DNA of 64,000 nucleotides from positions 38,052-102,051 of the forward strand of contig CAVOGG010000006.1 in NCBI GenBank assembly GCA_963695175.1, in the 5' to 3' direction. Made by a program: the position numbers and the translations under genes. This document shows positions 1-64,000 of the stretch, in pieces. How positions within the stretch are numbered: position 1 is the stretch's first letter; every line of letters begins with the position of its first letter. The notes beneath the pieces are model-generated. The model had not been told where the DNA came from. It saw only the letters and a program-made list of their open reading frames with translations, and made no database searches. The stretch is from an uncultured Actinomycetota bacterium. Lineage in GTDB: Bacteria; Actinomycetota; Actinomycetes; Actinomycetales; Dermatophilaceae.

Positions 1-497
1 GCACCTTGCATGCAGCCACCCCGGCTTCAGGGCTGATGGCCGCCCTGACCGTGAGCTTCAGTACGTCTCCGGCCAGCTCTAACCACATCACTGCCGTTGT
101 AGGCCACCTCACTCATGCCGGCTCACCCACTGAGGCAGCGGCGGTTCCACGGGGTAGCGCGGTGCTCGAGGGGGCGGAGCCCCGCGGCCACGTTGGCAGT
201 AAGACGTGACCCAACGAGTGGCGGAGCGGGTGACGGACTGGCGGTGCGTGCCCTCGTGCCGCAGTCGGGTAGGTGCGCGCTCGCGCGGTGGGGTTCGTGA
301 GTCGCGCTGGTGCTACAACCGCGTCGGAGGGGGCGGGCGCAGGAAGCACTCAACACGGTGCAGGGGAGCAGGCCTAGGACGTATTGGCACCATGTTCGAC
401 ATGGTGCGCGGTGCTTGAGTGGGTATCTCGGCGACCCGTTGCCGATGTCCCGAATGGAGTCAATGGCGCGCTCCAAGCGCGCGTGAACCGCATCGGT

Positions 498-535
498 TCA
501 TCCACAGCCTGCCGCTCGTCGACTGGTCATCCACA
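498..535 (+). promoter_or_regulatory. Two DnaA-box-like 9-mers (TCATCCACA at 498-506 and 527-535) upstream of parA
   Basis: Each is one mismatch from TTATCCACA; origin-proximal context. The second overlaps a perfect palindrome CCACAGCGCGCTGTGG (531-546). Confidence 0.45.
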
Positions 536-555
536 GCGCGCTGTGGCGCTTTGGC

Positions 556-1980
556 GTGTTGACCCCCCGTGAGGTTGGATTGGCACGCCCCACCCCCGAC
601 GAAGGTGATCGCGTGAACTCAACGATCGACGTCGCCAATGCCCGTACGGCCGCTCCTGGCCTGGGGTTTCCGCGGCTGACCGGCGTTCCGACGACCCCCC
701 TAGGGTGGCCTGCGCCGGACCGCGTTTCACGTGAAACATCCAGCCCCGCTGCGGCGGCGACCGATTCCAGCAGCGCATCGGCGCCGACGACCGTTCGAGC
801 GCAGCCCACCGAGCCTGCCGAGAGCCTCGAGCCGACCCGGACCGCCGATCCCAGCGCCGACACAGGCCCGACTGGTGCACCGGATCCCAGCATCGCAACT
901 GGTTCGGCCGGTGCGACCGAGCCCAGTGCTGCAGCCAGTCCGACCGGTGCGACCGAGCCCAGCGCCCAGCCCAGTCCGCCGCCACCCGCCGGCACCCGAG
1001 AGGACCGCATGGACGCGCCCCCCACCGACGACACCGAGGTGCGCGCCCAGATCGCGGCGGCCATGCCGGGAGCGGACGGGGGGACGCCGCTTGCCGCGGC
1101 CGTCGCTGCCGATGCCCGCAAGCGGATCACGCTCAGCGGGCGCACCGTGCCGCGTCCCGCTCACACCCGGGTGATGACGGTGGCGAACCAGAAGGGCGGC
1201 GTGGGCAAGACGACGACCACGGTCAACGTCGCCGCGGCCCTGGCCCAAGCCGGCAGCACCGTGCTCGTCATCGACCTCGACCCGCAGGGCAACGCCAGCA
1301 CGGCCCTCGGCATCGAGCACCACGCGGAGGTGCCGAGCGTCTACGACGTGCTGATCGAGGGCCAGCCGGTGGCCGGGGTCGTGCAGGAGTGCCCCGATGT
1401 GCCCGGCCTGTTCTGCGTTCCGGCCACCATCGACCTGGCCGGCGCCGAGATCGAGCTGGTCTCGCTGGTCGCCCGCGAGACCCGCCTCCAGCGCGCCGTC
1501 TCGGCCTACGTCGACCAGTGCGAGGCGGCGGGCGAGCGCCTCGACTACGTGCTCATCGACTGCCCGCCCAGCCTGGGCCTGCTCACCGTGAACGCCTTCG
1601 TGGCGGCCACCGAGGTGTTCATCCCCATCCAGTGCGAGTACTACGCACTCGAGGGGCTCTCGCAGCTGCTCAAGAACATCGAGCTGATCCGCAGCCACCT
1701 CAACCCGACGCTGCACGTGTCGACCATCCTGCTGACCATGTACGACGGCCGTACTCGACTGTCCGCGCAGGTGGCCGACGAGGTGCGCGAGCACTTCCCC
1801 GACGAGACCCTGCGGGCCAGCGTGCCGCGGTCGGTGCGCATCTCCGAGGCGCCGAGCCATGGCCAGACCGTGATGACCTACGACCCGAACAGCAGTGGTG
1901 CGCTGTCCTACCTCGAGGCGGCCGTCGAGCTCGCCGAGCGGGGCGCCGCCACGTCGCCGACCTCCAAGGAGTCCGCATGA
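556..1980 (+). CDS. parA: Chromosome partitioning ATPase ParA (start uncertain; alternative ATG at 1009 with RBS GAGAGGA)
   Basis: Deviant Walker A ANQKGGVGKTTT, IDLDPQGNAS, IDCPPSLG, PIQCEYYALEG; overlaps parB start (ATGA). Confidence 0.97.
   Translation: MLTPREVGLARPTPDEGDRVNSTIDVANARTAAPGLGFPRLTGVPTTPLGWPAPDRVSRETSSPAAAATDSSSASAPTTVRAQPTEPAESLEPTRTADPSADTGPTGAPDPSIATGSAGATEPSAAASPTGATEPSAQPSPPPPAGTREDRMDAPPTDDTEVRAQIAAAMPGADGGTPLAAAVAADARKRITLSGRTVPRPAHTRVMTVANQKGGVGKTTTTVNVAAALAQAGSTVLVIDLDPQGNASTALGIEHHAEVPSVYDVLIEGQPVAGVVQECPDVPGLFCVPATIDLAGAEIELVSLVARETRLQRAVSAYVDQCEAAGERLDYVLIDCPPSLGLLTVNAFVAATEVFIPIQCEYYALEGLSQLLKNIELIRSHLNPTLHVSTILLTMYDGRTRLSAQVADEVREHFPDETLRASVPRSVRISEAPSHGQTVMTYDPNSSGALSYLEAAVELAERGAATSPTSKESA
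723..738. promoter_or_regulatory. parS: parS centromere-like site (ParB binding)
   Basis: cGTTTCACGTGAAACa matches the canonical bacterial parS palindrome and lies at the 5' end of parAB. Confidence 0.92.
836..975 (+). repeat. Degenerate 36-bp (12-aa) tandem repeat, about 4 copies, in the parA 5' extension
   Basis: Units start at 836, 872, 908 and 944 (CCGGTGCGACCGAGCCCAG is identical at 908 and 944); translation PTRTADPSADTG/PTGAPDPSIATG/SAGATEPSAAAS/PTGATEPSAQPS. Confidence 0.65.
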
Positions 1981-3029
1981 GCGAGAAGCGTCGTGCCCTG
2001 GGCCGTGGCCTGGGCGCCCTCATCCCGAGCGGGACCGCGACGGCCGACCGGCCGGTCGACGTGTTCTTCCGGGACCAGGACCGCCCGACCGCACCTGACG
2101 CGCCGGCCCCCTCCGAGATGCCGGGCACGAGTGAAACCGCAGGTCAGGGCCCGTCCGCGGATGCCACTGCCGCCGAGGTCGGCAGCGGCCTCCAGCCGGT
2201 CCCGGGCGCGGAGTTCGCCGAGATCCCGCTCGACCAGATCCGGCCGAACCCGCGCCAGCCGCGCACGGTCTTCGACGAGGACGAGCTCGAGGAGCTGGTG
2301 CACTCGATCCAGGAGATCGGCGTGCTGCAGCCGGTCGTCGTGCGCCGCGTACCCCCGGGCACGCAGGACGGCGAGGTGCGCTACGAGCTGATCATGGGCG
2401 AGCGGCGCTGGCGGGCGTCACGGGCCGCCGGCAAGGACGTCGTCCCGGCCATCATCAAGGCGACCGAGGACGACGACCTCCTGCGCGACGCACTGCTGGA
2501 GAACCTCCACCGCAGCCAGCTCAACGCCCTGGAGGAGGCGGCGGCCTACCAGCAGCTGCTCGACGACTTCGGCTGCACCCAGGAGGAGCTCGCCCGCCGC
2601 ATCCACCGCTCGCGCCCGCAGATCTCGAACACCCTGCGCCTGCTCAAGCTGCCGCCGCTCGTGCAGCGCCGGGTCGCGGCCGGGGTGCTCAGCGCCGGTC
2701 ACGCCCGCGCCCTGCTCGGGCTGCCCGACTCGGCAGCGATGGAGCGGATGGCGCAGCGGATCGTGGCCGAGGGCCTGTCGGTGCGCACCGTCGAGGAGCT
2801 GGTCACCCTGGGCGGCGACGACGCCCCGGCGGCCCGCCGCGCCCCACGGCCGGGCACCCGGCGTCCGCAGCTCGACGACCTGGCCGCGGACCTGTCCGAC
2901 CGCCTCGAGACCCGGGTGCGCATCGCCCTGGGGCAGCGCAAGGGCCGGCTCACGGTCGAGTTCGCCTCCGTCGAGGACCTCAACCGGATCCTCGACGCCA
3001 TGCACCTGCGCGAGCACCACGAGGACTGA
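1977..3029 (+). CDS. parB: Chromosome partitioning protein ParB
   Basis: LGRGLGALI N-terminal motif, PNPRQPR, GERRWRA CTP-binding motif, ENLHRSQLNALEEA; ATG at 1977 overlaps parA stop. Confidence 0.97.
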   Translation: MSEKRRALGRGLGALIPSGTATADRPVDVFFRDQDRPTAPDAPAPSEMPGTSETAGQGPSADATAAEVGSGLQPVPGAEFAEIPLDQIRPNPRQPRTVFDEDELEELVHSIQEIGVLQPVVVRRVPPGTQDGEVRYELIMGERRWRASRAAGKDVVPAIIKATEDDDLLRDALLENLHRSQLNALEEAAAYQQLLDDFGCTQEELARRIHRSRPQISNTLRLLKLPPLVQRRVAAGVLSAGHARALLGLPDSAAMERMAQRIVAEGLSVRTVEELVTLGGDDAPAARRAPRPGTRRPQLDDLAADLSDRLETRVRIALGQRKGRLTVEFASVEDLNRILDAMHLREHHED

Positions 3030-3270
3030 GCCGGCGCCGGCGGGACGGCCGAGGCCGAGCCTCCGGCGCGACCACGACACCCATCCCGCAGGTACTCCGA
3101 GTGGAGCGGAGCCGGGGTGCCGAAGGGGACGCGTTGACGCCGCCCGGCACGACGTGGGCCGAGCAAGGCGGCATCCACTGCGTTCTCCATTCAACCCGCC
3201 ACACATGACAAGAGGCGCGGAACCCGTTGCAGCACAACGGGTTCCGCGCCTCATGCGCGGTAGGTGGCGC

Positions 3271-3594
3271 TCAGCCGAGGAAGGGCTCGAGCTCGCGGAG
3301 CAGCTTGGGCTTCGGCATGGCGCCGATGATCGTCTTGACGATCTCGCCGTTCTGGTAGACGTGCATCGTCGGGATGCTGGTGATGCCGAGGCGCCCGGTG
3401 ACCGCCGGGTTCTCGTCGGTGTTGAGCTTGACGATGCTCACCTCGTCGTGGTCGCGGGCGATCTCGTCGAGGATCGGGGCGACGGCGCGGCACGGGCCGC
3501 ACCACTCGGCCCAGAAGTCGACCAGCACGGGCTTGTCGCTCTTGAGGACGTCGGCCTCGAAGCTGGCGTCGGTGGTCTTGCTGACGGCTCCCAT
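3271..3594 (-). CDS. trxA: Thioredoxin
   Basis: VDFWAEWCGPC active site; ATG at 3594. Confidence 0.97.
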   Translation of the reverse strand: MGAVSKTTDASFEADVLKSDKPVLVDFWAEWCGPCRAVAPILDEIARDHDEVSIVKLNTDENPAVTGRLGITSIPTMHVYQNGEIVKTIIGAMPKPKLLRELEPFLG

Positions 3595-3680
3595 GGTGGG
3601 GGTCCTTTCGAAGGGTGGTGCGGGCGGGGCGGGGGTCCTGGATTGATCCTGCCGCACTGCGCTGACAGGACCGGAGGCGG

Positions 3681-4616
3681 TCAGTGGGCGAGGAAGCGTT
3701 CGGCGTCGAGCGCCGCGGCACAGCCGGAGCCGGCCGCGGTGATCGCCTGGCGGTAGGTGTGGTCGACGAGGTCGCCACAGGCGAAGACGCCGGGCACGTT
3801 GGTGCGGGTGGTGCGCCCCTCGACGAGCACGTAGCCCTCGGCATCGAGCTCGACGACGCCCTTGACCAGCTCGTTGCGCGGGTCGTGACCGATCGCCACG
3901 AACAGGCCGGTGACAGGCAGCTCTCGGGTCTCACCGGTCACGGTGTCGCGCAACGTGATTCCGGTCAGCTTGTCCTCGCCGTGAATGGCGTCGACCGCGC
4001 TGTTCCAGGCGAAGCGGATCTTGGGGTTGGCATGGGCGCGTTCGGCCATGATCGCCGACGCCCGCAGCTCGTCGCGGCGGTGCACGATCGTGACGGTGCG
4101 GGCGAACTTGGTGAGGAAGGTGGCCTCCTCCACCGCGGAGTCGCCCCCGCCCACCACGGCGATGTCCTGCTCACGGAAGAAGAACCCGTCGCAGGTGGCA
4201 CACCACGACACTCCGTGACCTGACAGCCGCTTCTCGTCGGGCAGGCCGAGCTCGCGGTAGGCCGAGCCCATGGCCAGGATGACGGCGCGCGCCCGGTGCT
4301 CGACGCCCTCGGCGTCGGTGACCACCTTGATCTCGTCCTCGAGGCGCACCGACTGCACGTCGTCGGTGATGATCTCGGCTCCGAAGCGCTCGGCCTGGGC
4401 GCGCATGTTCTCCATCAGGTCGGGGCCCATGATGCCGTCACGGAAACCGGGGAAGTTCTCGACCTCGGTCGTGTTCATCAGTGCCCCACCGGCGGTGACC
4501 GCGCCCTCGAAGACCAACGGCTCGAGGTTGGCGCGCGCCGCGTAGACGGCAGCCGTCCACCCGGCCGGGCCTGAGCCGATGATGATGACGTTGCGGACCT
4601 CGCTGGTCACGGACAC
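3681..4616 (-). CDS. trxB: Thioredoxin-disulfide reductase
   Basis: [11 protein letters not shown] motif, CATCDG redox motif, VGGGDSA NADPH motif, GD...[11 protein letters not shown]. Confidence 0.97.
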
Positions 4617-4668
4617 ATCCCCTTGTGGTGATCGGTGGGAGCAACCGCTAGATGCAGTGCCTCTGAGG

Positions 4669-4694
4669 AACCGATCCTACGGCCGTGGGATTCC
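4669..4694 (-). promoter_or_regulatory. SigH/sigmaR-type promoter of trxBA
   Basis: Minus strand GGAAT-N18-GTT, an exact match to the Streptomyces sigmaR / mycobacterial SigH consensus; trxBA is an established member of that regulon. Confidence 0.8.
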
Positions 4695-4745
4695 CGCCGC
4701 GGCCACGCCCCGCCGGTCGCGGGCGGATGCGGCCCACCACCACAG

Positions 4746-5555
4746 TCAGTCCAGTGGCACGGGACCACGGATGAGGCCGGTGTTGCCCGTGGTGCAGGAA
4801 CGGTCGACCGCCCAGGCCGAGCGTCCCGCGTCGGAGTGCACCACCAGGACCGCCGCGGAGGCGCCGTCGACCTCCGAGACGTCGACGAGGACGCCGGCAT
4901 CGGCGGGGATGCCGAGGGCTGTGGCACACGCGCGGGCGCCGATCGGCGTGGCGATCGGCCCCAGCGATGGCGACTCGGCCGTGAGGTCGGCGATCGGGTC
5001 GAGCGTGCCGTCGTCGAGCTCGCGGGCAGTGACGTCGAGCCGGTCGGCGGCGTGGTCGACCCCCGACATGACGACGACCACCTCGCCGGACCCGGCCGCC
5101 GGCGCGACCAGGGCCAGCTTGCCCGCCGCGGCGGCAGGGGAGTCCTCGGCGACCGCGCCGGAGTCGGCGGACCCGGCGTTCGTGCCGAACGCGGCGATCA
5201 CGTCACCGGGCAGCGACTTGACGAGGAACCCGCCCACGCCCAGCACGCCCAGCACGGCAGCCGCCACTGCCAGGTGGCGCAGCCCGAGCCGGCGGCGCAG
5301 CGGCACCACCGGCGGCACGGCATCTGTGCCGTCGTCGTCGCCGGCATCGGCGGGCCGGGACGCCTCGGCGTGGTGGTCGAGGCTCCACAGCTGGTCGATG
5401 CCGTCGCCGCGCTGCGCCTCGACCGCCAGGGCGGCGCTGATCCGGGCCACGAGGTCGTCGGGCATCGGGCCGGGCTCGGGAAGGCTCGCCAGGAGCGCGC
5501 GCATCCCCGTCGGGTCGTGCTCGACGGGTGCGGTGTCATCGTGCTGCTGGCTCAC
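4746..5555 (-). CDS. Putative membrane anti-sigma factor for SigM (RsmA/RskA-like)
   Basis: GTG 5555 with GGAGG RBS; LLASLPEPGPMPDDLVARI N-terminal motif, one TM helix, extracellular tail with two Cys; directly downstream of sigM. Confidence 0.75.
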   Translation of the reverse strand: MSQQHDDTAPVEHDPTGMRALLASLPEPGPMPDDLVARISAALAVEAQRGDGIDQLWSLDHHAEASRPADAGDDDGTDAVPPVVPLRRRLGLRHLAVAAAVLGVLGVGGFLVKSLPGDVIAAFGTNAGSADSGAVAEDSPAAAAGKLALVAPAAGSGEVVVVMSGVDHAADRLDVTARELDDGTLDPIADLTAESPSLGPIATPIGARACATALGIPADAGVLVDVSEVDGASAAVLVVHSDAGRSAWAVDRSCTTGNTGLIRGPVPLD

Positions 5556-5637
5556 GAGGTCCTCCGGGACGTGCCCTCGGGCGGTGCGGATGGGGTGGGA
5601 TGGCGCCGGTCGCAGGGGCCGGGCCACGGGTGTGACG

Positions 5638-6261
5638 TCATGGCGCCCCCCGTGGTTCCGACGGTCCGGCAACGGCTGCCGGGCCGGCATCGTGCCCCGG
5701 ACGCCCGTCGCCGCGCTCGCGGAGCATCTCGGCCAGCGCCTCGCGCCCGCGGAAGCACCGCGACTTCACGGTGCCCTCGGCGACGCCGAGCACCTGGGCG
5801 GCCTCAGCGACCGGCAGCCCGTGCATGTCGACCAGCACCAGCGCCATCCGCTGCCCCTCCGGCAGCCTGGCCAGGGCCTCGCGCACGTCGAGCCGGGTCT
5901 CGACCGACGCGTGCCGGTCGTGCAGGTCGGGCAGGTCGAGCTCGCCGAGGTCGCCGGCCCGGCGCACCGCCGTCGTCTTCTCGCGGCGCAGCCGGTCCAG
6001 GCAGGCGTTGACGACGATGCGGTGCAGCCAGGTGGTCACCGCGGCCTCGCCGCGGAAGGCGTCGGCGCGGCGGAAGGCGGAGATGAAGGCGTCCTGCACG
6101 GCATCGGCGGCCAGCTCGCGGTTCGACGTGGTGCGCAGCGCCACGGCGTACATCCGGTCGCGGTGGCGTCGGAACAGCTCGCCGAACGCCGCACCGCCGT
6201 CGCCGTCGACGTGGCGCCGGAGCAGCTCGGCGTCGGGAAGGGTGGTGAGGTCGTCGAGCAT
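5638..6261 (-). CDS. sigM: ECF RNA polymerase sigma factor SigM
   Basis: AFGELFRRH, DAVQDAF, TWLHRIVVNACLD (region 2), AEGTVKSRCFRGR (region 4); conserved murJ-sigM-trxB synteny. Confidence 0.9.
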   Translation of the reverse strand: MLDDLTTLPDAELLRRHVDGDGGAAFGELFRRHRDRMYAVALRTTSNRELAADAVQDAFISAFRRADAFRGEAAVTTWLHRIVVNACLDRLRREKTTAVRRAGDLGELDLPDLHDRHASVETRLDVREALARLPEGQRMALVLVDMHGLPVAEAAQVLGVAEGTVKSRCFRGREALAEMLRERGDGRPGHDAGPAAVAGPSEPRGAP

Positions 6262-6275
6262 CGCGGTGTCCGGCG

Positions 6276-8367
6276 TCAGCCGGTGACGACGACCTCGTCG
6301 AGCCAGGCCCGGCGCTTGCCGCTGTCGTCGGCGTTGAGCTTGGTGAACCACACGACGATGTACTGGCCGCTGACGTCGGCGGGGACGTCGAAGGTGACGG
6401 TGCCGTCGGCATCCGCCTTCTCGCCGATCTTGGTGGCGCCCTCGAGGCGGTTGTCGGGCCCGACGTAGACCTCGATGTCGCTGGGGTTCGGGAGGTTGAG
6501 CTCGACGGTCTGCGGCTTCTTGTTCGGGCCGAGGTCGACGATGACGCCCAAGCCCTTCTTGAGGCCGCCGAAGGTGTCGGAGCGGTAGTTCTCGGAGAAC
6601 CAGCCGGTGCTGGTGTCGCCGTCGTAGATCTTCGGGGTGAGCTTGTTGTTCTCGGCGCCGTCGCCCTCGGGGTCGTAGGCCTCGACCTTGAGGATGGCGA
6701 GGGGCTCGGGCGGGGCGCCGGTACCGGTGCCGGTGGGCGAGGCGGACCCGCTGGCCGACGGCGCCGCCGAGGAGGGCGCGACCGTGGTGGTGCGGGTGGC
6801 CGGCGCGGCCACGTCGCCGAGACCGGCGCTGCCGGACCCGATGCGGGAGACGCCCCACACGCCGATGACCAGGGCGAGCACGACGAACGCGACGACGATG
6901 CCCAGGGCCAGCTTGGACTCGTCCTTGGTGAGCGGCTCGGCCGGAACCAGGGGAGCAGGCGCCTCGAGGTCGCCGGAGTCGGTGCGCGGGGCGGTGTCGG
7001 GGCTGAGCTCGGACACCTTGTCGACGGCCCGCCGAGCCAGGTTGCCGACCCGCCCGCCGACCGAGCCGAACGCGCCGACCACGGCGGCGCCGGCACCCGC
7101 GGCCGCGGCACCGGCCGAGCGGCTCGAACCGTCGGCGCGGTCGGCAGTGTCGGGTGACACGGCGACGGGCTGCAGGCTGCGGGTGGTGGCGTCGGCCTCG
7201 GGGTCGGCGGCGGGGGAGGCCACCGGGGTCGCGCTCAGCCAGGCCGGGGCCGGGGCGGCGACCTGGTTGACCCGGGTCGTCGCGTCGGCCTCGGCGTCGG
7301 TGGGCGCGGGGGCGGCTGCGACGGCGTCTGCCCCGCTGGCGGATGCCGCGGTGGTCCAGGCGGGGCTTGCGGATGCCGTGGTGCCGGATGCCGTGCTGCC
7401 CGCCACCGCCGCTGCGGCAGCGGCACCGCCCACGACGGCGGCACCCGGGCGGCGCGTCGAGCGGGCGACGGCGCGGGCCGGTGGCCGCAGCGCCGTCGGC
7501 CGGCGAGGTGACGACGACCGGCTGCTCCAGGGTGTCGGGCGTGTCAGGCGTGCCGGCGCTGCCGGGGGCGGGGCCGCCAGCATCCCGCGCGGTGCGGGCG
7601 ACGGGCTGCCCCATGACCTGGCGCGAGGGCCACGGCGCCACCTGGCGGGCGTAGTCGCCGGGGCTGGTGGGGCCCTGGTCGTCGTTGAGGGTGAGGCGGC
7701 AGATGGCGTCGAGGTCGCGGGGCACGCCGGCAGCGATCTCGGAGGGGGCGGCGACGCCACCGGGTACGCGCGGGGCCGGGCCGAGGCCACAACCACCCGC
7801 GCCGAGTGGCCAGAGGCCGGTGAGGCCGGCGTAGGTGAGGGCGACGACGCCCACGGCGTCGCGGCGGGCGGCATCCTCGGCCTCGGTGCCGTCTTCGCCG
7901 GCGCGCACGGCGGCGGTCTCGAGGCCGCGCAGCCGGACGTCGCCGTCGGGGGTGCGCAGCACGTCGTCGGGCTTGAGGTCGAGGTGGTGCATGCCGCGCT
8001 GCCCGGCCGAGTCGAGGGCGGCCGCCACCTCACCGGTGATGCGGCGCACCTCGTCGCCGGGCACCCCGCCGTCACCGACCAGCTCGGCGAGCGTGCGGGC
8101 CTCGCCGAGGTCCTCCTCGATCACGTAGGAGACGCCCTCGTCGGTGCCGACGTCGAGGATGCGCACGAACGCCCCGTGGGTGACCGAGGCGGCCCGGCGC
8201 GCGGCATCGAGCAGGGCCGCGGTGCGGTGGTCGTCGGAGGCGATGCAGAGCAGCGAGACGGTGCGCCCGAGGGTGGTGTCGTCGGCCGACCAGCGCTCGG
8301 TGCCGTGCAGCTGCTCGAGCCGACGGCGAACGGTGTAACGGCCACCGAGGACGGTTCCGGGACCCAC
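6276..8367 (-). CDS. Membrane protein with N-terminal (pseudo)kinase-like domain and C-terminal extracellular beta domain; one frameshift near 7440-7520
   Basis: GTVLGGRYTVRRRL...LRTPDGDVRL kinase-like N-terminus in one frame; low-complexity linker, TM helix and AYDPEGDGAEN...WFSENY...VWFTKL domain in another. The span is 3n+1 long. Confidence 0.8.
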
Positions 8368-8463
8368 ACCCCTCACCGCTGCTCCTCTCCCTCGTCGGTC
8401 CACCGTGCGCACGCCGGTCAGCACCCTTGCGACGGGTCTGCGCCCATAGTAGGCACTGGCAGG

Positions 8464-10234
8464 TCAGGCCCGTCGGAGCCTGCGCGTAACCGGTTCGAGT
8501 GCCGCGCCGATCTCACGGACGCCGAGCGCGTGCGCGACGACCCAGGTGACCCCGAGCTCGATCAGGCCGGCCACGCCCAGCACCACGGCCCCGATGGCGA
8601 AACCTCGGAAACCGCGGGTCTCGCCGAAGTCGGGCAGGAAGGTGTGGATGGCCCAGTACAGGGCCAGCGCGGTGAGGAGGGCCGGCACCGCGAGCTTGAG
8701 GTACATCACGGCGGTGCCGCGCAGGCCGAGGTGGCCGTGCCGGCGGTGCAGCACCCAGAACCCGACGAAGGCGGTGACCACGTAGGCCAGGGCCTGGCCG
8801 ATGCTCAGCGTGAAGGCCGTCAGGCTCGGCACCAGGGTGGCGGCGAAGAGGGCGCCGACGGTCGACAGGCTGGTGGAGACGCACTGGAGGCGGAACGTCA
8901 TCCAGGTCATCTGGTGGGCGTAGAACACGCGGTCGTTGAGGTAGGTCCAGGCCATCGGGATGGCCAGCCAGATCAGTCCGCTCAGCGCCACGGCGATCGC
9001 GCGCGTCTGATCGAGGGAGTTCTTGAAGAACAGCGTGGCGGCGACGTAGGGCGCCAGCACGCCGACGAAGATGACGCCGGGCACCAGGATCACCGAGGGC
9101 AGGCGCATCCCCTGGTGGTGGTAGCGCATCACCTCGTCCGAGTCGCCCCGGGCGGCCGCCTCGGACAGCCGGGTGTACAGGGCGGTGATGAGCGACACCG
9201 TGATCAGGCCGTGCAACAGCATGGTGATGAGCAGGGCCGGGTTGAAGGCCGCGAGGCCGGCCACCGGGTCGCCGGCGTCCTTGCCCAGGTCGGTGGCGCG
9301 GGTGAGCACCCGTGAGGTGACGATGAAGCCTGCGGTGCTGACGACGATGGAGCCGAAGGTCCACTTGGCGACCGTGCTGACCTCGCCCAGGCCGTGCCCG
9401 CGGATGCCCCACACCGGGCGGTACCGGAAGCCGATGCGACGCAGCGGGAAGATCAGGGACAGTGCCTGCACCATGATCGACAAGGTGGCCGACCCGGCGA
9501 GGATCGCGATCATCTCGGGGGTCCAGTCGGCCGGCGCGGCGGACGTGGGGAACCCGGCCCGCTGGAACCAGACCAGTCCGCCGATGGCCACGATGTTGGC
9601 GAGCGCCGGCGCCCACATGTAGCCGGCGAACCGGCCGTGGGCGTTGAGCACCTGGCCCAGGATCGTGTAGAGGCCGTAGAAGAAGATCTGCGGCAGGCAG
9701 ATGACGGCGAAGACGGTCGCGAGGTTCAGGGCGGCCGCGTTGTGGACGTTGTAGAAGAGCCGCACGGCCAGGGGTGCCAGCAGCACCATGACCACGGTCG
9801 CCGCCGCCAAGATGGCCAGCGAGATGGTGACGATCCGGTTGACGAACTCGTCGCCGTCGGGCCGCAGCTTCGCGCGCACGATCTGCGGCACGAAGATGGC
9901 GTTGACCGCGCCACCGGCGATGAGCAGGTAGAACGTGTTGGGAAGCGAGTTGGCGGCGGAGAAGCCGTCGGCCACGTAGCCGGTGGTGCCGATGACGCCG
10001 GCGAGCAGGGCCGCGCGCACCAGGCCGAGCATCCGGCTGACCAGGGTGCCCGAGGCCATGACCGCCCCGGCCCGGCCCAGGCTCTGGCGCGGCGGCGGTG
10101 GGGTTCTGGCCCGTCTCGGCCGCGAGCGTCGCGCCGCCGGGGTCGACCTCGACCTCGTCGACCGCGTCAACGGTGTCGACCGCGTCGTCCTGGGCGCGGT
10201 CTCCGGGCGTGGAGGCGGGTGGTGGGGTCGTCAT
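8464..10234 (-). CDS. murJ: Lipid II flippase MurJ (MviN); probable frameshift near 10100 between the N-terminal leader and the core
   Basis: MASGTLVSRMLGLVR, FSAANSLPNTFY, FYGLY, many TM helices. The upstream ATG 10234 is in another frame. Confidence 0.92.
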
Positions 10235-10264
10235 CGGGATGGGGGTCTTCCGGGGGAGGAGGGC

Positions 10265-10753
10265 TCAGGCGTCGCCGGCGAGCCGCTGCCACGCGACCCG
10301 CGCGATGCGCCGCTCGTTGGGGAAGGTGAGGTGTCGGTGCGCGTCGCGCAAGGGTAGCCACGCGACGTCGATCGCCTCGTGGTCGGGGTCGTTCTCGATG
10401 GTGAGGTGCCCCCCGACCGCCTCGAGCAGGTAGTGGTGCACGTACTTGTGGATGCGGCGCTCGCCGGCGGCGAACCAGTAGTCGATGGTGCCGAGCTCGA
10501 TGAGCACCCGCCCCTCGATGCCGGTCTCCTCGGCCACCTCGCGCGCCGCGGTCTCGGGCAGCGTCTCCTCGCCCTCGATGTGCCCCTTGGGCAGGCACCA
10601 CTCGACCCGCCCCGCCCGGTTGCGCCGGGCGATGACGGCGATGCGGGCCTCGCCGTCGTGCACGTCGACGACCACCCCGCCGGCGCTGCGCTCCTCGACC
10701 GCGGGCAACCGCCGGGGACTGACCCCGGGCGAGTCGGCGGCGACGTGGCTCAT
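10265..10753 (-). CDS. NUDIX hydrolase
   Basis: SAGGVV and Nudix box PKGHIEGEETLPETAAREVAEETG; ATG 10753; conserved next to cca. Confidence 0.92.
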   Translation of the reverse strand: MSHVAADSPGVSPRRLPAVEERSAGGVVVDVHDGEARIAVIARRNRAGRVEWCLPKGHIEGEETLPETAAREVAEETGIEGRVLIELGTIDYWFAAGERRIHKYVHHYLLEAVGGHLTIENDPDHEAIDVAWLPLRDAHRHLTFPNERRIARVAWQRLAGDA

Positions 10754-10840
10754 CTGGTCACTGTAACCAGTGGGGCGGGTGACGGCCGGTGACCACGCGC
10801 CCCAGGGGGCGACCACGGCCGGGCCGCGGGCGGCATACCC

Positions 10841-12316
10841 TTGGTGCTCGTGTCCACCCGTCAGCCGTCGGCCGCCCTGCTGCGCCGGGCGGTCGCCCAC
10901 CTGGCGCCCGACCTGCCGCTGCTGACCGACCTCGGGCAGCGGTTCGCGGCCGCAGGCCACGACCTGGCCCTGGTCGGCGGCCCGGTGCGCGACGCCCTGC
11001 TCGGCCGCCCCTCGACCGACCTCGACTTCACCACCTCGGCGCGCCCCGACGCCACCGAGGCGATCCTCAAGGCCTGGGGCAGCGCCACCTGGGACATGGG
11101 TCGCGACTTCGGCACCATCGGCGCGCGCCGGGGCGGCACCACCGTCGAGGTCACGACCTACCGGGCCGACGCCTACGACGGGCAGACCCGCAAGCCCGTG
11201 GTGGCGTTCGGCGACTCCCTCGACGACGATCTCGTGCGGCGCGACTTCACGGTCAACGCCATGGCCCTGCGACTGCCCGACCTCACCTTCGTCGACCCGC
11301 ACGGCGGCCTGGTCGACCTCGACGCCGGGCTGCTGCGCACCCCTTCGCCGCCCGAGGTGTCGTTCGGCGACGACCCGCTGCGGATGATGCGCGCCGCGCG
11401 GTTCGTGGCCCAGCTCGGCTTCGTGCCCGCGCCCGAGGTCTACACGGCGATGCGCGAGATGTCGGCGACGATCGGCATCGTGTCCGCGGAGCGGGTGCGC
11501 GACGAGCTGGTCAAGCTGCTGCTCGCGCCGCACCCCCGGGCCGGGCTGGAGCTGCTGTGCGCCAGCGGCCTGGCCGGCCACGTGCTGCCCGAGCTGCCGG
11601 CCCTGCAGCTCGAGGTCGACGAGCACCACCGCCACAAGGACGTCTACGAGCACTCGATGACGGTGCTCGAGCAGGCCATCGACCTCGAGGGCCCCCCCGA
11701 CGGCCCGCCGGAGTCGGTGCCCGGCCCCGACCTGGTGCTGCGCCTCGCCGCACTGCTGCACGACGTGGGCAAGCCCGCGACCCGGCGCTTCGAGGGCGGC
11801 GGCGGGGTGTCCTTCCACCACCACGAGGTGGTCGGCGCCAAGCTCGTGGCCCGGCGGCTGAAGGCGCTGCGCTTCGACAAGGAGACGACCAAGGCCGTGG
11901 CCCGCCTGGTCGAGCTGCACCTGCGCTTCCACGGTTACGGCGAGGGGCAGTGGACCGACTCCGCGGTGCGCCGCTACGTCACGGATGCCGGCCCGCTCCT
12001 CCCGCGGTTGCACCGCCTCACCCGCGCCGACTGCACGACGCGCAACGTGCGCAAGGCCCGGCGGCTGGCCGCCACCTACGACGACCTGGAGTCCAGGATC
12101 GAGGCGCTGCTGGAGCACGAGGAGCTCAAGGCCGTGCGCCCCGAGCTCGACGGCAACGAGATCGCGGCCGCGCTCGGCATCCGCCCCGGGCCGGTGCTCG
12201 GCCGCGCCTACAAGTACCTGCTCTCGGTTCGTCTCGACGAGGGGCCGGTCGGCCCGGACGTCGCACGCCAGCGGCTGCTGTCGTGGTGGGCCGAGCAGCC
12301 GGAGTCCCAGGGCTGA
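10841..12316 (+). CDS. cca: CCA tRNA nucleotidyltransferase (poly(A) polymerase family, HD domain)
   Basis: LVGGPVRDALL...DLDFTT, RRDFTVNAMA, DDPLRMMRAARF, HKDVYEH, LLHDVGKP. Confidence 0.95.
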   Translation: MVLVSTRQPSAALLRRAVAHLAPDLPLLTDLGQRFAAAGHDLALVGGPVRDALLGRPSTDLDFTTSARPDATEAILKAWGSATWDMGRDFGTIGARRGGTTVEVTTYRADAYDGQTRKPVVAFGDSLDDDLVRRDFTVNAMALRLPDLTFVDPHGGLVDLDAGLLRTPSPPEVSFGDDPLRMMRAARFVAQLGFVPAPEVYTAMREMSATIGIVSAERVRDELVKLLLAPHPRAGLELLCASGLAGHVLPELPALQLEVDEHHRHKDVYEHSMTVLEQAIDLEGPPDGPPESVPGPDLVLRLAALLHDVGKPATRRFEGGGGVSFHHHEVVGAKLVARRLKALRFDKETTKAVARLVELHLRFHGYGEGQWTDSAVRRYVTDAGPLLPRLHRLTRADCTTRNVRKARRLAATYDDLESRIEALLEHEELKAVRPELDGNEIAAALGIRPGPVLGRAYKYLLSVRLDEGPVGPDVARQRLLSWWAEQPESQG

Positions 12317-12420
12317 GCCCGCTCCCACCACGAGCCGCCCGGCGGCCGGTCGCGGACGGTGCGGACCGGCATCCGGTTAGGCTCGACCGTCCGCGTCCGT
12401 CGCCCCGAGGGAGCCCGTCC

Positions 12421-12900
12421 ATGCCCGTCCTCGCGTTCCCCGGACCAGCGGCGCCGGCGCCACCGCCGGTCACCCTCGAGGTGCCCGACGGGTGGGACAC
12501 CCTGCCGCCCGGCGCCGACCTGCTGCGGGCCCGCGGCACCGGCGCGGCGGGCGACCCGGTGGAGGTCGTCGTGGGCCACCACACGGGGCCGGCCGGCTAC
12601 GCCGCCGCCGACCTGGTCGACGCGCTCGACGAGCAGCCCGACCGGCCGGGCACCGAGGTGGAGCCGCCGTTCGTCGTCGAGATCGGCGGTCGGGAGTGGG
12701 TCGCCCGCCACGTCTCGTGGGACGAGAGCAGCGGACCGGTGGTCGAGGTGCACCTCGCGGCGGGCGTCGGCCCCGGCCCGGACGACGACCTGAGCCGCCT
12801 GGTCGTCGCCACCGGCCGGGTGCGTGGCGCGGGCCTGGCCGCCGACTACGACGTGCTGCAGTCGGTGCTCGAGACCCTCGTGGTCGGCGGCGCACGATGA
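12421..12900 (+). CDS. Hypothetical cytoplasmic protein, possibly PsbP/DUF1795-like fold
   Basis: ATG 12421 with [10 protein letters not shown]; VTLEVPDGW motif; no signal peptide; overlaps the PP2C start (ATGA). The fold is inferred. Confidence 0.65.
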   Translation: MPVLAFPGPAAPAPPPVTLEVPDGWDTLPPGADLLRARGTGAAGDPVEVVVGHHTGPAGYAAADLVDALDEQPDRPGTEVEPPFVVEIGGREWVARHVSWDESSGPVVEVHLAAGVGPGPDDDLSRLVVATGRVRGAGLAADYDVLQSVLETLVVGGAR

Positions 12901-13680
12901 GCGGCACGCATCCCCGGCTGCTGCGGGGGTCGGGGCTGGGCGTGCGCTCGGGGTCGGCCACCAGCGTGGGCCGGGTGCGCGACCACAACGAGGACGCCGC
13001 TGGTCGACGACGGCCTGGTGTTCGCCGTCGCCGACGGGATGGGCGGGCACGCGGCGGGCGAGGTGGCCAGCCGGATCGCGGTCGAGGCGCTGGCGCACCT
13101 GGTCGGGCACCCGCCGTCGCGCGCCGACGACGTGGTGGCCGTGCTGCGCGAGGCGAACGACGGCATCCTGCGCTCGCAGGAGCGCGAACCGGAGCAGCGC
13201 GGGATGGGCACGACCGTCACCGGCCTCACCGTGGTCGCCGAGGGCGACGGCGAGCACTGGGTGGTGTTCAACATCGGCGACTCGCGGGTGTACCGGGTCG
13301 CCGGCGGCCGGCTGGAACAGGTCACCCGCGACCACTCCGAGGTGCGTGAGCTGATGGATGCCGGCCTGATCGACGAGGAGGAGGCCGCCCGGCACCCGCT
13401 GCGCAACGTCATCACCCGCTCGCTGGGGGCCGGCGAGGCTCCCGAACCGGACGTGTGGGAGCGGCCGCCCGAGGCCGGCGAGCGGTTCGTCGTCTGCAGC
13501 GACGGGCTGAGCAACGAGCTCGACGACGCCGAGATCGCGCGCATCGCGCTCGGGCACGCCGACCCCCAGGCCGTCGCCGACGAGCTGGTGGCCGCTGCGG
13601 TGCGAGCCGGGGGTCGTGACAACGTCTCGGTGGTCGTCGTCTTCGTCGACCCGGTCGACGGGGTCGCGCCCGTACGCTGA
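12897..13680 (+). CDS. PP2C-family Ser/Thr protein phosphatase; frameshift near 12995
   Basis: SATSVGRVRDHNED in the 12897 frame, then VFAVADGMGGHAAGEVAS, GMGTT, NIGDSRVY, RNVITRSLG, CSDGL, GGRDNVSV in the 13018 frame. Confidence 0.9.
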
Positions 13681-13756
13681 CTCGGGGGTTGCGCACCGTC
13701 GGTCCACCGGCGGTGCTGCCCTCGTTGCCAGCCGCCGACGAGTCCCAGGAGCGCCC

Positions 13757-14863
13757 GTGACCAGTGTCCGCACCGTCGCGCACCCGGGCTGGCTGGTGGT
13801 GCGCGGGCCGGAGGTGGCCGCGGTCGTCGCGGCGGCCGACGACGACGCCGAGCCCCTCGAGGCGGCCGCGGCCGGTGGGCTGCTGCCGGTGCTGCTCGAG
13901 GCGCTCGCCGGGCACGGGCTCGCGGCGGCCCCGGACTTCGTCGCGTGCGCCCGGCTCGAGAGCGGCCTGCGGGTGGTGCTGCGTGGTGCGGCGGTCGTCG
14001 TGCTGCCCGACGGCACCCGGCTGGAGGCGCAGGGCCGGATGCCGTGGCTCGACGTCGACCTCGACCTCACCGAGGAGGAGGTCGGCCAGGTGGTGCTCGA
14101 GGCGCCCGAGCCGGCCCCCGTCCGGTCACGGGGCTGGCAGCGCCCGGCCCGGTTGCGACGGGACGCCCCGGAGCCGAGCCCGCCGAGCCCGCCGACGTCC
14201 CCCGGCGCCGGCGCCCGGGTCGGCGCCGACCGACGCTGTCTGCCGGCATCCGACGCTGACGTCGCCCGCGACGTCGGACGAACCCACCTCCCGGGTGCGC
14301 CACCACCACGCTCGAGGTTCCGGGCCCCACCACCGAGTTCCCGCCACCCGCGGCGCCGTCGCGACGGATGGCGCCCCGACCCCGATCCGGACGCCGACCG
14401 CCCGCTGGTGCCCGCCGTGCTCTGCCCGGCCGGGCACCCGTCGCCGCCGCACTCGGCCCGGTGCCGCACCTGCGACCGCGAGGTCGCACCGCAGGAGCCG
14501 GTGCCCGTGCCCCGCCCGCCGCTCGGGGTGCTGCGGCTGTCCACCGGCGGCAGCGTGCCGCTCGACCGCGGGGTGCTCCTGGGTCGGGCACCGCGGGCCG
14601 ACGCGGAGCAGCCGGCCGGCGCGCACCCCCACGTGCTGCGGGTGGGTGGGCCCGACCGCGACATCTCGCGCAACCATGCCGAGGTCGTGCTCGAGGGGTG
14701 GCAGGTGCTGGTGCGCGACCTCGGCTCGACCAACGGCACCACGGTGACCCGGCCCGGGCAGCAGCCGGTGCGGCTGCGGGCGGGCGAGCCGCTGGAGATC
14801 GAACCCGGCACCGTGGTGAGCCTGGCCGACGAGGTCGTGCTCCGCTACGAGGTGCCCGGGTGA
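13757..14863 (+). CDS. FHA domain protein with zinc-ribbon-like segment
   Basis: CPAGH...CRTC followed by FHA motifs LLGRAP, DISRNHA, DLGSTNGT; GTG 13757 with AGGAG RBS. Confidence 0.88.
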   Translation: MTSVRTVAHPGWLVVRGPEVAAVVAAADDDAEPLEAAAAGGLLPVLLEALAGHGLAAAPDFVACARLESGLRVVLRGAAVVVLPDGTRLEAQGRMPWLDVDLDLTEEEVGQVVLEAPEPAPVRSRGWQRPARLRRDAPEPSPPSPPTSPGAGARVGADRRCLPASDADVARDVGRTHLPGAPPPRSRFRAPPPSSRHPRRRRDGWRPDPDPDADRPLVPAVLCPAGHPSPPHSARCRTCDREVAPQEPVPVPRPPLGVLRLSTGGSVPLDRGVLLGRAPRADAEQPAGAHPHVLRVGGPDRDISRNHAEVVLEGWQVLVRDLGSTNGTTVTRPGQQPVRLRAGEPLEIEPGTVVSLADEVVLRYEVPG

Positions 14864-15489
14864 GTAGGTGGTCGCGGCCGGCTGGTGCCGCTGGGCGCCG
14901 GTGTGCCGCAGGCCTGCTCGTGCCAGGCCTGCTCCTTGTGCCGCTGGCGGGTTGCTCCTCCGACGAGCCCTTTCCCGGCTCCGACATCCGCCCCACGGCG
15001 TCGCCGTCGGCGACCGTCACGCCGGTCCCGGCGCCCCCGGTCGGCAGCCGGGAGGTGACCGGGCGCGGGTGGACGATGGCCGTGCCGGGCCAGTGGGAGG
15101 AACGGCGCCGGACCCTGTCGACCGGTGAGGTGGCGCGGTGGAGCGAGCCGTCGAGCGACGGAGGGCCACGGGTCGCGGTGTCCGTGGTCGTCGAGACGGC
15201 CCCCACCAGCCCGCTGCTCGAGCAGAGCTACCGCCTCGAGCAGCGCCTGCGCGAGAACGACCTGCGGCCGGTGCGCTCGGCGGTGCCCGGGCCGGACCCC
15301 GACCGTCCCGGGGTGCTCGTGCAGTGGACGGAGAACTCGCGCGGCGACGAGCAGCGCCGCGAGGTGTGGCAGCTGTTCCTCGCGGGCCCGGACTCCAGCA
15401 TCGTCAACGTCGTCGGCTTCGCCCCGGCCGACGGTCTCGGGGCCTCGCGCGTGCCGGAGGTCATGGGCACCGTGCGGGTGCAGCGATGA
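14860..15489 (+). CDS. Lipoprotein, possibly PsbP/LpqN-like
   Basis: Lipobox LAGC after a hydrophobic stretch; WTMAVPGQW motif; GTGA overlap with the FHA stop. Confidence 0.75.
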   Translation: MSRWSRPAGAAGRRCAAGLLVPGLLLVPLAGCSSDEPFPGSDIRPTASPSATVTPVPAPPVGSREVTGRGWTMAVPGQWEERRRTLSTGEVARWSEPSSDGGPRVAVSVVVETAPTSPLLEQSYRLEQRLRENDLRPVRSAVPGPDPDRPGVLVQWTENSRGDEQRREVWQLFLAGPDSSIVNVVGFAPADGLGASRVPEVMGTVRVQR

Positions 15490-16820
15490 GCCGGGGCTGG
15501 GCCCACGGGCCCTCGCGCGGCGCACCACCCCTCGACCACGATGGTGCGGTGAGCCCGCCCGACCGACCCTCGCCGTGCGCCCACCGCGAGGCGGGCGTGA
15601 CGTCGCTGGAGTTCGTCGGCATCTTCCTCGTCGTCGGGGCGGTCGTCGCGGCCATCGCTCTCGCGCTCAACGGCCAGCGGGTCACCGCCGAGACGGCGTC
15701 GGCCCTGTGCTCCATCACCGGGGGCAGCGGGTGCGGGGCGACCGGCGGTGACGCGACCGCCGGCGATGCGACCGGCTCGACCGGCTCGGGCGACGGCCCG
15801 GTGACGGCGCCGTGCGTGGGCGCGCCGAGCGGCGCGGCCGGCCCGGTGCGTGGAGTGGTGCCGGTGCGCGGCGGCGGCACCGACGGCCCCGGCCTGCGCG
15901 TCGCCGTCATGGGCGACGGCACCTTCCGGGTGTCCGGCGCCGCCAGCGAGCGGGCCGCCGACACGACCTGGGTCGGCCGCACCTTCGGCCCGGCCGCTGC
16001 CGGCGCCGAGCCGTTCCTCACCGGTGGTGACCCGCACGTGTGGGCCGCCTCCTCACCCGCGGCCCTCGCCGAGCTCGTCGCGGCCGGCCGCACCTCGGCG
16101 TGGAGCGACTCCCTGGTCGGGGACGACGGGTCGGTGGTCTCACAGGTCGCCGATGCCGCGATGGGCCTGGTCGGCGGGTCGCGCGGCCTGCCCACCCCGA
16201 CCGCCGTCTACACCGACACCAGCGCCGAGGCCGGCCTGTCGCTCAACGCCTACGAGCAGACCCTCGCGCTCGATGCCGGCGGTGAGGCGGTGGGCACGCT
16301 GCGCCAGGCCGACGGGTCCACCACGCAGTACGTCGGGGTCAGTGAGACGCCCACGCAGGGCGTCGCCCGGGCGGACGACCTGGTGCCGATGCTGCTCGAG
16401 GTCGACCGCGGTCCGTCGGGCGAGGTCACCTCCGTGCGCACCGTCACCGACCACGACCTCACCGCCACCGGCACGACGACGCGCTCGGGGTCGCTGCACG
16501 TCGTCCACCTCGGCGTGACCGGGGCGGACGAGCCCGTCATCGCGGCCCTGGCGTCATCGCTGGGGTCGAGCGACCTCGGCACGCCGGCGTCGTCGCCGAG
16601 CGGGGCGCCGGTCCCGCTCTCGCAGAGCGCTGCCGGCTTCACCCGGGCCGCGACGGCCGGCGGGTACGTCACGCGTCAGGAGCCCGCCGGTGAGGTGGTG
16701 GTCGACGACCCCAACGCCCCGCCCCTGACGGCCGGCCTGGCACAGGTGATGCGGTCCGCGGCACCCCAGTCGTGGGACGGCGCCACCTGGCGCCCTCGCA
16801 GCGTGGGCTGCGCCTCGTGA
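15486..16820 (+). CDS. Flp/Tad prepilin-like N-terminus fused to a large extracellular domain (paralog A)
   Basis: REAG|VTSLEF cleavage motif with Glu at +5, hydrophobic helix, LCSITGGSGC Cys pair, long Gly/Thr-rich beta-like domain, terminal Cys. Confidence 0.8.
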   Translation: MSRGWAHGPSRGAPPLDHDGAVSPPDRPSPCAHREAGVTSLEFVGIFLVVGAVVAAIALALNGQRVTAETASALCSITGGSGCGATGGDATAGDATGSTGSGDGPVTAPCVGAPSGAAGPVRGVVPVRGGGTDGPGLRVAVMGDGTFRVSGAASERAADTTWVGRTFGPAAAGAEPFLTGGDPHVWAASSPAALAELVAAGRTSAWSDSLVGDDGSVVSQVADAAMGLVGGSRGLPTPTAVYTDTSAEAGLSLNAYEQTLALDAGGEAVGTLRQADGSTTQYVGVSETPTQGVARADDLVPMLLEVDRGPSGEVTSVRTVTDHDLTATGTTTRSGSLHVVHLGVTGADEPVIAALASSLGSSDLGTPASSPSGAPVPLSQSAAGFTRAATAGGYVTRQEPAGEVVVDDPNAPPLTAGLAQVMRSAAPQSWDGATWRPRSVGCAS

Positions 16821-17515
16821 CCGGAGCGCTCGCGGCCGGGCTCCTCGGGGCGCTCGCCGGTGGGCTGGCCGGCGCGCTCGCCCACCGCTACCTCAGGACC
16901 CGTCGCTACCGCTACGCCGACGAGTCGGGGCTGCCCGAGCGCGACACCCGGTGGGTCCTGGTCGTCACCCCGCTGGCCACCGGGCTGGTCGCGGCGGGGC
17001 ACGTGCCGGAGCGCCCGGCGCTCGGCGTGCTGCTCGCGGCATCCGTGCCGGTGCTCGCCGTGCTCAGCGCCATCGACCTCGACACCCGCCGCCTCCCCGA
17101 CCGCTGGGTGTTCCCCTCGTCGGCGGCCGCCCTCGCCGGGCTGGGTGTCGTGTCACTGCTCGAGGGCTCGACGGCCCCCCTCACCGCGGGCCTCGTGGCG
17201 GGCGCCGTGCTCGGCGCCTTCTACCTCGTCAACGTGGTCGTCGGCGAGCTCGTGGGCAGCGGGGGCGGGATGGGGCTCGGTGACGCCAAGCTCGGGGTGC
17301 TGCTCGGCCTGCTCCTGGGCCCGCTGTCGTGGGCGCACGTCGTCGTGGCCACCGTGCTCGCGTTCCTCGCCGCGGGGGTCCAGGCCGGGTGGATGGTGCT
17401 CGGGCGCGGGGCGGGGCGGGGCGCGCACCTCGCGTTCGGCCCGCACATGGCGGGTGCCGCCGTGGCAGTGCTCGCCGCCCCAGGGGTGGTCGCCGTCGTC
17501 GAGGCGGTCGGATGA
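16817..17515 (+). CDS. Prepilin peptidase (A24 family, TadV/CpaA-like)
   Basis: AIDLDTRRLPD and GMGLGDAKL catalytic Asp motifs, LAFGP C-terminal motif, multiple TM helices. Confidence 0.92.
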   Translation: MTGALAAGLLGALAGGLAGALAHRYLRTRRYRYADESGLPERDTRWVLVVTPLATGLVAAGHVPERPALGVLLAASVPVLAVLSAIDLDTRRLPDRWVFPSSAAALAGLGVVSLLEGSTAPLTAGLVAGAVLGAFYLVNVVVGELVGSGGGMGLGDAKLGVLLGLLLGPLSWAHVVVATVLAFLAAGVQAGWMVLGRGAGRGAHLAFGPHMAGAAVAVLAAPGVVAVVEAVG

Positions 17516-17874
17516 GCGCGCCACTCCCGCGCTTCGGGCCCGGGCCCCGGCAGCTGGTCGTCGACGGGCGAGCGGTCGCACCGCTCGCGGTGGCCGACAC
17601 CCCCGCGCAGCGGCGGAAGGGACTGCTGGGCACGAGCGGCGTCGACGGTGCCCTCTGGATCACCCACTGCCCCAGCGTGCACATGGTCGGGATGCGCTAC
17701 CCCATCGATGTCGCCGTGCTCGACCGGCACGGGCGGGTGCTGAAGGTCGCCACCCTGCGGGCCGGGACCGGGATGACGCGCCCGCGGTTGCGCGCCCGCG
17801 TCACGGTCGAGGCCGCCGCCGGATCGCTCGCCCAGTGGGGCGTGCAGCGCGGCTGCGTGCTGAGCATCGGCTGA
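17512..17874 (+). CDS. DUF192 family protein
   Basis: VADTPAQRRKGLLG, SVHMVGMRYPIDV, VEAAAG motifs. Confidence 0.85.
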   Translation: MSAPLPRFGPGPRQLVVDGRAVAPLAVADTPAQRRKGLLGTSGVDGALWITHCPSVHMVGMRYPIDVAVLDRHGRVLKVATLRAGTGMTRPRLRARVTVEAAAGSLAQWGVQRGCVLSIG

Positions 17875-18092
17875 CCCGGCACGACCGTTCGGCCGTGCGG
17901 GTGTGACGGGTGGGGCTGCCCGGATGTTGCGAGGCCCGTGTGACGGCCCGCCCGGACGCGGGCCCATGACGACGGGCCCGCTATGGGCCTTGGGACCCGG
18001 GTGTTGGGCCCCGGGGGGCCGCTTAGCGTGTCGAGCATGCCGATCGCGGGGGGGCCGACGCGGGGGGGCCGCGCCGGGGGCGTCGGCCCGGT

Positions 18093-18671
18093 TCAGCCGA
18101 GCCCGCGCCGCAGGCCGCGAGCCCTGGGGTCGACGAGCGCGGCGAGCCCGAGCAGGGCCACCCCGGCGACGACGATCGACAACGGGTACCGCGAGGGCCC
18201 GGCCGTCGTCGGCAGCGCCCAGACGACCGCGTCGCGCATCTGCGGGCCGCTGCACATGAGGCGGTCGTTGGCGCCGGTCGTGCCGACGTGCACGCTCGGC
18301 TCGAGGGAGGTCTGGGCGACCACCCGGGTGCCGAGGACGTCGGCATCGGCGGGCACCCGCAGGCTCCGGTCACCCTCGGTCGTGAACAGGGTGCACCCGA
18401 GATCCGCCGGTCCTGGCACGCTCCCGTCGCGCAGCGGAGCCACGAAGAGGGTGGTGCCGGAGTCGAACCACGGGCTCCTTCCGGCCAGCGTCGTCTCTCC
18501 GGGCAGCAGCTGCTGCGGCTCCGGTCGGTCCATCGACCACGCGACGACTCCCACGACGATCGCGGTCAGCCCCAGCAGTGCGCTGAGCGCGCCCAGGGCG
18601 AGCGCGATGCCGTGGGAGCGGCGGCTGTTGGTCCGGCGGCGCCGGCGCGCCTGCCTCGTCGAGTTCTTCAT
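18093..18671 (-). CDS. Hypothetical membrane protein (two TM helices flanking an extracellular loop)
   Basis: ATG 18671 with AAAGGA RBS; basic N-terminus, two hydrophobic segments, two Cys. Confidence 0.65.
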   Translation of the reverse strand: MKNSTRQARRRRRTNSRRSHGIALALGALSALLGLTAIVVGVVAWSMDRPEPQQLLPGETTLAGRSPWFDSGTTLFVAPLRDGSVPGPADLGCTLFTTEGDRSLRVPADADVLGTRVVAQTSLEPSVHVGTTGANDRLMCSGPQMRDAVVWALPTTAGPSRYPLSIVVAGVALLGLAALVDPRARGLRRGLG

Positions 18672-18768
18672 GGTTCCTTTCATCGTGGGCGAGGGTCGGG
18701 TCTGGATAAACTCCAGCCTGCGCACGGGCCCATCGTCCATGCCGGGGGACGTGCTGGGGGAGTTAGGA

Positions 18769-19575
18769 ATGTCGTTGTCGATCTGTGTCGTCGATCCTTC
18801 GCGTGCCACCACCGAGATCGAGGACTGGGGTTTCGGCGACGACGTCGCCGTCGTCACCGGGCGGCTCGGCGGCCCCGCGCTCGCGGCGCGGCTGCGTCCC
18901 GGCATCCGGCCCGGTTCCCGACTGGTCGTGCTGCACCGCCCGGCCGACCTGCCGGCGGCGGCACTCGTCGCCAACGTCGTCTCCGGTGCCCTTCCCCAGC
19001 TCGCGGTGACCCGTCTGCCGGTGGGGTCGAGCCTGCTGGGCGCCACCGTGCTCGGCCTCGAGGCGGCGCGCATCGAGGGGGAGTCGGACGGCACGCGGGT
19101 CACCCGGCTCGCCGGCACCCTCGACGGCGCCACCAGCGGCGCGTGGCTGTCCCGCGTCACCCGGCTCGCCTCGCCGAGCCCGAGCTTCGGCCAGCACCTG
19201 CGCTCCCTGCTGCCCGGCGGCCCGCGCTTCGTCGCCGTCCACGGGCCGCACGGCGGGGTGGTCCGGGCCGAGCCCGACGGGTACGACGGGTCGTCCTCGG
19301 GCCGGCTCGTCATCGGCGCCCCGGCCGACTCCGTGGCCGCCGAGCAGCTGCGAGCGTGGTACGGCAGCGACGACGTCGTGCACGTACCGCCGGTGCTCGC
19401 CGACGCCCGCCTGGTCTACGGCAACGCGGGGGCTGAGTTCACCGTCGTCACCGAGGCGCTCGCCGACCCCGGCCCGGTGGTCGGCACGTGCCCCGTGTGC
19501 CACGACGCGCTGCACGGCACCGCCTGCGCGTTCTGCCACGTCAACCCCCGCACCACCGAGGAGAGCACCGCATGA
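18769..19575 (+). CDS. Hypothetical protein with C-terminal zinc ribbon, first gene of the tad operon
   Basis: ATG 18769 after GGAG/AGGA; candidate -10 TAAACT at 18707-18712; CPVC...CAFC motif; ATGA overlap with cpaB. Confidence 0.72.
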   Translation: MSLSICVVDPSRATTEIEDWGFGDDVAVVTGRLGGPALAARLRPGIRPGSRLVVLHRPADLPAAALVANVVSGALPQLAVTRLPVGSSLLGATVLGLEAARIEGESDGTRVTRLAGTLDGATSGAWLSRVTRLASPSPSFGQHLRSLLPGGPRFVAVHGPHGGVVRAEPDGYDGSSSGRLVIGAPADSVAAEQLRAWYGSDDVVHVPPVLADARLVYGNAGAEFTVVTEALADPGPVVGTCPVCHDALHGTACAFCHVNPRTTEESTA

Positions 19576-20303
19576 ACCCCCGCCAGCGCCGAGGGCTGCT
19601 CTTCGTCCTCGTCTCGTTCGTCGTCGCGGTGGGCACCTTCTTCGCCGTGTCCGCCTACGTCGCGAACGTCAACTCCCAGGTGGGGTCCCGGGTGACCGTC
19701 TACCAGGCGCGCCAGGCGGTCGGCGCCTACACGCCGCTCGGCCCCGACAACCTCGAGGCCGTCGAGGTGCCCGAGCGCTGGGTGTCGAAGTCGTCGGTGC
19801 TCTCGCTCGACGAGCTCCAGGGCCGCCGGATCGGCTTCCGGCTCAACCCCGGCACGACCGTGAGCTCCGACATGCTCATTCCCAGCAGCGCGCTGTCGTC
19901 CACCGAGCGTGAGGTCGCCATCAACGTCGACTCCGTCACCGGAGTGGCCGGCCGCGTGCGCCCCGGTGACCGCGTCGACATCTACGCCGTGTTCGCCGAC
20001 GTGCCCGGGCTCCCGAAGTCGGTGCGCATCCTCGTGCGCGACGTGCGCATCGTCTCCATCGCCGGCGAGCAGACGGTCACCCAGAGCAGCGCCGCGGGTG
20101 GCACGGCGGAGCAGAAGGTCATCCCCGTCACCCTCGCCCTCGAGCCCGACCAGGCCCTGTCGGTCTCGTACGCGGCGGCGTTCGCGGCCGAGGTGCGCCT
20201 CGTGGCCCTGCCCAACGACGTCGGCACCAACCGGCAGGGCGAACCGAACAACTACGACGCCTCCGAGCTCGGTGGCAAGGCCGTTCTCGAGAAGGCGAAC
20301 TGA
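19572..20303 (+). CDS. cpaB: Flp pilus assembly protein CpaB (RcpC/TadC-associated SAF domain)
   Basis: N-terminal TM helix, SAF-like domain, GVAGRVRPGDRVDI motif, VTLALEP. Confidence 0.92.
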   Translation: MNPRQRRGLLFVLVSFVVAVGTFFAVSAYVANVNSQVGSRVTVYQARQAVGAYTPLGPDNLEAVEVPERWVSKSSVLSLDELQGRRIGFRLNPGTTVSSDMLIPSSALSSTEREVAINVDSVTGVAGRVRPGDRVDIYAVFADVPGLPKSVRILVRDVRIVSIAGEQTVTQSSAAGGTAEQKVIPVTLALEPDQALSVSYAAAFAAEVRLVALPNDVGTNRQGEPNNYDASELGGKAVLEKAN

Positions 20304-22084
20304 TGCGCATCCTCATCGGCATGTCGAACGGGACCATCGAGTCCGACCTGAGGTCGCTGCTCGAGGAGCTCGACGACACCCAGGTCATCGGCGTCGCGCA
20401 GACGAGCAGCATGGTGCTCGACTACGCATCACGGCTCGACCCCGACATCGTCGTGCTCCACGAGCACCTGGGGCCCGAGCCGGTGCTGCAGACCATCCGC
20501 GACTTCGGCGCGCGGCACCCGAGCGTGGCGGTGCTCGAGGTCTCGGCCGAGCGCACGCCCACGACCGTCATCCGGGCGATGGAGGCCGGCGCCCGCGGGG
20601 TCATTGCGCACCCGTTCGCGTTCGAGGACCTCTCGGCCAAGGTCACCGCGGCCAGCGACTGGTCGCGGCAGATGAAGCGCATCCTCGCCGGTGCCATCGC
20701 CCAGGCGGGCTCGGCCCGCGGCAAGGTGATGGCGGTGGTCGGCGCCAAGGGGGGCGTGGGAACGACGACCCTCGCGACGCATCTGGCCCTGGACCACCTG
20801 ACCGCCAACCCCAACCGGCGGGTGTGCCTGGTCGACCTCGACTTGGAGAAGGGCGACGTCAGCGCGGTGCTCGACGTGCGGCAGGCGGTGTCCATCGCCG
20901 ACCTCGCGAAGGTGCACCAGGACCTCTCCGGCAGCACCGTCAACGACGCCGTCGTGCAGCACGAGTGCGGCCTGAACCTGCTGCTCGGCCCGGCCGACGT
21001 GCGGCTGACCGAGCTGATCACCGCAGAGGCGCTGCGCCCGATCTTCGCGCTGCTGCGCCGTGAGTTCGACCTCGTCGTCGTCGACGGCGGCGGCTCGGTC
21101 TCGCCCGCCCAGGCCTCGGTCGTCGAGCTCGCCGACGAGACGGTCGTCGTCACCACCGCTGACGTGCTCGCGGTGCGGGCGATGCGCAAGCGGATCCTCG
21201 CGTGGGAGGCGCTCGGCGTCACCGACGAGAGTGCGCTGCGGGTCATCGTCAACAAGGTCGACCGCTCGAGCATCTTCCCCGCTTCCGCGGTGGCCCAGCT
21301 CACCTCCGCCGTGGTCCTCACGGCGACCGTTCCGTTGTCGGTGCGCGCGCTGGAGCCGGCGATGAACGAGCGCGACCCCCGCGCCGTCACCGAGGTGGCG
21401 TGGTGGCGCCTGATGACCCAGCTGCGGCGCGAGCTCGACCTCGAGGACGCCCGGCCGGCGGCCGTGAAGCCGTCGCGCGGGGCGCGCGGTCGTCGGCCCG
21501 CCGAGCGCGAGCATGAGGTCCCGGCGGCGGGAACGGCGGGCGAGGAGCAGAACGCTCCCGCCGGCTCGGTGGCCCGGCTGGGCCGGCGCGGCGGCGTCCG
21601 GGGCGAGCGGACTGCAGCCCCGGCCTCCGAGGTCGCCGCCGCCGCTGCTGCCGCGGAGGCCGCTGCCGCCGCCGCCGAGGAGGCCGCTGCCGCCGCTGCG
21701 GATGCCGCGGCAGTCGCCGAGGTCGCCGAGGTCGGGGGACGCCGCCGGCGCGAGGCCGGCCAGGTGGCCCTGGAGAACGTGGTGCTGCTCCCGCTCATCC
21801 TCTTCATCGCCCTCGCGGCGTGGCAGGTGGTCGCCATCGGGCTGACCTTCGTCATGTCGGGCAACGCCTCGCGGGTCGCGGCTCGCGAGTACTCGGTCAC
21901 CGGCAGCCAGTCCAGCGCCCAGGCGGCGGCTCGCGACCGCTCTCCGTGGGCCTTCGACGACCTCACCGTCTCGGTCTCCGGCGACGAGGTGACCGTGCGG
22001 ATGCAGATTCCCGCGGCCGGCCCCGCCAGCCTGAAGTTCCCCCAGCAGCTGACATCGACGCGGTCGGCGGTGAGCGAGCGATGA
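20303..22084 (+). CDS. cpaE: CpaE/TadZ-like protein (receiver + MinD-like ATPase) fused to a C-terminal TadE-like pilin
   Basis: Receiver-like N-terminus, GAKGGVGTTT, LVDLDLEKGD, VVDGG; Ala/Glu-rich linker; RRREAG|QVALEN prepilin motif, TM helix and AAREYS TadE motif, with no stop in between. Confidence 0.85.
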   Translation: MRILIGMSNGTIESDLRSLLEELDDTQVIGVAQTSSMVLDYASRLDPDIVVLHEHLGPEPVLQTIRDFGARHPSVAVLEVSAERTPTTVIRAMEAGARGVIAHPFAFEDLSAKVTAASDWSRQMKRILAGAIAQAGSARGKVMAVVGAKGGVGTTTLATHLALDHLTANPNRRVCLVDLDLEKGDVSAVLDVRQAVSIADLAKVHQDLSGSTVNDAVVQHECGLNLLLGPADVRLTELITAEALRPIFALLRREFDLVVVDGGGSVSPAQASVVELADETVVVTTADVLAVRAMRKRILAWEALGVTDESALRVIVNKVDRSSIFPASAVAQLTSAVVLTATVPLSVRALEPAMNERDPRAVTEVAWWRLMTQLRRELDLEDARPAAVKPSRGARGRRPAEREHEVPAAGTAGEEQNAPAGSVARLGRRGGVRGERTAAPASEVAAAAAAAEAAAAAAEEAAAAAADAAAVAEVAEVGGRRRREAGQVALENVVLLPLILFIALAAWQVVAIGLTFVMSGNASRVAAREYSVTGSQSSAQAAARDRSPWAFDDLTVSVSGDEVTVRMQIPAAGPASLKFPQQLTSTRSAVSER

Positions 22085-22425
22085 GACGCCGCGGCGAGCG
22101 CGGCACGGCATCCCTGGAGTTCCTGGCCCTCGGGCCGTTCGTGCTGCTCGTCGGCTTCCTGGTGTGGCAGCTCGCGGTCGGGGCCTGGGCCGCGACCTCC
22201 GCCAACGAGGCCGCCCGCGCCGCTGCCCGCGCGGCCAGCCTCGGCCAGGACCCCGGCCGGGCCGCCGAGCGCGCCCTGCCCGGCGGGCTGCGCAACCACA
22301 CCCTCACCGGGGGTCGGTCCGGCGACGGCTACCGCTACACGGTGCGGGTCGAGGTCCCGGCCTTCTCCGCCGTCGGGCTCGACCCGGTGAGCCGCACCGT
22401 CGAGATGCCGGCGGAGCGACCGTGA
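22081..22425 (+). CDS. tadE: TadE-like minor pilin
   Basis: ERG|TASLEF prepilin motif, TM helix, ANEAARAAARAAS. Confidence 0.88.
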   Translation: MRRRGERGTASLEFLALGPFVLLVGFLVWQLAVGAWAATSANEAARAAARAASLGQDPGRAAERALPGGLRNHTLTGGRSGDGYRYTVRVEVPAFSAVGLDPVSRTVEMPAERP

Positions 22426-23750
22426 GCAGGTCCTACGGCTCGTTCATCGGCGCCGCGGCGGCCGGGCGGGTCGGCACCGAGGACGACTCGCTGATCACGA
22501 CCTTCCGTCGCCTCCTCCTCGAGGAGGTCGACCTCCACGAGCTGAGCAAGCTCGAGCCGAGCCAGCGTCGCGCGCGCCTGGAGCGCGTCATCGCCCACCT
22601 CGTCTCGCGCGAGGGCGTCATCCTCTCGACGAGCGAGCGCAACCTGCTCGTGCGGCGGGTGGTCGACGAAGCGGTCGGCCTCGGTGTGCTCGAGCCGATC
22701 CTCGCCGACCCGACGGTGAGCGAGATCATGATCAACGGGCACGAGACGATCTACGTCGAGCGCAGCGGCCGGCTGGAGCGGTGGCCCAGCGGGTTCACGA
22801 ACGAGGAGCAGCTGCTCCAGACGATCGACCGCATCGTCTCCACGGTCAACCGGCGCGTCGACGAGTCGAGCCCGATGGCCGACGCCCGGCTGCCGGCCGA
22901 CACCCGGATGCCGCGCGGTGCCCGCGTCAACGTCGTGCTCCCCCCGCTCTCCCTCAACGGGCCCACGGTGACGATCCGGCTGTTCCCGACCGCCATCTCG
23001 CTCCCGCGCCTCATCGAGTGGGGCTCGCTCAACGCCGACCTCGCCGCGCTGCTCCAGGCCTGCGTCGAGGCACGGCTCAACGTCGTCGTGTCCGGCGGCA
23101 CCGGCTCGGGCAAGACCACGCTGCTCAACGCGCTCTCCAGCTTCATCTCGACCAAGGAGCGCATCGTCACCATCGAGGATGCCGCCGAGCTGAGCCTGGA
23201 CCAGCCGCACACCATCCGCCTCGAGACCCGCCCGCCGAACATCGAGGGCCGCGGGCAGGTCACCATCCGCGACCTCGTGCGCAACTCGCTGCGCATGCGA
23301 CCCGACCGGATCATCGTCGGGGAGTGTCGCGGCGGCGAGGCGCTCGACATGCTGCAGGCGATGAACACCGGCCACGAGGGGTCGCTCACCACGGTGCACG
23401 CCAACAGCCCCGGCGACGCCCTCGCCCGGCTCGAGACGCTGGCCACGATGAGCGACGTCGAGGTGCCGTTCCACGCCATCCGCGACCAGGTGAACTCGGC
23501 CATCGACGTCATCGTGCAGCTCAACCGGCACTCCGACGGTGCCCGGCGGGTCGTCGAGACCTCCTACCTGGCCTCGCGGCGGCAGGAGGACTTCGACCTC
23601 GTGCCGCTCGTCACCTGGGACCCGATGCACGTCGACGACGTCGCCCGCACCCGCGGCCGGTTCGTCACGCACCAGGTGCCTGAGGCGCTGCGGCGCCGGC
23701 TCGCCGAGGCGGGCGTCGCGCTCCCGGCCTTTCTGGAGCAGGCGTCGTGA
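22422..23750 (+). CDS. cpaF: Tad pilus ATPase CpaF/TadA
   Basis: GGTGSGKTT Walker A, TIEDAAEL, LRMRPDRIIVGE Walker B, AMNTGHEGSLTTVHANS His boxes. Confidence 0.97.
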   Translation: MSRSYGSFIGAAAAGRVGTEDDSLITTFRRLLLEEVDLHELSKLEPSQRRARLERVIAHLVSREGVILSTSERNLLVRRVVDEAVGLGVLEPILADPTVSEIMINGHETIYVERSGRLERWPSGFTNEEQLLQTIDRIVSTVNRRVDESSPMADARLPADTRMPRGARVNVVLPPLSLNGPTVTIRLFPTAISLPRLIEWGSLNADLAALLQACVEARLNVVVSGGTGSGKTTLLNALSSFISTKERIVTIEDAAELSLDQPHTIRLETRPPNIEGRGQVTIRDLVRNSLRMRPDRIIVGECRGGEALDMLQAMNTGHEGSLTTVHANSPGDALARLETLATMSDVEVPFHAIRDQVNSAIDVIVQLNRHSDGARRVVETSYLASRRQEDFDLVPLVTWDPMHVDDVARTRGRFVTHQVPEALRRRLAEAGVALPAFLEQAS

Positions 23751-24667
23751 TCGCCGCCATCTTCGTCGGCGCCGTCGCCGCGGCCGTTCTCGCGCTGCTG
23801 GGCGTGCGGGAGTTCGGCCGGGCCGCCCGCGACCGGCACGTCGCCATCACCGGCGCCGAGACCGGCCTCACCGACGACGAGCCCAACCTGCTCGAGGTGC
23901 TCGACCTTCGCTTCCGGCGCACCCGGGCCGGCCGGTGGCTGGTGCGCGAGCTCGACGTCGCCGGCATCAACCGCCGCCCGTCGGTGGTCTTCCTCGGCGG
24001 GCTCGCGGTCGGCGTCATCGGCTCGGTCCTGTTGTGGACGCTGCTCGCGCCGCTGCTCGGCGTCATCGGGAGCCTGCTCGGCCTGCTCGCCGTGCGCGCC
24101 TACCTGCGCCGGGCCCGCGAGCGCCGCCGGGAGGCCTTCGTCGGGCAGCTGCCCGAGCTCGCCCGGGTGCTGGCGAACGCCAGCTACGCGGGCCTGTCGC
24201 TGCCGACCGCCATCGCCATCGCCGGCGACGAGCTGCCCGAGCCGGCGCGCACCGAGCTGTCGCGGGTCGCCACCCGGTTGCGCTTCGGGTCGCCGCTCGC
24301 GCGGGCGCTGGAGGAGCTGCGTGAGCGGGTCGGGTCGCGAGAGACGTCGGTGCTCATCTCGACGCTCGTCGTCGCCTCGCGCAGCGGCGGCTCGCTCGTC
24401 ACGGCCCTGCGCGACATCGCCGAGACCCTCGAGCAGCGCAAGGAGACCCGCCGCGAGGTGCGCACCGTGCTCGCCCAGCCGGTCGTCACGTCGTACTTCG
24501 TCATCGTGCTCGGTGTCGTCATGCTCCTCATGCTCAACGTGATGCAGCCCGGCACGGTCGACAAGATGACCCGCCAGCCGCTGGGGCAGGTCGCGCTCCT
24601 GCTCGCGTTCGCCATCTTCGGGTCCGGCTTCTACGCCATCCGCAAGATGACGAGGTTCGACATATGA
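23747..24667 (+). CDS. tadB: Tad inner-membrane platform protein TadB (T2SS F domain)
   Basis: FVGQLPEL, GGSLVTALRDIAE, TM pattern, position after cpaF. Confidence 0.9.
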   Translation: MIAAIFVGAVAAAVLALLGVREFGRAARDRHVAITGAETGLTDDEPNLLEVLDLRFRRTRAGRWLVRELDVAGINRRPSVVFLGGLAVGVIGSVLLWTLLAPLLGVIGSLLGLLAVRAYLRRARERRREAFVGQLPELARVLANASYAGLSLPTAIAIAGDELPEPARTELSRVATRLRFGSPLARALEELRERVGSRETSVLISTLVVASRSGGSLVTALRDIAETLEQRKETRREVRTVLAQPVVTSYFVIVLGVVMLLMLNVMQPGTVDKMTRQPLGQVALLLAFAIFGSGFYAIRKMTRFDI

Positions 24668-25569
24668 GCTGGCTGGTCGGCACCGTCCCCGGGGTCGTCG
24701 CCGCGGTGGCGGTCTACCTCCTGCTGCGCGGGTACCGGATGCTGCGCACCGACCCGGCCGCCGACCTCGCGGTCGAGGACATCGCCATCCTGCAGGGGGC
24801 GACGCAGAAGCGTGCCCGGTCGCAGGGACCGGTCTCCGCGGTCGCGTACCGGCTGGCCCCCCGGGTGCGACGGCTCCTGCCCGCGAATGCCGTGACCTTC
24901 CTGCGCCGGCAGGTCGACCAGGCCGGCCGCCCCGAGGGCATCGACGTCGACTCGGTCATCGCCCGCGGCGTCATGTGGATGCTGCTCGTGTCTCCCGCCG
25001 TGGTGATCTTCGTCCTGCAAGGCCGGTGGCTGCCCGTGCTGATGGCGCTCGCGGCGATCCTCGTCATGCCGCTCGCCCGGTTGTCGACCCTGGCCCGCAA
25101 GCGGCGCGAGCGCATCGACCGCGACCTCCCGGACTTCCTCGACGTGCTCGCCGTGACGGTGAGCGCCGGCATCGGCTTCCGCCAGGCCCTCGGCGTGGTG
25201 TCGGAGCGCTTCGGCGGTCCGTTGTCGGAGGAGGTCACGACCACCCTGCACCAGATCACGAACGGCGCGAGCGTGCGCTCGGCCTTCCGGGCCATGCGCG
25301 ACCGCAACACCTCCGAGTCGATCGAGGAGTTCACGACGGCCTACCTGCAGGCCGAGGAGCTGGGGGCGCCGCTCGTCGACACCCTCAACCAGATCGCCGC
25401 CGACATGCGGCGCGCCTCCGCGCAGCGCTACCGGCAGAAGGCGGCGGCCATCGCGCCTCGGGTCACGCTGCTCACCACGGTCGTCATGGTGCCCGGGGCG
25501 ATGATCCTGCTGATCGTCGGCCTCTACATCGGCTCCGACCTGGACCTCGGGTCGTTCGGTGGCATCTGA
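24664..25569 (+). CDS. tadC: Tad inner-membrane platform protein TadC (T2SS F domain)
   Basis: IDRDLPDFLDVLAVTVSAGIGF, ELGAPLVDTL, position after tadB. Confidence 0.9.
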   Translation: MSWLVGTVPGVVAAVAVYLLLRGYRMLRTDPAADLAVEDIAILQGATQKRARSQGPVSAVAYRLAPRVRRLLPANAVTFLRRQVDQAGRPEGIDVDSVIARGVMWMLLVSPAVVIFVLQGRWLPVLMALAAILVMPLARLSTLARKRRERIDRDLPDFLDVLAVTVSAGIGFRQALGVVSERFGGPLSEEVTTTLHQITNGASVRSAFRAMRDRNTSESIEEFTTAYLQAEELGAPLVDTLNQIAADMRRASAQRYRQKAAAIAPRVTLLTTVVMVPGAMILLIVGLYIGSDLDLGSFGGI

Positions 25570-26755
25570 ACGGGCGCTGTCGCCGACGCGCCTGCAGCTG
25601 CGCGTCGCCCAGGTCGCGTTGCTCGTGCGGCTGGCGCTGCTCTTCGTCCTCGAGCTCGTGTGGGTGATCCGCGGCGACGGGCTCGCGACGCTCGGGGTCG
25701 TCGCAGCAGCCGGGGTGTCCTACCTGGCGCTCAGCTCGGCCCGGGCGCGGGTGGTGCTCATGCGGCATCCGCTGCTCGTGCTCCTCGACGCCGTGCTGGT
25801 GGCGGTCCTCGTCGGCATCGTCGGTGTCGACACCCCGTTCGCCCTCGCGCTCGCGACCTCGGCGCTGCTCGTGGGGCTGTGGCTGCCCGTCGTCCCCGGC
25901 CTGCTCGTGGTCCTGGTCCTCGTGGCGGTCGACCTCGTGCTCCTCACCGCCCGGCCCGTCGACGATGCCGGCCTGGTCGCCTACGTGCTCGTGGTGCCGG
26001 CCGTGCTCGTCACCTTGTGGCTGCTCGGGCTCGCGATCCAGCGCTCAGGTCGTGCCGAGGCACGAGCCCAGGCGTCGCTGCGTGACGCCATGTCGGTGGC
26101 GGCCACCGCCCAGGAGCGCGGCCGGATCGCCCGCGAGATGCACGACACCATCGCGAAGTCGCTCCAGGCGATGGCGCTGACCGCCTCCAGCATCCCGCGC
26201 CACCTCGACCGGGACGTCGACGTGGCGGCCGCCCGGGCCCGCGAGCTCGAGCAGGACTGCACTGCGGTCATCGCCCAGGTCCGCGAGCTGATGGGCGAGC
26301 TGCGCACCCCCGTTGCGCAGCTGCCCTTCAGCGAGGCCGTGGCGCAGGCCGCCGACGAGTGGAGCAGCACCACGGGTCGCCGGTGCACGACGCGTCTGGA
26401 CCCGGTCGAGGTCACCGACGGGCACGTCCGCTATGAGCTGCTCATGGCGCTGCGCGAGGCCCTCGACAACGTGCGCCAGCACGCCGGTCGGTGCACGGCC
26501 CGGGTCACGCTCGAGGCGGCGGGCGCTGACCGCCTCGCGCTCACCGTCAGCGACGACGGCCAGGGCAGCGACCCCGAGCACGTGGCGGGCGCACCGGCGC
26601 GCGGCCACTTCGGGGTGGTCGGGATGGCGGAGCGGATGGCCGGGGTCGGCGGAACCTTCCGCCACGAGACCCGGCACGGACAGGGCACCACGGTGACCTT
26701 CGAGGTGCACCGGCAGGGCCTCGTGGAGAAGCAGCAACGAGAGGTGGTGGCCTGA
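25559..26755 (+). CDS. Membrane sensor histidine kinase (HisKA_3, NarL-partner type)
   Basis: ERGRIAREMHD phospho-His motif, EALDNVRQHA N box, DDGQG G1, GHFGVVGMAER G2; several N-terminal TM helices. Confidence 0.93.
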   Translation: MASERALSPTRLQLRVAQVALLVRLALLFVLELVWVIRGDGLATLGVVAAAGVSYLALSSARARVVLMRHPLLVLLDAVLVAVLVGIVGVDTPFALALATSALLVGLWLPVVPGLLVVLVLVAVDLVLLTARPVDDAGLVAYVLVVPAVLVTLWLLGLAIQRSGRAEARAQASLRDAMSVAATAQERGRIAREMHDTIAKSLQAMALTASSIPRHLDRDVDVAAARARELEQDCTAVIAQVRELMGELRTPVAQLPFSEAVAQAADEWSSTTGRRCTTRLDPVEVTDGHVRYELLMALREALDNVRQHAGRCTARVTLEAAGADRLALTVSDDGQGSDPEHVAGAPARGHFGVVGMAERMAGVGGTFRHETRHGQGTTVTFEVHRQGLVEKQQREVVA

Positions 26756-27390
26756 TGGCCCACACGGTGTGCATCGTCGACGACAGCGCCGTCATGCGCC
26801 GGGGGATCCGTTCTCTCGTCGAGACCGACGACCAGCTCGAGATCGTCGCCGAGGCGGGGAACGGCGAGCAGGCGCTGGCCGCGGTGCGTCGGCTCCGGCC
26901 CGACGTCGTGCTCCTCGACGTGCGGATGCCGACCCGCGACGGGATCTCGGTGGTCCGGGAGATCTCCGAGGTGTCGCACGTCCTCATGCTCACCTTTTCC
27001 GACGAGAGCGAGGTCGTGCTCGCCGCCCTCGACGAGGGGGCCATCGGCTACCTCGTGCACGGCACCTTCGACGCCGACCGGCTGGGGGCGATGGTGCGTG
27101 CCGCGGCGGAGGGCACCGGCAGCCTGTCCGGTCCGGCCCTGGCGGCGCTGCGCGGCGGACGGGCCCCGGTGGCCGGCCCGGGAGGACGCGAGCGCTTCGA
27201 CCTGTCCGAGCGGCAGGCCGAGGTGATGGACCTCGTGGCCGCCGGCAAGACCAACGGGGCGATCGCGCGTGAGCTGTTCCTGTCGGAGAAGACGGTGAAG
27301 AACCACATCAACCAGATCTTCCCGCGGCTCGCGGTGACCACGCGGGCCGAGGCGATCGTGGCGTGGCTGGGAACCCGGCCCGGGTCCTGA
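26755..27390 (+). CDS. NarL/LuxR-family response regulator
   Basis: IVDD, VLLDVRMP phospho-Asp, LSERQAEVMDLVAAGKTNGAIARELFLSEKTVKNH HTH. Confidence 0.95.
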   Translation: MAHTVCIVDDSAVMRRGIRSLVETDDQLEIVAEAGNGEQALAAVRRLRPDVVLLDVRMPTRDGISVVREISEVSHVLMLTFSDESEVVLAALDEGAIGYLVHGTFDADRLGAMVRAAAEGTGSLSGPALAALRGGRAPVAGPGGRERFDLSERQAEVMDLVAAGKTNGAIARELFLSEKTVKNHINQIFPRLAVTTRAEAIVAWLGTRPGS

Positions 27391-27400
27391 CCGGGCCGAG

Positions 27401-27457
27401 TTGGGCCCCGCGCTGGGCCTGCGGACCCTGTGCGCCCCGGTGCGCCGTCCGTAGCGT
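27401..27457 (+). promoter_or_regulatory. Putative regulated promoter of flp (copy 1 of shared motif)
   Basis: TTGGGCCC-N5-TGGGCCTGC-N3-CCCTGTG-N19-TAGCGT; near-identical to 32134-32189. Confidence 0.6.
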
Positions 27458-27522
27458 TCTCGGTGTCAGGACGAGGACCGCAGGCCCTCGGACACCGGGG
27501 AATTCGGACCAAGGAGAACGCC

Positions 27523-27726
27523 ATGACCCACCAGCTCGCCGCTCGCTACTCCACCTACGCCGCCACGCTCAAGGACCGCCGCGAGGCCGGCCAGAACTCG
27601 CTCGAGTACCTCGGCATGGCGCTCGTCGCCGGCGTTGTCATCGCCGCCATCTACGGCGTCGTGACCGGCGCGGACGTGGGCGCGAAGATCAGCGACGCCT
27701 GGGCGAAGATCACCGGCGCGTCGTGA
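27523..27726 (+). CDS. flp: Flp major pilin (type IVc)
   Basis: 67 aa, AAGGAG RBS, REAG|QNSLEY Flp motif, hydrophobic helix. Confidence 0.92.
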   Translation: MTHQLAARYSTYAATLKDRREAGQNSLEYLGMALVAGVVIAAIYGVVTGADVGAKISDAWAKITGAS

Positions 27727-27735
27727 CGTCACCGG

Positions 27736-27773
27736 GTCGCCGGGACGGGGTCGACAGACCCCGTCCCGGCGAC
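27736..27773 (+). terminator. 17-bp perfect stem-loop after flp (attenuator or mRNA-stabilising hairpin)
   Basis: GTCGCCGGGACGGGGTC-GACA-GACCCCGTCCCGGCGAC. Confidence 0.75.
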
Positions 27774-27827
27774 TCGTGCGTCGGGGGGTCGCGACCGAAC
27801 CGCGCCGCTGAAGGGGAGGGAGGCGCC

Positions 27828-28421
27828 GTGCAGCACCGAATCCGTCGTCGTGAGGACGGCCAGGCGGTCACCGCCGTGGCCATCGTCGCCGTGCTCATCC
27901 TCGTGGCCGCCGCGCTCGGCATCGTCTTCCGCACGGGCAAGGTCACGAGCGAGGTGAGCAAGATCCAGTCCGGCGCGGATGCCGCGGCGCTCGCCGGGGC
28001 GCAGCAGGTGCGCGAGGACGCCCACGGCCGCATCGTCAGCTCGTTGCAGTCGCGCGTGCCGCGCAGCTTCTGGACGTGCGGCGACGGGCAGGGACGCGCG
28101 CAGTCGTTCGCCGGGCGCAACGACACCGACCTGACGACGTACTGCTACTACCCGCTCGCCGACCGCGTCGAGGCCACCGTGCGCAGCGACTTCGTCACCG
28201 AGACCGGAAGCCGCGAGAGCGCCTCCGCGGTTGCCGAGACCGGCCGCCGCCTCGGGCCGTGCATCGTGGTCGCCGTCCCTGGCTCGACCACCGGATACGA
28301 GACCACCGCCGACTGCGGCGACATCGTGGTGCGGGTGTACGTCGACACCACCGGCAACGTCACGCTGCTGACCACCCCCTCCGAGGTCAAGCGGATGTTC
28401 CGGGTCACGCTGCGCGAGTGA
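27828..28421 (+). CDS. TadG-like pilus-associated protein
   Basis: REDG|QAVTAV prepilin-like motif, TM helix, QSGADAAALAGA TadG-type motif, several Cys. Confidence 0.8.
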   Translation: MQHRIRRREDGQAVTAVAIVAVLILVAAALGIVFRTGKVTSEVSKIQSGADAAALAGAQQVREDAHGRIVSSLQSRVPRSFWTCGDGQGRAQSFAGRNDTDLTTYCYYPLADRVEATVRSDFVTETGSRESASAVAETGRRLGPCIVVAVPGSTTGYETTADCGDIVVRVYVDTTGNVTLLTTPSEVKRMFRVTLRE

Positions 28422-28509
28422 CGGATGCGCGGCGTCGGTGCGGCCCCGGTCCCTCCCTGAGGGGCCGGGGCCGCGTCCGTGTGTCGAAGTGGTGCGGCTG
28501 CGTCGGGAG

Positions 28510-29124
28510 TCAGCCGTTGGCCGGCGTCGCGTCCGTGACGGGGACCTTCACGTCGGCGAACCAGGGGCTGGTCAGCGTCACCTCGGTCGTCCCGGCGGGC
28601 AGGGGCGGGTACAGGGCCGAGATGGGCGGGGTCTCGACGCCCTGGGTGAGGCGCAGGGCGGGGTCGGACAGGGCCGACCACCCGTCATCCTGCTTGTCGA
28701 AGGTGATGATCGAGTACTTCTTTCCGCCGGCCACCATGACCGGGTACTTCTCCCAGAACCGCACGTTGGAGTCACGGGAGCTGGCGCCGGGGGCGCCGGT
28801 GACCCGCCAGACGAGCAGGGTCGAGGCGTCGGACCGCGTCAGGCGGTAGAAGCCGAACGTTGCGCCCCGGTACGACGAGGAGGCCTTGGCGGGCGTCGTC
28901 GCGATCTGCGTGAGTGGGGCGGCGCCGCCGACGACGGCGGAGGACTGGTCCTGGGCGGTCGGGGAGGCGCTGGCGGACGGGCTGCCGCCCGGGGCGCCGG
29001 AGGCACTCTTCGAGGCGGTGGGGTCGGGGGCGCCGGGGCTGAAGGTGCACCCACCCAGCACGGTGGCGGCCACCGCCGTGGCGGCGATGGCGGCGAGGGG
29101 TCGTCGGGTCATCGCAGGCCTCAC
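28510..29124 (-). CDS. Lipoprotein (paralog of 30275-30832)
   Basis: LGGC lipobox; SSYRGATF, STLLVW, YPVM, ALYPPLPA, TLTSPWFADVKVPVT. Confidence 0.8.
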   Translation of the reverse strand: MRPAMTRRPLAAIAATAVAATVLGGCTFSPGAPDPTASKSASGAPGGSPSASASPTAQDQSSAVVGGAAPLTQIATTPAKASSSYRGATFGFYRLTRSDASTLLVWRVTGAPGASSRDSNVRFWEKYPVMVAGGKKYSIITFDKQDDGWSALSDPALRLTQGVETPPISALYPPLPAGTTEVTLTSPWFADVKVPVTDATPANG

Positions 29125-30185
29125 TTCGGCAGGGTGATCGTCACGCGGCGGTTGAGGGCTCGCCCCTGCGCGGAGCCGTTGTCGGCGATGGGGTCGGTCT
29201 CACCCTTGCCGACCGCGGTGACCCGGATGCCCCGGGGGATCTTCGGGGCCAGGGCTGTGGCCACCGCCGCCGCACGCCGCTTGGACAGGTCGAGGTTGTA
29301 GGCGTCGGGGGCGTTGCTGTCGGTGTGGCCGGTGACGGTGATCGCCCCGCTGCTGCCCGCGGCGGTGATCTGCTTCGCGGCCTCGGTGATCACGGCGTTG
29401 GCGGCCTTGGTCAGGGTCGCCTTGTCGGTGGCGAAGAGCACCGAGGCGTCCAGGTCGAGCTCGGCGCTGCCCTTGCGCTTGGCCTGCGTCACCTTCTTCC
29501 GGACGTCCTGCACCTGGCTGCGCAGGGCGAAGACGGCCCCCTCGGGATCCACGACCTCGGCCAGCCGGGCGGTGTCGACCCGTGGCCACCCGGTGCCGAC
29601 GGCCGGTGCGGCCTCGTCGACCACCGGCTCGAGCGGGCCGTCCTGCACGGGCACGCCCTGGACGATCTGCGAGCCGACGAGCACGTCGACAGCGGTGACA
29701 CCCGCCGGCACCGGGGCCAGCGCCACCCACCCCACGGTCGCGCGGCCCAGGGCGTCCTCGGGCGCGCGCAGGTCGAGGTTCTTCGTCGAGAGGCAGCGCC
29801 CCACCGCGTCCGTGCGCAGCGCGCTGTAGGCGGTTCCGCTCGCCACGTCGATGGCGGCCGCCGTGCAGGCCAGCCCGGTCGCGCCGTTCTGGTTGAGTGC
29901 GAACCAGTTCCCGTTGCCGTAGCTGTCGAAGAACGCGGCACCCCCGGTCTGGTCCTGCGCGCGCAGGCCGAGCGAGTAGTACAGGGCAGTGGCCCCGTCG
30001 ATGCGGCGCACCCCGTGCACCGTCAGGACGGCGAGCCGGGGGTCGCTGGCGTTGCCCATCCACGCCTGGCCGAGGACCGGCACCTCGGGGACGGTGGGCA
30101 GCGGGGGGCTCGTCGCGGCCCGGGCCGGCACCGCGGCACAGGCCAGTGCGGCGGCCGTGACGAGCACGGTCGCAAGGGTCTTCAT
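29121..30185 (-). CDS. Secreted protein with C-terminal OmpA-like peptidoglycan-binding domain
   Basis: Signal peptide; VLFATDKATL, GHTDS, YNLDLSKRRA, NRRVTI OmpA_C motifs. Confidence 0.9.
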   Translation of the reverse strand: MKTLATVLVTAAALACAAVPARAATSPPLPTVPEVPVLGQAWMGNASDPRLAVLTVHGVRRIDGATALYYSLGLRAQDQTGGAAFFDSYGNGNWFALNQNGATGLACTAAAIDVASGTAYSALRTDAVGRCLSTKNLDLRAPEDALGRATVGWVALAPVPAGVTAVDVLVGSQIVQGVPVQDGPLEPVVDEAAPAVGTGWPRVDTARLAEVVDPEGAVFALRSQVQDVRKKVTQAKRKGSAELDLDASVLFATDKATLTKAANAVITEAAKQITAAGSSGAITVTGHTDSNAPDAYNLDLSKRRAAAVATALAPKIPRGIRVTAVGKGETDPIADNGSAQGRALNRRVTITLPK

Positions 30186-30274
30186 CGCGGTGGTCCCCCC
30201 TCGATGGCAAACAGGTCCGCCGTGACCCTACCTACCTGAACCCGGATCTTGGGCCCAAGGGGCCGACGAGACGA

Positions 30275-30832
30275 CTACTCGTGGGTGACGGGCACCGTGA
30301 CGTCGCGGAACCACGGAGAGCTGAGGGTGACCGACGCAGCGTCTGCGGGCAGCGGCGGGTAGAGGGCCCCCTGCGGGTTCGGCTCAGCACGCATCGCCCG
30401 CATGTCGACGCACGCGCACTCGACCTCGCCGGTGGTCGCCTCGTAGGTGAGCACCGAGTACGACCGGGACTTCGTCGACAGGACCGGGAAGTTGCGCCAC
30501 CCCCGGACGTCGAAGTCCGAGCCCGCCGACAGGGTCCGGGGATGGGCGGCCGACCACACGACGAGCGTCGACCGCTTGCTGGTGCGCACCTCGAGGATGG
30601 TGAAGGTCGCCCCGGAGTACGACGAGTCGTCGCGCGCGGGGGTGGTGGCCAGCGGTCGGAGTTCCTCGAGGTCGAGGAAGTCCGCTGTCGGCCCGACGTC
30701 CGACGGGGTGGGGCTCTTCGCGATCGTCAACCTCGGGCTGGGAGCGGGCGAGCCCGGGTCGGCCGTGCAGCCGGCGGCGAAGAGGGCGACGCTGAGGACG
30801 GCCGCGACCCAGCCGGCACGACGAGTGCTCAC
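30275..30832 (-). CDS. Lipoprotein (paralog of 28510-29124)
   Basis: GTG 30832 overlapping the upstream stop; FAAGC lipobox; SSYSGATF, STLVVW, FPVL, ALYPPLPA, TLSSPWFRDVTVPVT. Confidence 0.8.
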   Translation of the reverse strand: MSTRRAGWVAAVLSVALFAAGCTADPGSPAPSPRLTIAKSPTPSDVGPTADFLDLEELRPLATTPARDDSSYSGATFTILEVRTSKRSTLVVWSAAHPRTLSAGSDFDVRGWRNFPVLSTKSRSYSVLTYEATTGEVECACVDMRAMRAEPNPQGALYPPLPADAASVTLSSPWFRDVTVPVTHE

Positions 30833-31638
30833 GGTGTCGCGCTCGCGGTCGGCGAGGGGGTGGCGGACGGCGCGGTGGAGGCCGACGGTGCCGGGGACGG
30901 TCCGGGCGAAGGCCGGCTCGCGGGTCGCTTCGCCACGTGCAGCTGGAGCGTCTTGATGGCACCGTCGGGGCGCGCGCCGCCGATGGCGACCGTGTCGACC
31001 CGTGGCCACCCGGTGCCCACGACGGGGGCCGGGGTGTCGGCGGTCGGCTCGAGCGCGCCGGCGCCCACCGGCACACCCGGGATGAAGGCGCTGCCGATGA
31101 GCACGTCGACGGTGCGCACCGTGGCGGGCACCGGTGCCAGGGCGATCCACTGCATGACCGCCCGGCCCGAGAGCCGCACCCGGTCGGTCTCGGCCACCGG
31201 GGGAGGCGCGGCGACGGCGCGGCCGGTCGCGGTGCGCAGCGCGCCGTAGGACCGCTTCCCCGGCACGTCGACCAGGGCCGCGGTGTCCATGAACGTCGCC
31301 CCCGCGGAGGCCTGCAGGGTGCCGAAGGTGTCCGGACCCGAGCCGTAGGCGGTCACCGGGAGCACCTCGGGGTCGGGGGCCTCCCCGGCGAAGCCGACGG
31401 AGTAGTAGAGGATCGTCGCGCCCTCGATGCGGCGCACCGCGTGCACCGTGACCACCATCGAGGGGGGCCGCTCCTCGCCCTGGCCGAGGCCGCCGACGAC
31501 GGCCTGACCCAGCACGGGCAGACCGGTGCCGACGGGGACGTCGCGCGAGATCGCGTCAGCGGGCGAGGCCATGGCGAGCAGTGCCGCCAGGGTGGTCGCC
31601 GCACACCCCGCGAGCATCCCCCGCCGTCCCCCGCCCAC
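30829..31638 (-). CDS. Secreted paralog of the N-terminal domain of the OmpA protein, lacking the OmpA domain
   Basis: Shares PVLGQA, TVHxVRRIxGATxLYYS, ALAPVPA, VDVLxGS, GTGWPRVDT with 29121-30185; ends in a Pro/Ser/Thr tail. Confidence 0.8.
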   Translation of the reverse strand: MGGGRRGMLAGCAATTLAALLAMASPADAISRDVPVGTGLPVLGQAVVGGLGQGEERPPSMVVTVHAVRRIEGATILYYSVGFAGEAPDPEVLPVTAYGSGPDTFGTLQASAGATFMDTAALVDVPGKRSYGALRTATGRAVAAPPPVAETDRVRLSGRAVMQWIALAPVPATVRTVDVLIGSAFIPGVPVGAGALEPTADTPAPVVGTGWPRVDTVAIGGARPDGAIKTLQLHVAKRPASRPSPGPSPAPSASTAPSATPSPTASATP

Positions 31639-31722
31639 GGGCCCGACAGTACCTCGCGGCGTGACAGGATCGGGCCCGGAGTCGCGGGGCCCGGGGGCCG
31701 TGACCGGAGGAGGGGACGCTCG

Positions 31723-32118
31723 GTGCGCACGGTGGGGTGGGTGATCGCGGGTCTGTGTGGCGCCGGCTTGGGCGCCGGCCTGCTCGGCATCCTCGGCCTC
31801 GCGGTGGGGGCCTCGACGACGAGTGTTCCCGCGTCGGTGGCGGGGCGCACGGCCCTCACCCTCGTGGCACTCGCCCTCGTTGCACTGCTCGTGAGCCGTC
31901 GTGGCCCGTGGTGGTGGTGGGCACCGCCCGTCGCCGTGCTGACCGCCGCCATGGCGCTGGACCCGCTGACCTGGACGGCATCCGCCCGCGCCGGCGGGCC
32001 GCTGTTCGGGGTGTGGGCCACCGGCTCGGCGCCGCTCGGCCTGGCCCTCGACCTGCTCGTCTGGCTCCTGGTCGCCCTCGGTGCGGTGTCCCTCGGCCTG
32101 CGCACCCGCGAGGACTGA
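31723..32118 (+). CDS. Small multi-TM hypothetical membrane protein
   Basis: GTG 31723 with GGAGGAGG RBS; about four hydrophobic segments. Confidence 0.65.
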   Translation: MRTVGWVIAGLCGAGLGAGLLGILGLAVGASTTSVPASVAGRTALTLVALALVALLVSRRGPWWWWAPPVAVLTAAMALDPLTWTASARAGGPLFGVWATGSAPLGLALDLLVWLLVALGAVSLGLRTRED

Positions 32119-32133
32119 GCGGACCCGCCCCGG

Positions 32134-32189
32134 TTGGGCCCGGGTGGGCCTGCAGGCCCTGTGGTGCCCGGCGACCGCCGCCCTAGCGT
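32134..32189 (+). promoter_or_regulatory. Putative regulated promoter (copy 2 of shared motif)
   Basis: TTGGGCCC-N3-TGGGCCTGC-N3-CCCTGTG-N20-TAGCGT, 38 nt upstream of ATG 32228. Confidence 0.6.
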
Positions 32190-32227
32190 GACGGCATCAC
32201 GAGTCGAGGGCACCGGGGGGCGTGGCG

Positions 32228-33718
32228 ATGGACCAGCGAGGCGCGCACGGTGTGACCGCGCGGCGACGCGAGCGCGGTGCCACGGCGGCGGAGTACGTCG
32301 GCATCATCCTGCTCGTCGGCGTGGTGGTCGCGGCGCTGGCCCTGGTCGTCAGCTCCTCCTCCGTCACCCCGCAGATCCAGCGCGCGTGGTGCCTCATCAC
32401 CGGTGCCGCCGGGGCGTCGTGCGGCGACGGCTCGACGCAGGCCGGAGACGAGGACGGCCTGACCGACGAGGACTTCGAGCCGGACAAGTGCCGCATCTCC
32501 GAGACCGGCGACAAGTACAGCTCGGTCATCAAGATCGGCTTCATCAAGATCGGCGAGAACGCCGGCTTCGTCGTCACCGAGTACAGCGACGGCACCGTGA
32601 CGATGATGGCGACCAACGGCTCCGAGCTCGGCGTCACCGGTGGCTTCGGGGCCGACGCCGCGTGGGGGCAGCTCGAGGCCGGGGCGAAGGTCGACTTCGG
32701 GGCGGGGCTGAAGTTCGACTACGGCAGCACGTGGTCCTTCGAGTCCAAGGACCAGGCCGACAGCTTCCGCCAGCAGCTCGACGACTACCTCTTCGACCAG
32801 TGGTCGATGACCCACCCGGTGTGCGGCATGGGGGTCTGCATGCCGCGGCCCATCAAGGGCGTCGAGCCCCCGCCCGTGCCGTCGACGACCTTTGGGGGCA
32901 TCGCCGTCACCGGTGAGGTGAACGCCCAGCTCGGCATCTCGGCGACCACGGGGACCGCCCCGCTGACCCAGGCGCAGATGACCGAGCAGAACGTGTCGGG
33001 GGTGCTGACCGCCGACTCGAAGTGGACGCTCACGAACGACAACAAGGGCACGCCGGACGACGCGCGCGACGACACCCGCACCTACGTCACGGCGATGACG
33101 CTGAACCCCAAGCTGACCGCCCAGATCGGGTTGGCGACCGGCGGTTTCGGGTCGATGGTGGGGATGTCCCTGTCGATCACGAAGGACGCCGACGGCAAGA
33201 TCACCCAGGTCAAGATCGTCTCCACGAGCGAGGTCACCGACAGCAGCGGCGGCAAGGGCGGCGGCACGGTGACCAACGGCTCGGGTGACACCAAGACCAG
33301 TGGCGGCGGCAGCATCAGCGGGGGAACGACGAACGGCGACGTGGTCGTCACCGAGAACGTCCTCGACCTCGACCCGGCCGACGCGGCGACCCAGCAGGTC
33401 GTCACCGACTGGCTCGGCGGCACCGGGAACTACGAGTGGCCGGGGCTGGTCTCGCTCAACGCGGTCGACCCGTCCGTCGCCGACCCCTCCGACCCGTTCG
33501 CCATGCTCATGCACACCGAGGCGACGAGCAGCAGCGTGGCCTACGACAAGGTCACCGACGTGCAGGGCTTCGCGCTCAACGTCAAGTTCGGCCTGGCGTT
33601 CGGGGCCGACTTCACGATGGAGAGCTCGGAGACGACCGCCACCGAGGCGGCCTACCTCGGGGCTCCGAAGCCCGACGGCACGCGACCCGTGGTGCCCTAC
33701 GAGGCGTGCGTAAAGTGA
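32228..33718 (+). CDS. Flp/Tad prepilin-like N-terminus fused to a large beta-rich extracellular domain (paralog B)
   Basis: RERG|ATAAEY cleavage motif, hydrophobic helix, WCLITGAAGASC Cys pair, Ser/Thr/Gly-rich strands, terminal Cys. Confidence 0.85.
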   Translation: MDQRGAHGVTARRRERGATAAEYVGIILLVGVVVAALALVVSSSSVTPQIQRAWCLITGAAGASCGDGSTQAGDEDGLTDEDFEPDKCRISETGDKYSSVIKIGFIKIGENAGFVVTEYSDGTVTMMATNGSELGVTGGFGADAAWGQLEAGAKVDFGAGLKFDYGSTWSFESKDQADSFRQQLDDYLFDQWSMTHPVCGMGVCMPRPIKGVEPPPVPSTTFGGIAVTGEVNAQLGISATTGTAPLTQAQMTEQNVSGVLTADSKWTLTNDNKGTPDDARDDTRTYVTAMTLNPKLTAQIGLATGGFGSMVGMSLSITKDADGKITQVKIVSTSEVTDSSGGKGGGTVTNGSGDTKTSGGGSISGGTTNGDVVVTENVLDLDPADAATQQVVTDWLGGTGNYEWPGLVSLNAVDPSVADPSDPFAMLMHTEATSSSVAYDKVTDVQGFALNVKFGLAFGADFTMESSETTATEAAYLGAPKPDGTRPVVPYEACVK

Positions 33719-33741
33719 CGGCCCGACGAGGGAGGACATCG

Positions 33742-34257
33742 ATGGTGCTGCGACGCACGGTGCTGCTCGCGATCGTGGGCGCGAGCGCGCTGGTCGCCGG
33801 TGGCTGCTCGGAGAGCGACGACGGATGGAGCACGGCCGAGGTGGGGCACCTGAGCGTCCAGCACCCCGCCGACTGGACGGAGGAGCCCCCGACCGGCGAC
33901 CTCTTCACCAAGCGCTGGGTCGGCGACGACATGGAGATCCAGGTCTCCGGCAGCTTCAGCGAGGACCCCACCGCGTCGGCGGCCTTCAGCCGGCTGGACC
34001 TCCCGGCGACCGTCGGGCTGGCCGACTACGAGGGCGGTGCCGTGCAGAACGCCACCGTCGAGGGAGCCGACACCGCCGTGCGCAGCGACTTCACCTTCAC
34101 CCAGGACGGCGCGCCTCGCCGTGGGGTCTGGGTCGTCGCCGGGCAGTACCCGTACCCGAGCACCGCCGCCGTGACGATCACCGGCGAGAACCTCGACGAG
34201 CAGGTCGTGCAGCACGTCGTCGAGAGCCTGCGGTTCACCAGGACCCGGGGGGAGTGA
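33742..34257 (+). CDS. Lipoprotein, possibly PsbP/LpqN-like
   Basis: GGAGG RBS, AGGC lipobox, LSVQHPADW motif. Confidence 0.8.
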   Translation: MVLRRTVLLAIVGASALVAGGCSESDDGWSTAEVGHLSVQHPADWTEEPPTGDLFTKRWVGDDMEIQVSGSFSEDPTASAAFSRLDLPATVGLADYEGGAVQNATVEGADTAVRSDFTFTQDGAPRRGVWVVAGQYPYPSTAAVTITGENLDEQVVQHVVESLRFTRTRGE

Positions 34258-34631
34258 GCACCGTGCGCGCCCGCTCGCTGCTCGCTGCCCTGCTGACCGC
34301 GGTCGTCGTCGCCCTGCTGCTCCAGCGGGCCGTCCTGGTGCTGCCGCTGCTCGCCACCCTCGTCGGCGCGGCGCTCGGCGCCGTCGTCCTCGTGGCGCTG
34401 GAGCGGCGCCGCGACGGCGAGGTCGTCATCGGTGGGGCGGCCGTCGGCGTGGTCACCGTGCTCGCCTCGATGCTCGGCCTTGCCGTCCTGGGCATGCCCG
34501 TGCTCTCCGCGGTCTACCTCGCGGGGTGGGTCGTCACCTTCCTGCTCGCCGCAGGGGCCGGCGCCGGCATCGTCTGGCTCGGCGGACGGGTCGCGGAGCA
34601 CGGGTCCGGCAGCCCGAGAACGCTGCGCTGA
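34254..34631 (+). CDS. Small multi-TM hypothetical membrane protein
   Basis: GTGA overlap with the lipoprotein stop; about four hydrophobic helices. Confidence 0.7.
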   Translation: MSTVRARSLLAALLTAVVVALLLQRAVLVLPLLATLVGAALGAVVLVALERRRDGEVVIGGAAVGVVTVLASMLGLAVLGMPVLSAVYLAGWVVTFLLAAGAGAGIVWLGGRVAEHGSGSPRTLR

Positions 34632-34659
34632 CGCCCGACGCGGGTCGAGACCGGAACGC

Positions 34660-34703
34660 GAGCGGGCGGCATCCGGACCCGAGGGTCTGGATGCCGCCCG
34701 CTC
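34660..34703. terminator. Stem-loop between convergent genes (probable bidirectional terminator)
   Basis: GAGCGGGCGGCATCCGGACC-CGAG-GGTCTGGATGCCGCCCGCTC, 20-bp stem with one G-U pair. Confidence 0.75.
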
Positions 34704-34725
34704 ACGGTGAGGGGTCAGAGCGCGG

Positions 34726-35817
34726 TCAGCGCTCCTCCTCCCCGCGGATGAAGGCCTCGAGCTTGGCGCGACCGAGGTCGTCGGGGCGCTGCTCCGGCGG
34801 GGACTTCATCAGGTAGGACGACGCCGACAGCAGGGCGCCGCCGATGCCGCGGTCCTTGGCGATCTTCGCCGCACGGATGGCGTCGATGATGATGCCGGCC
34901 GAGTTGGGGCTGTCCCAGACCTCGAGCTTGTACTCGAGGTTGAGCGGCACGTCACCGAAGGCGCGACCCTCGAGGCGCACGTAGGCCCACTTGCGGTCGT
35001 CGAGCCACGCGACGTAGTCCGACGGGCCGATGTGCACGTTGCGGTCGTCGGTCTTGCCGGCGAGCGAGCCGGTGAGGTTCGAGGTGACCGACTGGGTCTT
35101 GGAGATCTTCTTGGACTCCAGGCGCTCGCGCTCGAGCATGTTCTTGAAGTCCATGTTGCCGCCGACGTTGAGCTGGTAGGTGCGGTCGAGCTGCACGCCG
35201 CGGTCCTCGAACAGCTTGGCCATGACGCGGTGCGTGATGGTGGCGCCGACCTGGCTCTTGATGTCGTCACCGATGACCGGCACGCCGGCCGCCTCGAACT
35301 TCGCCGCCCACTCGGGGTCGGACGCGATGAAGACCGGCAGCGCGTTGACGAAGGCCACGCCCGCGTCGATGGCGCACTGGGCGTAGAACTTGTCGGCGTT
35401 CTCCGAGCCCACCGGCAGGTAGGAGACGAGCACGTCGACCTTCGCCTCGCGCAGGGCGGCGACGACGTCGACCGGCTCGGCGCCGGACTCGTCGATGGTC
35501 TGGCGGTAGTACTTGCCCAGGCCGTCGAGGGTGTGGCCGCGCTGCACGGTGATACCCGTGGTGGGCACGTCGGCGATCTTGATCGTGTTGTTCTCGGAGG
35601 CCCCGATGGCCTCGGCGAGGTCCTTGCCGACCTTCTTGTCGTCGACGTCGAACGCGGCGACGAACTCGACGTCGCGCACGTGGTAGTCGCCGAACATGAC
35701 GTGCATCAGGCCGGGGACGGTCTGGGACGGGTCGGCGTCCCGGTAGTAGTGCACGCCCTGGACGAGGGACGACGCACAGTTGCCGACGCCGACGACGGCG
35801 ACGCGAATGGAACCCAT
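34726..35817 (-). CDS. ino1: myo-inositol-1-phosphate synthase
   Basis: [50 protein letters not shown]. Confidence 0.97.
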
Positions 35818-35909
35818 GTGCTTCTCCTGGGAGGTCGGTGGTTTCTTCGTGGATGTGGACGGGGTGGAACGTGCGGATGCCGGGTGCGCCGGGGAGCGCG
35901 ACCGGCAAC

Positions 35910-36476
35910 CTACGGCTGGGGGCCGGGGTCGGTGGGGTGGCGCCGCTCGGCGTCGATGAGCTCGCTGAGCCAGCGCACCTCGCGCTCGGTGGTCTCCTCG
36001 CCGTGGCGCTGGAGGGCCGAGGTGTAGGCGTCGATGCGCTCACGGCCGCGGGCGGTGGCCTCGCGGACCCGCTCGAGGTCCTCCTGCACGCGCGAGCGCC
36101 GCCCCTCGAGGATGCGCAGGCGCACGTCCTGCTCGGTGCGGGCGAAGAAGGCGAACCGCACGTCGAAGCCGTCGTCGTCCCAGGCCGAGGCGTCGGTGCG
36201 GGCGACGAGGTCGGCGAAGTGCTCCTTGCCGGCGGCGGTCAGCTCGTAGACGACGCGGGGGCGCTTGCTGCCGGGCGCGACCGGGTCGGAGGTCTGCGCG
36301 ATCAGGCCGCGGTCGAGCAGGCCCTTCAGCGCGGGGTAGAGGGTGCCGTAGGACAGGGCGCGAAAGGGGCCGAGCGCGGTGTTGAGCCGGCGGCGCAGGT
36401 CGTAGCCGTGGGTCGGACCCTCGTGCAGCAGGCCGAGGACGGCGAACTCCAGCAGGCGAGCGCGACGTGTGACCAA
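35910..36476 (-). CDS. PadR-family transcriptional regulator
   Basis: [28 protein letters not shown]; probable TTG start at 36476 with GGAGGT RBS; conserved upstream of ino1. Confidence 0.92.
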
Positions 36477-36542
36477 GGCGACCTCCTGCGTGGGAACGGA
36501 CCTGACATACATGGCGTTTGTCAGGACGGCGACGCTAACACA

Positions 36543-36563
36543 GATATATCGATGCGATACATC
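36543..36563. promoter_or_regulatory. AT-rich inverted repeat, candidate PadR operator
   Basis: GATATATCG-ATG-CGATACATC (one mismatch) in the divergent padR/ponA intergenic region. Confidence 0.55.
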
Positions 36564-36707
36564 GCGGATGCCGTCGGGACGGCTGCTCCCGGAGCACGGG
36601 ATTCAGGTTTCTCCAAGAAATCGCGCCATACTGGCCGCTGGGTTCGTGCGCTCTCGCGCCGTTTCCACCCCCGAACCCACCTCTGACCCCTGTCCACGGA
36701 AAGCAGC

Positions 36708-38978
36708 ATGAGCTCACGCAACCCCCGCACCCGCGCCGAGGCCCGACAGGCCCAGGCGACCCAGTCACCCTCGGTCCGCTCCGGCGGATCCGACGGCTCG
36801 AACGGGTCAGGCGACGGCCGCGCCACGGCATCCCCGGGCCGTTCACGCGGCAGGAAGTGGGGGCTGCGGGCGCTGTGGACCGTGCTCGCGCTGGGCGTGC
36901 TCGGGCTGGTCGCGGTGGGGATCGCGTACGCCCGCATCCAGCCGCCGACCCCCAACGAGATGGCGACGGCGCAGGCCTCGATCGTCTACTACTCCGACGG
37001 CAAGACCGAGATGGCCCGGCTCTCCGATGCCGAGGGCAACCGCGAGTCGGTGCCCCTGAGCAAGGTGCCCGACCACATGCAGAAGGCGATGCTCGCGGCG
37101 GAGGACCAGAACTTCTACCAGAACAACGGCATCTCGCCCAGCGGCATCGCGCGGGCCGTCTTCGTGGCCATCAAGGGCGGGCAGGCCACCCAGGGCGGGT
37201 CGACGATCACCCAGCAGTACGTCAAGAACTACTTCCTCACGGCCGACCGCACGCTGTCGCGCAAGGCCCGCGAGATCCTGCTCGCGGTCAAGATCGACCA
37301 GCAGCAGACCAAGGACCAGATCCTCGAGAACTACCTCAACACCATCTACTACGGTCGCGGCGCGTACGGCATCCAGACCGCGTCGAAGGCGTACTTCAAC
37401 AAGGACGTGTCGAAGCTCACCCCCGCCGAGAGCGCGTTCCTGGCGTCCGTCATCCGCGGGCCCTCGCTCTACGACCCCGCCCTGGGTGACAAGCAGGAGG
37501 CCAACGCCAAGGAGCGCTCGGGCTTCATCCTCGACGCCATGGTGAGCAAGGGCTGGCTGTCACCGCAGGAGCGCGCCGACGCCACGTTCCCCGAGTTCCA
37601 GAAGTACCGGCCGCGCACCCAGAGCGGGCCCACCGGCTACCTCACCCAGATGGTGAAGAACGAGGTCGTCGACAAGTACAAGATCCCGCAGGCCGACCTC
37701 GACCGCGGTGGCTACCGCATCGTCTCGACCGTCGACAAGGCCAAGCAGGCCGACATGGTCGCGGCGGTCAAGAAGGAGCGCCCCGAGGACACCCCGTCGG
37801 TGCACGTCGGCATGGCCTCGATCCTGCCGGGCAACGGCGCGATCGTCGCGCTCTACGGTGGCGAGGACTACATGAAGCGCCAGCAGAACGCCGCCACCCA
37901 GGACAAGATGCAGGCCGGGTCGACGTTCAAGATCTTCACGCTGATCGCCGCGCTGCAGTCCGGCGACTTCAGCCTGAACTCGCGCCTGAGCGGCGCCAGC
38001 CCGCAGTACTTCGAGGAGTTCGCCGACCCCGGCGCCCCCACGGCCAGCGGGCGCCGCGGCCGCGTGAAGAACTTCGGCAACGAGTCGTTCGGCAACATCG
38101 ACCTGCGCAAGGCGACCGGCAGCTCGGTCAACACCGTCTACGCGGCCCTGAACATCGACGCCGGCCCGAAGAAGTCGAGCAAGGCGGCCAAGGATGCCGG
38201 CGTGCGCAGCCCGCTCGAGCCGAACATGGCCAACGTGCTCGGCACCGACTACGTCACCGTGCTCGACATGGCCACCGCCTACGCGACGATCGCCGCCGAG
38301 GGCGTGCGGGCGAACCCGTACATCGTCAAGGAGATCCGTTTCCAGGACAAGAGCGTGCCGAAGATCAAGGCCAAGGTGGTCAAGCAGCAGGTCTTCGACA
38401 AGGACCTGATGAGCGACGTCATCGACGCGATGACCTACCCGGTCGAGGGCGGCACCGCCCGCTACGTCGGCCGCAACCTGGACCGCCCCGCTGCCGGCAA
38501 GACCGGCACCTCCGAGAGCTTCCGCTCGGCGTGGTTCAACGGCTACGTCCCCCAGCTCGAGACGGCCGTCGGCCTCTACCGCAGCGGCAAGGGCGGCAAG
38601 GAGCTGCCCATGGAGAACCTGCCCAACGCCGGCAACATCACCGGTGGCACCTACCCGGCCCGGATCTGGACCGCCTACATGAAGGCGGCCCTCGACGGCA
38701 CCAAGGTGGTCAAGTTCCCGAAGCCGGCCGGCATCAACAAGAACGCCGACCCGCCGCCGCCCCCGCCGCCGACGACGACCCGGGTGCCGCAGCAGACGAC
38801 GACGACCAAGGCGCCGCCGACCACCAGTGCGCCGCCGCCGTCCACGACGAGCGCGCCGCCCACGCCCACCCGTACCCAGGGCCCCCCGTCGCCGCGGCCG
38901 TCGCGCACCCGCACCAACGGCCCACCGCGGCCGCCGACCCCGACGGCCACGCCGGTGGTGCCACCGCCGGGCGGCTGA
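36708..38978 (+). CDS. ponA: Class A penicillin-binding protein (transglycosylase/transpeptidase)
   Basis: AEDQNFY, GGSTITQQYVK, LSRKAREI, YLNTIYYGRGAYG; GSTFK (SxxK), SVN, KTG motifs; Pro/Thr-rich tail. Confidence 0.95.
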   Translation: MSSRNPRTRAEARQAQATQSPSVRSGGSDGSNGSGDGRATASPGRSRGRKWGLRALWTVLALGVLGLVAVGIAYARIQPPTPNEMATAQASIVYYSDGKTEMARLSDAEGNRESVPLSKVPDHMQKAMLAAEDQNFYQNNGISPSGIARAVFVAIKGGQATQGGSTITQQYVKNYFLTADRTLSRKAREILLAVKIDQQQTKDQILENYLNTIYYGRGAYGIQTASKAYFNKDVSKLTPAESAFLASVIRGPSLYDPALGDKQEANAKERSGFILDAMVSKGWLSPQERADATFPEFQKYRPRTQSGPTGYLTQMVKNEVVDKYKIPQADLDRGGYRIVSTVDKAKQADMVAAVKKERPEDTPSVHVGMASILPGNGAIVALYGGEDYMKRQQNAATQDKMQAGSTFKIFTLIAALQSGDFSLNSRLSGASPQYFEEFADPGAPTASGRRGRVKNFGNESFGNIDLRKATGSSVNTVYAALNIDAGPKKSSKAAKDAGVRSPLEPNMANVLGTDYVTVLDMATAYATIAAEGVRANPYIVKEIRFQDKSVPKIKAKVVKQQVFDKDLMSDVIDAMTYPVEGGTARYVGRNLDRPAAGKTGTSESFRSAWFNGYVPQLETAVGLYRSGKGGKELPMENLPNAGNITGGTYPARIWTAYMKAALDGTKVVKFPKPAGINKNADPPPPPPPTTTRVPQQTTTTKAPPTTSAPPPSTTSAPPTPTRTQGPPSPRPSRTRTNGPPRPPTPTATPVVPPPGG

Positions 38979-39006
38979 GCGCCGACCCGCGGTTAGGGTG
39001 CCAGCC

Positions 39007-40359
39007 GTGGACGACGTGCGTGACCCCGTGCTGCCGCCGGCCCTGAGCGCGCCGGTCGGTGGCCCGGGCGGGCGACGCCTTCGCGTGGTCGAGCGAGGGC
39101 CGCTGGCCCGGCTCGCCCCGGTGGTGCTGCTGCTGGCGCTGCCCCTGTCGGTCGCGGCCCTGCGCCAGGCCGGTTGCCTGGCACAGGGCTGGGGCGGCGA
39201 CCTCCCGGTGTGGCGGCAGTGCTCCGCGCCGGTGGTGCAGGCGGTGGGCGCCGGCGGCCCCGGCGGTGGGCTCGCGGCCTGGCTCGGGAGCGGGCTGCGC
39301 CCGGCCCAGCCGGTGCTCTCCGGTGCGGTGACCTCGGCGCTCTCGCGCATCGCGCCCGGTGTCGCGACCGGTCACCAGCAGTGGTTCCTCGCCCTGTGGG
39401 TGCTGCTCTCGGCGGCGGTGCTCGCCGGGCTGGTCGTCGCCGTGGGCACGGTGCGCCGGCACCCGGATGCCGACCCCGTGGCGCTCGCGCTCTCACCGGT
39501 GCTGGCGCTGACCGTGTTCCGGTCCACCGACCTGCTGCCCCTGGCCCTGGCCGTGGTGGCGCTGTGGGCGTGGAGCCGTGACCGGGAGCGGCTGGCCGGG
39601 GTGCTGGGCGGCCTCGCGGTGCTGGCCGGGCCGCTCTCGGCCGTGGTGGTGCTGGCCATGCTCCTGGTGCCGAGGCCCGGCGGGCGCGACTCCGTCCGCC
39701 GCCTGCTGGTGACCACGGCGGTCACGGTCGCGGCCGTCGCGGTCCCGGTCGCCCTCGTGGATGCCGGTGTGCTCACCGCCCCGTGGCGGTCCTGGGCCCG
39801 CGGCGGCGCCGGGCCGGGCTCGCCCTGGTACCTGTTCACGATGGCCGGGTTCCCGGTCGGCGCCCGCCAGGTGGCGCTCATCGCCGCGCTCGGCATCCTG
39901 CTCGCTGTCGTCCTGAGCGTGCTGCTGGCCCGCCGCCGGCCGCGTCCGGTGGTGGCCGCCGTCGCGCTGGTGGGCCTGTGCGCGGCGCTGTCGACCGCGG
40001 CGTCGTTCCAGCCGTGGGCCGCCCTGTGGCTGGTGCCGTTCGTCGCCCTGGTCGGCATCGGCTGGCGCGACCACCTGCTCTGGGCCGGTGCCGAGGCCGT
40101 GCACGCCGTCGCGATGTACGGCTACCTCGACTACCTCGTCGACCCGGCGCACGGGCTGCCGCCCGGGTGGTACTCCGCCGCGCTGCTGCTGCGGCTGGCT
40201 GCGGTGGCCTGGCTCGCCCGCCAGGCCTGGGCGCGCGCGAGTTGGGGGGATGCCGCCCCGGCCGGTACCCTGTGGAAGTTGCCCTCAGTGCGCCCTGTGG
40301 AAAACTCCACGGGCGATGTGGGCAGCAATGCATACCCTCCTGTCACGGAGAGACCGTGA
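39007..40359 (+). CDS. Polytopic membrane protein, GT87/DUF2029-like glycosyltransferase
   Basis: Multiple TM helices, WLVPFVAL-type motif, conserved position between ponA and rpsF; divergent sequence. Confidence 0.6.
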   Translation: MDDVRDPVLPPALSAPVGGPGGRRLRVVERGPLARLAPVVLLLALPLSVAALRQAGCLAQGWGGDLPVWRQCSAPVVQAVGAGGPGGGLAAWLGSGLRPAQPVLSGAVTSALSRIAPGVATGHQQWFLALWVLLSAAVLAGLVVAVGTVRRHPDADPVALALSPVLALTVFRSTDLLPLALAVVALWAWSRDRERLAGVLGGLAVLAGPLSAVVVLAMLLVPRPGGRDSVRRLLVTTAVTVAAVAVPVALVDAGVLTAPWRSWARGGAGPGSPWYLFTMAGFPVGARQVALIAALGILLAVVLSVLLARRRPRPVVAAVALVGLCAALSTAASFQPWAALWLVPFVALVGIGWRDHLLWAGAEAVHAVAMYGYLDYLVDPAHGLPPGWYSAALLLRLAAVAWLARQAWARASWGDAAPAGTLWKLPSVRPVENSTGDVGSNAYPPVTERP

Positions 40360-40379
40360 CCGCCACAGACCAAAGGAGG
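40335..40379 (+). promoter_or_regulatory. rpsF leader: candidate S6:S18 autoregulatory RNA element
   Basis: CCTCCT (40336-41) can pair with the AGGAGG SD (40374-79), enclosing hairpin GTCACGG-AGAGA-CCGTGAC followed by CCG, the architecture described for this element. Confidence 0.6.
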
Positions 40380-40390
40380 CGGGTTAACGC

Positions 40391-40678
40391 ATGCGTCAGT
40401 ACGAACTCATGGTCATCCTCGACCCAGAGCTCGACGACCGGACGGTTCAGCCGTCGCTGGAGCGGTTCCTCAAGGTCGTGACCACCGATGGTGGGTCCGT
40501 CGACAACGTCGACATCTGGGGCCGCCGTCGTCTGGCCTACGAGATCAAGAAGAAGTCCGAGGGCATCTACGCCGTCGTCAACTTCACCTCCGAGCCGGCC
40601 ACGGCCAAGGAGCTGGACCGCCAGCTCGGCCTCAACGAGTCGGTCATGCGGACCAAGCTCATGCGCCCCGGCGCCTGA
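40391..40678 (+). CDS. rpsF: 30S ribosomal protein S6
   Basis: [33 protein letters not shown]. Confidence 0.98.
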
Positions 40679-40732
40679 GCCACGTCCACACCGCACACCT
40701 CGGAACGGGACTAGAAGGAGCCACCTGACCCC

Positions 40733-41309
40733 ATGGCAGGCGAAACCACCATCACCATCGTCGGCAACCTGACCGCCGACCCCGAGCTCCGGTTCACCCC
40801 CTCGGGGGCCGCCGTCGCGAACTTCACCGTGGCCTCCACGCCGCGCACGTTCGACCGGCAGTCCAACGAGTGGAAGGACGGGGAGACCCTCTTCATGCGC
40901 TGCTCGATCTGGCGCGACGCGGCCGAGAACATCGCCGAGTCGCTCCACCGGGGCACGCGGGTGATCGCGACGGGGCGGCTGAAGTCGCGCTCGTACGACA
41001 CCAAGGAGGGCGAGAAGCGCACCGTCATCGAGCTCGACGTCGACGAGGTCGGCCCGTCGCTGCGCTACGCGTCCGCGAAGGTCACCAAGGCCGAGCGCGG
41101 CGGTTCCGGTGGTGGCTTCGGTGGCCAGGGGGGCGGCCAGCAGGCTGCCGACCCGTGGGCCACCGGTGGCTCCGCGCCGGCTCCCCAGCAGGGTGGTCAG
41201 GGCGGGTGGGGTGGCCAGCAGGCCGCTCCGCAGCAGCCCGCCGCAGCCGCAGGGTGGCCAGCAGGGTGGCTGGGGCCAGGCCCCCAGCTACGACGAGCCC
41301 CCCTTCTGA
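40733..41309 (+). CDS. ssb: Single-stranded DNA-binding protein; frameshift near 41240
   Basis: [22 protein letters not shown] fold; the true acidic C-terminus SYDEPPF* is in the 41109-41309 frame. Confidence 0.95.
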
Positions 41310-41434
41310 CCGAACCGATTCCCGGGGGCCCGCGACCAGCACGGGAGCGGACCACCTCCACCACTGAACGACACCATCCCTGGGAGACCAGGGCTCATCC
41401 GCCGGGACAGCTCCGGCAGAAGGAGAGCACCACG

Positions 41435-41671
41435 ATGGCCAAGCCCGCCATTCGCAAGCCCAAGAAGAAGGCCAACCCGCTCAAGGCGGCGAAGGTCGAG
41501 AACATCGACTACAAGGACGCCGCCCTGCTGCGCAAGTTCATCTCCGACCGCGGCAAGATCCGCGCGCGTCGGGTCACCGGTGTGACCGTGCAGGAGCAGC
41601 GCCTCATCGCCAATGCCGTCAAGAACGCGCGCGAGATGGCCCTGCTGCCGTACTCGAGCTCGTCCCGCTGA
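41435..41671 (+). CDS. rpsR: 30S ribosomal protein S18
   Basis: AAGGAG RBS; IDYKD...[15 protein letters not shown]...AREMALLPY. Confidence 0.97.
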
Positions 41672-41770
41672 CTTCACCCCACGAAGTTCGCCCACGCGAA
41701 GCGTGGGACCCGCACTCGTTCCTGCTGGGTTGGCAGGACCGATGCGGGCGTCTACAGAAGGACGTAACAC

Positions 41771-42217
41771 ATGAAGGTCATCCTCACCCACGAGGTCACC
41801 GGCCTCGGCACCGCCGGTGACGTCGTCGACGTCAAGGACGGCTACGCCCGCAACTTCCTCTTCCGTCGCGGTCTCGCGACGGCGTGGACCAAGGGCGGCC
41901 AGAAGCAGGTCGACGCCATCGCCAAGGGCCGCGAGGTCCGCGAGGTGAAGTCGCTCGAAGAGGCGAAGTCCATCAAGGGCAACCTCGAGTCCAAGGCCGT
42001 CACGGTCGCCGCGCACGCCGGCAAGAGCGGTCGCCTCTTCGGCGCCGTCTCCACCGCCGACATCGCCGACGCCGTCAAGGCCGCCGGCGGCCCGTCGCTC
42101 GACAAGCGCAAGATCGAGGTCCCGACCCCGATCAAGACCACCGGCACGCACTCCGCCCTGGTGCGCCTCCACCCCGAGGTGCAGGCGACCGTCGAGCTCG
42201 ACGTCGTCGCCGGCTGA
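41771..42217 (+). CDS. rplI: 50S ribosomal protein L9
   Basis: [32 protein letters not shown]. Confidence 0.98.
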
Positions 42218-42231
42218 TCCAGCCGTAGCGC

Positions 42232-42271
42232 CACGAGGCCCCCGCACCGGCAACGGTGCGGGGGCCTCGTG
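42232..42271 (+). terminator. Terminator hairpin of the rpsF operon
   Basis: 18-bp perfect stem with GCAA tetraloop right after the rplI stop. Confidence 0.8.
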
Positions 42272-42316
42272 CGTCGGTCACCGACGCTGTCGGTGCGGCG
42301 ACATACCTTGGGCGCC

Positions 42317-43714
42317 ATGGCCACCGCAGCGAGACGCAGCACCCGCACGAGCGCGACCTTCCGCTGCACCGAGTGCGGGTGGCAGGCCGTGAAGTGGGTC
42401 GGGCGCTGCGGCGAGTGCCAGGCCTGGGGCAGCGTGTCCGAGGTCGGGGCGGCCACCGTGCGCACCACCGCCGCCACGGCCGTCGAGCGTCCCGCCATCC
42501 CGATCGGCGAGGTCGACGTCCGGCGCGCGGTCGCCCGGCCCACCGGGGTGCCCGAGTTCGACCGGGTGCTCGGCGGCGGCATCGTGCCCGGCGCCGTCGT
42601 GCTCGTGGCCGGCGAGCCCGGCATCGGCAAGTCCACGCTGCTGCTCGACGTCGCCGCCCGGGCGGCCCGGTCCGGCGAGCAGGGCGAGCGGCGGGTGCTC
42701 TACGTCAGCGGCGAGGAGTCCGCGGCGCAGGTGCGCACGCGTGCCGAGCGCATCGAGGCGATGGCGCGCACCCTCTACCTGGCCAGCGAGACCGACCTCG
42801 CCACGGTGCTCGGCCAGATCGACGCCCTCGACCCCGAGCTCGTCGTCGTCGACTCGGTGCAGACCATCAGCAGCGCCGAGGTCGAGGGCTCGGCCGGCAA
42901 CGTCAGCCAGGTCCGCGAGGTCGCCGCGTCGCTGATCCAGGTGGCCAAGGCGCGCGGCATCGCCGTGCTGCTCGTCGGGCACGTCACCAAGGACGGCTCG
43001 ATCGCCGGGCCCCGGGTGCTCGAGCACCTCGTCGATGTCGTCGTGCAGTTCGAGGGCGACCGGCACTCGCGTCTGCGGCTGGTGCGGGCGGTCAAGAACC
43101 GCTACGGCCCCACCGACGAGGTCGGCTGCTTCGACCTGTCCGACATCGGCATCGTGGGGCTCACCGACCCCAGCGGGCTGTTCCTGTCCGGACGCACCAC
43201 CGAGGTCGCCGGCACCTGCGTCACGGTCACCCTCGAGGGGCGCCGCCCGCTGGTCACCGAGGTGCAGGCCCTGGTCACCAAGTCCACCCTCGCCACGCCC
43301 CGCCGGGCCACCTCCGGGCTCGACGCCGCCCGGGTCAACATGATCCTGGCCGTGCTCGACAAGCGGGCCAACGCCCCGATCGGCGGCAGCGACGCCTACC
43401 TGTCCACCGTCGGAGGCGTCCGCCTCACCGAGCCGGCCGCCGACCTCGCGATCAGCCTGGCCCTGGCCGGCGCCATCACCGAGCGGCCGCTGCCGCCCGG
43501 CACCATCGCCTTCGGTGAGGTCGGCCTGGCCGGCGAGATCCGGCCGGTCACCGGGGCCCACCGCCGGCTCGCCGAGGCGCACCGCCTCGGCTTCACCCGG
43601 GCCGTCGTGCCGCCCGGAGTCCTCGGCGGCGGGCCGGTGCCGGTCGGCATCCGGGTGCTCGAGGCCGACACGGTGGCGCAGGCCGTCACCCGTGCCCTGC
43701 ACCAGGCCGGCTGA
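42317..43714 (+). CDS. radA: DNA repair protein RadA/Sms
   Basis: CTECG...WVGRCGEC zinc finger, GEPGIGKSTLL, SGEES, VDSVQT, KNRYG motif. Confidence 0.97.
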   Translation: MATAARRSTRTSATFRCTECGWQAVKWVGRCGECQAWGSVSEVGAATVRTTAATAVERPAIPIGEVDVRRAVARPTGVPEFDRVLGGGIVPGAVVLVAGEPGIGKSTLLLDVAARAARSGEQGERRVLYVSGEESAAQVRTRAERIEAMARTLYLASETDLATVLGQIDALDPELVVVDSVQTISSAEVEGSAGNVSQVREVAASLIQVAKARGIAVLLVGHVTKDGSIAGPRVLEHLVDVVVQFEGDRHSRLRLVRAVKNRYGPTDEVGCFDLSDIGIVGLTDPSGLFLSGRTTEVAGTCVTVTLEGRRPLVTEVQALVTKSTLATPRRATSGLDAARVNMILAVLDKRANAPIGGSDAYLSTVGGVRLTEPAADLAISLALAGAITERPLPPGTIAFGEVGLAGEIRPVTGAHRRLAEAHRLGFTRAVVPPGVLGGGPVPVGIRVLEADTVAQAVTRALHQAG

Positions 43715-43897
43715 GCCTGCCGGCGGTCCCGGCGGTCGGAACCGGCTGCATTTGGCCGCCTCCGCCGCCAGTCGCACCTGCGTGAGTCTGCGAGAACTCG
43801 CACCCCGGAGCGCGCAGCGCCGTGCGGCGGCGCCCCGATAGGATGCCCTCACTGGCCGTGGACTCCCGGCCCGGGGACCCATACCGACGGAGGCGAT

Positions 43898-44980
43898 GTG
43901 CCCACCCTGCAGAGCGACGACGAGCTCGTGCGCGCCACGCTCGCCGCGGTCGCTCCGGGCACCGAGCTGCGCGACGGCCTCGAGCGGATCCTGCGCGGCC
44001 GCACCGGTGCCCTGATCGTGCTCGGCAACGACAAGGTCGTCGAGACGGTGTCCACCGGTGGCTTCCCGCTCGACATCGAGTTCTCCGCCACGCGCCTGCG
44101 CGAGCTGGCGAAGATGGACGGCGGCATCGTCTGCGACCGCGAGGTCACCCGCATCCTGCGCGCCGCCACCCAGCTGGTGCCCGACCCCCGCATCGAGACC
44201 AGCGAGTCGGGCACCCGGCACCGCACCGCCGAGCGGGTGGCCAAGCAGACCGGCTTCCCGGTCATCTCGGTGAGCCAGTCGATGCGCATCATCGCCCTCT
44301 ACATCGCCGGTCGGCGGGTCGTGCTCGAGGACTCCAGCGCCATCCTGTCGCGCGCCAACCAGGCCCTGCAGACCCTCGAGCGCTACAAGTCGCGCCTCGA
44401 CGAGGTCACCGGCACGCTGTCGGCGCTGGAGATCGAGGACCTCGTCACCGTGCGCGACGTCGCCAACGTGCTGCAGCGCCTCGAGATGGTGCGGCGCATC
44501 AAGGACGAGATCGCCGAGTACGTCGTGCAGCTCGGCACCGACGGCCGGCTGCTCAGCCTCCAGCTCGAGGAGCTCACCGGCGGCCTGTCCGACGACCTCG
44601 GCCTGGTCATCCGCGACTACCTGCCCGAGGCCAAGGCCGCCTTCTCGCTCGAGGAGGCCATCGCCAACCTCGAGGCCATCGACTCCACCGAGCTGCTCGA
44701 CCCCGCCGCCGGCGCCCGGGCCATCGGCTTCACCATCGTCGGCGACTCGCTCGACTCCTCGGTCAGCCCGCTCGGTCACCGCCTGCTGAGCAAGGTGCCG
44801 CGCCTGCCCGGAGCCATCGTCGACCGGCTGGTCTCGCACTTCGGCAGCCTGCAGAAGCTGCTCGCGGCCAACATCGACGACCTGATGGACGTCGACGGCG
44901 TCGGTGAGGGCCGGGCCCGCCTGGTGCGCGAGGGCCTGTCCCGGCTGGCCGAGTCGAGCATCCTCGAGCGCTACGTCTGA
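43898..44980 (+). CDS. disA: DNA integrity scanning diadenylate cyclase DisA
   Basis: LRELAKMDGG and GTRHRTAERV DAC motifs, C-terminal HhH (VDGVGEGRAR); conserved radA-disA pair. Confidence 0.96.
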   Translation: MPTLQSDDELVRATLAAVAPGTELRDGLERILRGRTGALIVLGNDKVVETVSTGGFPLDIEFSATRLRELAKMDGGIVCDREVTRILRAATQLVPDPRIETSESGTRHRTAERVAKQTGFPVISVSQSMRIIALYIAGRRVVLEDSSAILSRANQALQTLERYKSRLDEVTGTLSALEIEDLVTVRDVANVLQRLEMVRRIKDEIAEYVVQLGTDGRLLSLQLEELTGGLSDDLGLVIRDYLPEAKAAFSLEEAIANLEAIDSTELLDPAAGARAIGFTIVGDSLDSSVSPLGHRLLSKVPRLPGAIVDRLVSHFGSLQKLLAANIDDLMDVDGVGEGRARLVREGLSRLAESSILERYV

Positions 44981-44992
44981 CCCGCACTCGCC

Positions 44993-45873
44993 GTGCCCGA
45001 GCGTTCCCTGCTGCGCGAGCGCGTGCTCGACTGGTACGCCGACAACGCCCGCCCGCTGCCGTGGCGCGACCCCTCGTGCTCGCCGTGGGGGGTGCTGGTC
45101 TCCGAGATCATGTCCCACCAGACCCCGGTGGCCCGGGTCGAACCGGTGTGGCGGGAGTGGATGCAGCGCTGGCCCACCCCCGCCGACCTCGCGGCCGAGT
45201 CGCCCGGCGAGGTGGTGCGCGCGTGGGGCCGGCTGGGCTACCCGCGGCGGGCGCTGCGGCTGCGCGAGGCCGCGGTCGCCATCGTCGAACGGCACGGGGG
45301 TACGGTGCCCGATGCCGAGGACGCGCTGCGGGCGCTGCCCGGCGTGGGTGCCTACACGGCGGCCGCCGTGGCGGCCTTCGCCTTCGGGCGGCGCAGTGTC
45401 GTCGTCGACACCAACGTGCGGCGGGTGCTGGTGCGCGCGGTCGAGGGCCGTGAGCACGCCGCACCGGCGCTGACGGCGGCCGAGTCGGCGCTCGCGGCAT
45501 CCCTCGTGCCCGACGACCACGGCCACCTCGGCCACCTGGAACGTCGCGGTGATGGAGCTCGGTGCGCTCGTCTGCTCGGCTCGTGCGCCCCGCTGCGAGC
45601 AGTGCCCGGTGCTCGACCTGTGCGCCTGGGTGGCCGCCGGCCGCCCCGCCCACGAGGGCCCGCCCCGCCGCGGCCAGGCGTGGCACGGCACCGACCGCCA
45701 GGTGCGCGGTGGCGCTGCTGCAGCTGCTCCGCGAGAGCTCGGGACCGGTGGCCCGGGCGTCGCTCGAGGCGGCCGGGCCCGACCCGGCCCAGGTCGAGCG
45801 GTGCATCGCCTCGCTCGTCGAGGACGGCCTGCTCGAGCCGGCCGGGCGCGGCCGCTTCCGCCTGCCCACCTGA
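44993..45873 (+). CDS. mutY: A/G-specific adenine glycosylase; frameshifts near 45530 and 45710
   Basis: RPLPWR, VLVSEIM, LGYPRRA, LPGVGAYTA HhH, VDTNVRR; MELGALVC...C..CP...C Fe-S motif in the next frame. Confidence 0.9.
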
Positions 45874-46100
45874 CCGCGCCTCCCCGACTTCTCCGACCAG
45901 CGCCGGGCAACACGCCGGGGTCCGGCGAACTCGGCGGCGCTGCCCGCAGGGAAAGTGTGACGCGTTCGCGGGCTGGAAGGCGATGCGCCACGGTTCGCGG
46001 CCCCTATCACACTGAGGTCGGATGACCACCACCGCCAGGCCCGGGCCGGACGCCGACCGGATGCCGACGCCGCCGTCGGGAAGCGGAGACGCCACCGCCG

Positions 46101-46676
46101 ATGCCGGCGCACCGCACCCCCGAGGAGCTGACGGCCTTCGTGCCCCAGCTGCTCCACGCCCCGCGCGACGTCGGCACGCTGAAGCTGGTGGTGCGCCGAC
46201 CGGCTCCCGGGACGCGCGAGGTGCTCGACGAGGGCGAGCTCGACCTCGCGCTCGGGCTGGTCGGTGACGGCTGGTCGCAGCGACGCAGCAAGACCGCGCG
46301 CCCGACGGCGGGCCGCACCCCGACATGCAGCTCAACGTGATGAGCGCGCGGATGGTCGCGTTCCTCGCGGGCGACCCGGCAGCGCCGCCCGCTGGCCGGT
46401 GACCAGCTCTACCTCGACCTGGACCTCTCGCACGACAACCTGCCGGCCGGCACCCGCCTCACCATCGGCGAGCCGGAGGTGCGCGGTGCCGTCATCGAGG
46501 TGACCGAGGTGCCGCACACCGGGTGCGCCAAGTTCGTCGAGCGCTTCGGGGCCGACGCGATGCGGTTCGTCAACGGCCCGGTGGGCCGCCCGATGCGGCT
46601 GCGCGGCCTCAACGCCCGGGTCGTGGTGGCCGGACGGGTGCGACCCGGCGACCCGGTGACCGTGACCCGCGCCTGA
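46101..46676 (+). CDS. MOSC domain-containing protein; frameshifts near 46300-46390
   Basis: APRDVGTLKLVVRRP, LAGDQLYLDLDLS, EVPHTGCAKF...RGLNARVV spread over three frames. Confidence 0.8.
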
Positions 46677-46849
46677 CCAGGACCAGCAAACCGGCCCGCC
46701 CCCGGAGACGGGAGCGGGCCGGTCCTCCACCGGCGGCTGCAGGGGATGCTCGACCGGTTGGGCTGACCGCACCGCACCGCGGCGCCGTGCCGGGCTGGCG
46801 TCCAGCGAACTCGCGGCCGCTTCTCAGGGTGGCGGCATACAGTGCTGGC

Positions 46850-48879
46850 GTGAGCCGTGGGCAGGCACGGCGTGAGCACGGAGGACCGCCAGTGGGGGCA
46901 GGGCGCACTCGGCGACGAGCCGGCTGGGCGGTCGCGCTCGCGCTGGGGGCGGTGCTCGTCGGGCAGCCGGCGCTGGCCGACGACGGGCTGTCGACCGGCG
47001 GTCGCAGCCGCTACGTGCTCGACCCGAAGGCGACCACGGTCACCGGCACGGTGACCGTCGACCTGCGCAACACGACGCCCAACCGTGGCGGGTTCTTCTA
47101 CTACTACGACGGGTTCACCGTGCCGGTGCCCGCCGGCGCGACGAAGGTGCGCGCCCGCAGCGGCGGGTCGACGCTGGCGGTGTCGCTGAAGCGCAGCGAC
47201 GACCCGTCGACCCGGCTGGCCCGCATCTCGTTCCCCAACCTGCTCTACGGGCGCAGCCGCACCATCACGCTGACCTTCCAGGTGCCGGGCGAGAAGCCGC
47301 GCGCCAAGGACGGCACCCGGGTCGGGCCCGGCTACGCGAGCTTCGCCGTCTACGGCGTCGGGGATGCCGGTCGCAACACCATCGAGGTCGTGGCCCCGAC
47401 GTCGATGACGTTCGACGCGACCACCGACGACTTCACCTCGACGCAGCAGGGCGCCACCACCACGCACACGTCCACGACCAGCAGCGACGGCGGCGGGTCC
47501 TGGGCCGTGGTGTCGCTGCGCGACCCGAAGCGCACCGACGAGCGCACCGTCGAGGTCAACGGCGCCTCGGTCAAGCTCGACGGCTTCCAGGACGACCCGA
47601 GCTGGGGCCGGTTCGTGGCCGGCCAGGTCACACCAGGGCATCCCGGCCCTCGAGAAGCTGGTCGGCGCGCCCTGGCCCGGCGGGCTGGAGCGCATCCGTG
47701 AGGACGCCTCGCCCACGCTGCGTGGCTACGACGGGTGGTTCGACGCCACCGACGACGAGATCGTCATCGGCGAGCAGCTCGACGCCGACCTCGTGCTGCA
47801 CGAGCTGTCGCACGCCTGGGTGTCCGAGGACCGGTTCGACCAGCGGTGGATCTCGGAGGGGCTGGCCCAGGTGCTCGCCGAGCGTGCCGTCAAGGCCACC
47901 GGGGGCACTCCCGCCAGGCACCCGAAGGTCACCCGGGGTCGAAGGGGGCGGTCGCCCTCAACAGCTGGGGTGGGTCGGCGAGCGCAGCGCGCCGAGAGCG
48001 TCGACGACTACGCCTACCCGGCCGCCTACACGGCGACCACCGCGCTGGTCCGGCCGGCTCGACGACGCCCGGCTGTCGGCGGTGCTCAGCGCGGCCATCC
48101 GCGGGGAGCGCGCCTACGACCCGGTCGGCAGCAGGGACGCCAACGGCGCCGCACCGACTGGATGCGCTGGCTGGACCTGCTCCAGACCCGGGCGGGCGTC
48201 AAGGATGCCGCGCAGGTCGTCCAGCGCTGGGCTCTCACCCCGAAGCAGCGGGCCACGCTCGCGCCCCGCGCGACGGCCCGCACGGCGTACGCGAAGGTCG
48301 ACGCCGCCGACGGCGCCTGGCTGCCGCCCGAGGGCCTGCGCGCCGCGATGACCGACTGGGACTTCGCCCGCGCGGCGCAGGTGCGCGACGCAGGTGGCCG
48401 GGCTCGGGGCAGGCGCGAGCGCCGTGCAGGCGGCGGCGCAGCGGGCGGGCATCGAGGTGCCGGATGCCGTGCGCGCCTCCTACGAGCGCGCGGCCACGCG
48501 ACGAGCAGTACACGGCCCTCGGCCACCACGCTGCCGCAGGCTGCCGCCGCGATCACGGCGGTGGCGGCGGCCCAGCGCGCCGCGGCGCAGCACCGCGACC
48601 CGCTCAGCGCCGTCGGCGCCGTGGCGCTCGGGGTGCAGGGCCGGGCCGACGAGGCGTCGGCCCAGCTCGACCAGGGGGAGTACGCGCAGGCGAGCTCCAC
48701 GGCCGCCGAGGTGGTCCAGCCGGTCGGACCGGGCGCTGCTGGTCGGCCTCGCGCTGCCGGTGCTGCTCCTCCTGCTGCTCGCCGGGGCCGCCTTCTGGTG
48801 GCGCCGGCACCGGTGCGGCCCGGGCTCGCCGACGTGCACCGAGCGAACCGGTGCTGACTCGCCGCCGAACCGGTGCTGA
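46850..48879 (+). CDS. Large exported zinc metallopeptidase-like protein (gluzincin/MA-like) with C-terminal TM anchor; several frameshifts, end approximate
   Basis: Signal peptide, beta-rich N domain, HELSHAW...WISEGLA motif, helical C-terminus and final hydrophobic helix (LLVGLALPVLLLLLLAGAAFWW). Confidence 0.7.
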
Positions 48880-48954
48880 CGCGCTGGCGAACCGGTGCCG
48901 GCCGCTGACCCGTCGATGACGGCATCCGACGACCGCGGCTGAGCGTGCCGCGGG

Positions 48955-49490
48955 CTACAGCACGCGCAGCATCCGGGTGTTGCCCAAGGTGTTGGGCTTG
49001 ACCCGTTCGAGGTCGAGGAACTCGGCCACGCCCTCGTCGTAGCTGCGCAGCAGCTCTGCGTAGACCTCCGGGTCCACGGCCTGGCCCTCGATCGGGGCGA
49101 AGCCGTGCCGGGCGAAGAAGGCGGTCTCGAAGGTGAGGCAGAACAGCCGGCTCAGCCCGAGCAGCCGGGCCCGCTCGACCAGGGCGCTCGAGCACGGCCG
49201 ACCCGACTCCGGCGCCGTGCACCGAGGCGTCGACCGCCAGGGTGCGCACCTCGCCGAGGTCCTCCCACAAACACGTGCAGCGCTCCGCAGCCCACGACCT
49301 GCCCGCGCGCCTCGGCGACCACGAAGTCGGTGACCGACTCGTAGTAGGCGACGGCCTCCTTGTTGAGCAGCACCCGGCGCTCGGCCAGGGGCGCCACCAG
49401 TGCGCGGATCGCCCGGACGTCGGCCGTGCGCGCGGCGCGGATCACGACCGCGTCGGGGCGCGGGGGCGTGGTCGGGGCGTCGTGGGGCAC
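48955..49490 (-). CDS. Amino-acid N-acetyltransferase (ArgA-like GNAT); two frameshifts
   Basis: IRAARTADVRAI...GCGALHV / WEDLGEVRTLAVD / LFCLTFE...NTRML across three frames. Confidence 0.85.
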
Positions 49491-49694
49491 GACAGGAGCG
49501 TATCCACGGCCGAGACGCGGGGCGGTGACGGACCACCCGGCGGGCATGGACGCGGCCCGCCACCGCAGGGGTGGTGGCGGGCCGCTGGCAAGAGTCCCGG
49601 AGGCTCCTGCGGCTTCCAGTGTGCGTCAGGACGTCCCACAGTTGGGTAAAGGCCGGTTAAGGGTTTGGCAAGGGACACGCCCGAAGGAATGGCA

Positions 49695-49734
49695 CGACGA
49701 AGGGCCCCGACCGGTCGGTCGGGGCCCTTCGTCG
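49695..49734. terminator. Terminator hairpin downstream of clpC
   Basis: CGACGAAGGGCCCCGACC-GGTC-GGTCGGGGCCCTTCGTCG, 18-bp perfect stem. Confidence 0.8.
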
Positions 49735-49756
49735 CTGTACTGGCGGTGGCGCCGGG

Positions 49757-52268
<2,512 letters not shown>

Positions 52269-52377
52269 GGTGCTTCTCCTGACGTCGAGTCCCCTCGATG
52301 CTAGTCGCGCCGCCTGTGATGGAGCCGCTCCATGTCGCGAAGCGGTCACCCGTGGGCGGCGCGGTTACGTGCCATTC

Positions 52378-52404
52378 AACGCGGTGGTCGTGCCGAGGTG
52401 TTCC
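52378..52404 (-). promoter_or_regulatory. Candidate SigH/SigE-type promoter of clpC
   Basis: Minus strand GGAAC-N19-GTTG; spacer is one base longer than the sigmaR consensus. Confidence 0.45.
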
Positions 52405-52492
52405 GCGTTCGCTCTCGGCTTAGCGGCGCTCACCTCCTGTCGAGGGTTGGCCGGATGCCGTCGGTCCGGTGCCGCGCGCCCGCTCGCCGAGG

Positions 52493-53773
52493 TCAGGACG
52501 AGCGTCGCGCCCGGTGGGTCAGCGAGCGCCGGCTGCGGGGCTCGCTGGCCCCGAGGAGCTCCTGTGCGGGCCGGGTGCGCTCGACCCAGCCGCCGTAGCG
52601 GCGCGCGAGCGGGTCGGCGCTCATCCCGTGGGCGACCACGCTGATCAGCACGGTGAGGCAGATGGCCGCGATCACGTGGGTCAGGCCGGGATCGAGCTCG
52701 AGCTCTTCGGCCGCGAGCAGGGTGAAGACCACCGAGGCCAGCCCCCGGGGCCCGAACCAGCCGACGAAGGCGAGGGTGGGTGCCTTGAAACCGGTACCGA
52801 CCAGGGCGAGGGCCACGGGCGCCATCCGAAGCACGGTGAGCGCGGCCAGGGCGAAGACGAGCTCGTTCCACCCGGCGTTCTCGAGGAGCAGTGGCACGGC
52901 GATGAAGCCGAAGGCGAACCACACGGCGAAACCGAGCGGGTCGGCCAGCGCCTCGGTGAGCGCGAGCGTCGACTCCTCCTCCTCGAGCCAGCGGGCGGTG
53001 CCGGCGAAGGCCGTCCCGGCGACGAAGGCGGCCACGAACGCGTTCCCCTCGGAGAGGTCCGCCGTGAAGTAGGCCACGAGTGGCAGCACCAGCACCGCGA
53101 GGGGCCGGGTGTGCCGCGAGCTCCAACCGTGCTCGCGCGAAAGGCCGAGCAGCGCGCCGGCGCCGGCGCCGACCACTGCCCCGACGAGGATGCCGACGCC
53201 GAGCGACTGCAGTGCCGCGCCGATGCTCTCGACCGCGGCCAGACCCTCCTCGCCGGCCAGTGCCGCGATCGCGAAGAGCACGAACGGGGTGCAGAGACCG
53301 TCGTTCAGGCCGCTCTCGACGTTGAGCATGCGGCGCACCCGCACCGGCACGACCGGGTTGAGCACGGTGGCCGCGCCGAGGCCGGCATCTGTCGGCGTCA
53401 CCGCGGCGGCGAGGAGCAGCAACATCATCCCCGGCAGGCCCGGGAACACGGCCCAGCCGACCAGCCACGAGGCCGCCATGGTGAGGGGTAGGCCGATGAG
53501 CAGGAGGCGTGCCATCGGGCCCCGGTCGCGGGTGATCTGGCGCGGGCGCACCTGGGCGGCGTCGTGGAAGAGGATGAGGGCCAGCGTCATCTCGGTGAGG
53601 ATGGTCAGGCCTTCCCTGGCGAGCTCACCGAGCTCGGGACCGGCGGTCGAGAACAGCGCGCCCGCCGCGACGAAGGCGATCGGCGCCGAGACCTCGATGC
53701 GCAGCAGGGCCCGTGCCGCGAAGGCGAAGGCGAAGACGAGGGCCAGGAAGATGACGACGGCCAAGGTGCCCAT
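52493..53773 (-). CDS. Cation:proton antiporter (CPA1/NhaP family)
   Basis: LILFHDA, AAAVTPTDAGLG, ESGLNDG, GWFGPRGLASVV motifs. Confidence 0.92.
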   Translation of the reverse strand: MGTLAVVIFLALVFAFAFAARALLRIEVSAPIAFVAAGALFSTAGPELGELAREGLTILTEMTLALILFHDAAQVRPRQITRDRGPMARLLLIGLPLTMAASWLVGWAVFPGLPGMMLLLLAAAVTPTDAGLGAATVLNPVVPVRVRRMLNVESGLNDGLCTPFVLFAIAALAGEEGLAAVESIGAALQSLGVGILVGAVVGAGAGALLGLSREHGWSSRHTRPLAVLVLPLVAYFTADLSEGNAFVAAFVAGTAFAGTARWLEEEESTLALTEALADPLGFAVWFAFGFIAVPLLLENAGWNELVFALAALTVLRMAPVALALVGTGFKAPTLAFVGWFGPRGLASVVFTLLAAEELELDPGLTHVIAAICLTVLISVVAHGMSADPLARRYGGWVERTRPAQELLGASEPRSRRSLTHRARRSS

Positions 53774-53860
53774 GCGACGACCCTCTCGCGGCCGGGGGCT
53801 CGACCGTCACACCCGCCGGGGGTGAGGCCTGAGGGCGAGGGGGACGCCCAGTCGTCCGGG

Positions 53861-54690
53861 TCAGCGGCGGCGCTGGCAGCGGCCGCACCAGAACAGGTTG
53901 CGGCCGGCGACCAGGCGGGTGCGCACCTTGGAGCCGCAGACGACACACGGCATCCCACCGCGCTTGTAGACGTACGACGAGCGCTCGGTGAGGCGGGGCA
54001 CCTCGCCGCGGCCCAGCGCCGCCTCGACCTCGAGCACCTGCTCCTCGACGGTGACGATGCGCCCGGTGGCGACGCCCAGCGGCATGAGGCGCTCGAGGTC
54101 GTCCCAGACGAGGCGCCAGGAGGCACGCCGGAGGTTCTTGCCCTCGGTGAACGGCGACAGCCGGTGCCGGAAGAGCACCTCGGAGCGGTAGACGTTGCCG
54201 ACGCCGGCGAGCACGGACTGGTCCATCAGCAGCTCGGCGACCGTGCGCGAGCTCTTGGTGATGCGCGCCCAGGCGACGTCGGGGTCGGCGTCAGGGCGCA
54301 GCGGGTCGGGGCCGAGGCGGGCGAGCACCGCGTCGACCTCCTCGGGGGTGGCGACCTGGCAGAGGTTGGGGCCGCGCAGGTCGGCGACGTGCTGGCCGGT
54401 GCGCAGCCGCAGCCGCACGGCGCCCGACGGCGGGCACCTCGGCGGTCCACTCGTGCTGGTCGACGGTGAAGCTGCCGATCAGGCCCAGGTGCACGTGCAG
54501 CCAACGGTCGTCGGCGAACTCGACCAGCAGGTGCTTGCCGCGCGAGGTGGCCCGGAGCAGCCTGACGACCGCTCAGCTCGGCGGCGCCGTCGTCGAACTT
54601 GCCCTGCGGGCTGGTGACCTCGGGGGTGGTGCCGGCGAAGGCCTCGTGGAGGTCGCGGGCGAGGGCGAACAGCGTGTGGCCTTCGGGCAT
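53861..54690 (-). CDS. nei: Fpg/Nei family DNA glycosylase/AP lyase; two frameshifts (near 54560 and 54420)
   Basis: MPEGHT N-terminus, VHLGLIG, LGPDPL, LMDQSVLAGVGNVYRSE H2TH, C-terminal C..C...WCGRCQ zinc finger. Confidence 0.9.
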
Positions 54691-54864
54691 GAGGGCAGCG
54701 TAGGCGGCGGATGCCGGGTGCTCACCTGCGTGGGTGCGCTCGGCTCGGGCGTCGTCGAACCCAGCGCGGGCGCGTCTCCGAAGCGGTGGTGGGCGACGTG
54801 GCTCGCTGGCCCCCGTCGACAGTAGAGAACACGCCGCAGGCGCTCCGTGCTCGCGGCGTGTTCT

Positions 54865-55071
54865 CTACTCTCGTCCTCCTGCGGCCTGACGGAGGAGGCG
54901 CAGGGCCCTTGGGCCGAAGCCGTGCAGCGCGAGGAGGTCGGCGTCGGCGGCCGCGTCGACGGCATCCCAGGTCGTGAAGCCGGCGTTGCTGAGCGCTCGG
55001 CGTGCGGGAGCGCCGATGGCGTGCACCTCGTGCGGAGGCGTCCCCCGGTCGGGGACGGGGTCGGCCGGCAT
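54865..55071 (-). CDS. Small HhH / RNAP alpha-CTD-like protein
   Basis: 68 aa; IGAPARRALSNAG and LLALHGFGPRAL HhH-like motif; starts 9 nt after the ku stop. Confidence 0.7.
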   Translation of the reverse strand: MPADPVPDRGTPPHEVHAIGAPARRALSNAGFTTWDAVDAAADADLLALHGFGPRALRLLRQAAGGRE

Positions 55072-55079
55072 CTTGTCGT

Positions 55080-56015
55080 TCAGCTCGCCTTCTTCTCGGC
55101 CTTGTCGGTCTTCTCGCTCTTCTTCGCGGCAGTCTTCTTCGCCGGTGCCTTCTTCGCGGTGGTCTTCTTGGCCGCCGACTTCTGCGTGGGGCTCTTGGTG
55201 CCGGCGCTGCTGCTCTTGGCGGCGGTGGGGGCCTCGCCGCGGGAGGCCTTGGCCTTCTCGACCGACCGGGCCAGGGCTGCGAGCAGGTCGACGACCTCGC
55301 CGGACTCCTCGGGCTCGGCGGCGCTGACCCGCACCTCGCCGCCCTCGACCTTGGCGCGCACGAGCTCCTTGACCGCGATGGCGTAGTCGTCCTCGTACTC
55401 GTCGGGGTCGTAGTCGCCGGCCAGCTGGTCGATGAGCATCTTGGCCATGTCCATCTCCTGCTTGGTGGCCTTGTCGTCCTCGGTCACCGTCGCGAAGTCG
55501 GCCGCCCGGATCTCGTCGGGCCAGAGCATGGTCTGCATGACGATCACGCCGTCGCGCACGCGGAGCACGGCCATCGTCATCCGGGTGCGGATGGAGACGG
55601 TGCAGATCGCCATCCGCTTCTCCTTGACGAGCGCGTCGCGCAGCAGGATGTACGGCTTGGTGGCGGCCTTGTCGGGCTCGAGGTAGTAGCTCTTGTCGAG
55701 CCACATCGGGTCGATCTGGTCGGCCGGGACGAACTTGGTGACCCCGATCTCCTTGGAGCTGCGGTTGGGCAGGTCGGAGAAGTCGTCGTCGGTGAGCACG
55801 ACCATGTCGCCGTCCTCGGTCTCGTAGCCCTTGGCGATGTCGTCGTACGACACCTCCTCGCCGTCGATGGAGCAGGTGCGCTTGTACTTGATCCGCCCGC
55901 CGTCCTCACGGTGCACCTGACGGAACTGCACGTCGTGGTTCTCGGTGGCCGAGTACAGCCGCACCGGCACGTTGACCAGCCCGAAGGAGACCGCGCCCTT
56001 CCAGATCGCCCGCAT
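55080..56015 (-). CDS. ku: Non-homologous end joining protein Ku
   Basis: MRAIWKGAVSFGLVNVPV, KGYE, SYYLEPD, WPDEIR, VVDLLAALARS; Lys/Ala-rich tail. Confidence 0.97.
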   Translation of the reverse strand: MRAIWKGAVSFGLVNVPVRLYSATENHDVQFRQVHREDGGRIKYKRTCSIDGEEVSYDDIAKGYETEDGDMVVLTDDDFSDLPNRSSKEIGVTKFVPADQIDPMWLDKSYYLEPDKAATKPYILLRDALVKEKRMAICTVSIRTRMTMAVLRVRDGVIVMQTMLWPDEIRAADFATVTEDDKATKQEMDMAKMLIDQLAGDYDPDEYEDDYAIAVKELVRAKVEGGEVRVSAAEPEESGEVVDLLAALARSVEKAKASRGEAPTAAKSSSAGTKSPTQKSAAKKTTAKKAPAKKTAAKKSEKTDKAEKKAS

Positions 56016-56071
56016 GGTGCTCCACCTTTCGTATGCCGTGCGCCTCCTCGCGCTCGACGCAAGGTCCCAGC

Positions 56072-58483
56072 CTAGGACGGTGAGCGGCGCCCGGACAGGT
56101 CCGTGGCGCGCTGCCGTGCAGGTTGGGGGTTCGCCGACGCTGGGCGGGCGTGCGGGCTCCTTCGAGCCCATGGTCCCGCCGCCCGCCGGGGATGCCGGTC
56201 GCGGAAGCCGCGGCGGATCCCCCCGGGACGGAAGTAGCCGTGCTCGCCGTCAGAAGGGAGGCGTGTCCGGGAAGGCTCTGGCCTTGGCTCTGGCGGCCCC
56301 CGACTCGCAGGCCCGCTGCGCTGGTGCAGCGGCGGTGGGTCATCGGGAGCCACCGGCGCTGGTCGCGGTCCTCGTGCGGGTGGTGATCGAGCGTGAAGCC
56401 GAGGTGGGTCTCGAGTGCGCTCCAGGCCGTGACGGGGGTGACGGCCTCGGGAGCGGGTGGGGGCGCCGGTCGGCTGGGGGCGGTATCGGCGGTGAGGACC
56501 AGTGGCGTGAGGGCGTCGAGCGGTGCGGTGGTGCGGGCTCGACCGGTGGGGTCGGTCCAGGTGGCGGTGCCGTCGGGTGCCAGGCGCACGCGCCAGCCGG
56601 GGCGTTGCTTGATGCGGTGGTGTCGTCGGCAGAGGGTGAGCAGGTTGGTGCGGTGGTGGGCCCGAGCGGCCAGGGCCGTACGTGGTCGAGGTCGCAGAAC
56701 CGGGCGGCGACGCAGCAGCCGGGGAAGCGGCAGCGGCCGTCGCGGGCGCGGACCAGCGCGGCGAGCTCGGCGCCCGGCCGGTAGGTGTTGGTGGTGAGGT
56801 CGTCACCGGGGTCGAGGCGTGCCCCGGTGAGCGGGTCGCAGGGGACGAGCCGCGGCTGTGCCGCCCTCACACGGCGCCGGCTTGTCGGGGGCTGCTTGCG
56901 CTAGGTGGTCCTGCAGCCACCCGCGGCGCACGAGCAACGGCTCGGACGGTCGGCTCCCCTGCACCTCGACCAGGTCGTCGTCGGATCTGGCCTCGGTGAC
57001 GGGGTGAGCTCGTGGGACTGCCTCCAGTTCTGCGTGAGGCGCGGTTTGGGTGGGGCGGGGCGTGTCTTGAACCTCGGCCGCGTCATCGTCGGACCTGACC
57101 TCAGTGACCGGGTGACGGGGTGGGACTGCTTTCGGCTCTGCGTCAGGCGCGCTCTGAGTGGAGCGACGCGTCTCTTGAACGTCGGCGGCGTCGTCGAAGG
57201 GCTCCGGTCTCGGTTGCTGCGCGGCGTGCACCGTGACCGTGTCGGCCCAGTCGTTGCCGGACAGTGCCGGCGTCGCTTGCCGGCCGACGGGCACAGTGAC
57301 CATGTTGGCCATCTCGCCGCTTGCCCTAGCTGGTGCGGGTAGCCCGTCCGGGCCAGCCCCGAGGTGCTGAGCGATGGCGGCGCTCGCGACCGGAGGGGTG
57401 ACACCTCGGGTCCCCGCGACCGGGACAGGCTCGTTGGTAGGGCCGCAGTTGGCTCACTTCCTGCCACTGCGGAGGGTCCGGGCGCTGGCGTGTTGCTCAC
57501 CAACGCAGTGGATGCGGACCCGACCCGGTCGGGCGCGGCCTCCGTGACCTCGGGAGCGTCGGGCACTGGCTGGCTGTCGGCTGGCACGGTGAGCACGATC
57601 TGCACGTCGATGGTGGCGTTGCCGGTGACCAGGTCGGTGAGTGCCTTGCCGCGGGCCTGCTCGATGTTGGTGCAGGTGCCGGCGGCGACGAGGTCGTGGG
57701 CGAGGCGGTCGATCGCGGCCCACGCGCTGGCGGCATCCTCGCTGGGGAAGGTGCCGTGCCACTCGTCGACCCCGGGCTCGGCCACCCACCGGCGCAGCCC
57801 GGTGTTGTTGCGGGCCTGCTGGGCGCGCTCGCGGACCAGGTCGGGGGAGATGCGCGAGAGCAGCACCCGGGTGCGCCTCCTCAGCGACGAGGAGTCGTCG
57901 CCGAAGTGCCCTGACAGCGCGGCCACGACCGCGTCGGCCACGTCGGCGGGCGCGACCTCGAGCTCGAACGCGATGACCCCGGCCCGGTAGCCGTCGAGGT
58001 GCCCGGCGGTCATCGCCTCGTGCAGCCCACCCAGGCCGCTGGCGCTCGGGCAGGTCGCGGGCGTCGGCCGGCACCGGCACCCGTCGCGCGGCCAGGCGCA
58101 CCGCCTGCTCGACGCGGCGCTGCGCCTGCGAGTGCGACGCCCCGATGCAGCGGCGCGAGCACGTCGGCGGCATCGAGGGTCACCCGGCCGTGGACGTGCA
58201 CGGTCTCGCCGAGCGTGCCGTCCTCGCACCACACGCTTTCGCGGCGGGCTGCCTCGGCGATGGCGGTGTCTTGCACCGCGGTGAGGGTGTTGATGAGGGA
58301 CTGGCAGTCACCGACGACCGCGAGCCACTCGTCGCGGTTTCGGGCGTGGCCCGCGTCGGCTAGGGCCGAGACGACGCGTTGTGCACCGAGCGAGAGGGCC
58401 GCGGCGGGGTCCGTCCTTACTGCGGGGTCAGGTGCGGCAGAGTCGACGACCGACCGCTTGGTGTGGCGCTGTGCCGTGGCCAT
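56072..58483 (-). mobile_element. DUF222/HNH endonuclease (REP13E12-like) gene, several frameshifts, 3' end approximate
   Basis: DUF222-type helices (AGHLDGYRAGVIA, QARGKALTDLVTG) and HNH region [12 protein letters not shown]...DLDHVRPW...[10 protein letters not shown]; sits between ku and ligD. Confidence 0.7.
56959..57195 (-). repeat. 108-bp (36-aa) tandem repeat, about 2.2 copies, inside the DUF222/HNH gene
   Basis: DDAADVQETRRSTQSAPDAEPKAVPPRHPVTEVRSD / DDAAEVQDTPRPTQTAPHAELEAVPRAHPVTEARSD / DDLVEVQ; units start at 57195, 57087 and 56979. Confidence 0.8.
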
Positions 58484-58769
58484 GTCTCCCCCTTCCCCGT
58501 GACACGATTCTACCGGGGCCGGCGGCATAGCACAAGTGTTCGAATGCATGTGTTCGCCTGCAGCAGAACGCTTTTCTGCGCCCTGTGCACCCCGCGTCAT
58601 CGCTGCAACAAACGCCATTGCCCATGTGATCCGAGCCGACGGTGCGGCATCGGGACCGGCCGGTACGGCTCCGACGCTGATGCCGACGACAACCCAGCGG
58701 CACGCACTCAACGCCACGGCATCCACCGACCTGGGCGCCTGGAAGCACCACGAGCGGCAGGATGTGCGC

Positions 58770-59711
58770 ATGCGCCCCATGCTGGCCACCGTCGCCGATC
58801 GCGTGCCGACCGGTGCCGCGTGGGTGCACGAGGTCAAGTGGGACGGGATGCGGGTGCTCGTCGACGTGCGCGAGGGCGTGGTGACGGTGTGGTCGCGCAA
58901 CGAGCGGGACGTGACCGCGGCCTACCCCGAGCTCGAGGAGATCGGTCGCGACTACGACGACATGCTGCTCGACGGTGAGGTGGTCGCCCTCGACGGTGGT
59001 CGCCCGAGCTTCCACGCGCTCACCGAGCGGATGCACGTCAGCGACCGGCGCCGCGCCCAGCGACTGGCGGCCACCCGCCCGGTGACCCTGATGGTGTTCG
59101 ACCTGCTGCGGCTCTTCGGATCCGACCTCACGACCCAACCATGGTCTGCGAGAAGGGCGTTGCTCGACCGGCTCGACCTGACCGGCCGGAACTGGCAGGT
59201 GCCGGAGGTGTACGACGACGGCCCACAGCTGCTCGCGGCCACCAAGGAGCAGGGCCTGGAGGGCATCGTCAGCAAGCGACGCACCGCCACGTATGCCGTG
59301 GGGCGCCGCTCGCCGGACTGGCGCAAGACCGCCCACCGCAGCAGCCTGTCGGTGGTGGTGGGCGGCTGGCGCCCCGAGGTCGGCTCGAACGGCCGCCTGG
59401 GGGCCGTGCTCGTGGGCCTGCCCGACGGCGCCGGGGGGTGGCGCTATGCCGGCCGCGTGGGGTCGGGCCTGGCCGGCACCGCGGGCGAGGCACTGGCGCT
59501 GCGGCTGCGCCCGCTGACCCGCCCGACCTCGCCCTTCGTCGACGAGGTGCCCGCGATCGACGCGAACGGCACCACCTGGGTCGAGCCCACGCTGGTCGTC
59601 GAGGTGCGCACGCTCGAGCTCACCGGCCAGCACCGGCTGCGCCAGCCCGCCTACCTCGGCGTGCGCAGCGACCTGAGCCCGGCCGACCTGGAGGAGGTCG
59701 ACGATGCCTGA
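58770..59711 (+). CDS. ligD: NHEJ ATP-dependent DNA ligase (stand-alone LigD ligase domain)
   Basis: MRPMLAT, HEVKWDGMR adenylation motif, LLDGEVV, GLEGIVSKR, YAGRVGSG, LRQPAYLGVRSD. Confidence 0.92.
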   Translation: MRPMLATVADRVPTGAAWVHEVKWDGMRVLVDVREGVVTVWSRNERDVTAAYPELEEIGRDYDDMLLDGEVVALDGGRPSFHALTERMHVSDRRRAQRLAATRPVTLMVFDLLRLFGSDLTTQPWSARRALLDRLDLTGRNWQVPEVYDDGPQLLAATKEQGLEGIVSKRRTATYAVGRRSPDWRKTAHRSSLSVVVGGWRPEVGSNGRLGAVLVGLPDGAGGWRYAGRVGSGLAGTAGEALALRLRPLTRPTSPFVDEVPAIDANGTTWVEPTLVVEVRTLELTGQHRLRQPAYLGVRSDLSPADLEEVDDA

Positions 59712-60585
59712 GTACGTGCCCGAGGTGACCCGGGTCGAGGTGGCGGGGCGCAAGCTGCGGCTCACCAGCCTGGACAAGGTGATGTACCCCTCGACCGAGA
59801 CGACCAAGGGCGAGGTGCTCGCCTACTACGCGCAGGTCGCGCCGCTGATGCTGCCGCACGTCGCCAACCGCCCGGTGACGCGGGTGCGCTGGCCGCACGG
59901 CGTCGAGGACCAGATGTTCTTCGAGAAGAACCTGCCCTCCGGGGCGCCCAGCTGGTTGCAGCGGGTGCCGATCGACGACGTCACCTACCCGCTGATCACC
60001 GACCTCGCCGACCTCACCTACCTGGTCAACCTCAACAGCCTCGAGGTCCACGTGCCGCAGTGGACCGTCGACGACGACGGCGCGAGGCGCAACCCCGACC
60101 GGCTGGTCATCGACCTCGACCCGGGCAAGCCGGCCGGCCTGCACGAGTGCGCGAAAGTCGCTCTCCTGGTGCGGGATCGGCTGGCGACGCTGGGTCTCGA
60201 GATGTACCCGGTGACCTCGGGCAGCAAGGGGATGCAGCTCTACGCGGCGCTGGGTGGTGACCTCACCAGCGACCAGGTGCGCGACCTGGCGATGCAGCTG
60301 GCGCAGGAGATGACCAAGAAGTACCCCGGGCTGGTGCTGTGGAAGATGACCAAGTCGCTGCGTCCCGGCAAGGTCTTCCTCGACTGGAGCCAGAACGTCG
60401 CCGCCAAGACCACCATCAGCCCGTACTCGCTGCGCGGCCGAGAGCTGCCGTGCGTGGCCGCTCCTCGCACGTGGGACGAGGTCGAGGAGGGTGCCGAGGA
60501 GCCAGAGGCGTTGCGGCAGTTGATGTTCGACGAGGTGCTCGACCGTGTGGAGCGCGACGGCGACCTCATCGCCGACCTGCCCTGA
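59704..60585 (+). CDS. ligD: NHEJ polymerase (stand-alone LigD PolDom, AEP primase-polymerase)
   Basis: LDKVMYP, RWPHG...FFEKN, PDRLVIDLDP, TSGSKG, VFLDWSQN...PYSLRG. Confidence 0.92.
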   Translation: MPEYVPEVTRVEVAGRKLRLTSLDKVMYPSTETTKGEVLAYYAQVAPLMLPHVANRPVTRVRWPHGVEDQMFFEKNLPSGAPSWLQRVPIDDVTYPLITDLADLTYLVNLNSLEVHVPQWTVDDDGARRNPDRLVIDLDPGKPAGLHECAKVALLVRDRLATLGLEMYPVTSGSKGMQLYAALGGDLTSDQVRDLAMQLAQEMTKKYPGLVLWKMTKSLRPGKVFLDWSQNVAAKTTISPYSLRGRELPCVAAPRTWDEVEEGAEEPEALRQLMFDEVLDRVERDGDLIADLP

Positions 60586-60595
60586 CGGCCGACCC

Positions 60596-61202
60596 TCAGC
60601 TCGTCGACCGCAGCCGCGGGCAGCCCGCGCACTCCACGCACCCCGGCAGCGCGTAGATCAGGCAGCACGACTCGCGCGGCGGCACGCCGGGGCGGATCAG
60701 CCCGGCCGCCGCCTCGGCCTCGCGCCGGGCGGCCGACCACATGTCGTCGACCAGGGCCGCGCGCACGCGAGGCCCGAGGCGCACGACCGCCGGGTATGCC
60801 GTCGCCACCGGTTCGGCGACCCTGCGGTAGTCGCGCTCGGCGCGCCCCAGGCGCTCGGCGAGCGGGCCGGCATCCGGCACGAGGGCGGTGAGCCGCACCC
60901 GCGACGGCACCAGCGATCGGCCCGAGGTCGAAGGTGAGCCCACCCAGCTCGGCGCGCCACGGCCCGGATGCCGCCGCGTGCGCCGCGGTGTGCGCACCCA
61001 CCTGGAGCAGCCACTGCAGCACGAAGACGGCGGCCACCTGGGGCGGGGCGTCGATGTCGTACCACCGGCCCTGCAGGGCGGTGAGCCGCTTCTGCCACCC
61101 ACGAGCATCGTCGTCGCCCGACCCCCCGGCGAGCGAGCCGAGCGACTGCGGCAACGGCATCCCACCGGCGGTGAACGCGAGCCATGCGTGCCGCCGGGAC
61201 AT
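60596..61202 (-). CDS. (2Fe-2S)-binding FhuF-like protein; frameshift near 60920
   Basis: C-terminal RESCCLIYALPGCVECAGCPR matches the FhuF CC-x-C-x2-C pattern. Confidence 0.75.
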
Positions 61203-61258
61203 CAGCGATGCGGCGCCCACCACGTCGGGGGGCGCCGCATCGGTGTGGTGCTGGTCGA

Positions 61259-61595
61259 TCAGCCGTGCGCCTTGTCGTAGGCGGCCTGCACCTCGGAGGA
61301 GATGCGGCCGCGCTCGCTGACCTGGTGACCGTTCTCGCGGGCCCACGCGCGCACCGCGCTGAGGTCGGTCTTGCGACCGGAGCCCTTGGATGCCGAGCGC
61401 GCGGTCGCGCGGCGGCCGCCGGTGCGCTCGGCGTGGCCGATCCACACGGCGAGGTCGTCGCGCAGCTTGGCCGGCGTTGTCCGAGGTCAGGTCGATCTCG
61501 TAGCTGACGCCGTCGAGCGAGAACGACACCGTCTCGTCAGCGGCGGAGCTCTTGTCGATGTCGTCGACCAAGAGCACCTGGACCTTCTTTGCCAT
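61259..61595 (-). CDS. lsr2: Nucleoid-associated protein Lsr2; frameshift near 61472
   Basis: MAKKVQVLLVDDID...FSLDGVSYEIDL, then VRAWARENG...RGRI AT-hook motif in the next frame. Confidence 0.95.
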
Positions 61596-61763
61596 GGTTT
61601 TCCCTTCGGGGGCTTCGGGTGGATTCCGTGGCAGCTTCATGATGCCGGAAAAGATATTAGCAGCGAATTCCCGATAATGGTGAAACCTTGATGCCTGGGA
61701 ATTGCACCGGCTAATTACCGTCAGGGTCGTGCGGCAGGTCCCTGGTCGCCGGAATCGCGGGGA

Positions 61764-61952
61764 TCACCTTCGGAATCCGTGGTGCTCATCGGTCGAAGCG
61801 GCCTGTGCCCGATCCTGCTCCGCCTCGAACCGGCGCTGGGCGAGGCGTTCGCGCCGGTCACCCTCGAGCATGCTCTTGATGAGGAAGTAGAAAAGGATGG
61901 CGACCAGAATCGTCGGCAGAATGGCTGCGAGGTAGGGCCATACGGCGTCCAT
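61764..61952 (-). CDS. Small single-TM protein (62 aa)
   Basis: ATG 61952 with GGAGAG RBS; hydrophobic helix then [14 protein letters not shown]. Confidence 0.7.
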
Positions 61953-62034
61953 TGGTTCAGGCTCTCCTGCGTCGGGTGCGCGGGTGCGTGCGGGAAGGGA
62001 AACGCGGCAGGACGGCGCCACACGACATCCATGC

Positions 62035-63538
62035 TCAGGCCTGCGGCTTCAGGTGCGGAAAAAGAATGGTCTCGCGGATGTTCGCGCCGGTGAACAGCAT
62101 GACCAGCCGGTCGATGCCCAGCCCGAGGCCGCCCATCGGCGGGGCGCCGTACTCGAGCGCGCGCAGGAAGTCCTCGTCGAGCTGCATCGCCTCGGGGTCG
62201 CCGCCGGCGGCACGCAGCGACTGGGCGGTGAGCACCTCGCGCTGCACGACCGGGTCGACGAGCTCGGAGAAGCCGGTGCCACGCTCGACGCCGGCGATGA
62301 TGAGGTCCCAGGCCTCGATGAGCCCGTCCTTCGAGCGGTGCGGGCGGGCCAGCGGCTGGGCGATGGCGGGGTAGTCGCACAGGAAGGTCGGCTGCAGCAG
62401 GGCCGGCTCGACGAGCTCGCCGAGCAGCTCGAGGAACACCTTGTCCTTCTCCAGGGCCGGGTCGACCTCGACACCGTGCGTCTGCGCGTACCCGAGCAGG
62501 GTCTCCTTCGGCGTCTCGATCGTGACGGCCTCGCCGACGGCCTCGCTGACGGCGTCGTAGACGGGCAGCCAGCGCCACTCGCCGCCGAGGTCGACGGTGC
62601 CGGCCGGGGTGTCGACGAGCCGCGAGCCGAGGGCGTCGGCGACCCCGAGGTAGAGGTCGCGCATCAGGTCGCCGATCGAGGTCTGGTCGCCCCAGGCCTC
62701 GTACGCCTCGAGCATCGTGAACTCGGCCGAGTGCGTGGCGTCGATGCCCTCGTTGCGGAAGATCCGGCCCATCTCGTAGACCCGGTCGACCCCGCCGACG
62801 ACGGCCTTCTTGAGGTTCAGCTCGAGCGCGATGCGCAGGACCATGTCCTGGTCGAAGGCGTTGAGGTGGGTGCGGAACGGCCGCGCGGCGGCGCCACCGT
62901 GCACCAGCTGCAGCACCGGCGTCTCGACCTCGAGGTAGCCCTGCGATCTCGAGCACCGACCGCATGGCGCGCAGCGCGGTCGCCTTGGTGCGCACCATGT
63001 CGCGGGCCTCCTGGCGCACGACGAGGTCGGCGTACCGCTGACGGACGCGGCTCTCCTCGGAGAGCTCCTTGTGCAGCACCGGCAGCGGGCGCAGCGCCTT
63101 GCTCGCCATCCCCCAGCGGCTCGCCATCACCGACAGCTCACCGCGGCGCGAGCTGATCACCCGGCCCTCGACGTACACGTGGTCGCCGAGGTCGACGTCG
63201 GACTTCCACGCGGCCAGCGACTCCTCGCCCACCTCGGCGAGGCTGAGCATGACCTGCAGGCGGGTGCCGATGCCCTCCTGCAGCGTGGCGAACGCCAGCT
63301 TTCCGGTGTTGCGGACGAAGACGACGCGCCCGGCGACCCCGACGACGTCCTGCGTCTCCTCGCCCTGCTCGAGGTGGCCCCACTGCTCACGCACGTCGGC
63401 CAGCGAGTGCGTGCGCGGGACCGCCACGGGATACGGCGGGATGCCGGAGGCGAGCAGGCGGTCGCGCTTGTCGCGGCGGATGCGCAGCTGCTCGGGCAGG
63501 TCGGCCTCGGGGAGGGTGTCGGGGGGCGTCTCGGTCAC
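62035..63538 (-). CDS. lysS: Lysine--tRNA ligase (class II); frameshift near 62950
   Basis: OB-fold VAGRV...[52 protein letters not shown]. Confidence 0.97.
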
Positions 63539-63555
63539 GAGGACCAAGCCTACGG

Positions 63556-63963
63556 TCACCGGTGCAAGGGACTCCTGATGCCCCACCGGTGCCCGAACGG
63601 GTCGATGAACCACGCGGCGCGCTCATCGTTGCTCTCGTGCACCCCGCGGTGGTCCGCCGTGGCACCCTCCCGCACCGCGACGGCGAACGTGGCGTCGACG
63701 TCGGGCACCGGCAGCACCAGGCTCACCGCCGCCCCCGGCCCGGTGGGCGCCACCGCGTCGTAGGCGGGCGCCTCGTCGGCGAGGTAGAACACCCCGTCGG
63801 CCACCCGCAGGGCGACGTGCCCGATCGTGCCGTCGTCGTTCTCGAAGGGCTCGCCCTCGACCACCGCACCGAACACCGTGCCGTACCAGTCGATCGCGTC
63901 GCGCGCGCCCTTCACCGCCAGGTACGGCACGACCACCGCCCGTGGGTTGTGCTGCTGCGCCAT
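63556..63963 (-). CDS. VOC/glyoxalase (PhnB-like) family protein
   Basis: [36 protein letters not shown]. Confidence 0.88.
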
Positions 63964-64000
63964 GCTCCACCCCGTCCCGGATGCCGTGTGGCCGTTCCCG

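Follow-up and report, generated by a model that had tools for sequence, protein, structure and literature searches.

The gene located at 20303-22084 encoded a genuine and ancient single-chain fusion of the TadZ/CpaE organiser with a TadE-type minor pilin. It was found in a 64,000-nucleotide stretch of actinobacterial DNA, the whole of which is called the window, and all features described here are on the forward strand. The gene was a single uninterrupted open reading frame (ORF) of 593 aa. The chain consisted of four parts. A probably atypical receiver domain came first and was followed by the TadZ ATPase domain of the MinD/ParA type, by a disordered linker, and by a TadE-type pseudopilin module. 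The initial annotation had described a receiver and a MinD-like domain, a poly-Ala/Glu linker, the site RRREAG/QVALEN (the slash marks the predicted cut), a transmembrane helix and a TadE body without a stop codon, followed by an overlapping second tadE. This anatomy was correct throughout.

The receiver domain of the TadZ/CpaE part covered residues 1-120 (20303-20662). Pfam Response_reg matched residues 14-114 with 34.3 bits, and the AlphaFold2 model showed a pLDDT above 90 in this domain. His54 was located at the position expected for the phospho-acceptor Asp, where some homologues (Janibacter) had Asp, as read from an alignment of homologues (A1). In the same alignment, the conserved Lys of the receiver domain was replaced with His or Tyr. 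The MinD/ParA-type ATPase domain followed at residues about 140-377 (20720-21433). Matches to Pfam AAA_31, ParA, CbiA and MipZ covered residues 141-347, and the domain matched ParA and MinD by sequence in the PDB. The deviant Walker A motif was GAKGGVGTTT (residues 146-155), and G147, K149, G150, G151, V152, G153 and T156 were invariant across the 26 homologues of A1. A deviant Walker A of the form KGGxGxT[TS], without the second lysine of MinD, was reportedly used by Xu et al. in 2012 as a criterion for TadZ. In a Foldseek search, rank 2 was the two-domain protein 3fkq with 404 aligned columns, which is the TadZ structure of Eubacterium rectale (3FKQ). The N-terminal part thus showed the two-domain architecture, the deviant Walker A and the tad operon setting of TadZ/CpaE. 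The MinD/ParA-like ATPase, the deviant Walker A and probably the atypical receiver were the same as in TadZ of Aggregatibacter actinomycetemcomitans and E. rectale (3FKQ) and in CpaE of Caulobacter. The gene position between rcpC/cpaB and tadA/cpaF was also the same. However, the known TadZ/CpaE proteins are soluble, have about 350-520 aa and carry no pilin module, whereas in the fusion the chain runs on through a linker and a prepilin cut site to a TadE body behind its transmembrane helix.

The C-terminal part began with a prepilin-type processing site, RRRREAG486/Q487VALE491 (21743-21775). The residues directly before the cut were basic (RRRRE), position -3 was acidic, position -1 was Gly, and Glu followed at +5. 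G486 and E491 were invariant in both alignments, A1 and A2. Among the full-length fusions, G(-1) was kept in 166/166, E(+5) in 164/166 and D/E(-3) in 160/166. In the case of the stand-alone TadE forms, the counts were 40/41, 43/43 and 37/41, respectively. The residues of the predicted cut site were thus as strictly kept in the fusions as in the free TadE prepilins. The module after the cut had 107 aa (21761-22084). In it, a hydrophobic transmembrane helix (alpha-1) was followed by a short helix and three beta strands, and a conserved VxE was located at the C-terminus. AlphaFold2 modelled the module with a pLDDT of 88.7. The copy in the window scored only 10.1 bits with Pfam TadE (PF07811), below the cut-off of 22.9, and 27 bits with NCBIfam TadE_Rv3655c (NF041390, E = 4.9e-6), below the cut-off of 40. 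The neighbouring stand-alone tadE scored the same as the fused module with the NCBIfam model. In addition, a profile of 34 fused modules matched the neighbouring TadE with 98.9% probability and E = 1.6e-17 (hhalign). Pfam TadE was matched at E <= 0.01 by 22 of the 34 orthologous modules, and the module of locus L045 was above the curated cut-off. These comparisons indicated that homology of the fused module to TadE is secure, with a divergent copy in the window, and that the module is a paralogue of the neighbouring tadE. A fold search with the TadE module against the PDB gave nothing significant (best E = 0.12), and a sequence-profile search of the PDB found nothing. There seems to be no solved TadE-like structure in the PDB copy searched.

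TadE/TadF pseudopilins are processed by TadV, according to the part of PMC10191384 that cites Tomich, Fine and Figurski (2006). Like TadE/TadF and Rv3655c of M. tuberculosis (NF041390), the fusion had the G/xxxxE site and a hydrophobic alpha-1 helix, followed by a small body with a length of about 100 aa. The difference was in the leader. The known TadE/TadF leaders have about 10-30 aa and lie at the extreme N-terminus of the precursor. In contrast, the site of the fusion was preceded by 486 residues, and this 'leader' was a folded two-domain protein.

The fusion gene was part of a Tad island. An A24 prepilin peptidase gene of the TadV/CpaA type was located 3 kb upstream in the same island (16772-17515; Pfam Peptidase_A24, E = 1.4e-11, residues 92-203). 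The peptidase ORF had no methyltransferase-side domain, and its true start may be internal to the ORF. A Pfam family scan of the whole genome recovered this gene and found a second Peptidase_A24 copy on contig C3. The peptidase of the locus is presumed to be the processing enzyme of the fusion. The gene cpaB/rcpC (19488-20303; Pfam RcpC, E = 5.3e-17, plus SAF) directly preceded the fusion, and its TGA (20301-20303) shared one base with the ATG of the fusion in the TGATG at 20301-20305. On the other side, the ATG of tadE2 at 22081 overlapped the TGA of the fusion at 22082-22084 (ATGA). The stand-alone tadE2 (22081-22425) encoded 114 aa with the site MRRRGERG/TASLEF, scored 26.2 bits with Pfam TadE, above the cut-off, and overlapped cpaF via GTGA. 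The genes of the cpaF/tadA ATPase, tadB and tadC (22422-25569; Pfam T2SSE, E = 3.7e-65, and T2SSF twice) were linked by stop/start overlaps. The major pilin gene flp (27520-27726) was found by a motif scan of the six-frame translation. Its site DRREAG/QNSLEY was identical to that of the fusion over the last five residues before the cut and +1 (RREAG/Q). In the motif scan, R-E-[AR]-G directly before the cut was common to all five prepilin-type sites in the window, which were those of the fusion, Flp, tadE2 and two large Flp-fused proteins. The gene order cpaB-fusion-tadE2-cpaF-tadB-tadC was conserved in about 60 loci. Between the flanks of the fused site and those of the next TadE site, the within-locus identities were 2.35 compared to 1.99 for shuffled pairs, and a value of this size was reached in 21 of 2000 shuffles. 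The signal of co-variation was weak, was confounded by relatedness and a few mis-registered sites, and was given little weight.

The fusion was widely distributed. The initial annotation had proposed a search for homologues with the same fusion and had presented it as the peculiarity of one gene. More than 160 full-length fused homologues were found, from Intrasporangiaceae to Streptomyces, Actinomyces, Solirubrobacterales and Euzebya. The pilin module was present in 120 of 121 proteins, comprising the query and its 120 best homologues. In the plasmid collection, no homologue of the fusion was found. A tree of the TadZ part was built with 63 loci, of which 59 were actinobacterial and four were outgroup loci from Chloroflexota/Dormibacterota. 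The genes were fused in 52 of the 59 actinobacterial loci, across three classes of Actinomycetota. The seven split loci were all nested inside Streptomyces, and the four outgroup loci were unfused. Therefore, the fusion was old and the fission came later. By these comparisons of sequence, the fusion is the ancestral and majority architecture of this class of actinobacterial Tad operons rather than a feature of a single gene. The split orthologues in Streptomyces were ordinary prepilins with leaders of 10-24 aa. In the split loci with an assignable tadE1 start (L036, L044 and L048), the start overlapped the cpaE stop or lay 2-4 nt after it. Since the split tadE1 products had normal short leaders, the free mature pilin is probably the functional form in those Streptomyces. 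The split CpaE retained a leader-like RLRRGGGDRG tail, a hint at a possible separate role of the basic segment.

We propose that the fusion may act as a tether that is cleaved afterwards. TadZ and TadE1 would be translated as one protein, and the pilin alpha-1 helix would enter the membrane N-in/C-out, like all prepilins. TadZ would then stay on the cytoplasmic side, directly beneath the TadB/TadC platform and held by a flexible tether of 27-107 aa, with the small TadE body on the cell-wall side. The A24 (TadV-type) peptidase of the locus would cut after Gly486. One product would be a normal mature minor pilin of 107 aa, able to join a priming complex with TadE2 and Flp. The other would be free TadZ, released at the site of the minor pilin in a 1:1 amount. 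In this way, the fusion would solve the targeting of TadZ in a monoderm without known polar landmark proteins, and would couple machine assembly to pilin maturation. We give this sequence of N-in/C-out insertion, tethering of TadZ at the Tad platform and later cut at G486/Q487 an even chance of being right. That TadZ-TadE is a true polyprotein matured by the prepilin peptidase, with the whole 486-aa TadZ as the 'leader peptide', we would place slightly short of even. Cleavage of such a polyprotein is consistent with the conservation of the cut site, the locus-wide motif, the A24 gene in the island and the short leaders of the split orthologues. Against cleavage, no substrate of a prepilin peptidase is known to us in which about 480 aa of folded protein form the leader, and the bulky TadZ domain might not have access to the active site of the peptidase.

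The linker (21434-21742, residues about 380-480, about 100 aa) was hypervariable, disordered and of low complexity, and the pLDDT was below 50 at residues 383-443. It showed many gaps and no conservation in A1, and its length was 27-107 aa in the 17 of 52 fused loci where it was measurable. It contained a species-specific, indel-prone poly-Ala/Glu repeat at about 21630-21715. The initial annotation had warned of an artefactual fusion, given the indel rate in the assembly. In such an artefact, an indel in this GC-rich repeat would have joined two genes. One sister assembly (L083, protein P0007) indeed had a 1-nt insertion in the repeat. However, this insertion disrupted the fusion rather than creating it, and the codons downstream of it were still conserved in the fused frame. 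The 90% protein cluster had eight members from independent ENA, JGI and Logan assemblies, each of exactly 593 aa. An independent contig (L084) had the identical frame with substitutions only, and more than 100 homologues of 500-600 aa aligned from end to end. The same single ORF was present in complete genomes and isolates from many genera. Together with the 52 fused loci of the tree, these results refuted an assembly artefact, for which we see practically no chance. It could also be supposed that TadZ and TadE1 are two separate proteins. In that case, translation of TadE1 would begin inside the linker, with the long ORF arising only by chance from the high G+C content, or a programmed frameshift would terminate TadZ. 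Long ORFs often arise by chance at 75% G+C, the GC3 in the fused frame (0.77-1.0 across the ORF) fell to 0.77-0.90 in the linker, and an ATGA motif was found at 21513-21516 in the other two frames. This motif was rejected as the junction because it would require two compensating frameshifts. However, no in-frame ATG, GTG or TTG was found in the 40 codons before G486, and the same was true of 17 other loci (18 of the 52 fused loci in all). A conserved internal start was likewise rejected, as no conserved start position before G(-1) was found across the 52 fused loci. Thus, the pilin can only come from the long chain. Moreover, the frame was kept in more than 160 proteins despite linkers that differed greatly in length and sequence, which would not be expected without selection for read-through of this frame. 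Two separate proteins are very improbable.

The remaining alternative was that the chain is real and is never cut. The TadE-like module would then be a transmembrane anchor and docking piece, through which TadZ is permanently held at the TadB/TadC platform and which touches the growing pilus at its base. MinD and FlhG carry a C-terminal amphipathic membrane-targeting sequence. The fusion likewise has a membrane-attachment element at the C-terminus of a MinD-family ATPase, where this family bears its targeting element, and an uncut chain would act like a fixed form of that helix. However, the element of MinD/FlhG is reversible, peripheral and nucleotide-controlled, whereas that of the fusion is a pilin helix integral to the membrane, and its attachment would be undone, if by anything, through proteolysis. 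GspL is composed of a PilM-like domain, a transmembrane segment and a PilN-like domain. GspL of type II secretion and the PilM-PilN fusion of Clostridioides difficile (PMC6916266) share with the TadZ-TadE fusion a cytoplasmic nucleotide-binding domain, a single transmembrane helix and an extracytoplasmic domain at the site of (pseudo)pilus assembly, and an uncut chain could work as they do. In contrast, their fold is unrelated (actin-like PilM compared to MinD-like TadZ), they lack a prepilin cut site, and cleavage is not assumed for them. A permanent tether thus has precedents, in the targeting element of MinD/FlhG and in the uncut GspL and PilM-PilN. Pelicic (2019, PMC6916266) cited the PilM-PilN fusion and asked how TadZ/TadG hold the Tfpc sub-complex in monoderms. 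The TadB-TadC fusion in tad-2 of Micrococcus luteus (PMC4322843) is also a fusion of neighbouring, interacting Tad components in Actinomycetota, but it joins two membrane paralogues and not a cytoplasmic protein with a peptidase substrate. The flexible linker fits the role of a tether, the retention of the fusion across three classes suggests a value in the covalent link itself, and the basic leader-like tail kept by the split CpaE points in the same direction. The conservation of E(+5) could reflect contacts with neighbouring pilins in a chain that is itself uncut. However, a permanent tether offers no obvious reason for the invariant Gly(-1) and the nearly invariant acidic -3 residue beside a freely varying linker. 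Keeping a charged Glu within the membrane helix is costly if the residue does not have a function like that in assembled pilins. In addition, the module was a free short-leader prepilin in the split Streptomyces, so the covalent link is dispensable there. We regard a permanently uncut chain as a serious possibility and the main rival of cleavage, with a probability somewhat below one half.

No description of a TadZ/CpaE-TadE fusion or of a long-leader Tad prepilin was found in the literature searched, which covered only a minority of the subscription journals. For type IVc pili, and above all for those of single-membrane bacteria, the link between TadZ/CpaE and the membrane platform has been posed explicitly as an open question. 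A fusion that is ancestral and kept in most actinobacterial operons of this type serves as a natural Rosetta stone, pointing to a joint action of TadZ and one specific minor pilin at the membrane. A minor pilin is hidden in thousands of database entries that bear the labels 'AAA family ATPase', 'response regulator' or 'CpaE', and Tad loci that appear to have a single TadE actually have two. Should the chain be cleaved, the known substrates of prepilin peptidases would no longer be limited to short leaders but would include an entire folded protein, and pilin maturation would be coupled with machine assembly in a new way. To our knowledge, a true polyprotein would be the first case of the release of a functional cytoplasmic protein by a class III signal peptidase. 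The monoderm Tad (type IVc) machines across Actinomycetota, including those of Streptomyces and oral Actinomyces, would then have a built-in delivery of TadZ to the platform, one-to-one with a priming minor pilin.

The fusion gene encoded a single chain with TadZ at the N-terminus and a TadE-type pilin at the C-terminus. The ORF ran on the + strand from the ATG at 20303 to the TGA at 22084 and comprised 593 aa. The TGA of cpaB/rcpC shared one base with the fusion ATG (TGATG at 20301-20305). The fusion TGA overlapped the ATG of the following gene (ATGA at 22081-22084), so the next tadE started at the overlapping stop, as the initial annotation had read it. In this DNA of about 75% G+C, the fusion frame had the top GC3 across both domains flanking the linker. 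GC3 dropped to 0.77-0.90 only within the Ala/Gly/Arg-rich linker, where GC1 was dominant because of the amino-acid composition. By Pfam, residues 14-114 form a receiver domain, and MinD/ParA-type P-loop domains cover residues 141-347. A low-complexity linker of about 100 aa with a poly-Ala/Glu run followed, then GGRRRREAG486/Q487VALE491N (the slash marks the cut site), and behind it a hydrophobic helix that led into a body of about 60 aa. All the elements proposed initially for 20303-22084 were thus present: the ORF, receiver and MinD-like domains, linker, cut site, helix and pilin body. The Walker A motif was deviant, GAKGGVGTTT, and invariant among homologues.

An AlphaFold2 model was built on a 26-sequence alignment. 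The receiver (1-120) and the ATPase (140-377) were each predicted with pLDDT of about 90, and residues 383-443 were unstructured with pLDDT below 50. The poly-Ala run formed one long helix together with the membrane segment, and a small alpha/beta body formed the C-terminal end. When the whole model was compared with the PDB using Foldseek, the second-best match was 3fkq, a two-domain protein of Eubacterium rectale, over 404 columns; it was reportedly published as TadZ by Xu et al. 2012. The remaining top matches were all ParA, MinD, FlhG or FleN.

The C-terminal module gave only 10 bits with Pfam TadE. With NCBIfam TadE_Rv3655c it gave 27 bits (E 4.9e-6), and the undisputed neighbouring tadE gave 27.7 bits. 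A profile of 34 orthologous modules matched the neighbouring TadE with 98.9% probability (E 1.6e-17, 91 columns), and 22 of these 34 modules matched Pfam TadE at E <= 0.01. Modelled alone, the module reached pLDDT 88.7 and showed three strands and two helices, a long one at the N-terminus and a short one. No solved structure resembling it was found by fold or sequence search of the PDB.

The initial annotation had asked whether the fusion was an assembly artefact, and this was excluded. The 90% cluster of the exact protein held eight members from ENA, JGI/IMG and Logan assemblies, each of 593 aa. An independent contig (L084) had the same frame through the junction, with substitutions as the only differences. 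A break was found in a third, more distant sister metagenome assembly (L083), where one extra base in the GCC-rich poly-Ala repeat shifted the frame, broke the fusion in protein P0007 (560 aa) and hid the TadE module. The base fell at about window position 21697 when L083 2598-3300 was aligned to 21400-22100. The DNA downstream of it still matched, and most of the differences fell at third positions of the fused frame. Since the codons were conserved in that frame, the indel rather than the fusion was the likely error, probably a long-read indel. The poly-Ala repeat was thus a weak spot for assemblers.

A search of homologues for the same fusion had been proposed initially, and the fusion was found there. 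The homology search returned 342 relatives, and the module was present in 120/121 of the proteins examined (the query and its best 120 homologues; one a fragment), which were about 470-600 aa long. They included isolates and complete genomes of Phycicoccus, Janibacter, Branchiibius, Kineosporia, Arcanobacterium and Propioniciclava. A scan of reference genomes, one per species, from which 80 loci were fetched, added the single-ORF fusion in Nocardioides, Cellulomonas, Microlunatus, Streptomyces, Actinacidiphila, Promicromonospora, Actinomyces oris, A. johnsonii, A. bowdenii, Solirubrobacterales, Euzebya and Egibacteraceae. The gene order cpaB-fusion-tadE2-cpaF-tadB-tadC was conserved, often with a kinase and a regulator next. 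In Tad operons of this type, the fused form is the normal state. Within the family, the close orthologue was patchy, with a strong match in about 7 of 61 sampled genera (six lay in long open frames, and one was truncated by the end of its contig), which fits the mobile nature of tad islands. The module profile was also searched against 1.84 billion representatives and matched 11,114 proteins with a cut-off of E <= 1e-3, of which 1,140 also passed E <= 1e-10. The best 148 matches included at least 42 full fusions and another 33 stand-alone prepilins with leaders <=35 aa; the rest mostly looked like fusion fragments from short contigs.

A maximum-likelihood tree of the TadZ parts united all 52 fused loci with the 7 split actinobacterial ones in a single clade, supported at 100/100. 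All 7 split loci were nested in the Streptomyces clade, and the Chloroflexota and Dormibacterota outgroups were unfused. The fewest changes of fusion state on this tree were 4, and one old fusion followed by a few fissions was the simplest history. In the split Streptomyces loci, tadE1 lay directly after cpaE, and CpaE retained a leader-like RLRRGGGDRG tail. Where the start was assignable (L036, L044, L048), it overlapped the cpaE stop or lay 2-4 nt beyond, and the tadE1 leader was short and ordinary, 10-24 aa. In six of these loci (L025, L030, L036, L038, L044, L048; at about 7230-7500 in each) CpaE ended about 12 aa past an RLRRGGGDRG-SLGPRPRRG... motif, and a second leader copy belonged to tadE1. 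Separation of the two genes seems to have involved a duplication of the junction.

Two Solirubrobacterales MAGs (L045:6001-8118 and L047:6001-8103) carried a TadZ-TadE ORF of about 700 aa, in which the TadE body was followed by an additional extracytoplasmic domain (about 190 aa) containing 'VWGGG...YDCSG' motifs. By eye this domain recalls NlpC/P60 cell-wall hydrolases, and it had no match in Pfam. If the likeness is real, these proteins would be minor pilins with a wall-cutting domain.

The fusion gene lay inside a complete Tad island. A gene for a large Flp-fused protein (about 15.1-16.8 kb), the A24 prepilin peptidase gene (16772-17515) and cpaB (19488-20303) preceded it. It was followed by tadE2 (22081-22425), cpaF, tadB and tadC (up to 25569), a histidine kinase and a NarL-type regulator (up to 27390), flp (about 27520-27726) and a TadG-like gene (Pfam Tad, PF13400; 27723-28421). 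Overlapping stops and starts chained all genes from cpaB through the regulator. The fusion site, RREAG/Q, was of the same kind as the bona fide prepilin sites of the locus: Flp (DRREAG/Q), TadE2 (GERG/T) and two large Flp-fused proteins (HREAG/V and RRERG/A). All five ended alike in R-E-[AR]-G (GERG in TadE2), and the flp and fusion sites were identical from -5 to -1 and at +1. The first base of the Gly codon was at 15594 and 32276 for the large Flp-fused proteins, 22102 for tadE2 and 27589 for flp. The TadG-like protein had RRREDG/QAVTA without Glu at +5, and is therefore probably a bitopic membrane protein that is not cleaved. Both TadZ and TadG occurred in the locus; Pelicic 2019 (PMC6916266) notes that B. 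breve and M. luteus have these two membrane-associated components as alternatives. Other contigs of the genome carried additional TadE-like genes as well as a second A24 peptidase gene (C5:26476-26832, C2:250122-250460, C3:28358-28684), so this island is probably not the only Tad or type IV filament system of the genome.

The processing site was conserved in sharp contrast to the linker. The linker measured 27-107 aa in 17 of the 52 fused loci, that of the window being the longest, and its alignment had no conserved column. When 268 proteins were registered on a profile HMM requiring no particular residue, Gly(-1) was present in 166/166 full-length fusions and 40/41 stand-alone forms, Glu(+5) in 164/166 and 43/43, and Asp/Glu(-3) in 160/166 and 37/41. 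No in-frame ATG, GTG or TTG occurred in the 40 codons before Gly(-1) in the window and 17 other fused loci. Where such codons occurred, their positions were scattered, with a Shine-Dalgarno-like sequence nearby in only 6 loci. The pilin module can therefore be made only within the long chain.

The island has a peptidase gene, and the fusion is deeply conserved. The following mechanism is proposed. The pilin helix would insert N-in/C-out, as in all prepilins, and TadZ would thereby be tethered under the membrane where the minor pilins, TadB/C and the peptidase meet. The chain may then be cut after Gly486, and this cut would set TadZ free on the spot and provide mature TadE1 at a 1:1 ratio. Judged from sequence, we favoured this cleavage, at about an even chance. 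Gly(-1) and the acidic residue at -3, which matter for recognition by the peptidase, were kept by selection as strictly as in free prepilins, the split lineages use a free, short-leader form, and an uncut pilin would be unable to leave the membrane for the filament. The main rival, to which we gave a substantial probability somewhat short of even, is that the intact chain connects the cytoplasmic ATPase layer to the pilus base. Such a connector would resemble GspL, a fixed form of the membrane-targeting helix at the C-terminus of MinD and FlhG, or the PilM-PilN fusion of C. difficile (cited by Pelicic 2019, PMC6916266).

TadZ/CpaE and TadE/TadF are known families, and each half of the fusion falls into one of them. 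The operon is of the standard type IVc (Tad) kind of monoderms. Compared with these families, the covalent union of both is peculiar to the fusion. In contrast to prepilins, its class III signal-peptide site lies 486 residues in, behind two folded domains, which violates the 'short N-terminal leader' feature. The reviews consulted give TadZ and TadE as separate components, and no description of the TadZ-TadE architecture was found in the full-text literature searched. Databases name the fusion proteins 'AAA family ATPase', 'response regulator', 'P-loop NTPase' or 'CpaE'. The architecture is widespread yet overlooked, and is of direct relevance to the link between TadZ and the platform in the Tad machines of monoderms.

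Follow-up and report, generated by a model that had tools for sequence, protein, structure and literature searches.

A repeat module in predicted promoters of flp and other Flp-leader genes at actinobacterial tad loci with an embedded two-component system

Proteobacteria are known to place Flp pili under two-component control, and a regulon of this type is in itself conceptually ordinary. In Pseudomonas aeruginosa, the PprAB system, which consists of the NarL/LuxR-family regulator PprB and the kinase PprA and is found at the tad locus, directly activates flp-tad-rcp, cupE, and bapA (PMC3510237). The accessible text of a report on Pectobacterium describes a second case, in which the two-component system ECA0785/ECA0786 flanks the flp/tad cluster and is needed for flp/tad transcription; the regulator in question is OmpR-type and not NarL-type, and the same text defines no binding site for it (PMC3767616).

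The locus described here lies in a stretch of 64,000 nucleotides from an uncultured member of the Dermatophilaceae (hereafter, the window). It resembles PprAB in that a histidine kinase (HK) and a NarL/LuxR-type response regulator (RR) are encoded in or next to the tad locus, with flp as a target that is predicted here from a DNA motif; this is a likeness of family and location. The two systems differ in phylum and cell envelope, and in our case the pair is placed between tadC and flp, in an order that is fixed across Actinomycetota. Moreover, the kinase is a small HisKA_3 protein of the putative intramembrane type, and the additional members of the predicted regulon are proteins with Flp-type leaders. 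In the literature searched, we found no description of an actinobacterial HK-RR pair between tadC and flp, nor of its DNA motif.

At the level of the DNA, the sites bound by NarL of E. coli are "7-2-7" elements, in which two inverted heptamers (TACYYMT) separated by a 2-bp gap accommodate a dimer of GerE domains, and the core of the M. tuberculosis DosR/DevR site is GGGACT-WW-AGTCCC. The module at our locus likewise contains two inverted half-sites with a 2-bp gap, and the core of its distal copy, GGGCCT-GC-AGGCCC, has the same layout as the DosR core. However, because the heptamer is TGGGYCC and not TACYYMT, we consider the element to be a 7-2-7-like site and not a NarL box; it also differs from the latter by an extra heptamer located 12 bp upstream.

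Matching sites upstream of flp and of a distal pilin-leader gene

Given that the window has a G+C content of 73%, genes were called by combining third-position G+C with Pfam (Table 1). Neither Flp nor the protein encoded by the distal gene has a match in Pfam or NCBIfam. The preliminary description of this DNA had pointed to a composite string shared by the regions upstream of flp (site 1) and of the distal gene (site 2), and had taken this as a sign that both genes are co-activated. The window contains both strings without a single deviation, and the predictions that follow from co-activation at the level of the sequence hold. One correction is required: since some 3 kb of minus-strand genes, including the gene for the OmpA-like protein, lie between flp and the distal gene, the latter is a transcription unit of its own and stands outside the flp operon.

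Table 1. Genes and module copies in and around the tad island of the window
Feature	Position	Strand	Remarks
Weak fourth candidate site	15486-15545	+	perfect R2/R3 CTGGGCCCACGGGCCC, without a convincing -10; 15.1 bits, under the control maximum
423-aa protein, Flp-type leader	15549-16820	+	
A24 prepilin peptidase	16772-17515	+	
DUF192	17329-17874	+	
Third module copy	17972-18030	+	ACGGGCCCG, TGGGCCT-TG-GGACCC, 25 bp, TAGCGT; then ATG 18037 and hairpin 18048-18090
Membrane protein	18093-18680	-	
Unnamed gene	about 18736-19575	+	
RcpC/CpaB	19488-20303	+	
TadZ-like	20303-22084	+	
TadA/CpaF	22164-23750	+	
TadB	23747-24667	+	
TadC (DUF5936)	24664-25569	+	
HisKA_3 histidine kinase	25559-26755	+	overlaps start of regulator gene
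NarL/FixJ-type response regulator (REC + GerE HTH)	26755-27390	+	proposed binder; stop codon 11 nt before R1
Site 1 (flp), composite string	27401-27457	+	TTGGGCCC 27401-27408, N5, TGGGCCTGC 27414-27422, GGA, CCCTGTG 27426-27432, N19, TAGCGT 27452-27457
flp promoter, R1 (TTGGGCCC)	27401..27408	+	agrees with tTGGGCCCg, the consensus for flp promoters in other genera
flp promoter, R2-NN-R3	27414..27429	+	TGGGCCT-GC-GGACCCT; proposed regulator dimer site, predicted centre ~-43.5
flp promoter, -10 box TAGCGT	27452..27457	+	23 bp 3' of R3; without -35 box
GTCAG, predicted flp transcription start region	27465..27469	+	58-nt leader; conserved across genera, start predicted
flp, 67-aa Flp-type pilin	27523-27726	+	leader ...EAG/QNSLEY...
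Hairpin after flp	27739-27772	+	
TadG-like gene	27828-28421	+	followed by second hairpin
Minus-strand genes	28510-31638	-	include OmpA-family protein at 29121-30185
Small gene	about 31737-32118	+	
Site 2 (distal), composite string	32134-32189	+	TTGGGCCC 32134-32141, N3, TGGGCCTGC 32145-32153, AGG, CCCTGTG 32157-32163, N20, TAGCGT 32184-32189
Distal promoter, R1 (TTGGGCCC)	32134..32141	+	10 bp 5' of R2, 2 bp below consensus
Distal promoter, R2-NN-R3	32145..32160	+	TGGGCCT-GC-AGGCCCT; near-perfect palindrome GGGCCTGCAGGCCC
Distal promoter, -10 box TAGCGT	32184..32189	+	24 bp 3' of R3; predicted start ~A32196
Distal gene, 496 aa	32228-33718	+	leader RERG/ATAAEY + hydrophobic helix; large C-terminal body without Pfam match

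Within the window, TTGGGCCC-N3-5-TGGGCC occurs twice, against an expectation of 0.01. Perfect copies of the 19-mer TGGGCCTGCNNNCCCTGTG (with a free centre) are confined to sites 1 and 2 in the 4.31 Mb assembly, and a regular expression for the whole composite finds the same two sites only, with no match in the reversed genome; the motif is not common genome-wide, as co-activation would predict. A lone copy of the 19-mer with one mismatch, on contig 3, was discarded because it lies inside a coding region. When the two sites are aligned, identity is restricted to the motif blocks, and the spacers and 5' leaders differ. Moreover, the exact 19-mer is not kept as a conserved element in the GTDB genus of the window, where its matches are coding-sequence look-alikes, which argues that CCCTGTG, a clade-specific part of the string, lies outside the functional core.

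Read from its 5' end, the module consists of a heptamer R1 (TGGGCCC), an inverted pair R2/R3 (TGGGYCY-NN-GGRCCC), 23-24 bp, and a -10 box of the form TAGNNT; R2 and R3 are thus two inverted heptamers with a 2-bp gap (7-2-7 geometry), and R1 lies 12 bp 5' of R2. The distal site departs from this consensus in three respects: its R1-R2 distance is reduced by 2 bp, its R3 has the sequence AGGCCC, and its spacer measures 24 bp. In both the flp and the distal promoter, no TTGACA-like hexamer was found at 16-18 bp, and there is no sigma-70 -35/-10 pair; scans with Rfam and for canonical sigma-70 promoters and terminators gave no match either.

The first T, the A, and the final T of the hexamer, at ~2.5 bits each, are the most conserved columns in flp promoters across genera, which bears out the proposal that TAGCGT represents a TANNNT -10 box. 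In addition, the start codon follows TANNNT by exactly 6 nt in five genomes, namely at the GDSL lipase genes of G007, G041, and G042 and in G339 and G070. As a general rule, the 5' end of leaderless actinobacterial mRNAs is the start codon. The leaderless layout of these genes therefore supports the hexamer as the -10 element, with transcription predicted to start 7 nt beyond it. By the same spacing, transcription is predicted to begin at ~G27465, inside the conserved GTCAG, and at ~A32196, which would place the R2/R3 dyad at ~-43.5 and R1 at ~-57 to -63. With the end of R3 23-24 bp before the -10 box, this predicted layout is that of a promoter dependent on an activator which overlaps the -35 region. 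The 5' leader of flp (27465-27522) opens with the GTCAG common to several genera, contains GAGGACCGCAGGCCCTCGGACACCGGGGA, which is kept within Dermatophilaceae, and has no Rfam match.

Conservation and specificity of the module

A TadC-alignment search of genome contigs led to 58 loci, all of which show the order tadZ-tadA-tadB-tadC-HK-RR, mostly followed by flp. They span Dermatophilaceae, Cellulomonadaceae, Georgenia, Propioniciclava, Microlunatus, Actinomyces, Egibacteraceae, and Solirubrobacterales, the closest being that of Phycicoccus jejuensis (TadC 93% identical). The gap between the RR gene and flp carries the module with a fixed N23 spacing in ~44 of the 58 loci; their consensus is tTGGGCCCg-NN-gtTGGGCCC-Nc-GGGCCC, 23 nt, (cCg)TAG.gT, ~8 nt, GTCAG. 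Sequence information is concentrated in R1, R2, and R3 and at three hexamer positions (the first T, the A, and the final T), while the 23-nt spacer is conserved in length and not in sequence. A comparison of orthologous upstream regions, which the preliminary description had suggested as a check, covers ~44 loci and 20 more genomes for flp and six genomes for the distal gene, and finds the repeats and TANNNT kept at fixed spacing and the other intergenic sequence diverged. Three congeneric genomes (TadC ~58% identical) share the HK-RR-flp order and have TTGGGYCC repeats, GGGCCCTGTGG, 19 nt, and TA(G/A)(C/T)GT in the corresponding gap. The best TadC match within the GTDB genus of the window is only 58-59% identical, compared to 93% in P. 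jejuensis, and of the 34 genomes in that genus just 4 have the same tad type; this distribution suggests that the tad island moves horizontally.

A position matrix with blocks for R1, R2/R3, and the -10 box and with flexible spacers was built from flp promoters of other genomes only and run on both strands. In the 4.31 Mb assembly, the flp site ranks first (43.0 bits), the distal site second (30.9 bits), and a third site at 17972-18030 follows closely (29.7 bits); the next match reaches 16.3 bits, and the best score in the reversed/complemented genome is 20.2 bits. A matrix without any training on this genome thus singles out both sites noted before and one more in the island. A rigid, ungapped matrix, which was rejected, matched the flp site only, the distal site being missed because of its shorter R1-R2 spacing. 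Elsewhere in the window, a single GGGCCC(AA)GATCC stands upstream of each of two duplicated minus-strand genes (31650-31700 and 30225-30262, both minus strand), ~15-20 nt before TACTGT or TAGGGT; the module matrix has no match there, and these sites may therefore belong to a different promoter type.

P. jejuensis retains the third site (24.7 bits) and P. avicenniae a weak version of it (14.8 bits), with TTAGCGTG-N5/6-ATG conserved, whereas Knoellia lacks it. The site is positioned 3' of the DUF192 gene and faces the 3' end of the convergent gene for a membrane protein. The open reading frame at 18037-19575 was rejected as its target, as the first 230 codons run antisense to the real minus-strand gene 18093-18680. 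The site may give rise to a short RNA, to an antisense transcript, or to transcription that reads through into the tad operon, and in the last case the operon would be autoregulated. The spacer of 25 bp and the position opposite the 3' end of a convergent gene indicate that not every copy of the module has an obvious target. The weak fourth candidate directly follows the stop codon of the preceding gene and lies ahead of the GTG at which the gene for the 423-aa Flp-leader protein starts; its R2/R3 is kept in P. jejuensis and Knoellia, and the sole conserved element close to the start codon is (A/C/G)ATGG, which is not a normal -10. The regulon that had been proposed for this DNA is probably larger than its two sites, with the third site and the weak fourth one as additions.

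We further searched 401 genomes of the order (~1.5 Gb) with the strict pattern TGGGYCYN{3,6}TGGGYCYNNRGRCCCN{22,24}TANNKT, which yielded 22 matches in 21 genomes, compared to none for the reversed control pattern. A homologue of the NarL-type RR ends 10-100 nt upstream in 20 of the 21 matched loci (the exception is truncated by a contig end), and a Flp open reading frame lies within 260 nt downstream in 19 of them. Where a TadC orthologue is encoded (E<=1e-50), the strict motif is present in 18 genomes out of 29, versus 3 of the 372 that lack one, and these three still have an RR gene adjoining the motif; 11 genomes with a TadC orthologue have no match to the strict pattern. A loose pattern made up of R2/R3 and the -10 box only gave 33 matches against 14 for its control in the 401 genomes; loose matches were accepted only near flp or before Flp-leader genes. 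Those in G098, G304, G130, and G113 (a second, distant site) were treated as noise. Two genomes of one genus, at loci L157 (G201:C1:107670) and L158 (G113:C1:2521792), share a loose-pattern match (TGGGCCCTCAGACCCTCGACCGGAACC...TAGCGT) that is distant from tad, with no recognisable open reading frame downstream; either chance or conservation of a remote site may account for it.

Orthologues of the distal gene were found in P. jejuensis (89% identity), P. flavus (77%), P. avicenniae (74%), the congeneric genome G007 (70%), a Knoellia sp. (68%), and Janibacter sp. G56 (62%). All six upstream regions contain two or three GGGCCC-type repeats that end 23-24 nt before a -10 box, which is TAGCGT in four cases and TACGGT or TACTCT in the other two, and have diverged in the rest. 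In Knoellia and G007, the orthologue is located upstream of the tad operon and not downstream, and in Janibacter corallicola it lies within the flp operon and lacks a separate promoter. The module is also present at more distant homologues in Actinotalea and Cellulomonas (30-36% identity), which lie ~3 kb after flp.

The module also precedes genes for Flp-leader proteins that are not homologous to the distal one. In G007, G041, and G042, a copy of 36-39 bits stands upstream of a gene whose 373-aa Flp-leader product contains a GDSL/SGNH lipase domain (Pfam 1e-19); this gene, at 4856-6037 of locus L059 in G007 and also present in L056 and L057, has the layout TAGCGT-N6-ATG, is predicted to be leaderless, and lies ~4 kb after flp. 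Similarly, G339 and G070 carry the module before genes for Flp-leader proteins of 459 and 464 aa, and G201 and G132 before an operon for a small membrane protein and a Flp-leader protein of 455-462 aa. Overall, 52 of 53 matrix matches (>=18 bits, ~60 loci) precede an open reading frame that encodes a G-x4-E leader and a hydrophobic helix, the lone exception being the third site of this window. These findings substantiate the earlier claim that the motif links the cargo gene to the pilus independently, in that other Flp-leader genes carry the module in other genera.

The embedded regulator and competing explanations

The proposed binder has the domains of a REC plus LuxR-type HTH protein (Pfam Response_reg 6e-23, GerE 2e-17). 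Its best relatives of solved structure are NarL (1a04; 1e-27) and DevR (3c3w; 3e-26), and a comparison with NCBIfam gave no equivalog of NarL or of another named family. The gene for the adjoining kinase encodes HisKA_3 (4e-14) and HATPase_c (6e-11) domains, as would be expected of a cognate kinase. The N-terminus of the kinase (25559-26060, first 165 residues) comprises ~5 closely packed transmembrane helices and no large extracytoplasmic loop, and we believe that it is probably an intramembrane-type sensor which senses something within the membrane.

Every locus that bears the motif encodes the recognition helix EKTVKNH(I/V)NxIF. The loci of Actinomyces, Solirubrobacterales, and Egibacteraceae encode altered versions of this helix (among them KNY..AYP and KNHLSRIYE), and in these loci the motif is absent or replaced: at the Solirubrobacterales loci L108, L110, and L111, the same gene order is accompanied by an inverted repeat, GGGGTCCCAA-N4-TTTTGGGACCCC, in place of the module in the RR-flp gap, and Actinomyces loci have yet another sequence. 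This co-variation of helix and motif is confounded by phylogeny and is no more than suggestive.

Based on these comparisons, we consider it likely that the HK-RR pair embedded in the tad locus activates flp and genes for pilin-leader fusion proteins via the activator-dependent module. The adjacent membrane-embedded kinase would phosphorylate the NarL-type regulator, which most likely would bind R2/R3 as a dimer near -43.5, assisted by R1, and would recruit RNA polymerase, thus substituting for a -35 contact. As a result, flp would be switched on alongside separate units for large proteins with Flp-type prepilin leaders, here the 496-aa distal gene and perhaps its 423-aa paralogue. We propose that such parallel activation would allow the pilin and its pilus-borne or pilus-exported partners to be made together.

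Co-location of the motif and the regulator gene is no proof that the regulator reads the sites, and the tie between protein and DNA rests on this co-location and on the co-variation of helix and motif. The module could instead be read by a different factor, either a transcription factor encoded elsewhere or an alternative sigma factor, with the adjoining regulator acting on other targets, and the conserved CCGTAG, together with the conserved GTCAG after the -10, which hold more information than a bare TANNNT, would suit this idea. We regard it as unlikely, since the motif is found almost exclusively directly 3' of the regulator gene in at least five families, is gone where the recognition helix of the regulator changes, and is separated from the -10 box by a 23-bp gap that is unlike sigma -35/-10 spacing; moreover, the REC+GerE regulator is the only DNA-binding protein conserved in the tad loci. 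It is also quite unlikely that the embedded regulator reads the sites as a repressor or operator-binding protein, at a promoter that is driven otherwise. A position of the sites upstream of the -10 box (~-36 to -63) with the -35 box missing is the usual layout for activation, and a repressor site would be expected over the -10 box or the start, even though regulators of the NarL family can repress and a motif that starts 11 nt beyond the end of the regulator gene could modulate read-through from the tad operon.

A further possibility is that the resemblance of the two sites is a relic of a duplication that copied the pilin leader together with its promoter, and that the distal site is no longer functional. 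Flp and the distal protein do have homologous leaders (45% identity over ~60 residues), and the CCCTGTG common to both sites is clade-specific. However, the spacers and 5' leaders of the two sites are unrelated, all that distal-gene orthologues as remote as 62% identity retain upstream is the repeats and the -10 box, with their spacing fixed, and non-homologous cargo genes carry the module, all of which makes such a relic very improbable. Chance similarity of GC-rich intergenic DNA, or membership of a dispersed repeat family, has practically no probability left: although GGGCCC alone is frequent, with 2862 copies in a genome of 73% GC, the composite is genome-wide unique and the control for the strict pattern gave 0 matches in 401 genomes. 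Chance is excluded as the source of the resemblance between sites 1 and 2, and a dispersed, REP-like intergenic repeat was ruled out, as there are three module copies only, all within 14 kb of the tad island.

A predicted Tad regulon in Actinomycetota

Taken together, the module marks what we predict to be a small, previously undescribed pilus regulon across actinobacteria, and its interpretation as a response-regulator-dependent pilus promoter, an element of a familiar kind, is supported by strong comparative evidence. A broader reading, which we put forward tentatively and consider rather doubtful as a whole, would combine a dedicated Tad regulon of Actinomycetota with Tad-mediated export or display and with feedback by the kinase on the load of Flp-leader proteins. 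The non-pilin members, i.e. the GDSL lipase and the 496-aa, 423-aa, and 450-460-aa proteins, all have a Flp prepilin leader, and on this reading the Tad machine of these single-membrane bacteria would also export or display enzymes and large surface proteins. The five-helix kinase encoded beside tadC would monitor how much Flp-leader protein burdens the membrane in uncleaved or unassembled form, and would adjust its synthesis by feedback, in analogy to PilS, which senses PilA.

Finally, with 0 control matches in ~1.5 Gb, the motif is specific enough to serve as a search tool for genes that are co-expressed with the pilus, and it consistently finds large proteins and at least one enzyme with a pilin leader. 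The predicted co-regulation across several actinobacterial families provides evidence, independent of gene order, that ties pilin-leader proteins to the Tad system, and makes both a role of the fusion proteins on or through the pilus and the signal of the kinase directly testable.

Follow-up and report, generated by a model that had tools for sequence, protein, structure and literature searches.

The 64,000-nucleotide window, i.e. the whole stretch of DNA analysed here, contains an island of Tad pilus genes in which we examined a 496-aa coding sequence (32228–33718) composed of a Flp-type class III signal, an α1 helix, a cysteine loop, a linker and a 412-aa body. Translation from the ATG at 32228 gives a protein equal in length to its closest homologs. 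The gene is on the forward strand, as are the other genes of this paragraph and the repeat elements described below. The island also encodes a second large pilin-fused protein (B-type; 15483–16820), distantly related to the target within one superfamily, whose gene is directly upstream of that for an A24 prepilin peptidase (16772–17515; PF01478, E = 1.4e-11), which we presume to be the processing enzyme. These genes are followed by the Tad machinery, recognized through Pfam matches and a motif scan (CpaB, TadZ/CpaE, a TadE-like protein at 22081–22425, TadA/CpaF, TadB and TadC; 19488–25569), by the Flp major pilin (27520–27726; REAG/QNSLEY, the slash marking the predicted cut), which matches the A1 profile of the target family, and by a TadG-like protein (27840–28421) carrying the PF13400 'Tad' N-terminal domain. 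Immediately downstream of the target gene lie genes for a 171-aa lipoprotein (33742–34257) and a 125-aa membrane protein (34254–34631). The features for which the locus had been singled out in the original prediction, namely a Flp-type cleavage site, a pilin helix, a CxITGx5C cysteine pair and the two downstream genes, were each found where it had placed them.

A Flp-like front end on an unannotated protein family

The leader peptide (M1–G17, 32228–32278; MDQRGAHGVTARRRERG) is short and hydrophilic, ends in RRERG and is predicted to be removed by prepilin peptidase cleavage after G17. Next come ATAAEY and a hydrophobic stretch free of charged residues, an arrangement of the G/xxxxEY kind, with Glu at +5, an aromatic residue at +6 and then about 20 hydrophobic residues (α1N). 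The hydrophobic helix α1 is assigned to residues 18–42 (32279–32353), residues 19–42 of which are helical in the AlphaFold2 model. Further along, the C55–x9–C65 loop (CLITGAAGASC, 32390–32422) agrees with CxITGx5C when read as C55-LITG-AAGAS-C65; both cysteines are invariant in A1, and the loop is also present in the B-type paralog. The remaining cysteines are found at positions 88, 199, 204 and 494, and the conservation pattern suggests that disulfides pair C55 with C65 and C88 with C494.

Scanning the six frames of the 4.3-Mb genome for a loose pattern (G-x4-E-x with a hydrophobic tail) gave 29 matches. The Glu is followed by Tyr or Phe in only six of these matches, four of which are located in the island of the target gene; all six G-x4-E-[YF] sites occur in proteins of pilin-like length and leader (only a subset was checked against the family library). 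Across 55 homologs, G17 (−1) and E22 (+5) are at least 90% conserved, and a strict class III motif test was passed by 198 of 262 family sequences, the failures being mostly truncated gene calls. The cleavage motif is common to the target, Flp, TadE and the paralog of the island, and the N-terminal part of the A1 family profile matches both the Flp gene of the island (E = 2.3e-6) and the paralog from the same genome (E = 1.3e-6). None of the curated pilin models (Flp_Fap, TadE, DUF4244 and Tad; PF04964, PF14029, PF07811 and the NCBIfam equivalents) scored above threshold on the target, and sub-threshold matches to DUF4244 were obtained for 11 of the 55 family members.

More generally, searches of Pfam and NCBIfam with the target, the lipoprotein and the membrane protein returned no match (for the target, at E-values as high as 0.1), and our literature search retrieved no paper on the target's family. 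This unannotated family is large, with 770 cluster representatives. Its distribution is patchy even inside one genus, and tandem copies and a C-terminal fragment occur in some genomes. As for the B-type paralog, its N-terminal module is 46% identical to that of the target (hhalign E = 1e-6). Direct comparison of the target family with the paralog by BLASTP and hhalign aligned this module only, without a body match, and an intermediate sequence was therefore needed to link the two bodies: the paralog matches the L059 protein (E = 1e-12), which in turn matches the A1 profile with a probability of 98.8% over 421 columns.

The body domain and its relatives in type VII loci

The autonomous body domain spans residues 85–496 (32480–33715), and its cysteines C88 and C494 are invariant. 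The AlphaFold2 model of the target (pTM 0.72) is of mixed α/β composition, with about ten helices plus sheets; α1 is followed by a low-confidence segment and by strands at residues 89–129, for which the confidence is mixed. The original prediction had described this region as some 430 aa of Ser/Thr/Gly-rich strands. The compositional part of that description holds, as these three residues make up 32% of the mature protein and the two runs cited in its support (GVTGGFGADAAWG and GFALNVKFGLAFGADF) are indeed found in the target, but the mixed model with its ten or so helices does not agree with a body made of strands. The proposed kinship with β-pore-forming toxins or β-adhesins was not supported. 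The suggested comparison with aerolysin-like and adhesin folds was carried out with Foldseek, and the target model retrieved nothing above noise from either the PDB (best E = 0.36, TM at most 0.12) or BFVD (best E = 0.65); a profile search of PDB sequences was equally devoid of matches. Given the mixed α/β model and the lack of a Foldseek match in these two databases, we conclude that the body is not aerolysin-like. The adhesin and TadE fold readings were dropped along with the aerolysin one on the same Foldseek results.

Conservation extends over the entire body, without a hypervariable tip. The residues that are invariant among the 55 homologs are limited to Gly, Cys, Pro, Trp, Phe, Ala and Arg; neither a toxin domain (Pfam, NCBIfam) nor a conserved His or other catalytic-looking set was found. 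Residues 131–141 form a glycine-rich segment (GxxxGxxGGxG) modelled with low confidence.

The body is homologous across two architectures, one pilin-type and the other type VII-type. Residues 85–491 of the target align by BLASTP with residues 150–541 of a type VII-type relative (P0160) at E = 8e-32. Such relatives, encoded in ESX loci, have this body but no pilin front end; they start instead with a different, non-membrane N-terminus. Their genes come directly after WXG100, ESAT-6-like and DUF6507 genes, near eccC/eccD, and a DUF6507 gene stands in front in all type VII-type loci; no mention of DUF6507 was found in the literature searched. This gene context suggests that the relatives are type VII secretion substrates. 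No similarity of their N-terminal domain to WXG100 or to PDB sequences was detected, and searching with this domain alone retrieved it only on the present body (seven proteins), which provides no evidence for a general trafficking domain. The type VII-type relatives lack all of the conserved cysteines, which would make sense if folding outside the membrane were limited to the pilin-type body, and no homolog of the lipoprotein was found near them. In one genus, a gene for a type VII-type body is located directly beside Flp pilin genes.

The lipoprotein partner and coupling to the Tad system

The lipoprotein gene starts 23 nt past the stop codon of the target gene and is preceded by the ribosome-binding site GGGAGGA. 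Its product carries a lipobox (LVAGG/C, with the lipidated residue at Cys22) and is modelled at high confidence (pLDDT 91) with a PsbP/Mog1-like fold (Foldseek probability 1.0, TM 0.62–0.66 to PsbP). Foldseek returned 22 matches at E up to 1e-3, including EagT6, SciW, LpqN, Mtc28 and Mog1, and the same fold is found in the T6SS immunity protein Tsi3 and in those that act against the Tle4/TplE effector. Searching PDB sequences with a profile of the lipoprotein gave no match. The lipoprotein gene adjoins the target gene in nearly all of the more than 40 loci read. Within the taxonomic family of the host it is confined to 10 of 151 genomes, those with a full-length target, and is always adjacent to it. 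Both genes are present in two copies in Janibacter corallicola, and Kribbia has two or three copies of the target for one lipoprotein. The lipoprotein that precedes the B-type paralog (about 14830–15489) was considered as a homolog of the target's partner and rejected (BLASTP E = 0.58, hhalign probability 0.3%).

The third gene codes for an almost entirely hydrophobic protein with about four membrane spans, and its start overlaps the stop codon of the lipoprotein gene (GTGA). It is detectable only in Phycicoccus loci and in two MAGs, so that the three genes do not form a conserved unit. The tight gene arrangement on which the original prediction had based its comparison with toxin–immunity cassettes is present in this genome, and its lipoprotein is co-inherited with the target; the membrane protein is not a conserved part, and in most Microlunatus-type loci the lipoprotein gene lies upstream.

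The target is coupled to the Tad system both phyletically and in its genomic position. Among the 151 genomes of the host's taxonomic family, an A- or B-type member is present in all 14 genomes with this Tad subtype and in 2 of the 137 without it (p = 6e-18). In about 30 of 40 target-family loci, Tad genes are no more than 10 kb away, in three distinct gene orders; five loci have no Tad gene within this distance, and at least one of the genomes concerned has the Tad subtype elsewhere. In Microlunatus-type loci, the A24 peptidase gene adjoins the target ortholog. The Microlunatus elymi locus also contains a separate vWA protein.

The target gene and flp also have a cis element in common. An operator-like repeat, TTGGGCC-N-TGGGCC-N3-GGCCC, is located upstream of the target gene (32134–32159) and is followed by the −10-like hexamer TAGCGT (32184–32189), which lies 24 nt past the repeats, 38 nt ahead of the ATG, and may act as part of a promoter. 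A LuxR-type response regulator is also encoded in the island (26755–27390). The repeat element and TAGCGT recur upstream of flp (27401–27457), and TGGGCCTGCNGNCCCTGTG occurs exactly twice in the window, once 5' of flp and once 5' of the target gene. In many genera the repeat element precedes flp or the target ortholog, on the strand of the gene, and in the flp copies TAGCGT/TAnnnT is positioned about 23 nt past the repeats; in several genera the repeat with TAGCGT stands before both genes. The repeat pattern was not found upstream of the target ortholog of P. jejuensis, the closest relative, and a scan for σ70 consensus promoters and terminators gave nothing useful. The original prediction of pilin-like processing and dependence on the Tad system is supported by this comparative evidence, namely conservation of Gly at −1 and Glu at +5, the match between the family profile and Flp, the A24 peptidase and Tad assembly genes of the island, the co-occurrence and the common putative promoter element.

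A putative modular minor pilin and its relation to known systems

Since the target begins like a Tad/Flp pilus subunit, with a short front end predicted to be cleaved, the Tad pilus probably displays or exports it. With a dedicated lipoprotein and with relatives of its body in type VII loci, it looks like an extracellular module that is portable, and is not a proven toxin. We favour, with moderate confidence, the reading that the target is a modular minor pilin of Flp type, displayed or exported by the Tad pilus, and that the lipoprotein is a partner specific to this route. The target gene would be turned on jointly with flp through the common repeat element. The precursor would enter the membrane with its body outside, and the A24 peptidase of the island would cleave it after G17; the N-terminus thus exposed, which is ATAAEY and has its Glu in position +5, would together with α1 let the protein join the Flp filament of the adjacent Tad machine, most likely at its tip or in a priming complex. 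Entry into the filament would thereby carry the 412-aa, disulfide-stapled body through the wall, leading to its display or release outside the cell. The lipoprotein, anchored at the external surface of the membrane, would most likely hold or dock the body before assembly, a role that would be particular to the pilin route.

Could the body instead be a toxin, for example a membrane-active one, shown to neighbours on the Tad pilus in the manner of the Myxococcus Kil system, with the lipoprotein conferring immunity? The use of one body on two export routes, Tad and ESX, is reminiscent of polymorphic effectors, and the patchy distribution within a genus, the tandem copies and the C-terminal fragment also speak for this reading. 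Similarly, the partner is strictly cognate, and the two targets of Janibacter corallicola are matched by two lipoproteins; its fold is that of Tsi3 and the Tle4/TplE immunity proteins, and the glycine-rich, low-confidence segments of the body (such as 131–141) could enter a membrane. However, this fold suits the chaperones EagT6 and SciW equally well; in Kribbia two or three copies face one lipoprotein, and the type VII-type relatives have no lipoprotein homolog nearby. In most Microlunatus-type loci the lipoprotein gene is moreover upstream, with the repeat element, where found, between the two genes. The body itself shows no toxin domain, no catalytic-looking conserved set and no structural match to aerolysin, haemolysin or another pore former in Foldseek, and it is conserved in its entirety, without the hypervariable tip. 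We consider this explanation unlikely. An extension of it, in which the body is a secreted effector moved between Tad and ESX machines, the Tad pilus of a monoderm serves as a delivery device, much like the Kil tips of Myxococcus, and the PsbP-fold lipoprotein protects or loads the producer, also appears improbable to us; if true, it would establish a functional link between type VII secretion and Flp pili.

The co-occurrence with the Tad subtype bears on a different possibility, namely that the protein is a structural or assembly part of this Tad subtype, a priming or envelope-spanning subunit with no separate cargo function. The presence of an A- or B-type member in 14 of 14 genomes is more readily explained by an obligatory part than by an optional cargo; in addition, the island encodes two such proteins, the gene of one being joined to that of the peptidase, and minor pilins generally prime assembly (PMC10191384, PMC12075869). 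A purely structural role in the Tad system is nonetheless hard to square with the occurrence of the body alone, without the pilin module, in ESX loci. The copy number is variable, the bodies of the A and B types have diverged, and standard small minor pilins (TadE-like and TadG-like) are already available in the island. We consider this explanation unlikely as well. Finally, the helix could be the uncleaved signal anchor of an ordinary membrane-anchored surface protein and its resemblance to Flp incidental, considering that no curated pilin model scores above threshold and that cleavage is a prediction. A plain anchor, however, would have no need for a conserved Gly at −1 and Glu at +5, and would account neither for the significant profile match to Flp nor for the strict co-occurrence with one Tad subtype and the promoter element common to flp; we regard it as very improbable.

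To our knowledge, the Tad pili of Gram-positive actinobacteria are little understood, including what occupies their tip and how their specific functions arise. As a modular minor pilin, the target would represent an unannotated family, without a Pfam model, in which a bare Flp-type front end bears a big module without a recognized fold. Given its dedicated lipoprotein, the promoter element common to flp and the co-occurrence with a Tad subtype, it may be the functional head of these pili, a concrete proposal that lends itself to testing. Should the finding of two routes hold, a single extracellular module would, unusually, be served by two export systems that are unrelated to each other, which would offer a handle on the roles of both systems in these bacteria of soil and sludge.

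Pilins of modular build are widespread (PMC8179133), and pilus tips are formed by large Tad minor pilins whose distal domains vary (PMC12075869, PMC12607857). KilN of the Myxococcus Kil system, TadG and Caulobacter CpaL resemble the target in that their genes lie in or close to tad loci that also encode small TadE-like pilins, in their N-terminal leader, hydrophobic α1 and large C-terminal module (that of KilN likewise without a PDB homolog), in their predicted intramolecular disulfides and in the several paralogous versions per genome (PMC12075869, PMC12607857). Unlike the TadG type, the target has a Flp-like N-terminus (G/xxxxEY) and no PF13400, which is carried by the separate gene at 27840–28421, and unlike TadG and CpaL it shows no match to a vWA domain. 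It further departs from all three in its monoderm actinobacterial host, its dedicated lipoprotein and the occurrence of its module in ESX loci without the pilin part. PilB and PilC of Streptococcus sanguinis share with the target a class III signal and pilin front, a linker and a presented module, and their hosts are likewise monoderm (PMC8179133, PMC9934059). These are, however, type IVa proteins that combine a complete globular pilin module with a recognizable vWA or lectin module, whereas the pilin part of the target apparently comprises little beyond a Flp-like helix and the cysteine loop, and its module has no recognized fold. The lipoprotein, for its part, shares its fold with EagT6 and SciW (DUF1795) and with LpqN (TM 0.46–0.56, Foldseek probability 1.0), as well as with Mtc28, which like LpqN is mycobacterial. 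LpqN is, like the target's partner, an envelope lipoprotein of actinobacteria, while the Eag chaperones are cytoplasmic and the partner is a lipoprotein on the outside of the membrane; unlike PsbP/Mog1-fold proteins, the partner belongs by sequence to no Pfam or NCBIfam family. As regards ESX/type VII substrates encoded beside WXG100 and ESAT-6-like genes, relatives of the body are found in precisely such loci, whereas the target possesses a membrane-inserting pilin front end and cysteines instead.

Flp-type front end within the Tad island

The protein under study (target; 32228-33718, plus strand) starts at the ATG at 32228 and is 496 aa long, and every feature that the original prediction listed for its operon is confirmed in the sequence. 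After the leader MDQRGAHGVTARRRERG come ATAAEY and a hydrophobic stretch free of charged residues, as at a Flp-type cleavage site; C55-LITGAAGAS-C65 fits the CxITGx5C pair (the remaining cysteines are at positions 88, 199, 204 and 494), and Ser, Thr and Gly together make up 32% of the mature protein. The operon is tight: a lipoprotein gene (33742-34257, plus strand; lipobox LVAGG↓C) starts 23 nt past the target stop with a GGGAGGA site in front, and its own stop is overlapped by the start of a gene for a 125-aa hydrophobic protein with about four transmembrane segments (34254-34631, plus strand).

A loose G-x4-E-x plus hydrophobic-tail pattern yielded 29 matches in the six frames of the 4.3-Mb genome. 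The Glu is followed by Tyr or Phe in six of them, all with pilin-like lengths and leaders, and four of these six sites lie within the island, in the target, Flp, a TadE-like protein and a second large protein (15483-16820, plus strand; hereafter the paralog). Judged from these counts, the class III motif of the target is not a chance match. When searched against its own genome, the family profile recovers the target, and its N-terminal 60 positions alone match the island Flp gene (E = 2.3e-6) and the paralog (E = 1.3e-6), so the target front end is homologous to Flp, beyond compositional likeness.

The window is of high-GC actinobacterial composition (70-78% GC), and Phycicoccus provides the target's closest homologs. 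A monoderm-type Tad island occupies 12-35 kb, with genes for an A24 prepilin peptidase (16772-17515), CpaB (19488-20303), TadZ/CpaE (20303-22084), a TadE-like protein (22081-22425), TadA/CpaF (about 22422-23750), TadB (23747-24667), TadC (24664-25569), a histidine kinase (25559-26755), a LuxR-type response regulator (26755-27390), Flp (27520-27726) and a PF13400 TadG-like protein (27840-28421). Between the TadG-like gene and the target operon lie two tandem minus-strand pairs (28510-31638), each encoding a secreted protein and a lipoprotein; just one of the two secreted proteins carries an OmpA peptidoglycan-binding domain (29121-30185). The target operon is followed by what we take, from names read off translations, to be ino1, a PadR regulator, a penicillin-binding protein and rpsF-ssb.

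The minus-strand block is kept with the same Tad subtype in Phycicoccus, Branchiibius and some MAGs. The final ~110 residues of the TadZ/CpaE frame match a TadE-like protein; their counterpart in an alignment with Janibacter corallicola is the first of two TadE-like regions in tandem. This part may be either fused to TadZ or separately started. Outside the island, the genome has two more pilin-type motif sites: a Flp/TadE pair of a widespread 'helicase/secretion neighbourhood' Tad system (contig C2:250158-250612) and a TadE-like ORF (C5:26805) near a third TadA-like ATPase and a FtsK/EccC-like gene on C5. C10:151652-155605 encodes an EccC homolog (37% identity).

Coupling of the target to one Tad subtype

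The link between the target and the Tad pilus rests on three independent lines, namely position, phyletic pattern and regulation. Tad genes lie no more than 10 kb away in about 30 of 40 genome loci, and the target occupies at least three different places relative to them: it follows the OmpA pairs in Phycicoccus, separates the peptidase from cpaB in Janibacter alittae, and is divergent from the peptidase in Microlunatus. The phyletic pattern was assessed in 151 genomes of the bacterial family, the island's Tad subtype being defined by TadC identity of at least 47% (the commoner second Tad system scores ~30%). All 14 genomes with the subtype hold a member of the target family, be it target-like (A-type), paralog-like (B-type) or both, as against 2 of the 137 genomes without it, one of these two being of the type VII type described below (p = 6e-18, Fisher's exact test). 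Neither the subtype nor the family is present in two further species of the window's genus.

As for regulation, TGGGCCTGCNGNCCCTGTG occurs exactly twice in the window, 5' of flp (27414) and 5' of the target (32145), within copies of a cis element at 27401-27457 and 32134-32189. The element consists of TTGGGCC direct repeats and an inverted GGRCCC, with a TAGCGT-like -10 hexamer ~23 nt further on. Its pattern has 23 matches in 885 kb of fetched loci, every one of them on the gene's strand and upstream of flp or a target ortholog, in both bacterial families; a slightly looser pattern detects the element ahead of the target at about 18 loci. Before the target ortholog of P. jejuensis, the closest relative, the pattern is unmatched. 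The element is plausibly a candidate site of the island's LuxR-type response regulator. A small hydrophobic ORF (31719-32118) stops 16 nt 5' of the element before the target; its position holds a 130-aa gene in P. jejuensis and a 143-aa membrane-protein gene in M. elymi.

The body and its relatives

The target matches nothing in Pfam or NCBIfam. A word-indexed search yielded over 130 full-length relatives of ~480 aa, all unnamed, in Dermatophilaceae (in GTDB terms; Phycicoccus, Janibacter, Knoellia, Branchiibius) and Propionibacteriaceae (Microlunatus, Friedmanniella, Propioniciclava), and an exhaustive profile search returned 770 cluster representatives at E <= 1e-3. When 55 sequences are aligned, the -1 Gly and +5 Glu reach at least 90% conservation. 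The invariant positions comprise C55, C65, C88 and C494 and, apart from these, Gly, Pro, Trp, Phe, Ala and Arg residues; neither His nor any other set that looks catalytic is conserved. A strict class III motif test is passed by 198 of 262 family sequences, the failures being mostly truncated gene calls or conservative variants. In Kribbia dieselivorans the family forms a tandem array (L053, G050:C163, 4205-9588): a copy truncated at its N-terminus is followed by the lipoprotein and then by two full copies with a short C-terminal fragment (residues 415-496) between them.

The paralog gene immediately precedes that of the A24 peptidase, its stop overlapping the peptidase start. Its front end is 46% identical to that of the target over residues 13-79 (hhalign E = 1e-6), and no direct match between the two bodies was found. 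B-type proteins of other genomes in the bacterial family align with the paralog over 425 residues (E = 1e-12) and with 421 columns of the target-family profile (probability 98.8%), and this intermediate links the two bodies; the paralog is a distant homolog of the target. The layout is common to B-type proteins and the target family, down to the C-terminal Cys (paralog C-terminus: WDGATWRPRSVGC). The lipoprotein gene 5' of the paralog (14830-15489) has no detectable sequence similarity to the target's partner.

Seven representatives have, in place of the pilin front end, a non-hydrophobic N-terminal domain of 130-150 aa with an invariant W-R ... Y-x-A-P-E-x-P motif, and lack all conserved cysteines. 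Residues 85-491 of the target align to residues 150-541 of one of them (BLASTP E = 8e-32), a boundary that coincides exactly with the end of the target's linker; the body is an independent module. A DUF6507 gene stands immediately ahead in all five genomic contexts that were read for these relatives, ESAT-6-like or WXG100 genes in four, and eccD and eccC are reached in two, a context that points to type VII export. Their N-terminal domain shows no detectable similarity to WXG100 or any PDB sequence and was seen only on proteins with a target-like body. The cysteine loss fits a body that folds outside the membrane in the pilin-type proteins alone.

In three genomes of one Dermatophilaceae genus (L051:1668-4633; L052:7985-10631; L055, G136:C365) the type VII-type gene is followed directly by DUF4244-type Flp, TadE_Rv3655c-family and Rv3654c-family genes and then a DEAD helicase, with ESX substrate genes (WXG100, ESAT-6-like, DUF6507) on the other flank and eccD/eccC upstream. 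These pilin genes are those of the widespread second Tad system, and in the window's genome they sit in their usual place behind tadA (C2:246813-253226). This neighbourhood is a second association of the target body with Flp pilins, of limited weight since it represents one evolutionary event.

Partner lipoprotein and readings of the module

The lipoprotein adjoins the target in nearly every locus, downstream in Dermatophilaceae loci and M. elymi and upstream in most Microlunatus-type loci. Its profile matches exactly 10 of the 151 genomes, those with a full-length A-type gene, and every match adjoins that gene. In Kribbia one lipoprotein accompanies two or three copies of the target, and Janibacter corallicola has two of each, paired. 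In the latter (L054, G054:C1:44000-63000) the two pairs have diverged, an OmpA-domain gene stands beside each and the block adjoins the Tad operon, suggesting that the duplicated unit comprised target, lipoprotein and OmpA-like gene. The 4-TM protein is detectable in Phycicoccus and two MAGs only, a distribution so narrow that it falls outside the conserved module.

The lipoprotein model (pLDDT 91) has a PsbP/Mog1 fold (TM 0.65 to PsbP), with 22 matches at E <= 1e-3, among them EagT6, SciW, LpqN, Mtc28 and Mog1; Tsi3, Apa and DcrB narrowly miss this cut. Proteins of this fold serve as hydrophobic-helix chaperones (Eag proteins), immunity proteins (Tsi3) or envelope lipoproteins (LpqN), so the fold fits more than one role for the lipoprotein. 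No homolog occurs near type VII-type genes; the lipoprotein therefore tracks the export route, not the body, and we lean towards a holding or docking role.

The original prediction had envisaged a body of beta strands recalling beta-pore-forming toxins or beta-adhesins, in a gene order matching toxin-immunity cassettes. The AlphaFold2 model of the target (pLDDT 72, pTM 0.72) is instead mixed alpha/beta, of low confidence in the linker (43-74), the Gly-rich loops (98-110, 132-147) and a Gly/Ser-rich loop (340-365), and Foldseek retrieved no neighbour for it in the PDB (best E = 0.36, TM <= 0.12) or BFVD. Two export routes, a patchy, sometimes tandem distribution and a cognate partner would all suit a toxin-immunity module, but with no toxin signature or pore-former fold found, a partner of variable position and none in type VII-type loci, we consider it improbable. 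There is likewise only a small chance that the target is purely structural within the island's Tad subtype, nor is an uncleaved anchor likely.

Among these readings, a modular Flp-type minor pilin has the best support. The island's peptidase would process the target, whose +5 Glu and alpha1 helix would let it join the Flp filament, with the tip or the priming complex as the likeliest position; the target would carry a portable extracellular module. Precedents are the Tad-system proteins KilN, TadG and CpaL (PMC12075869, PMC12607857) and the modular pilins of Streptococcus sanguinis (PMC8179133). The front end of the target is of the Flp type, not the TadG type, and the target differs from all these pilins in bearing no recognised module and in having a dedicated lipoprotein and type VII-type relatives.
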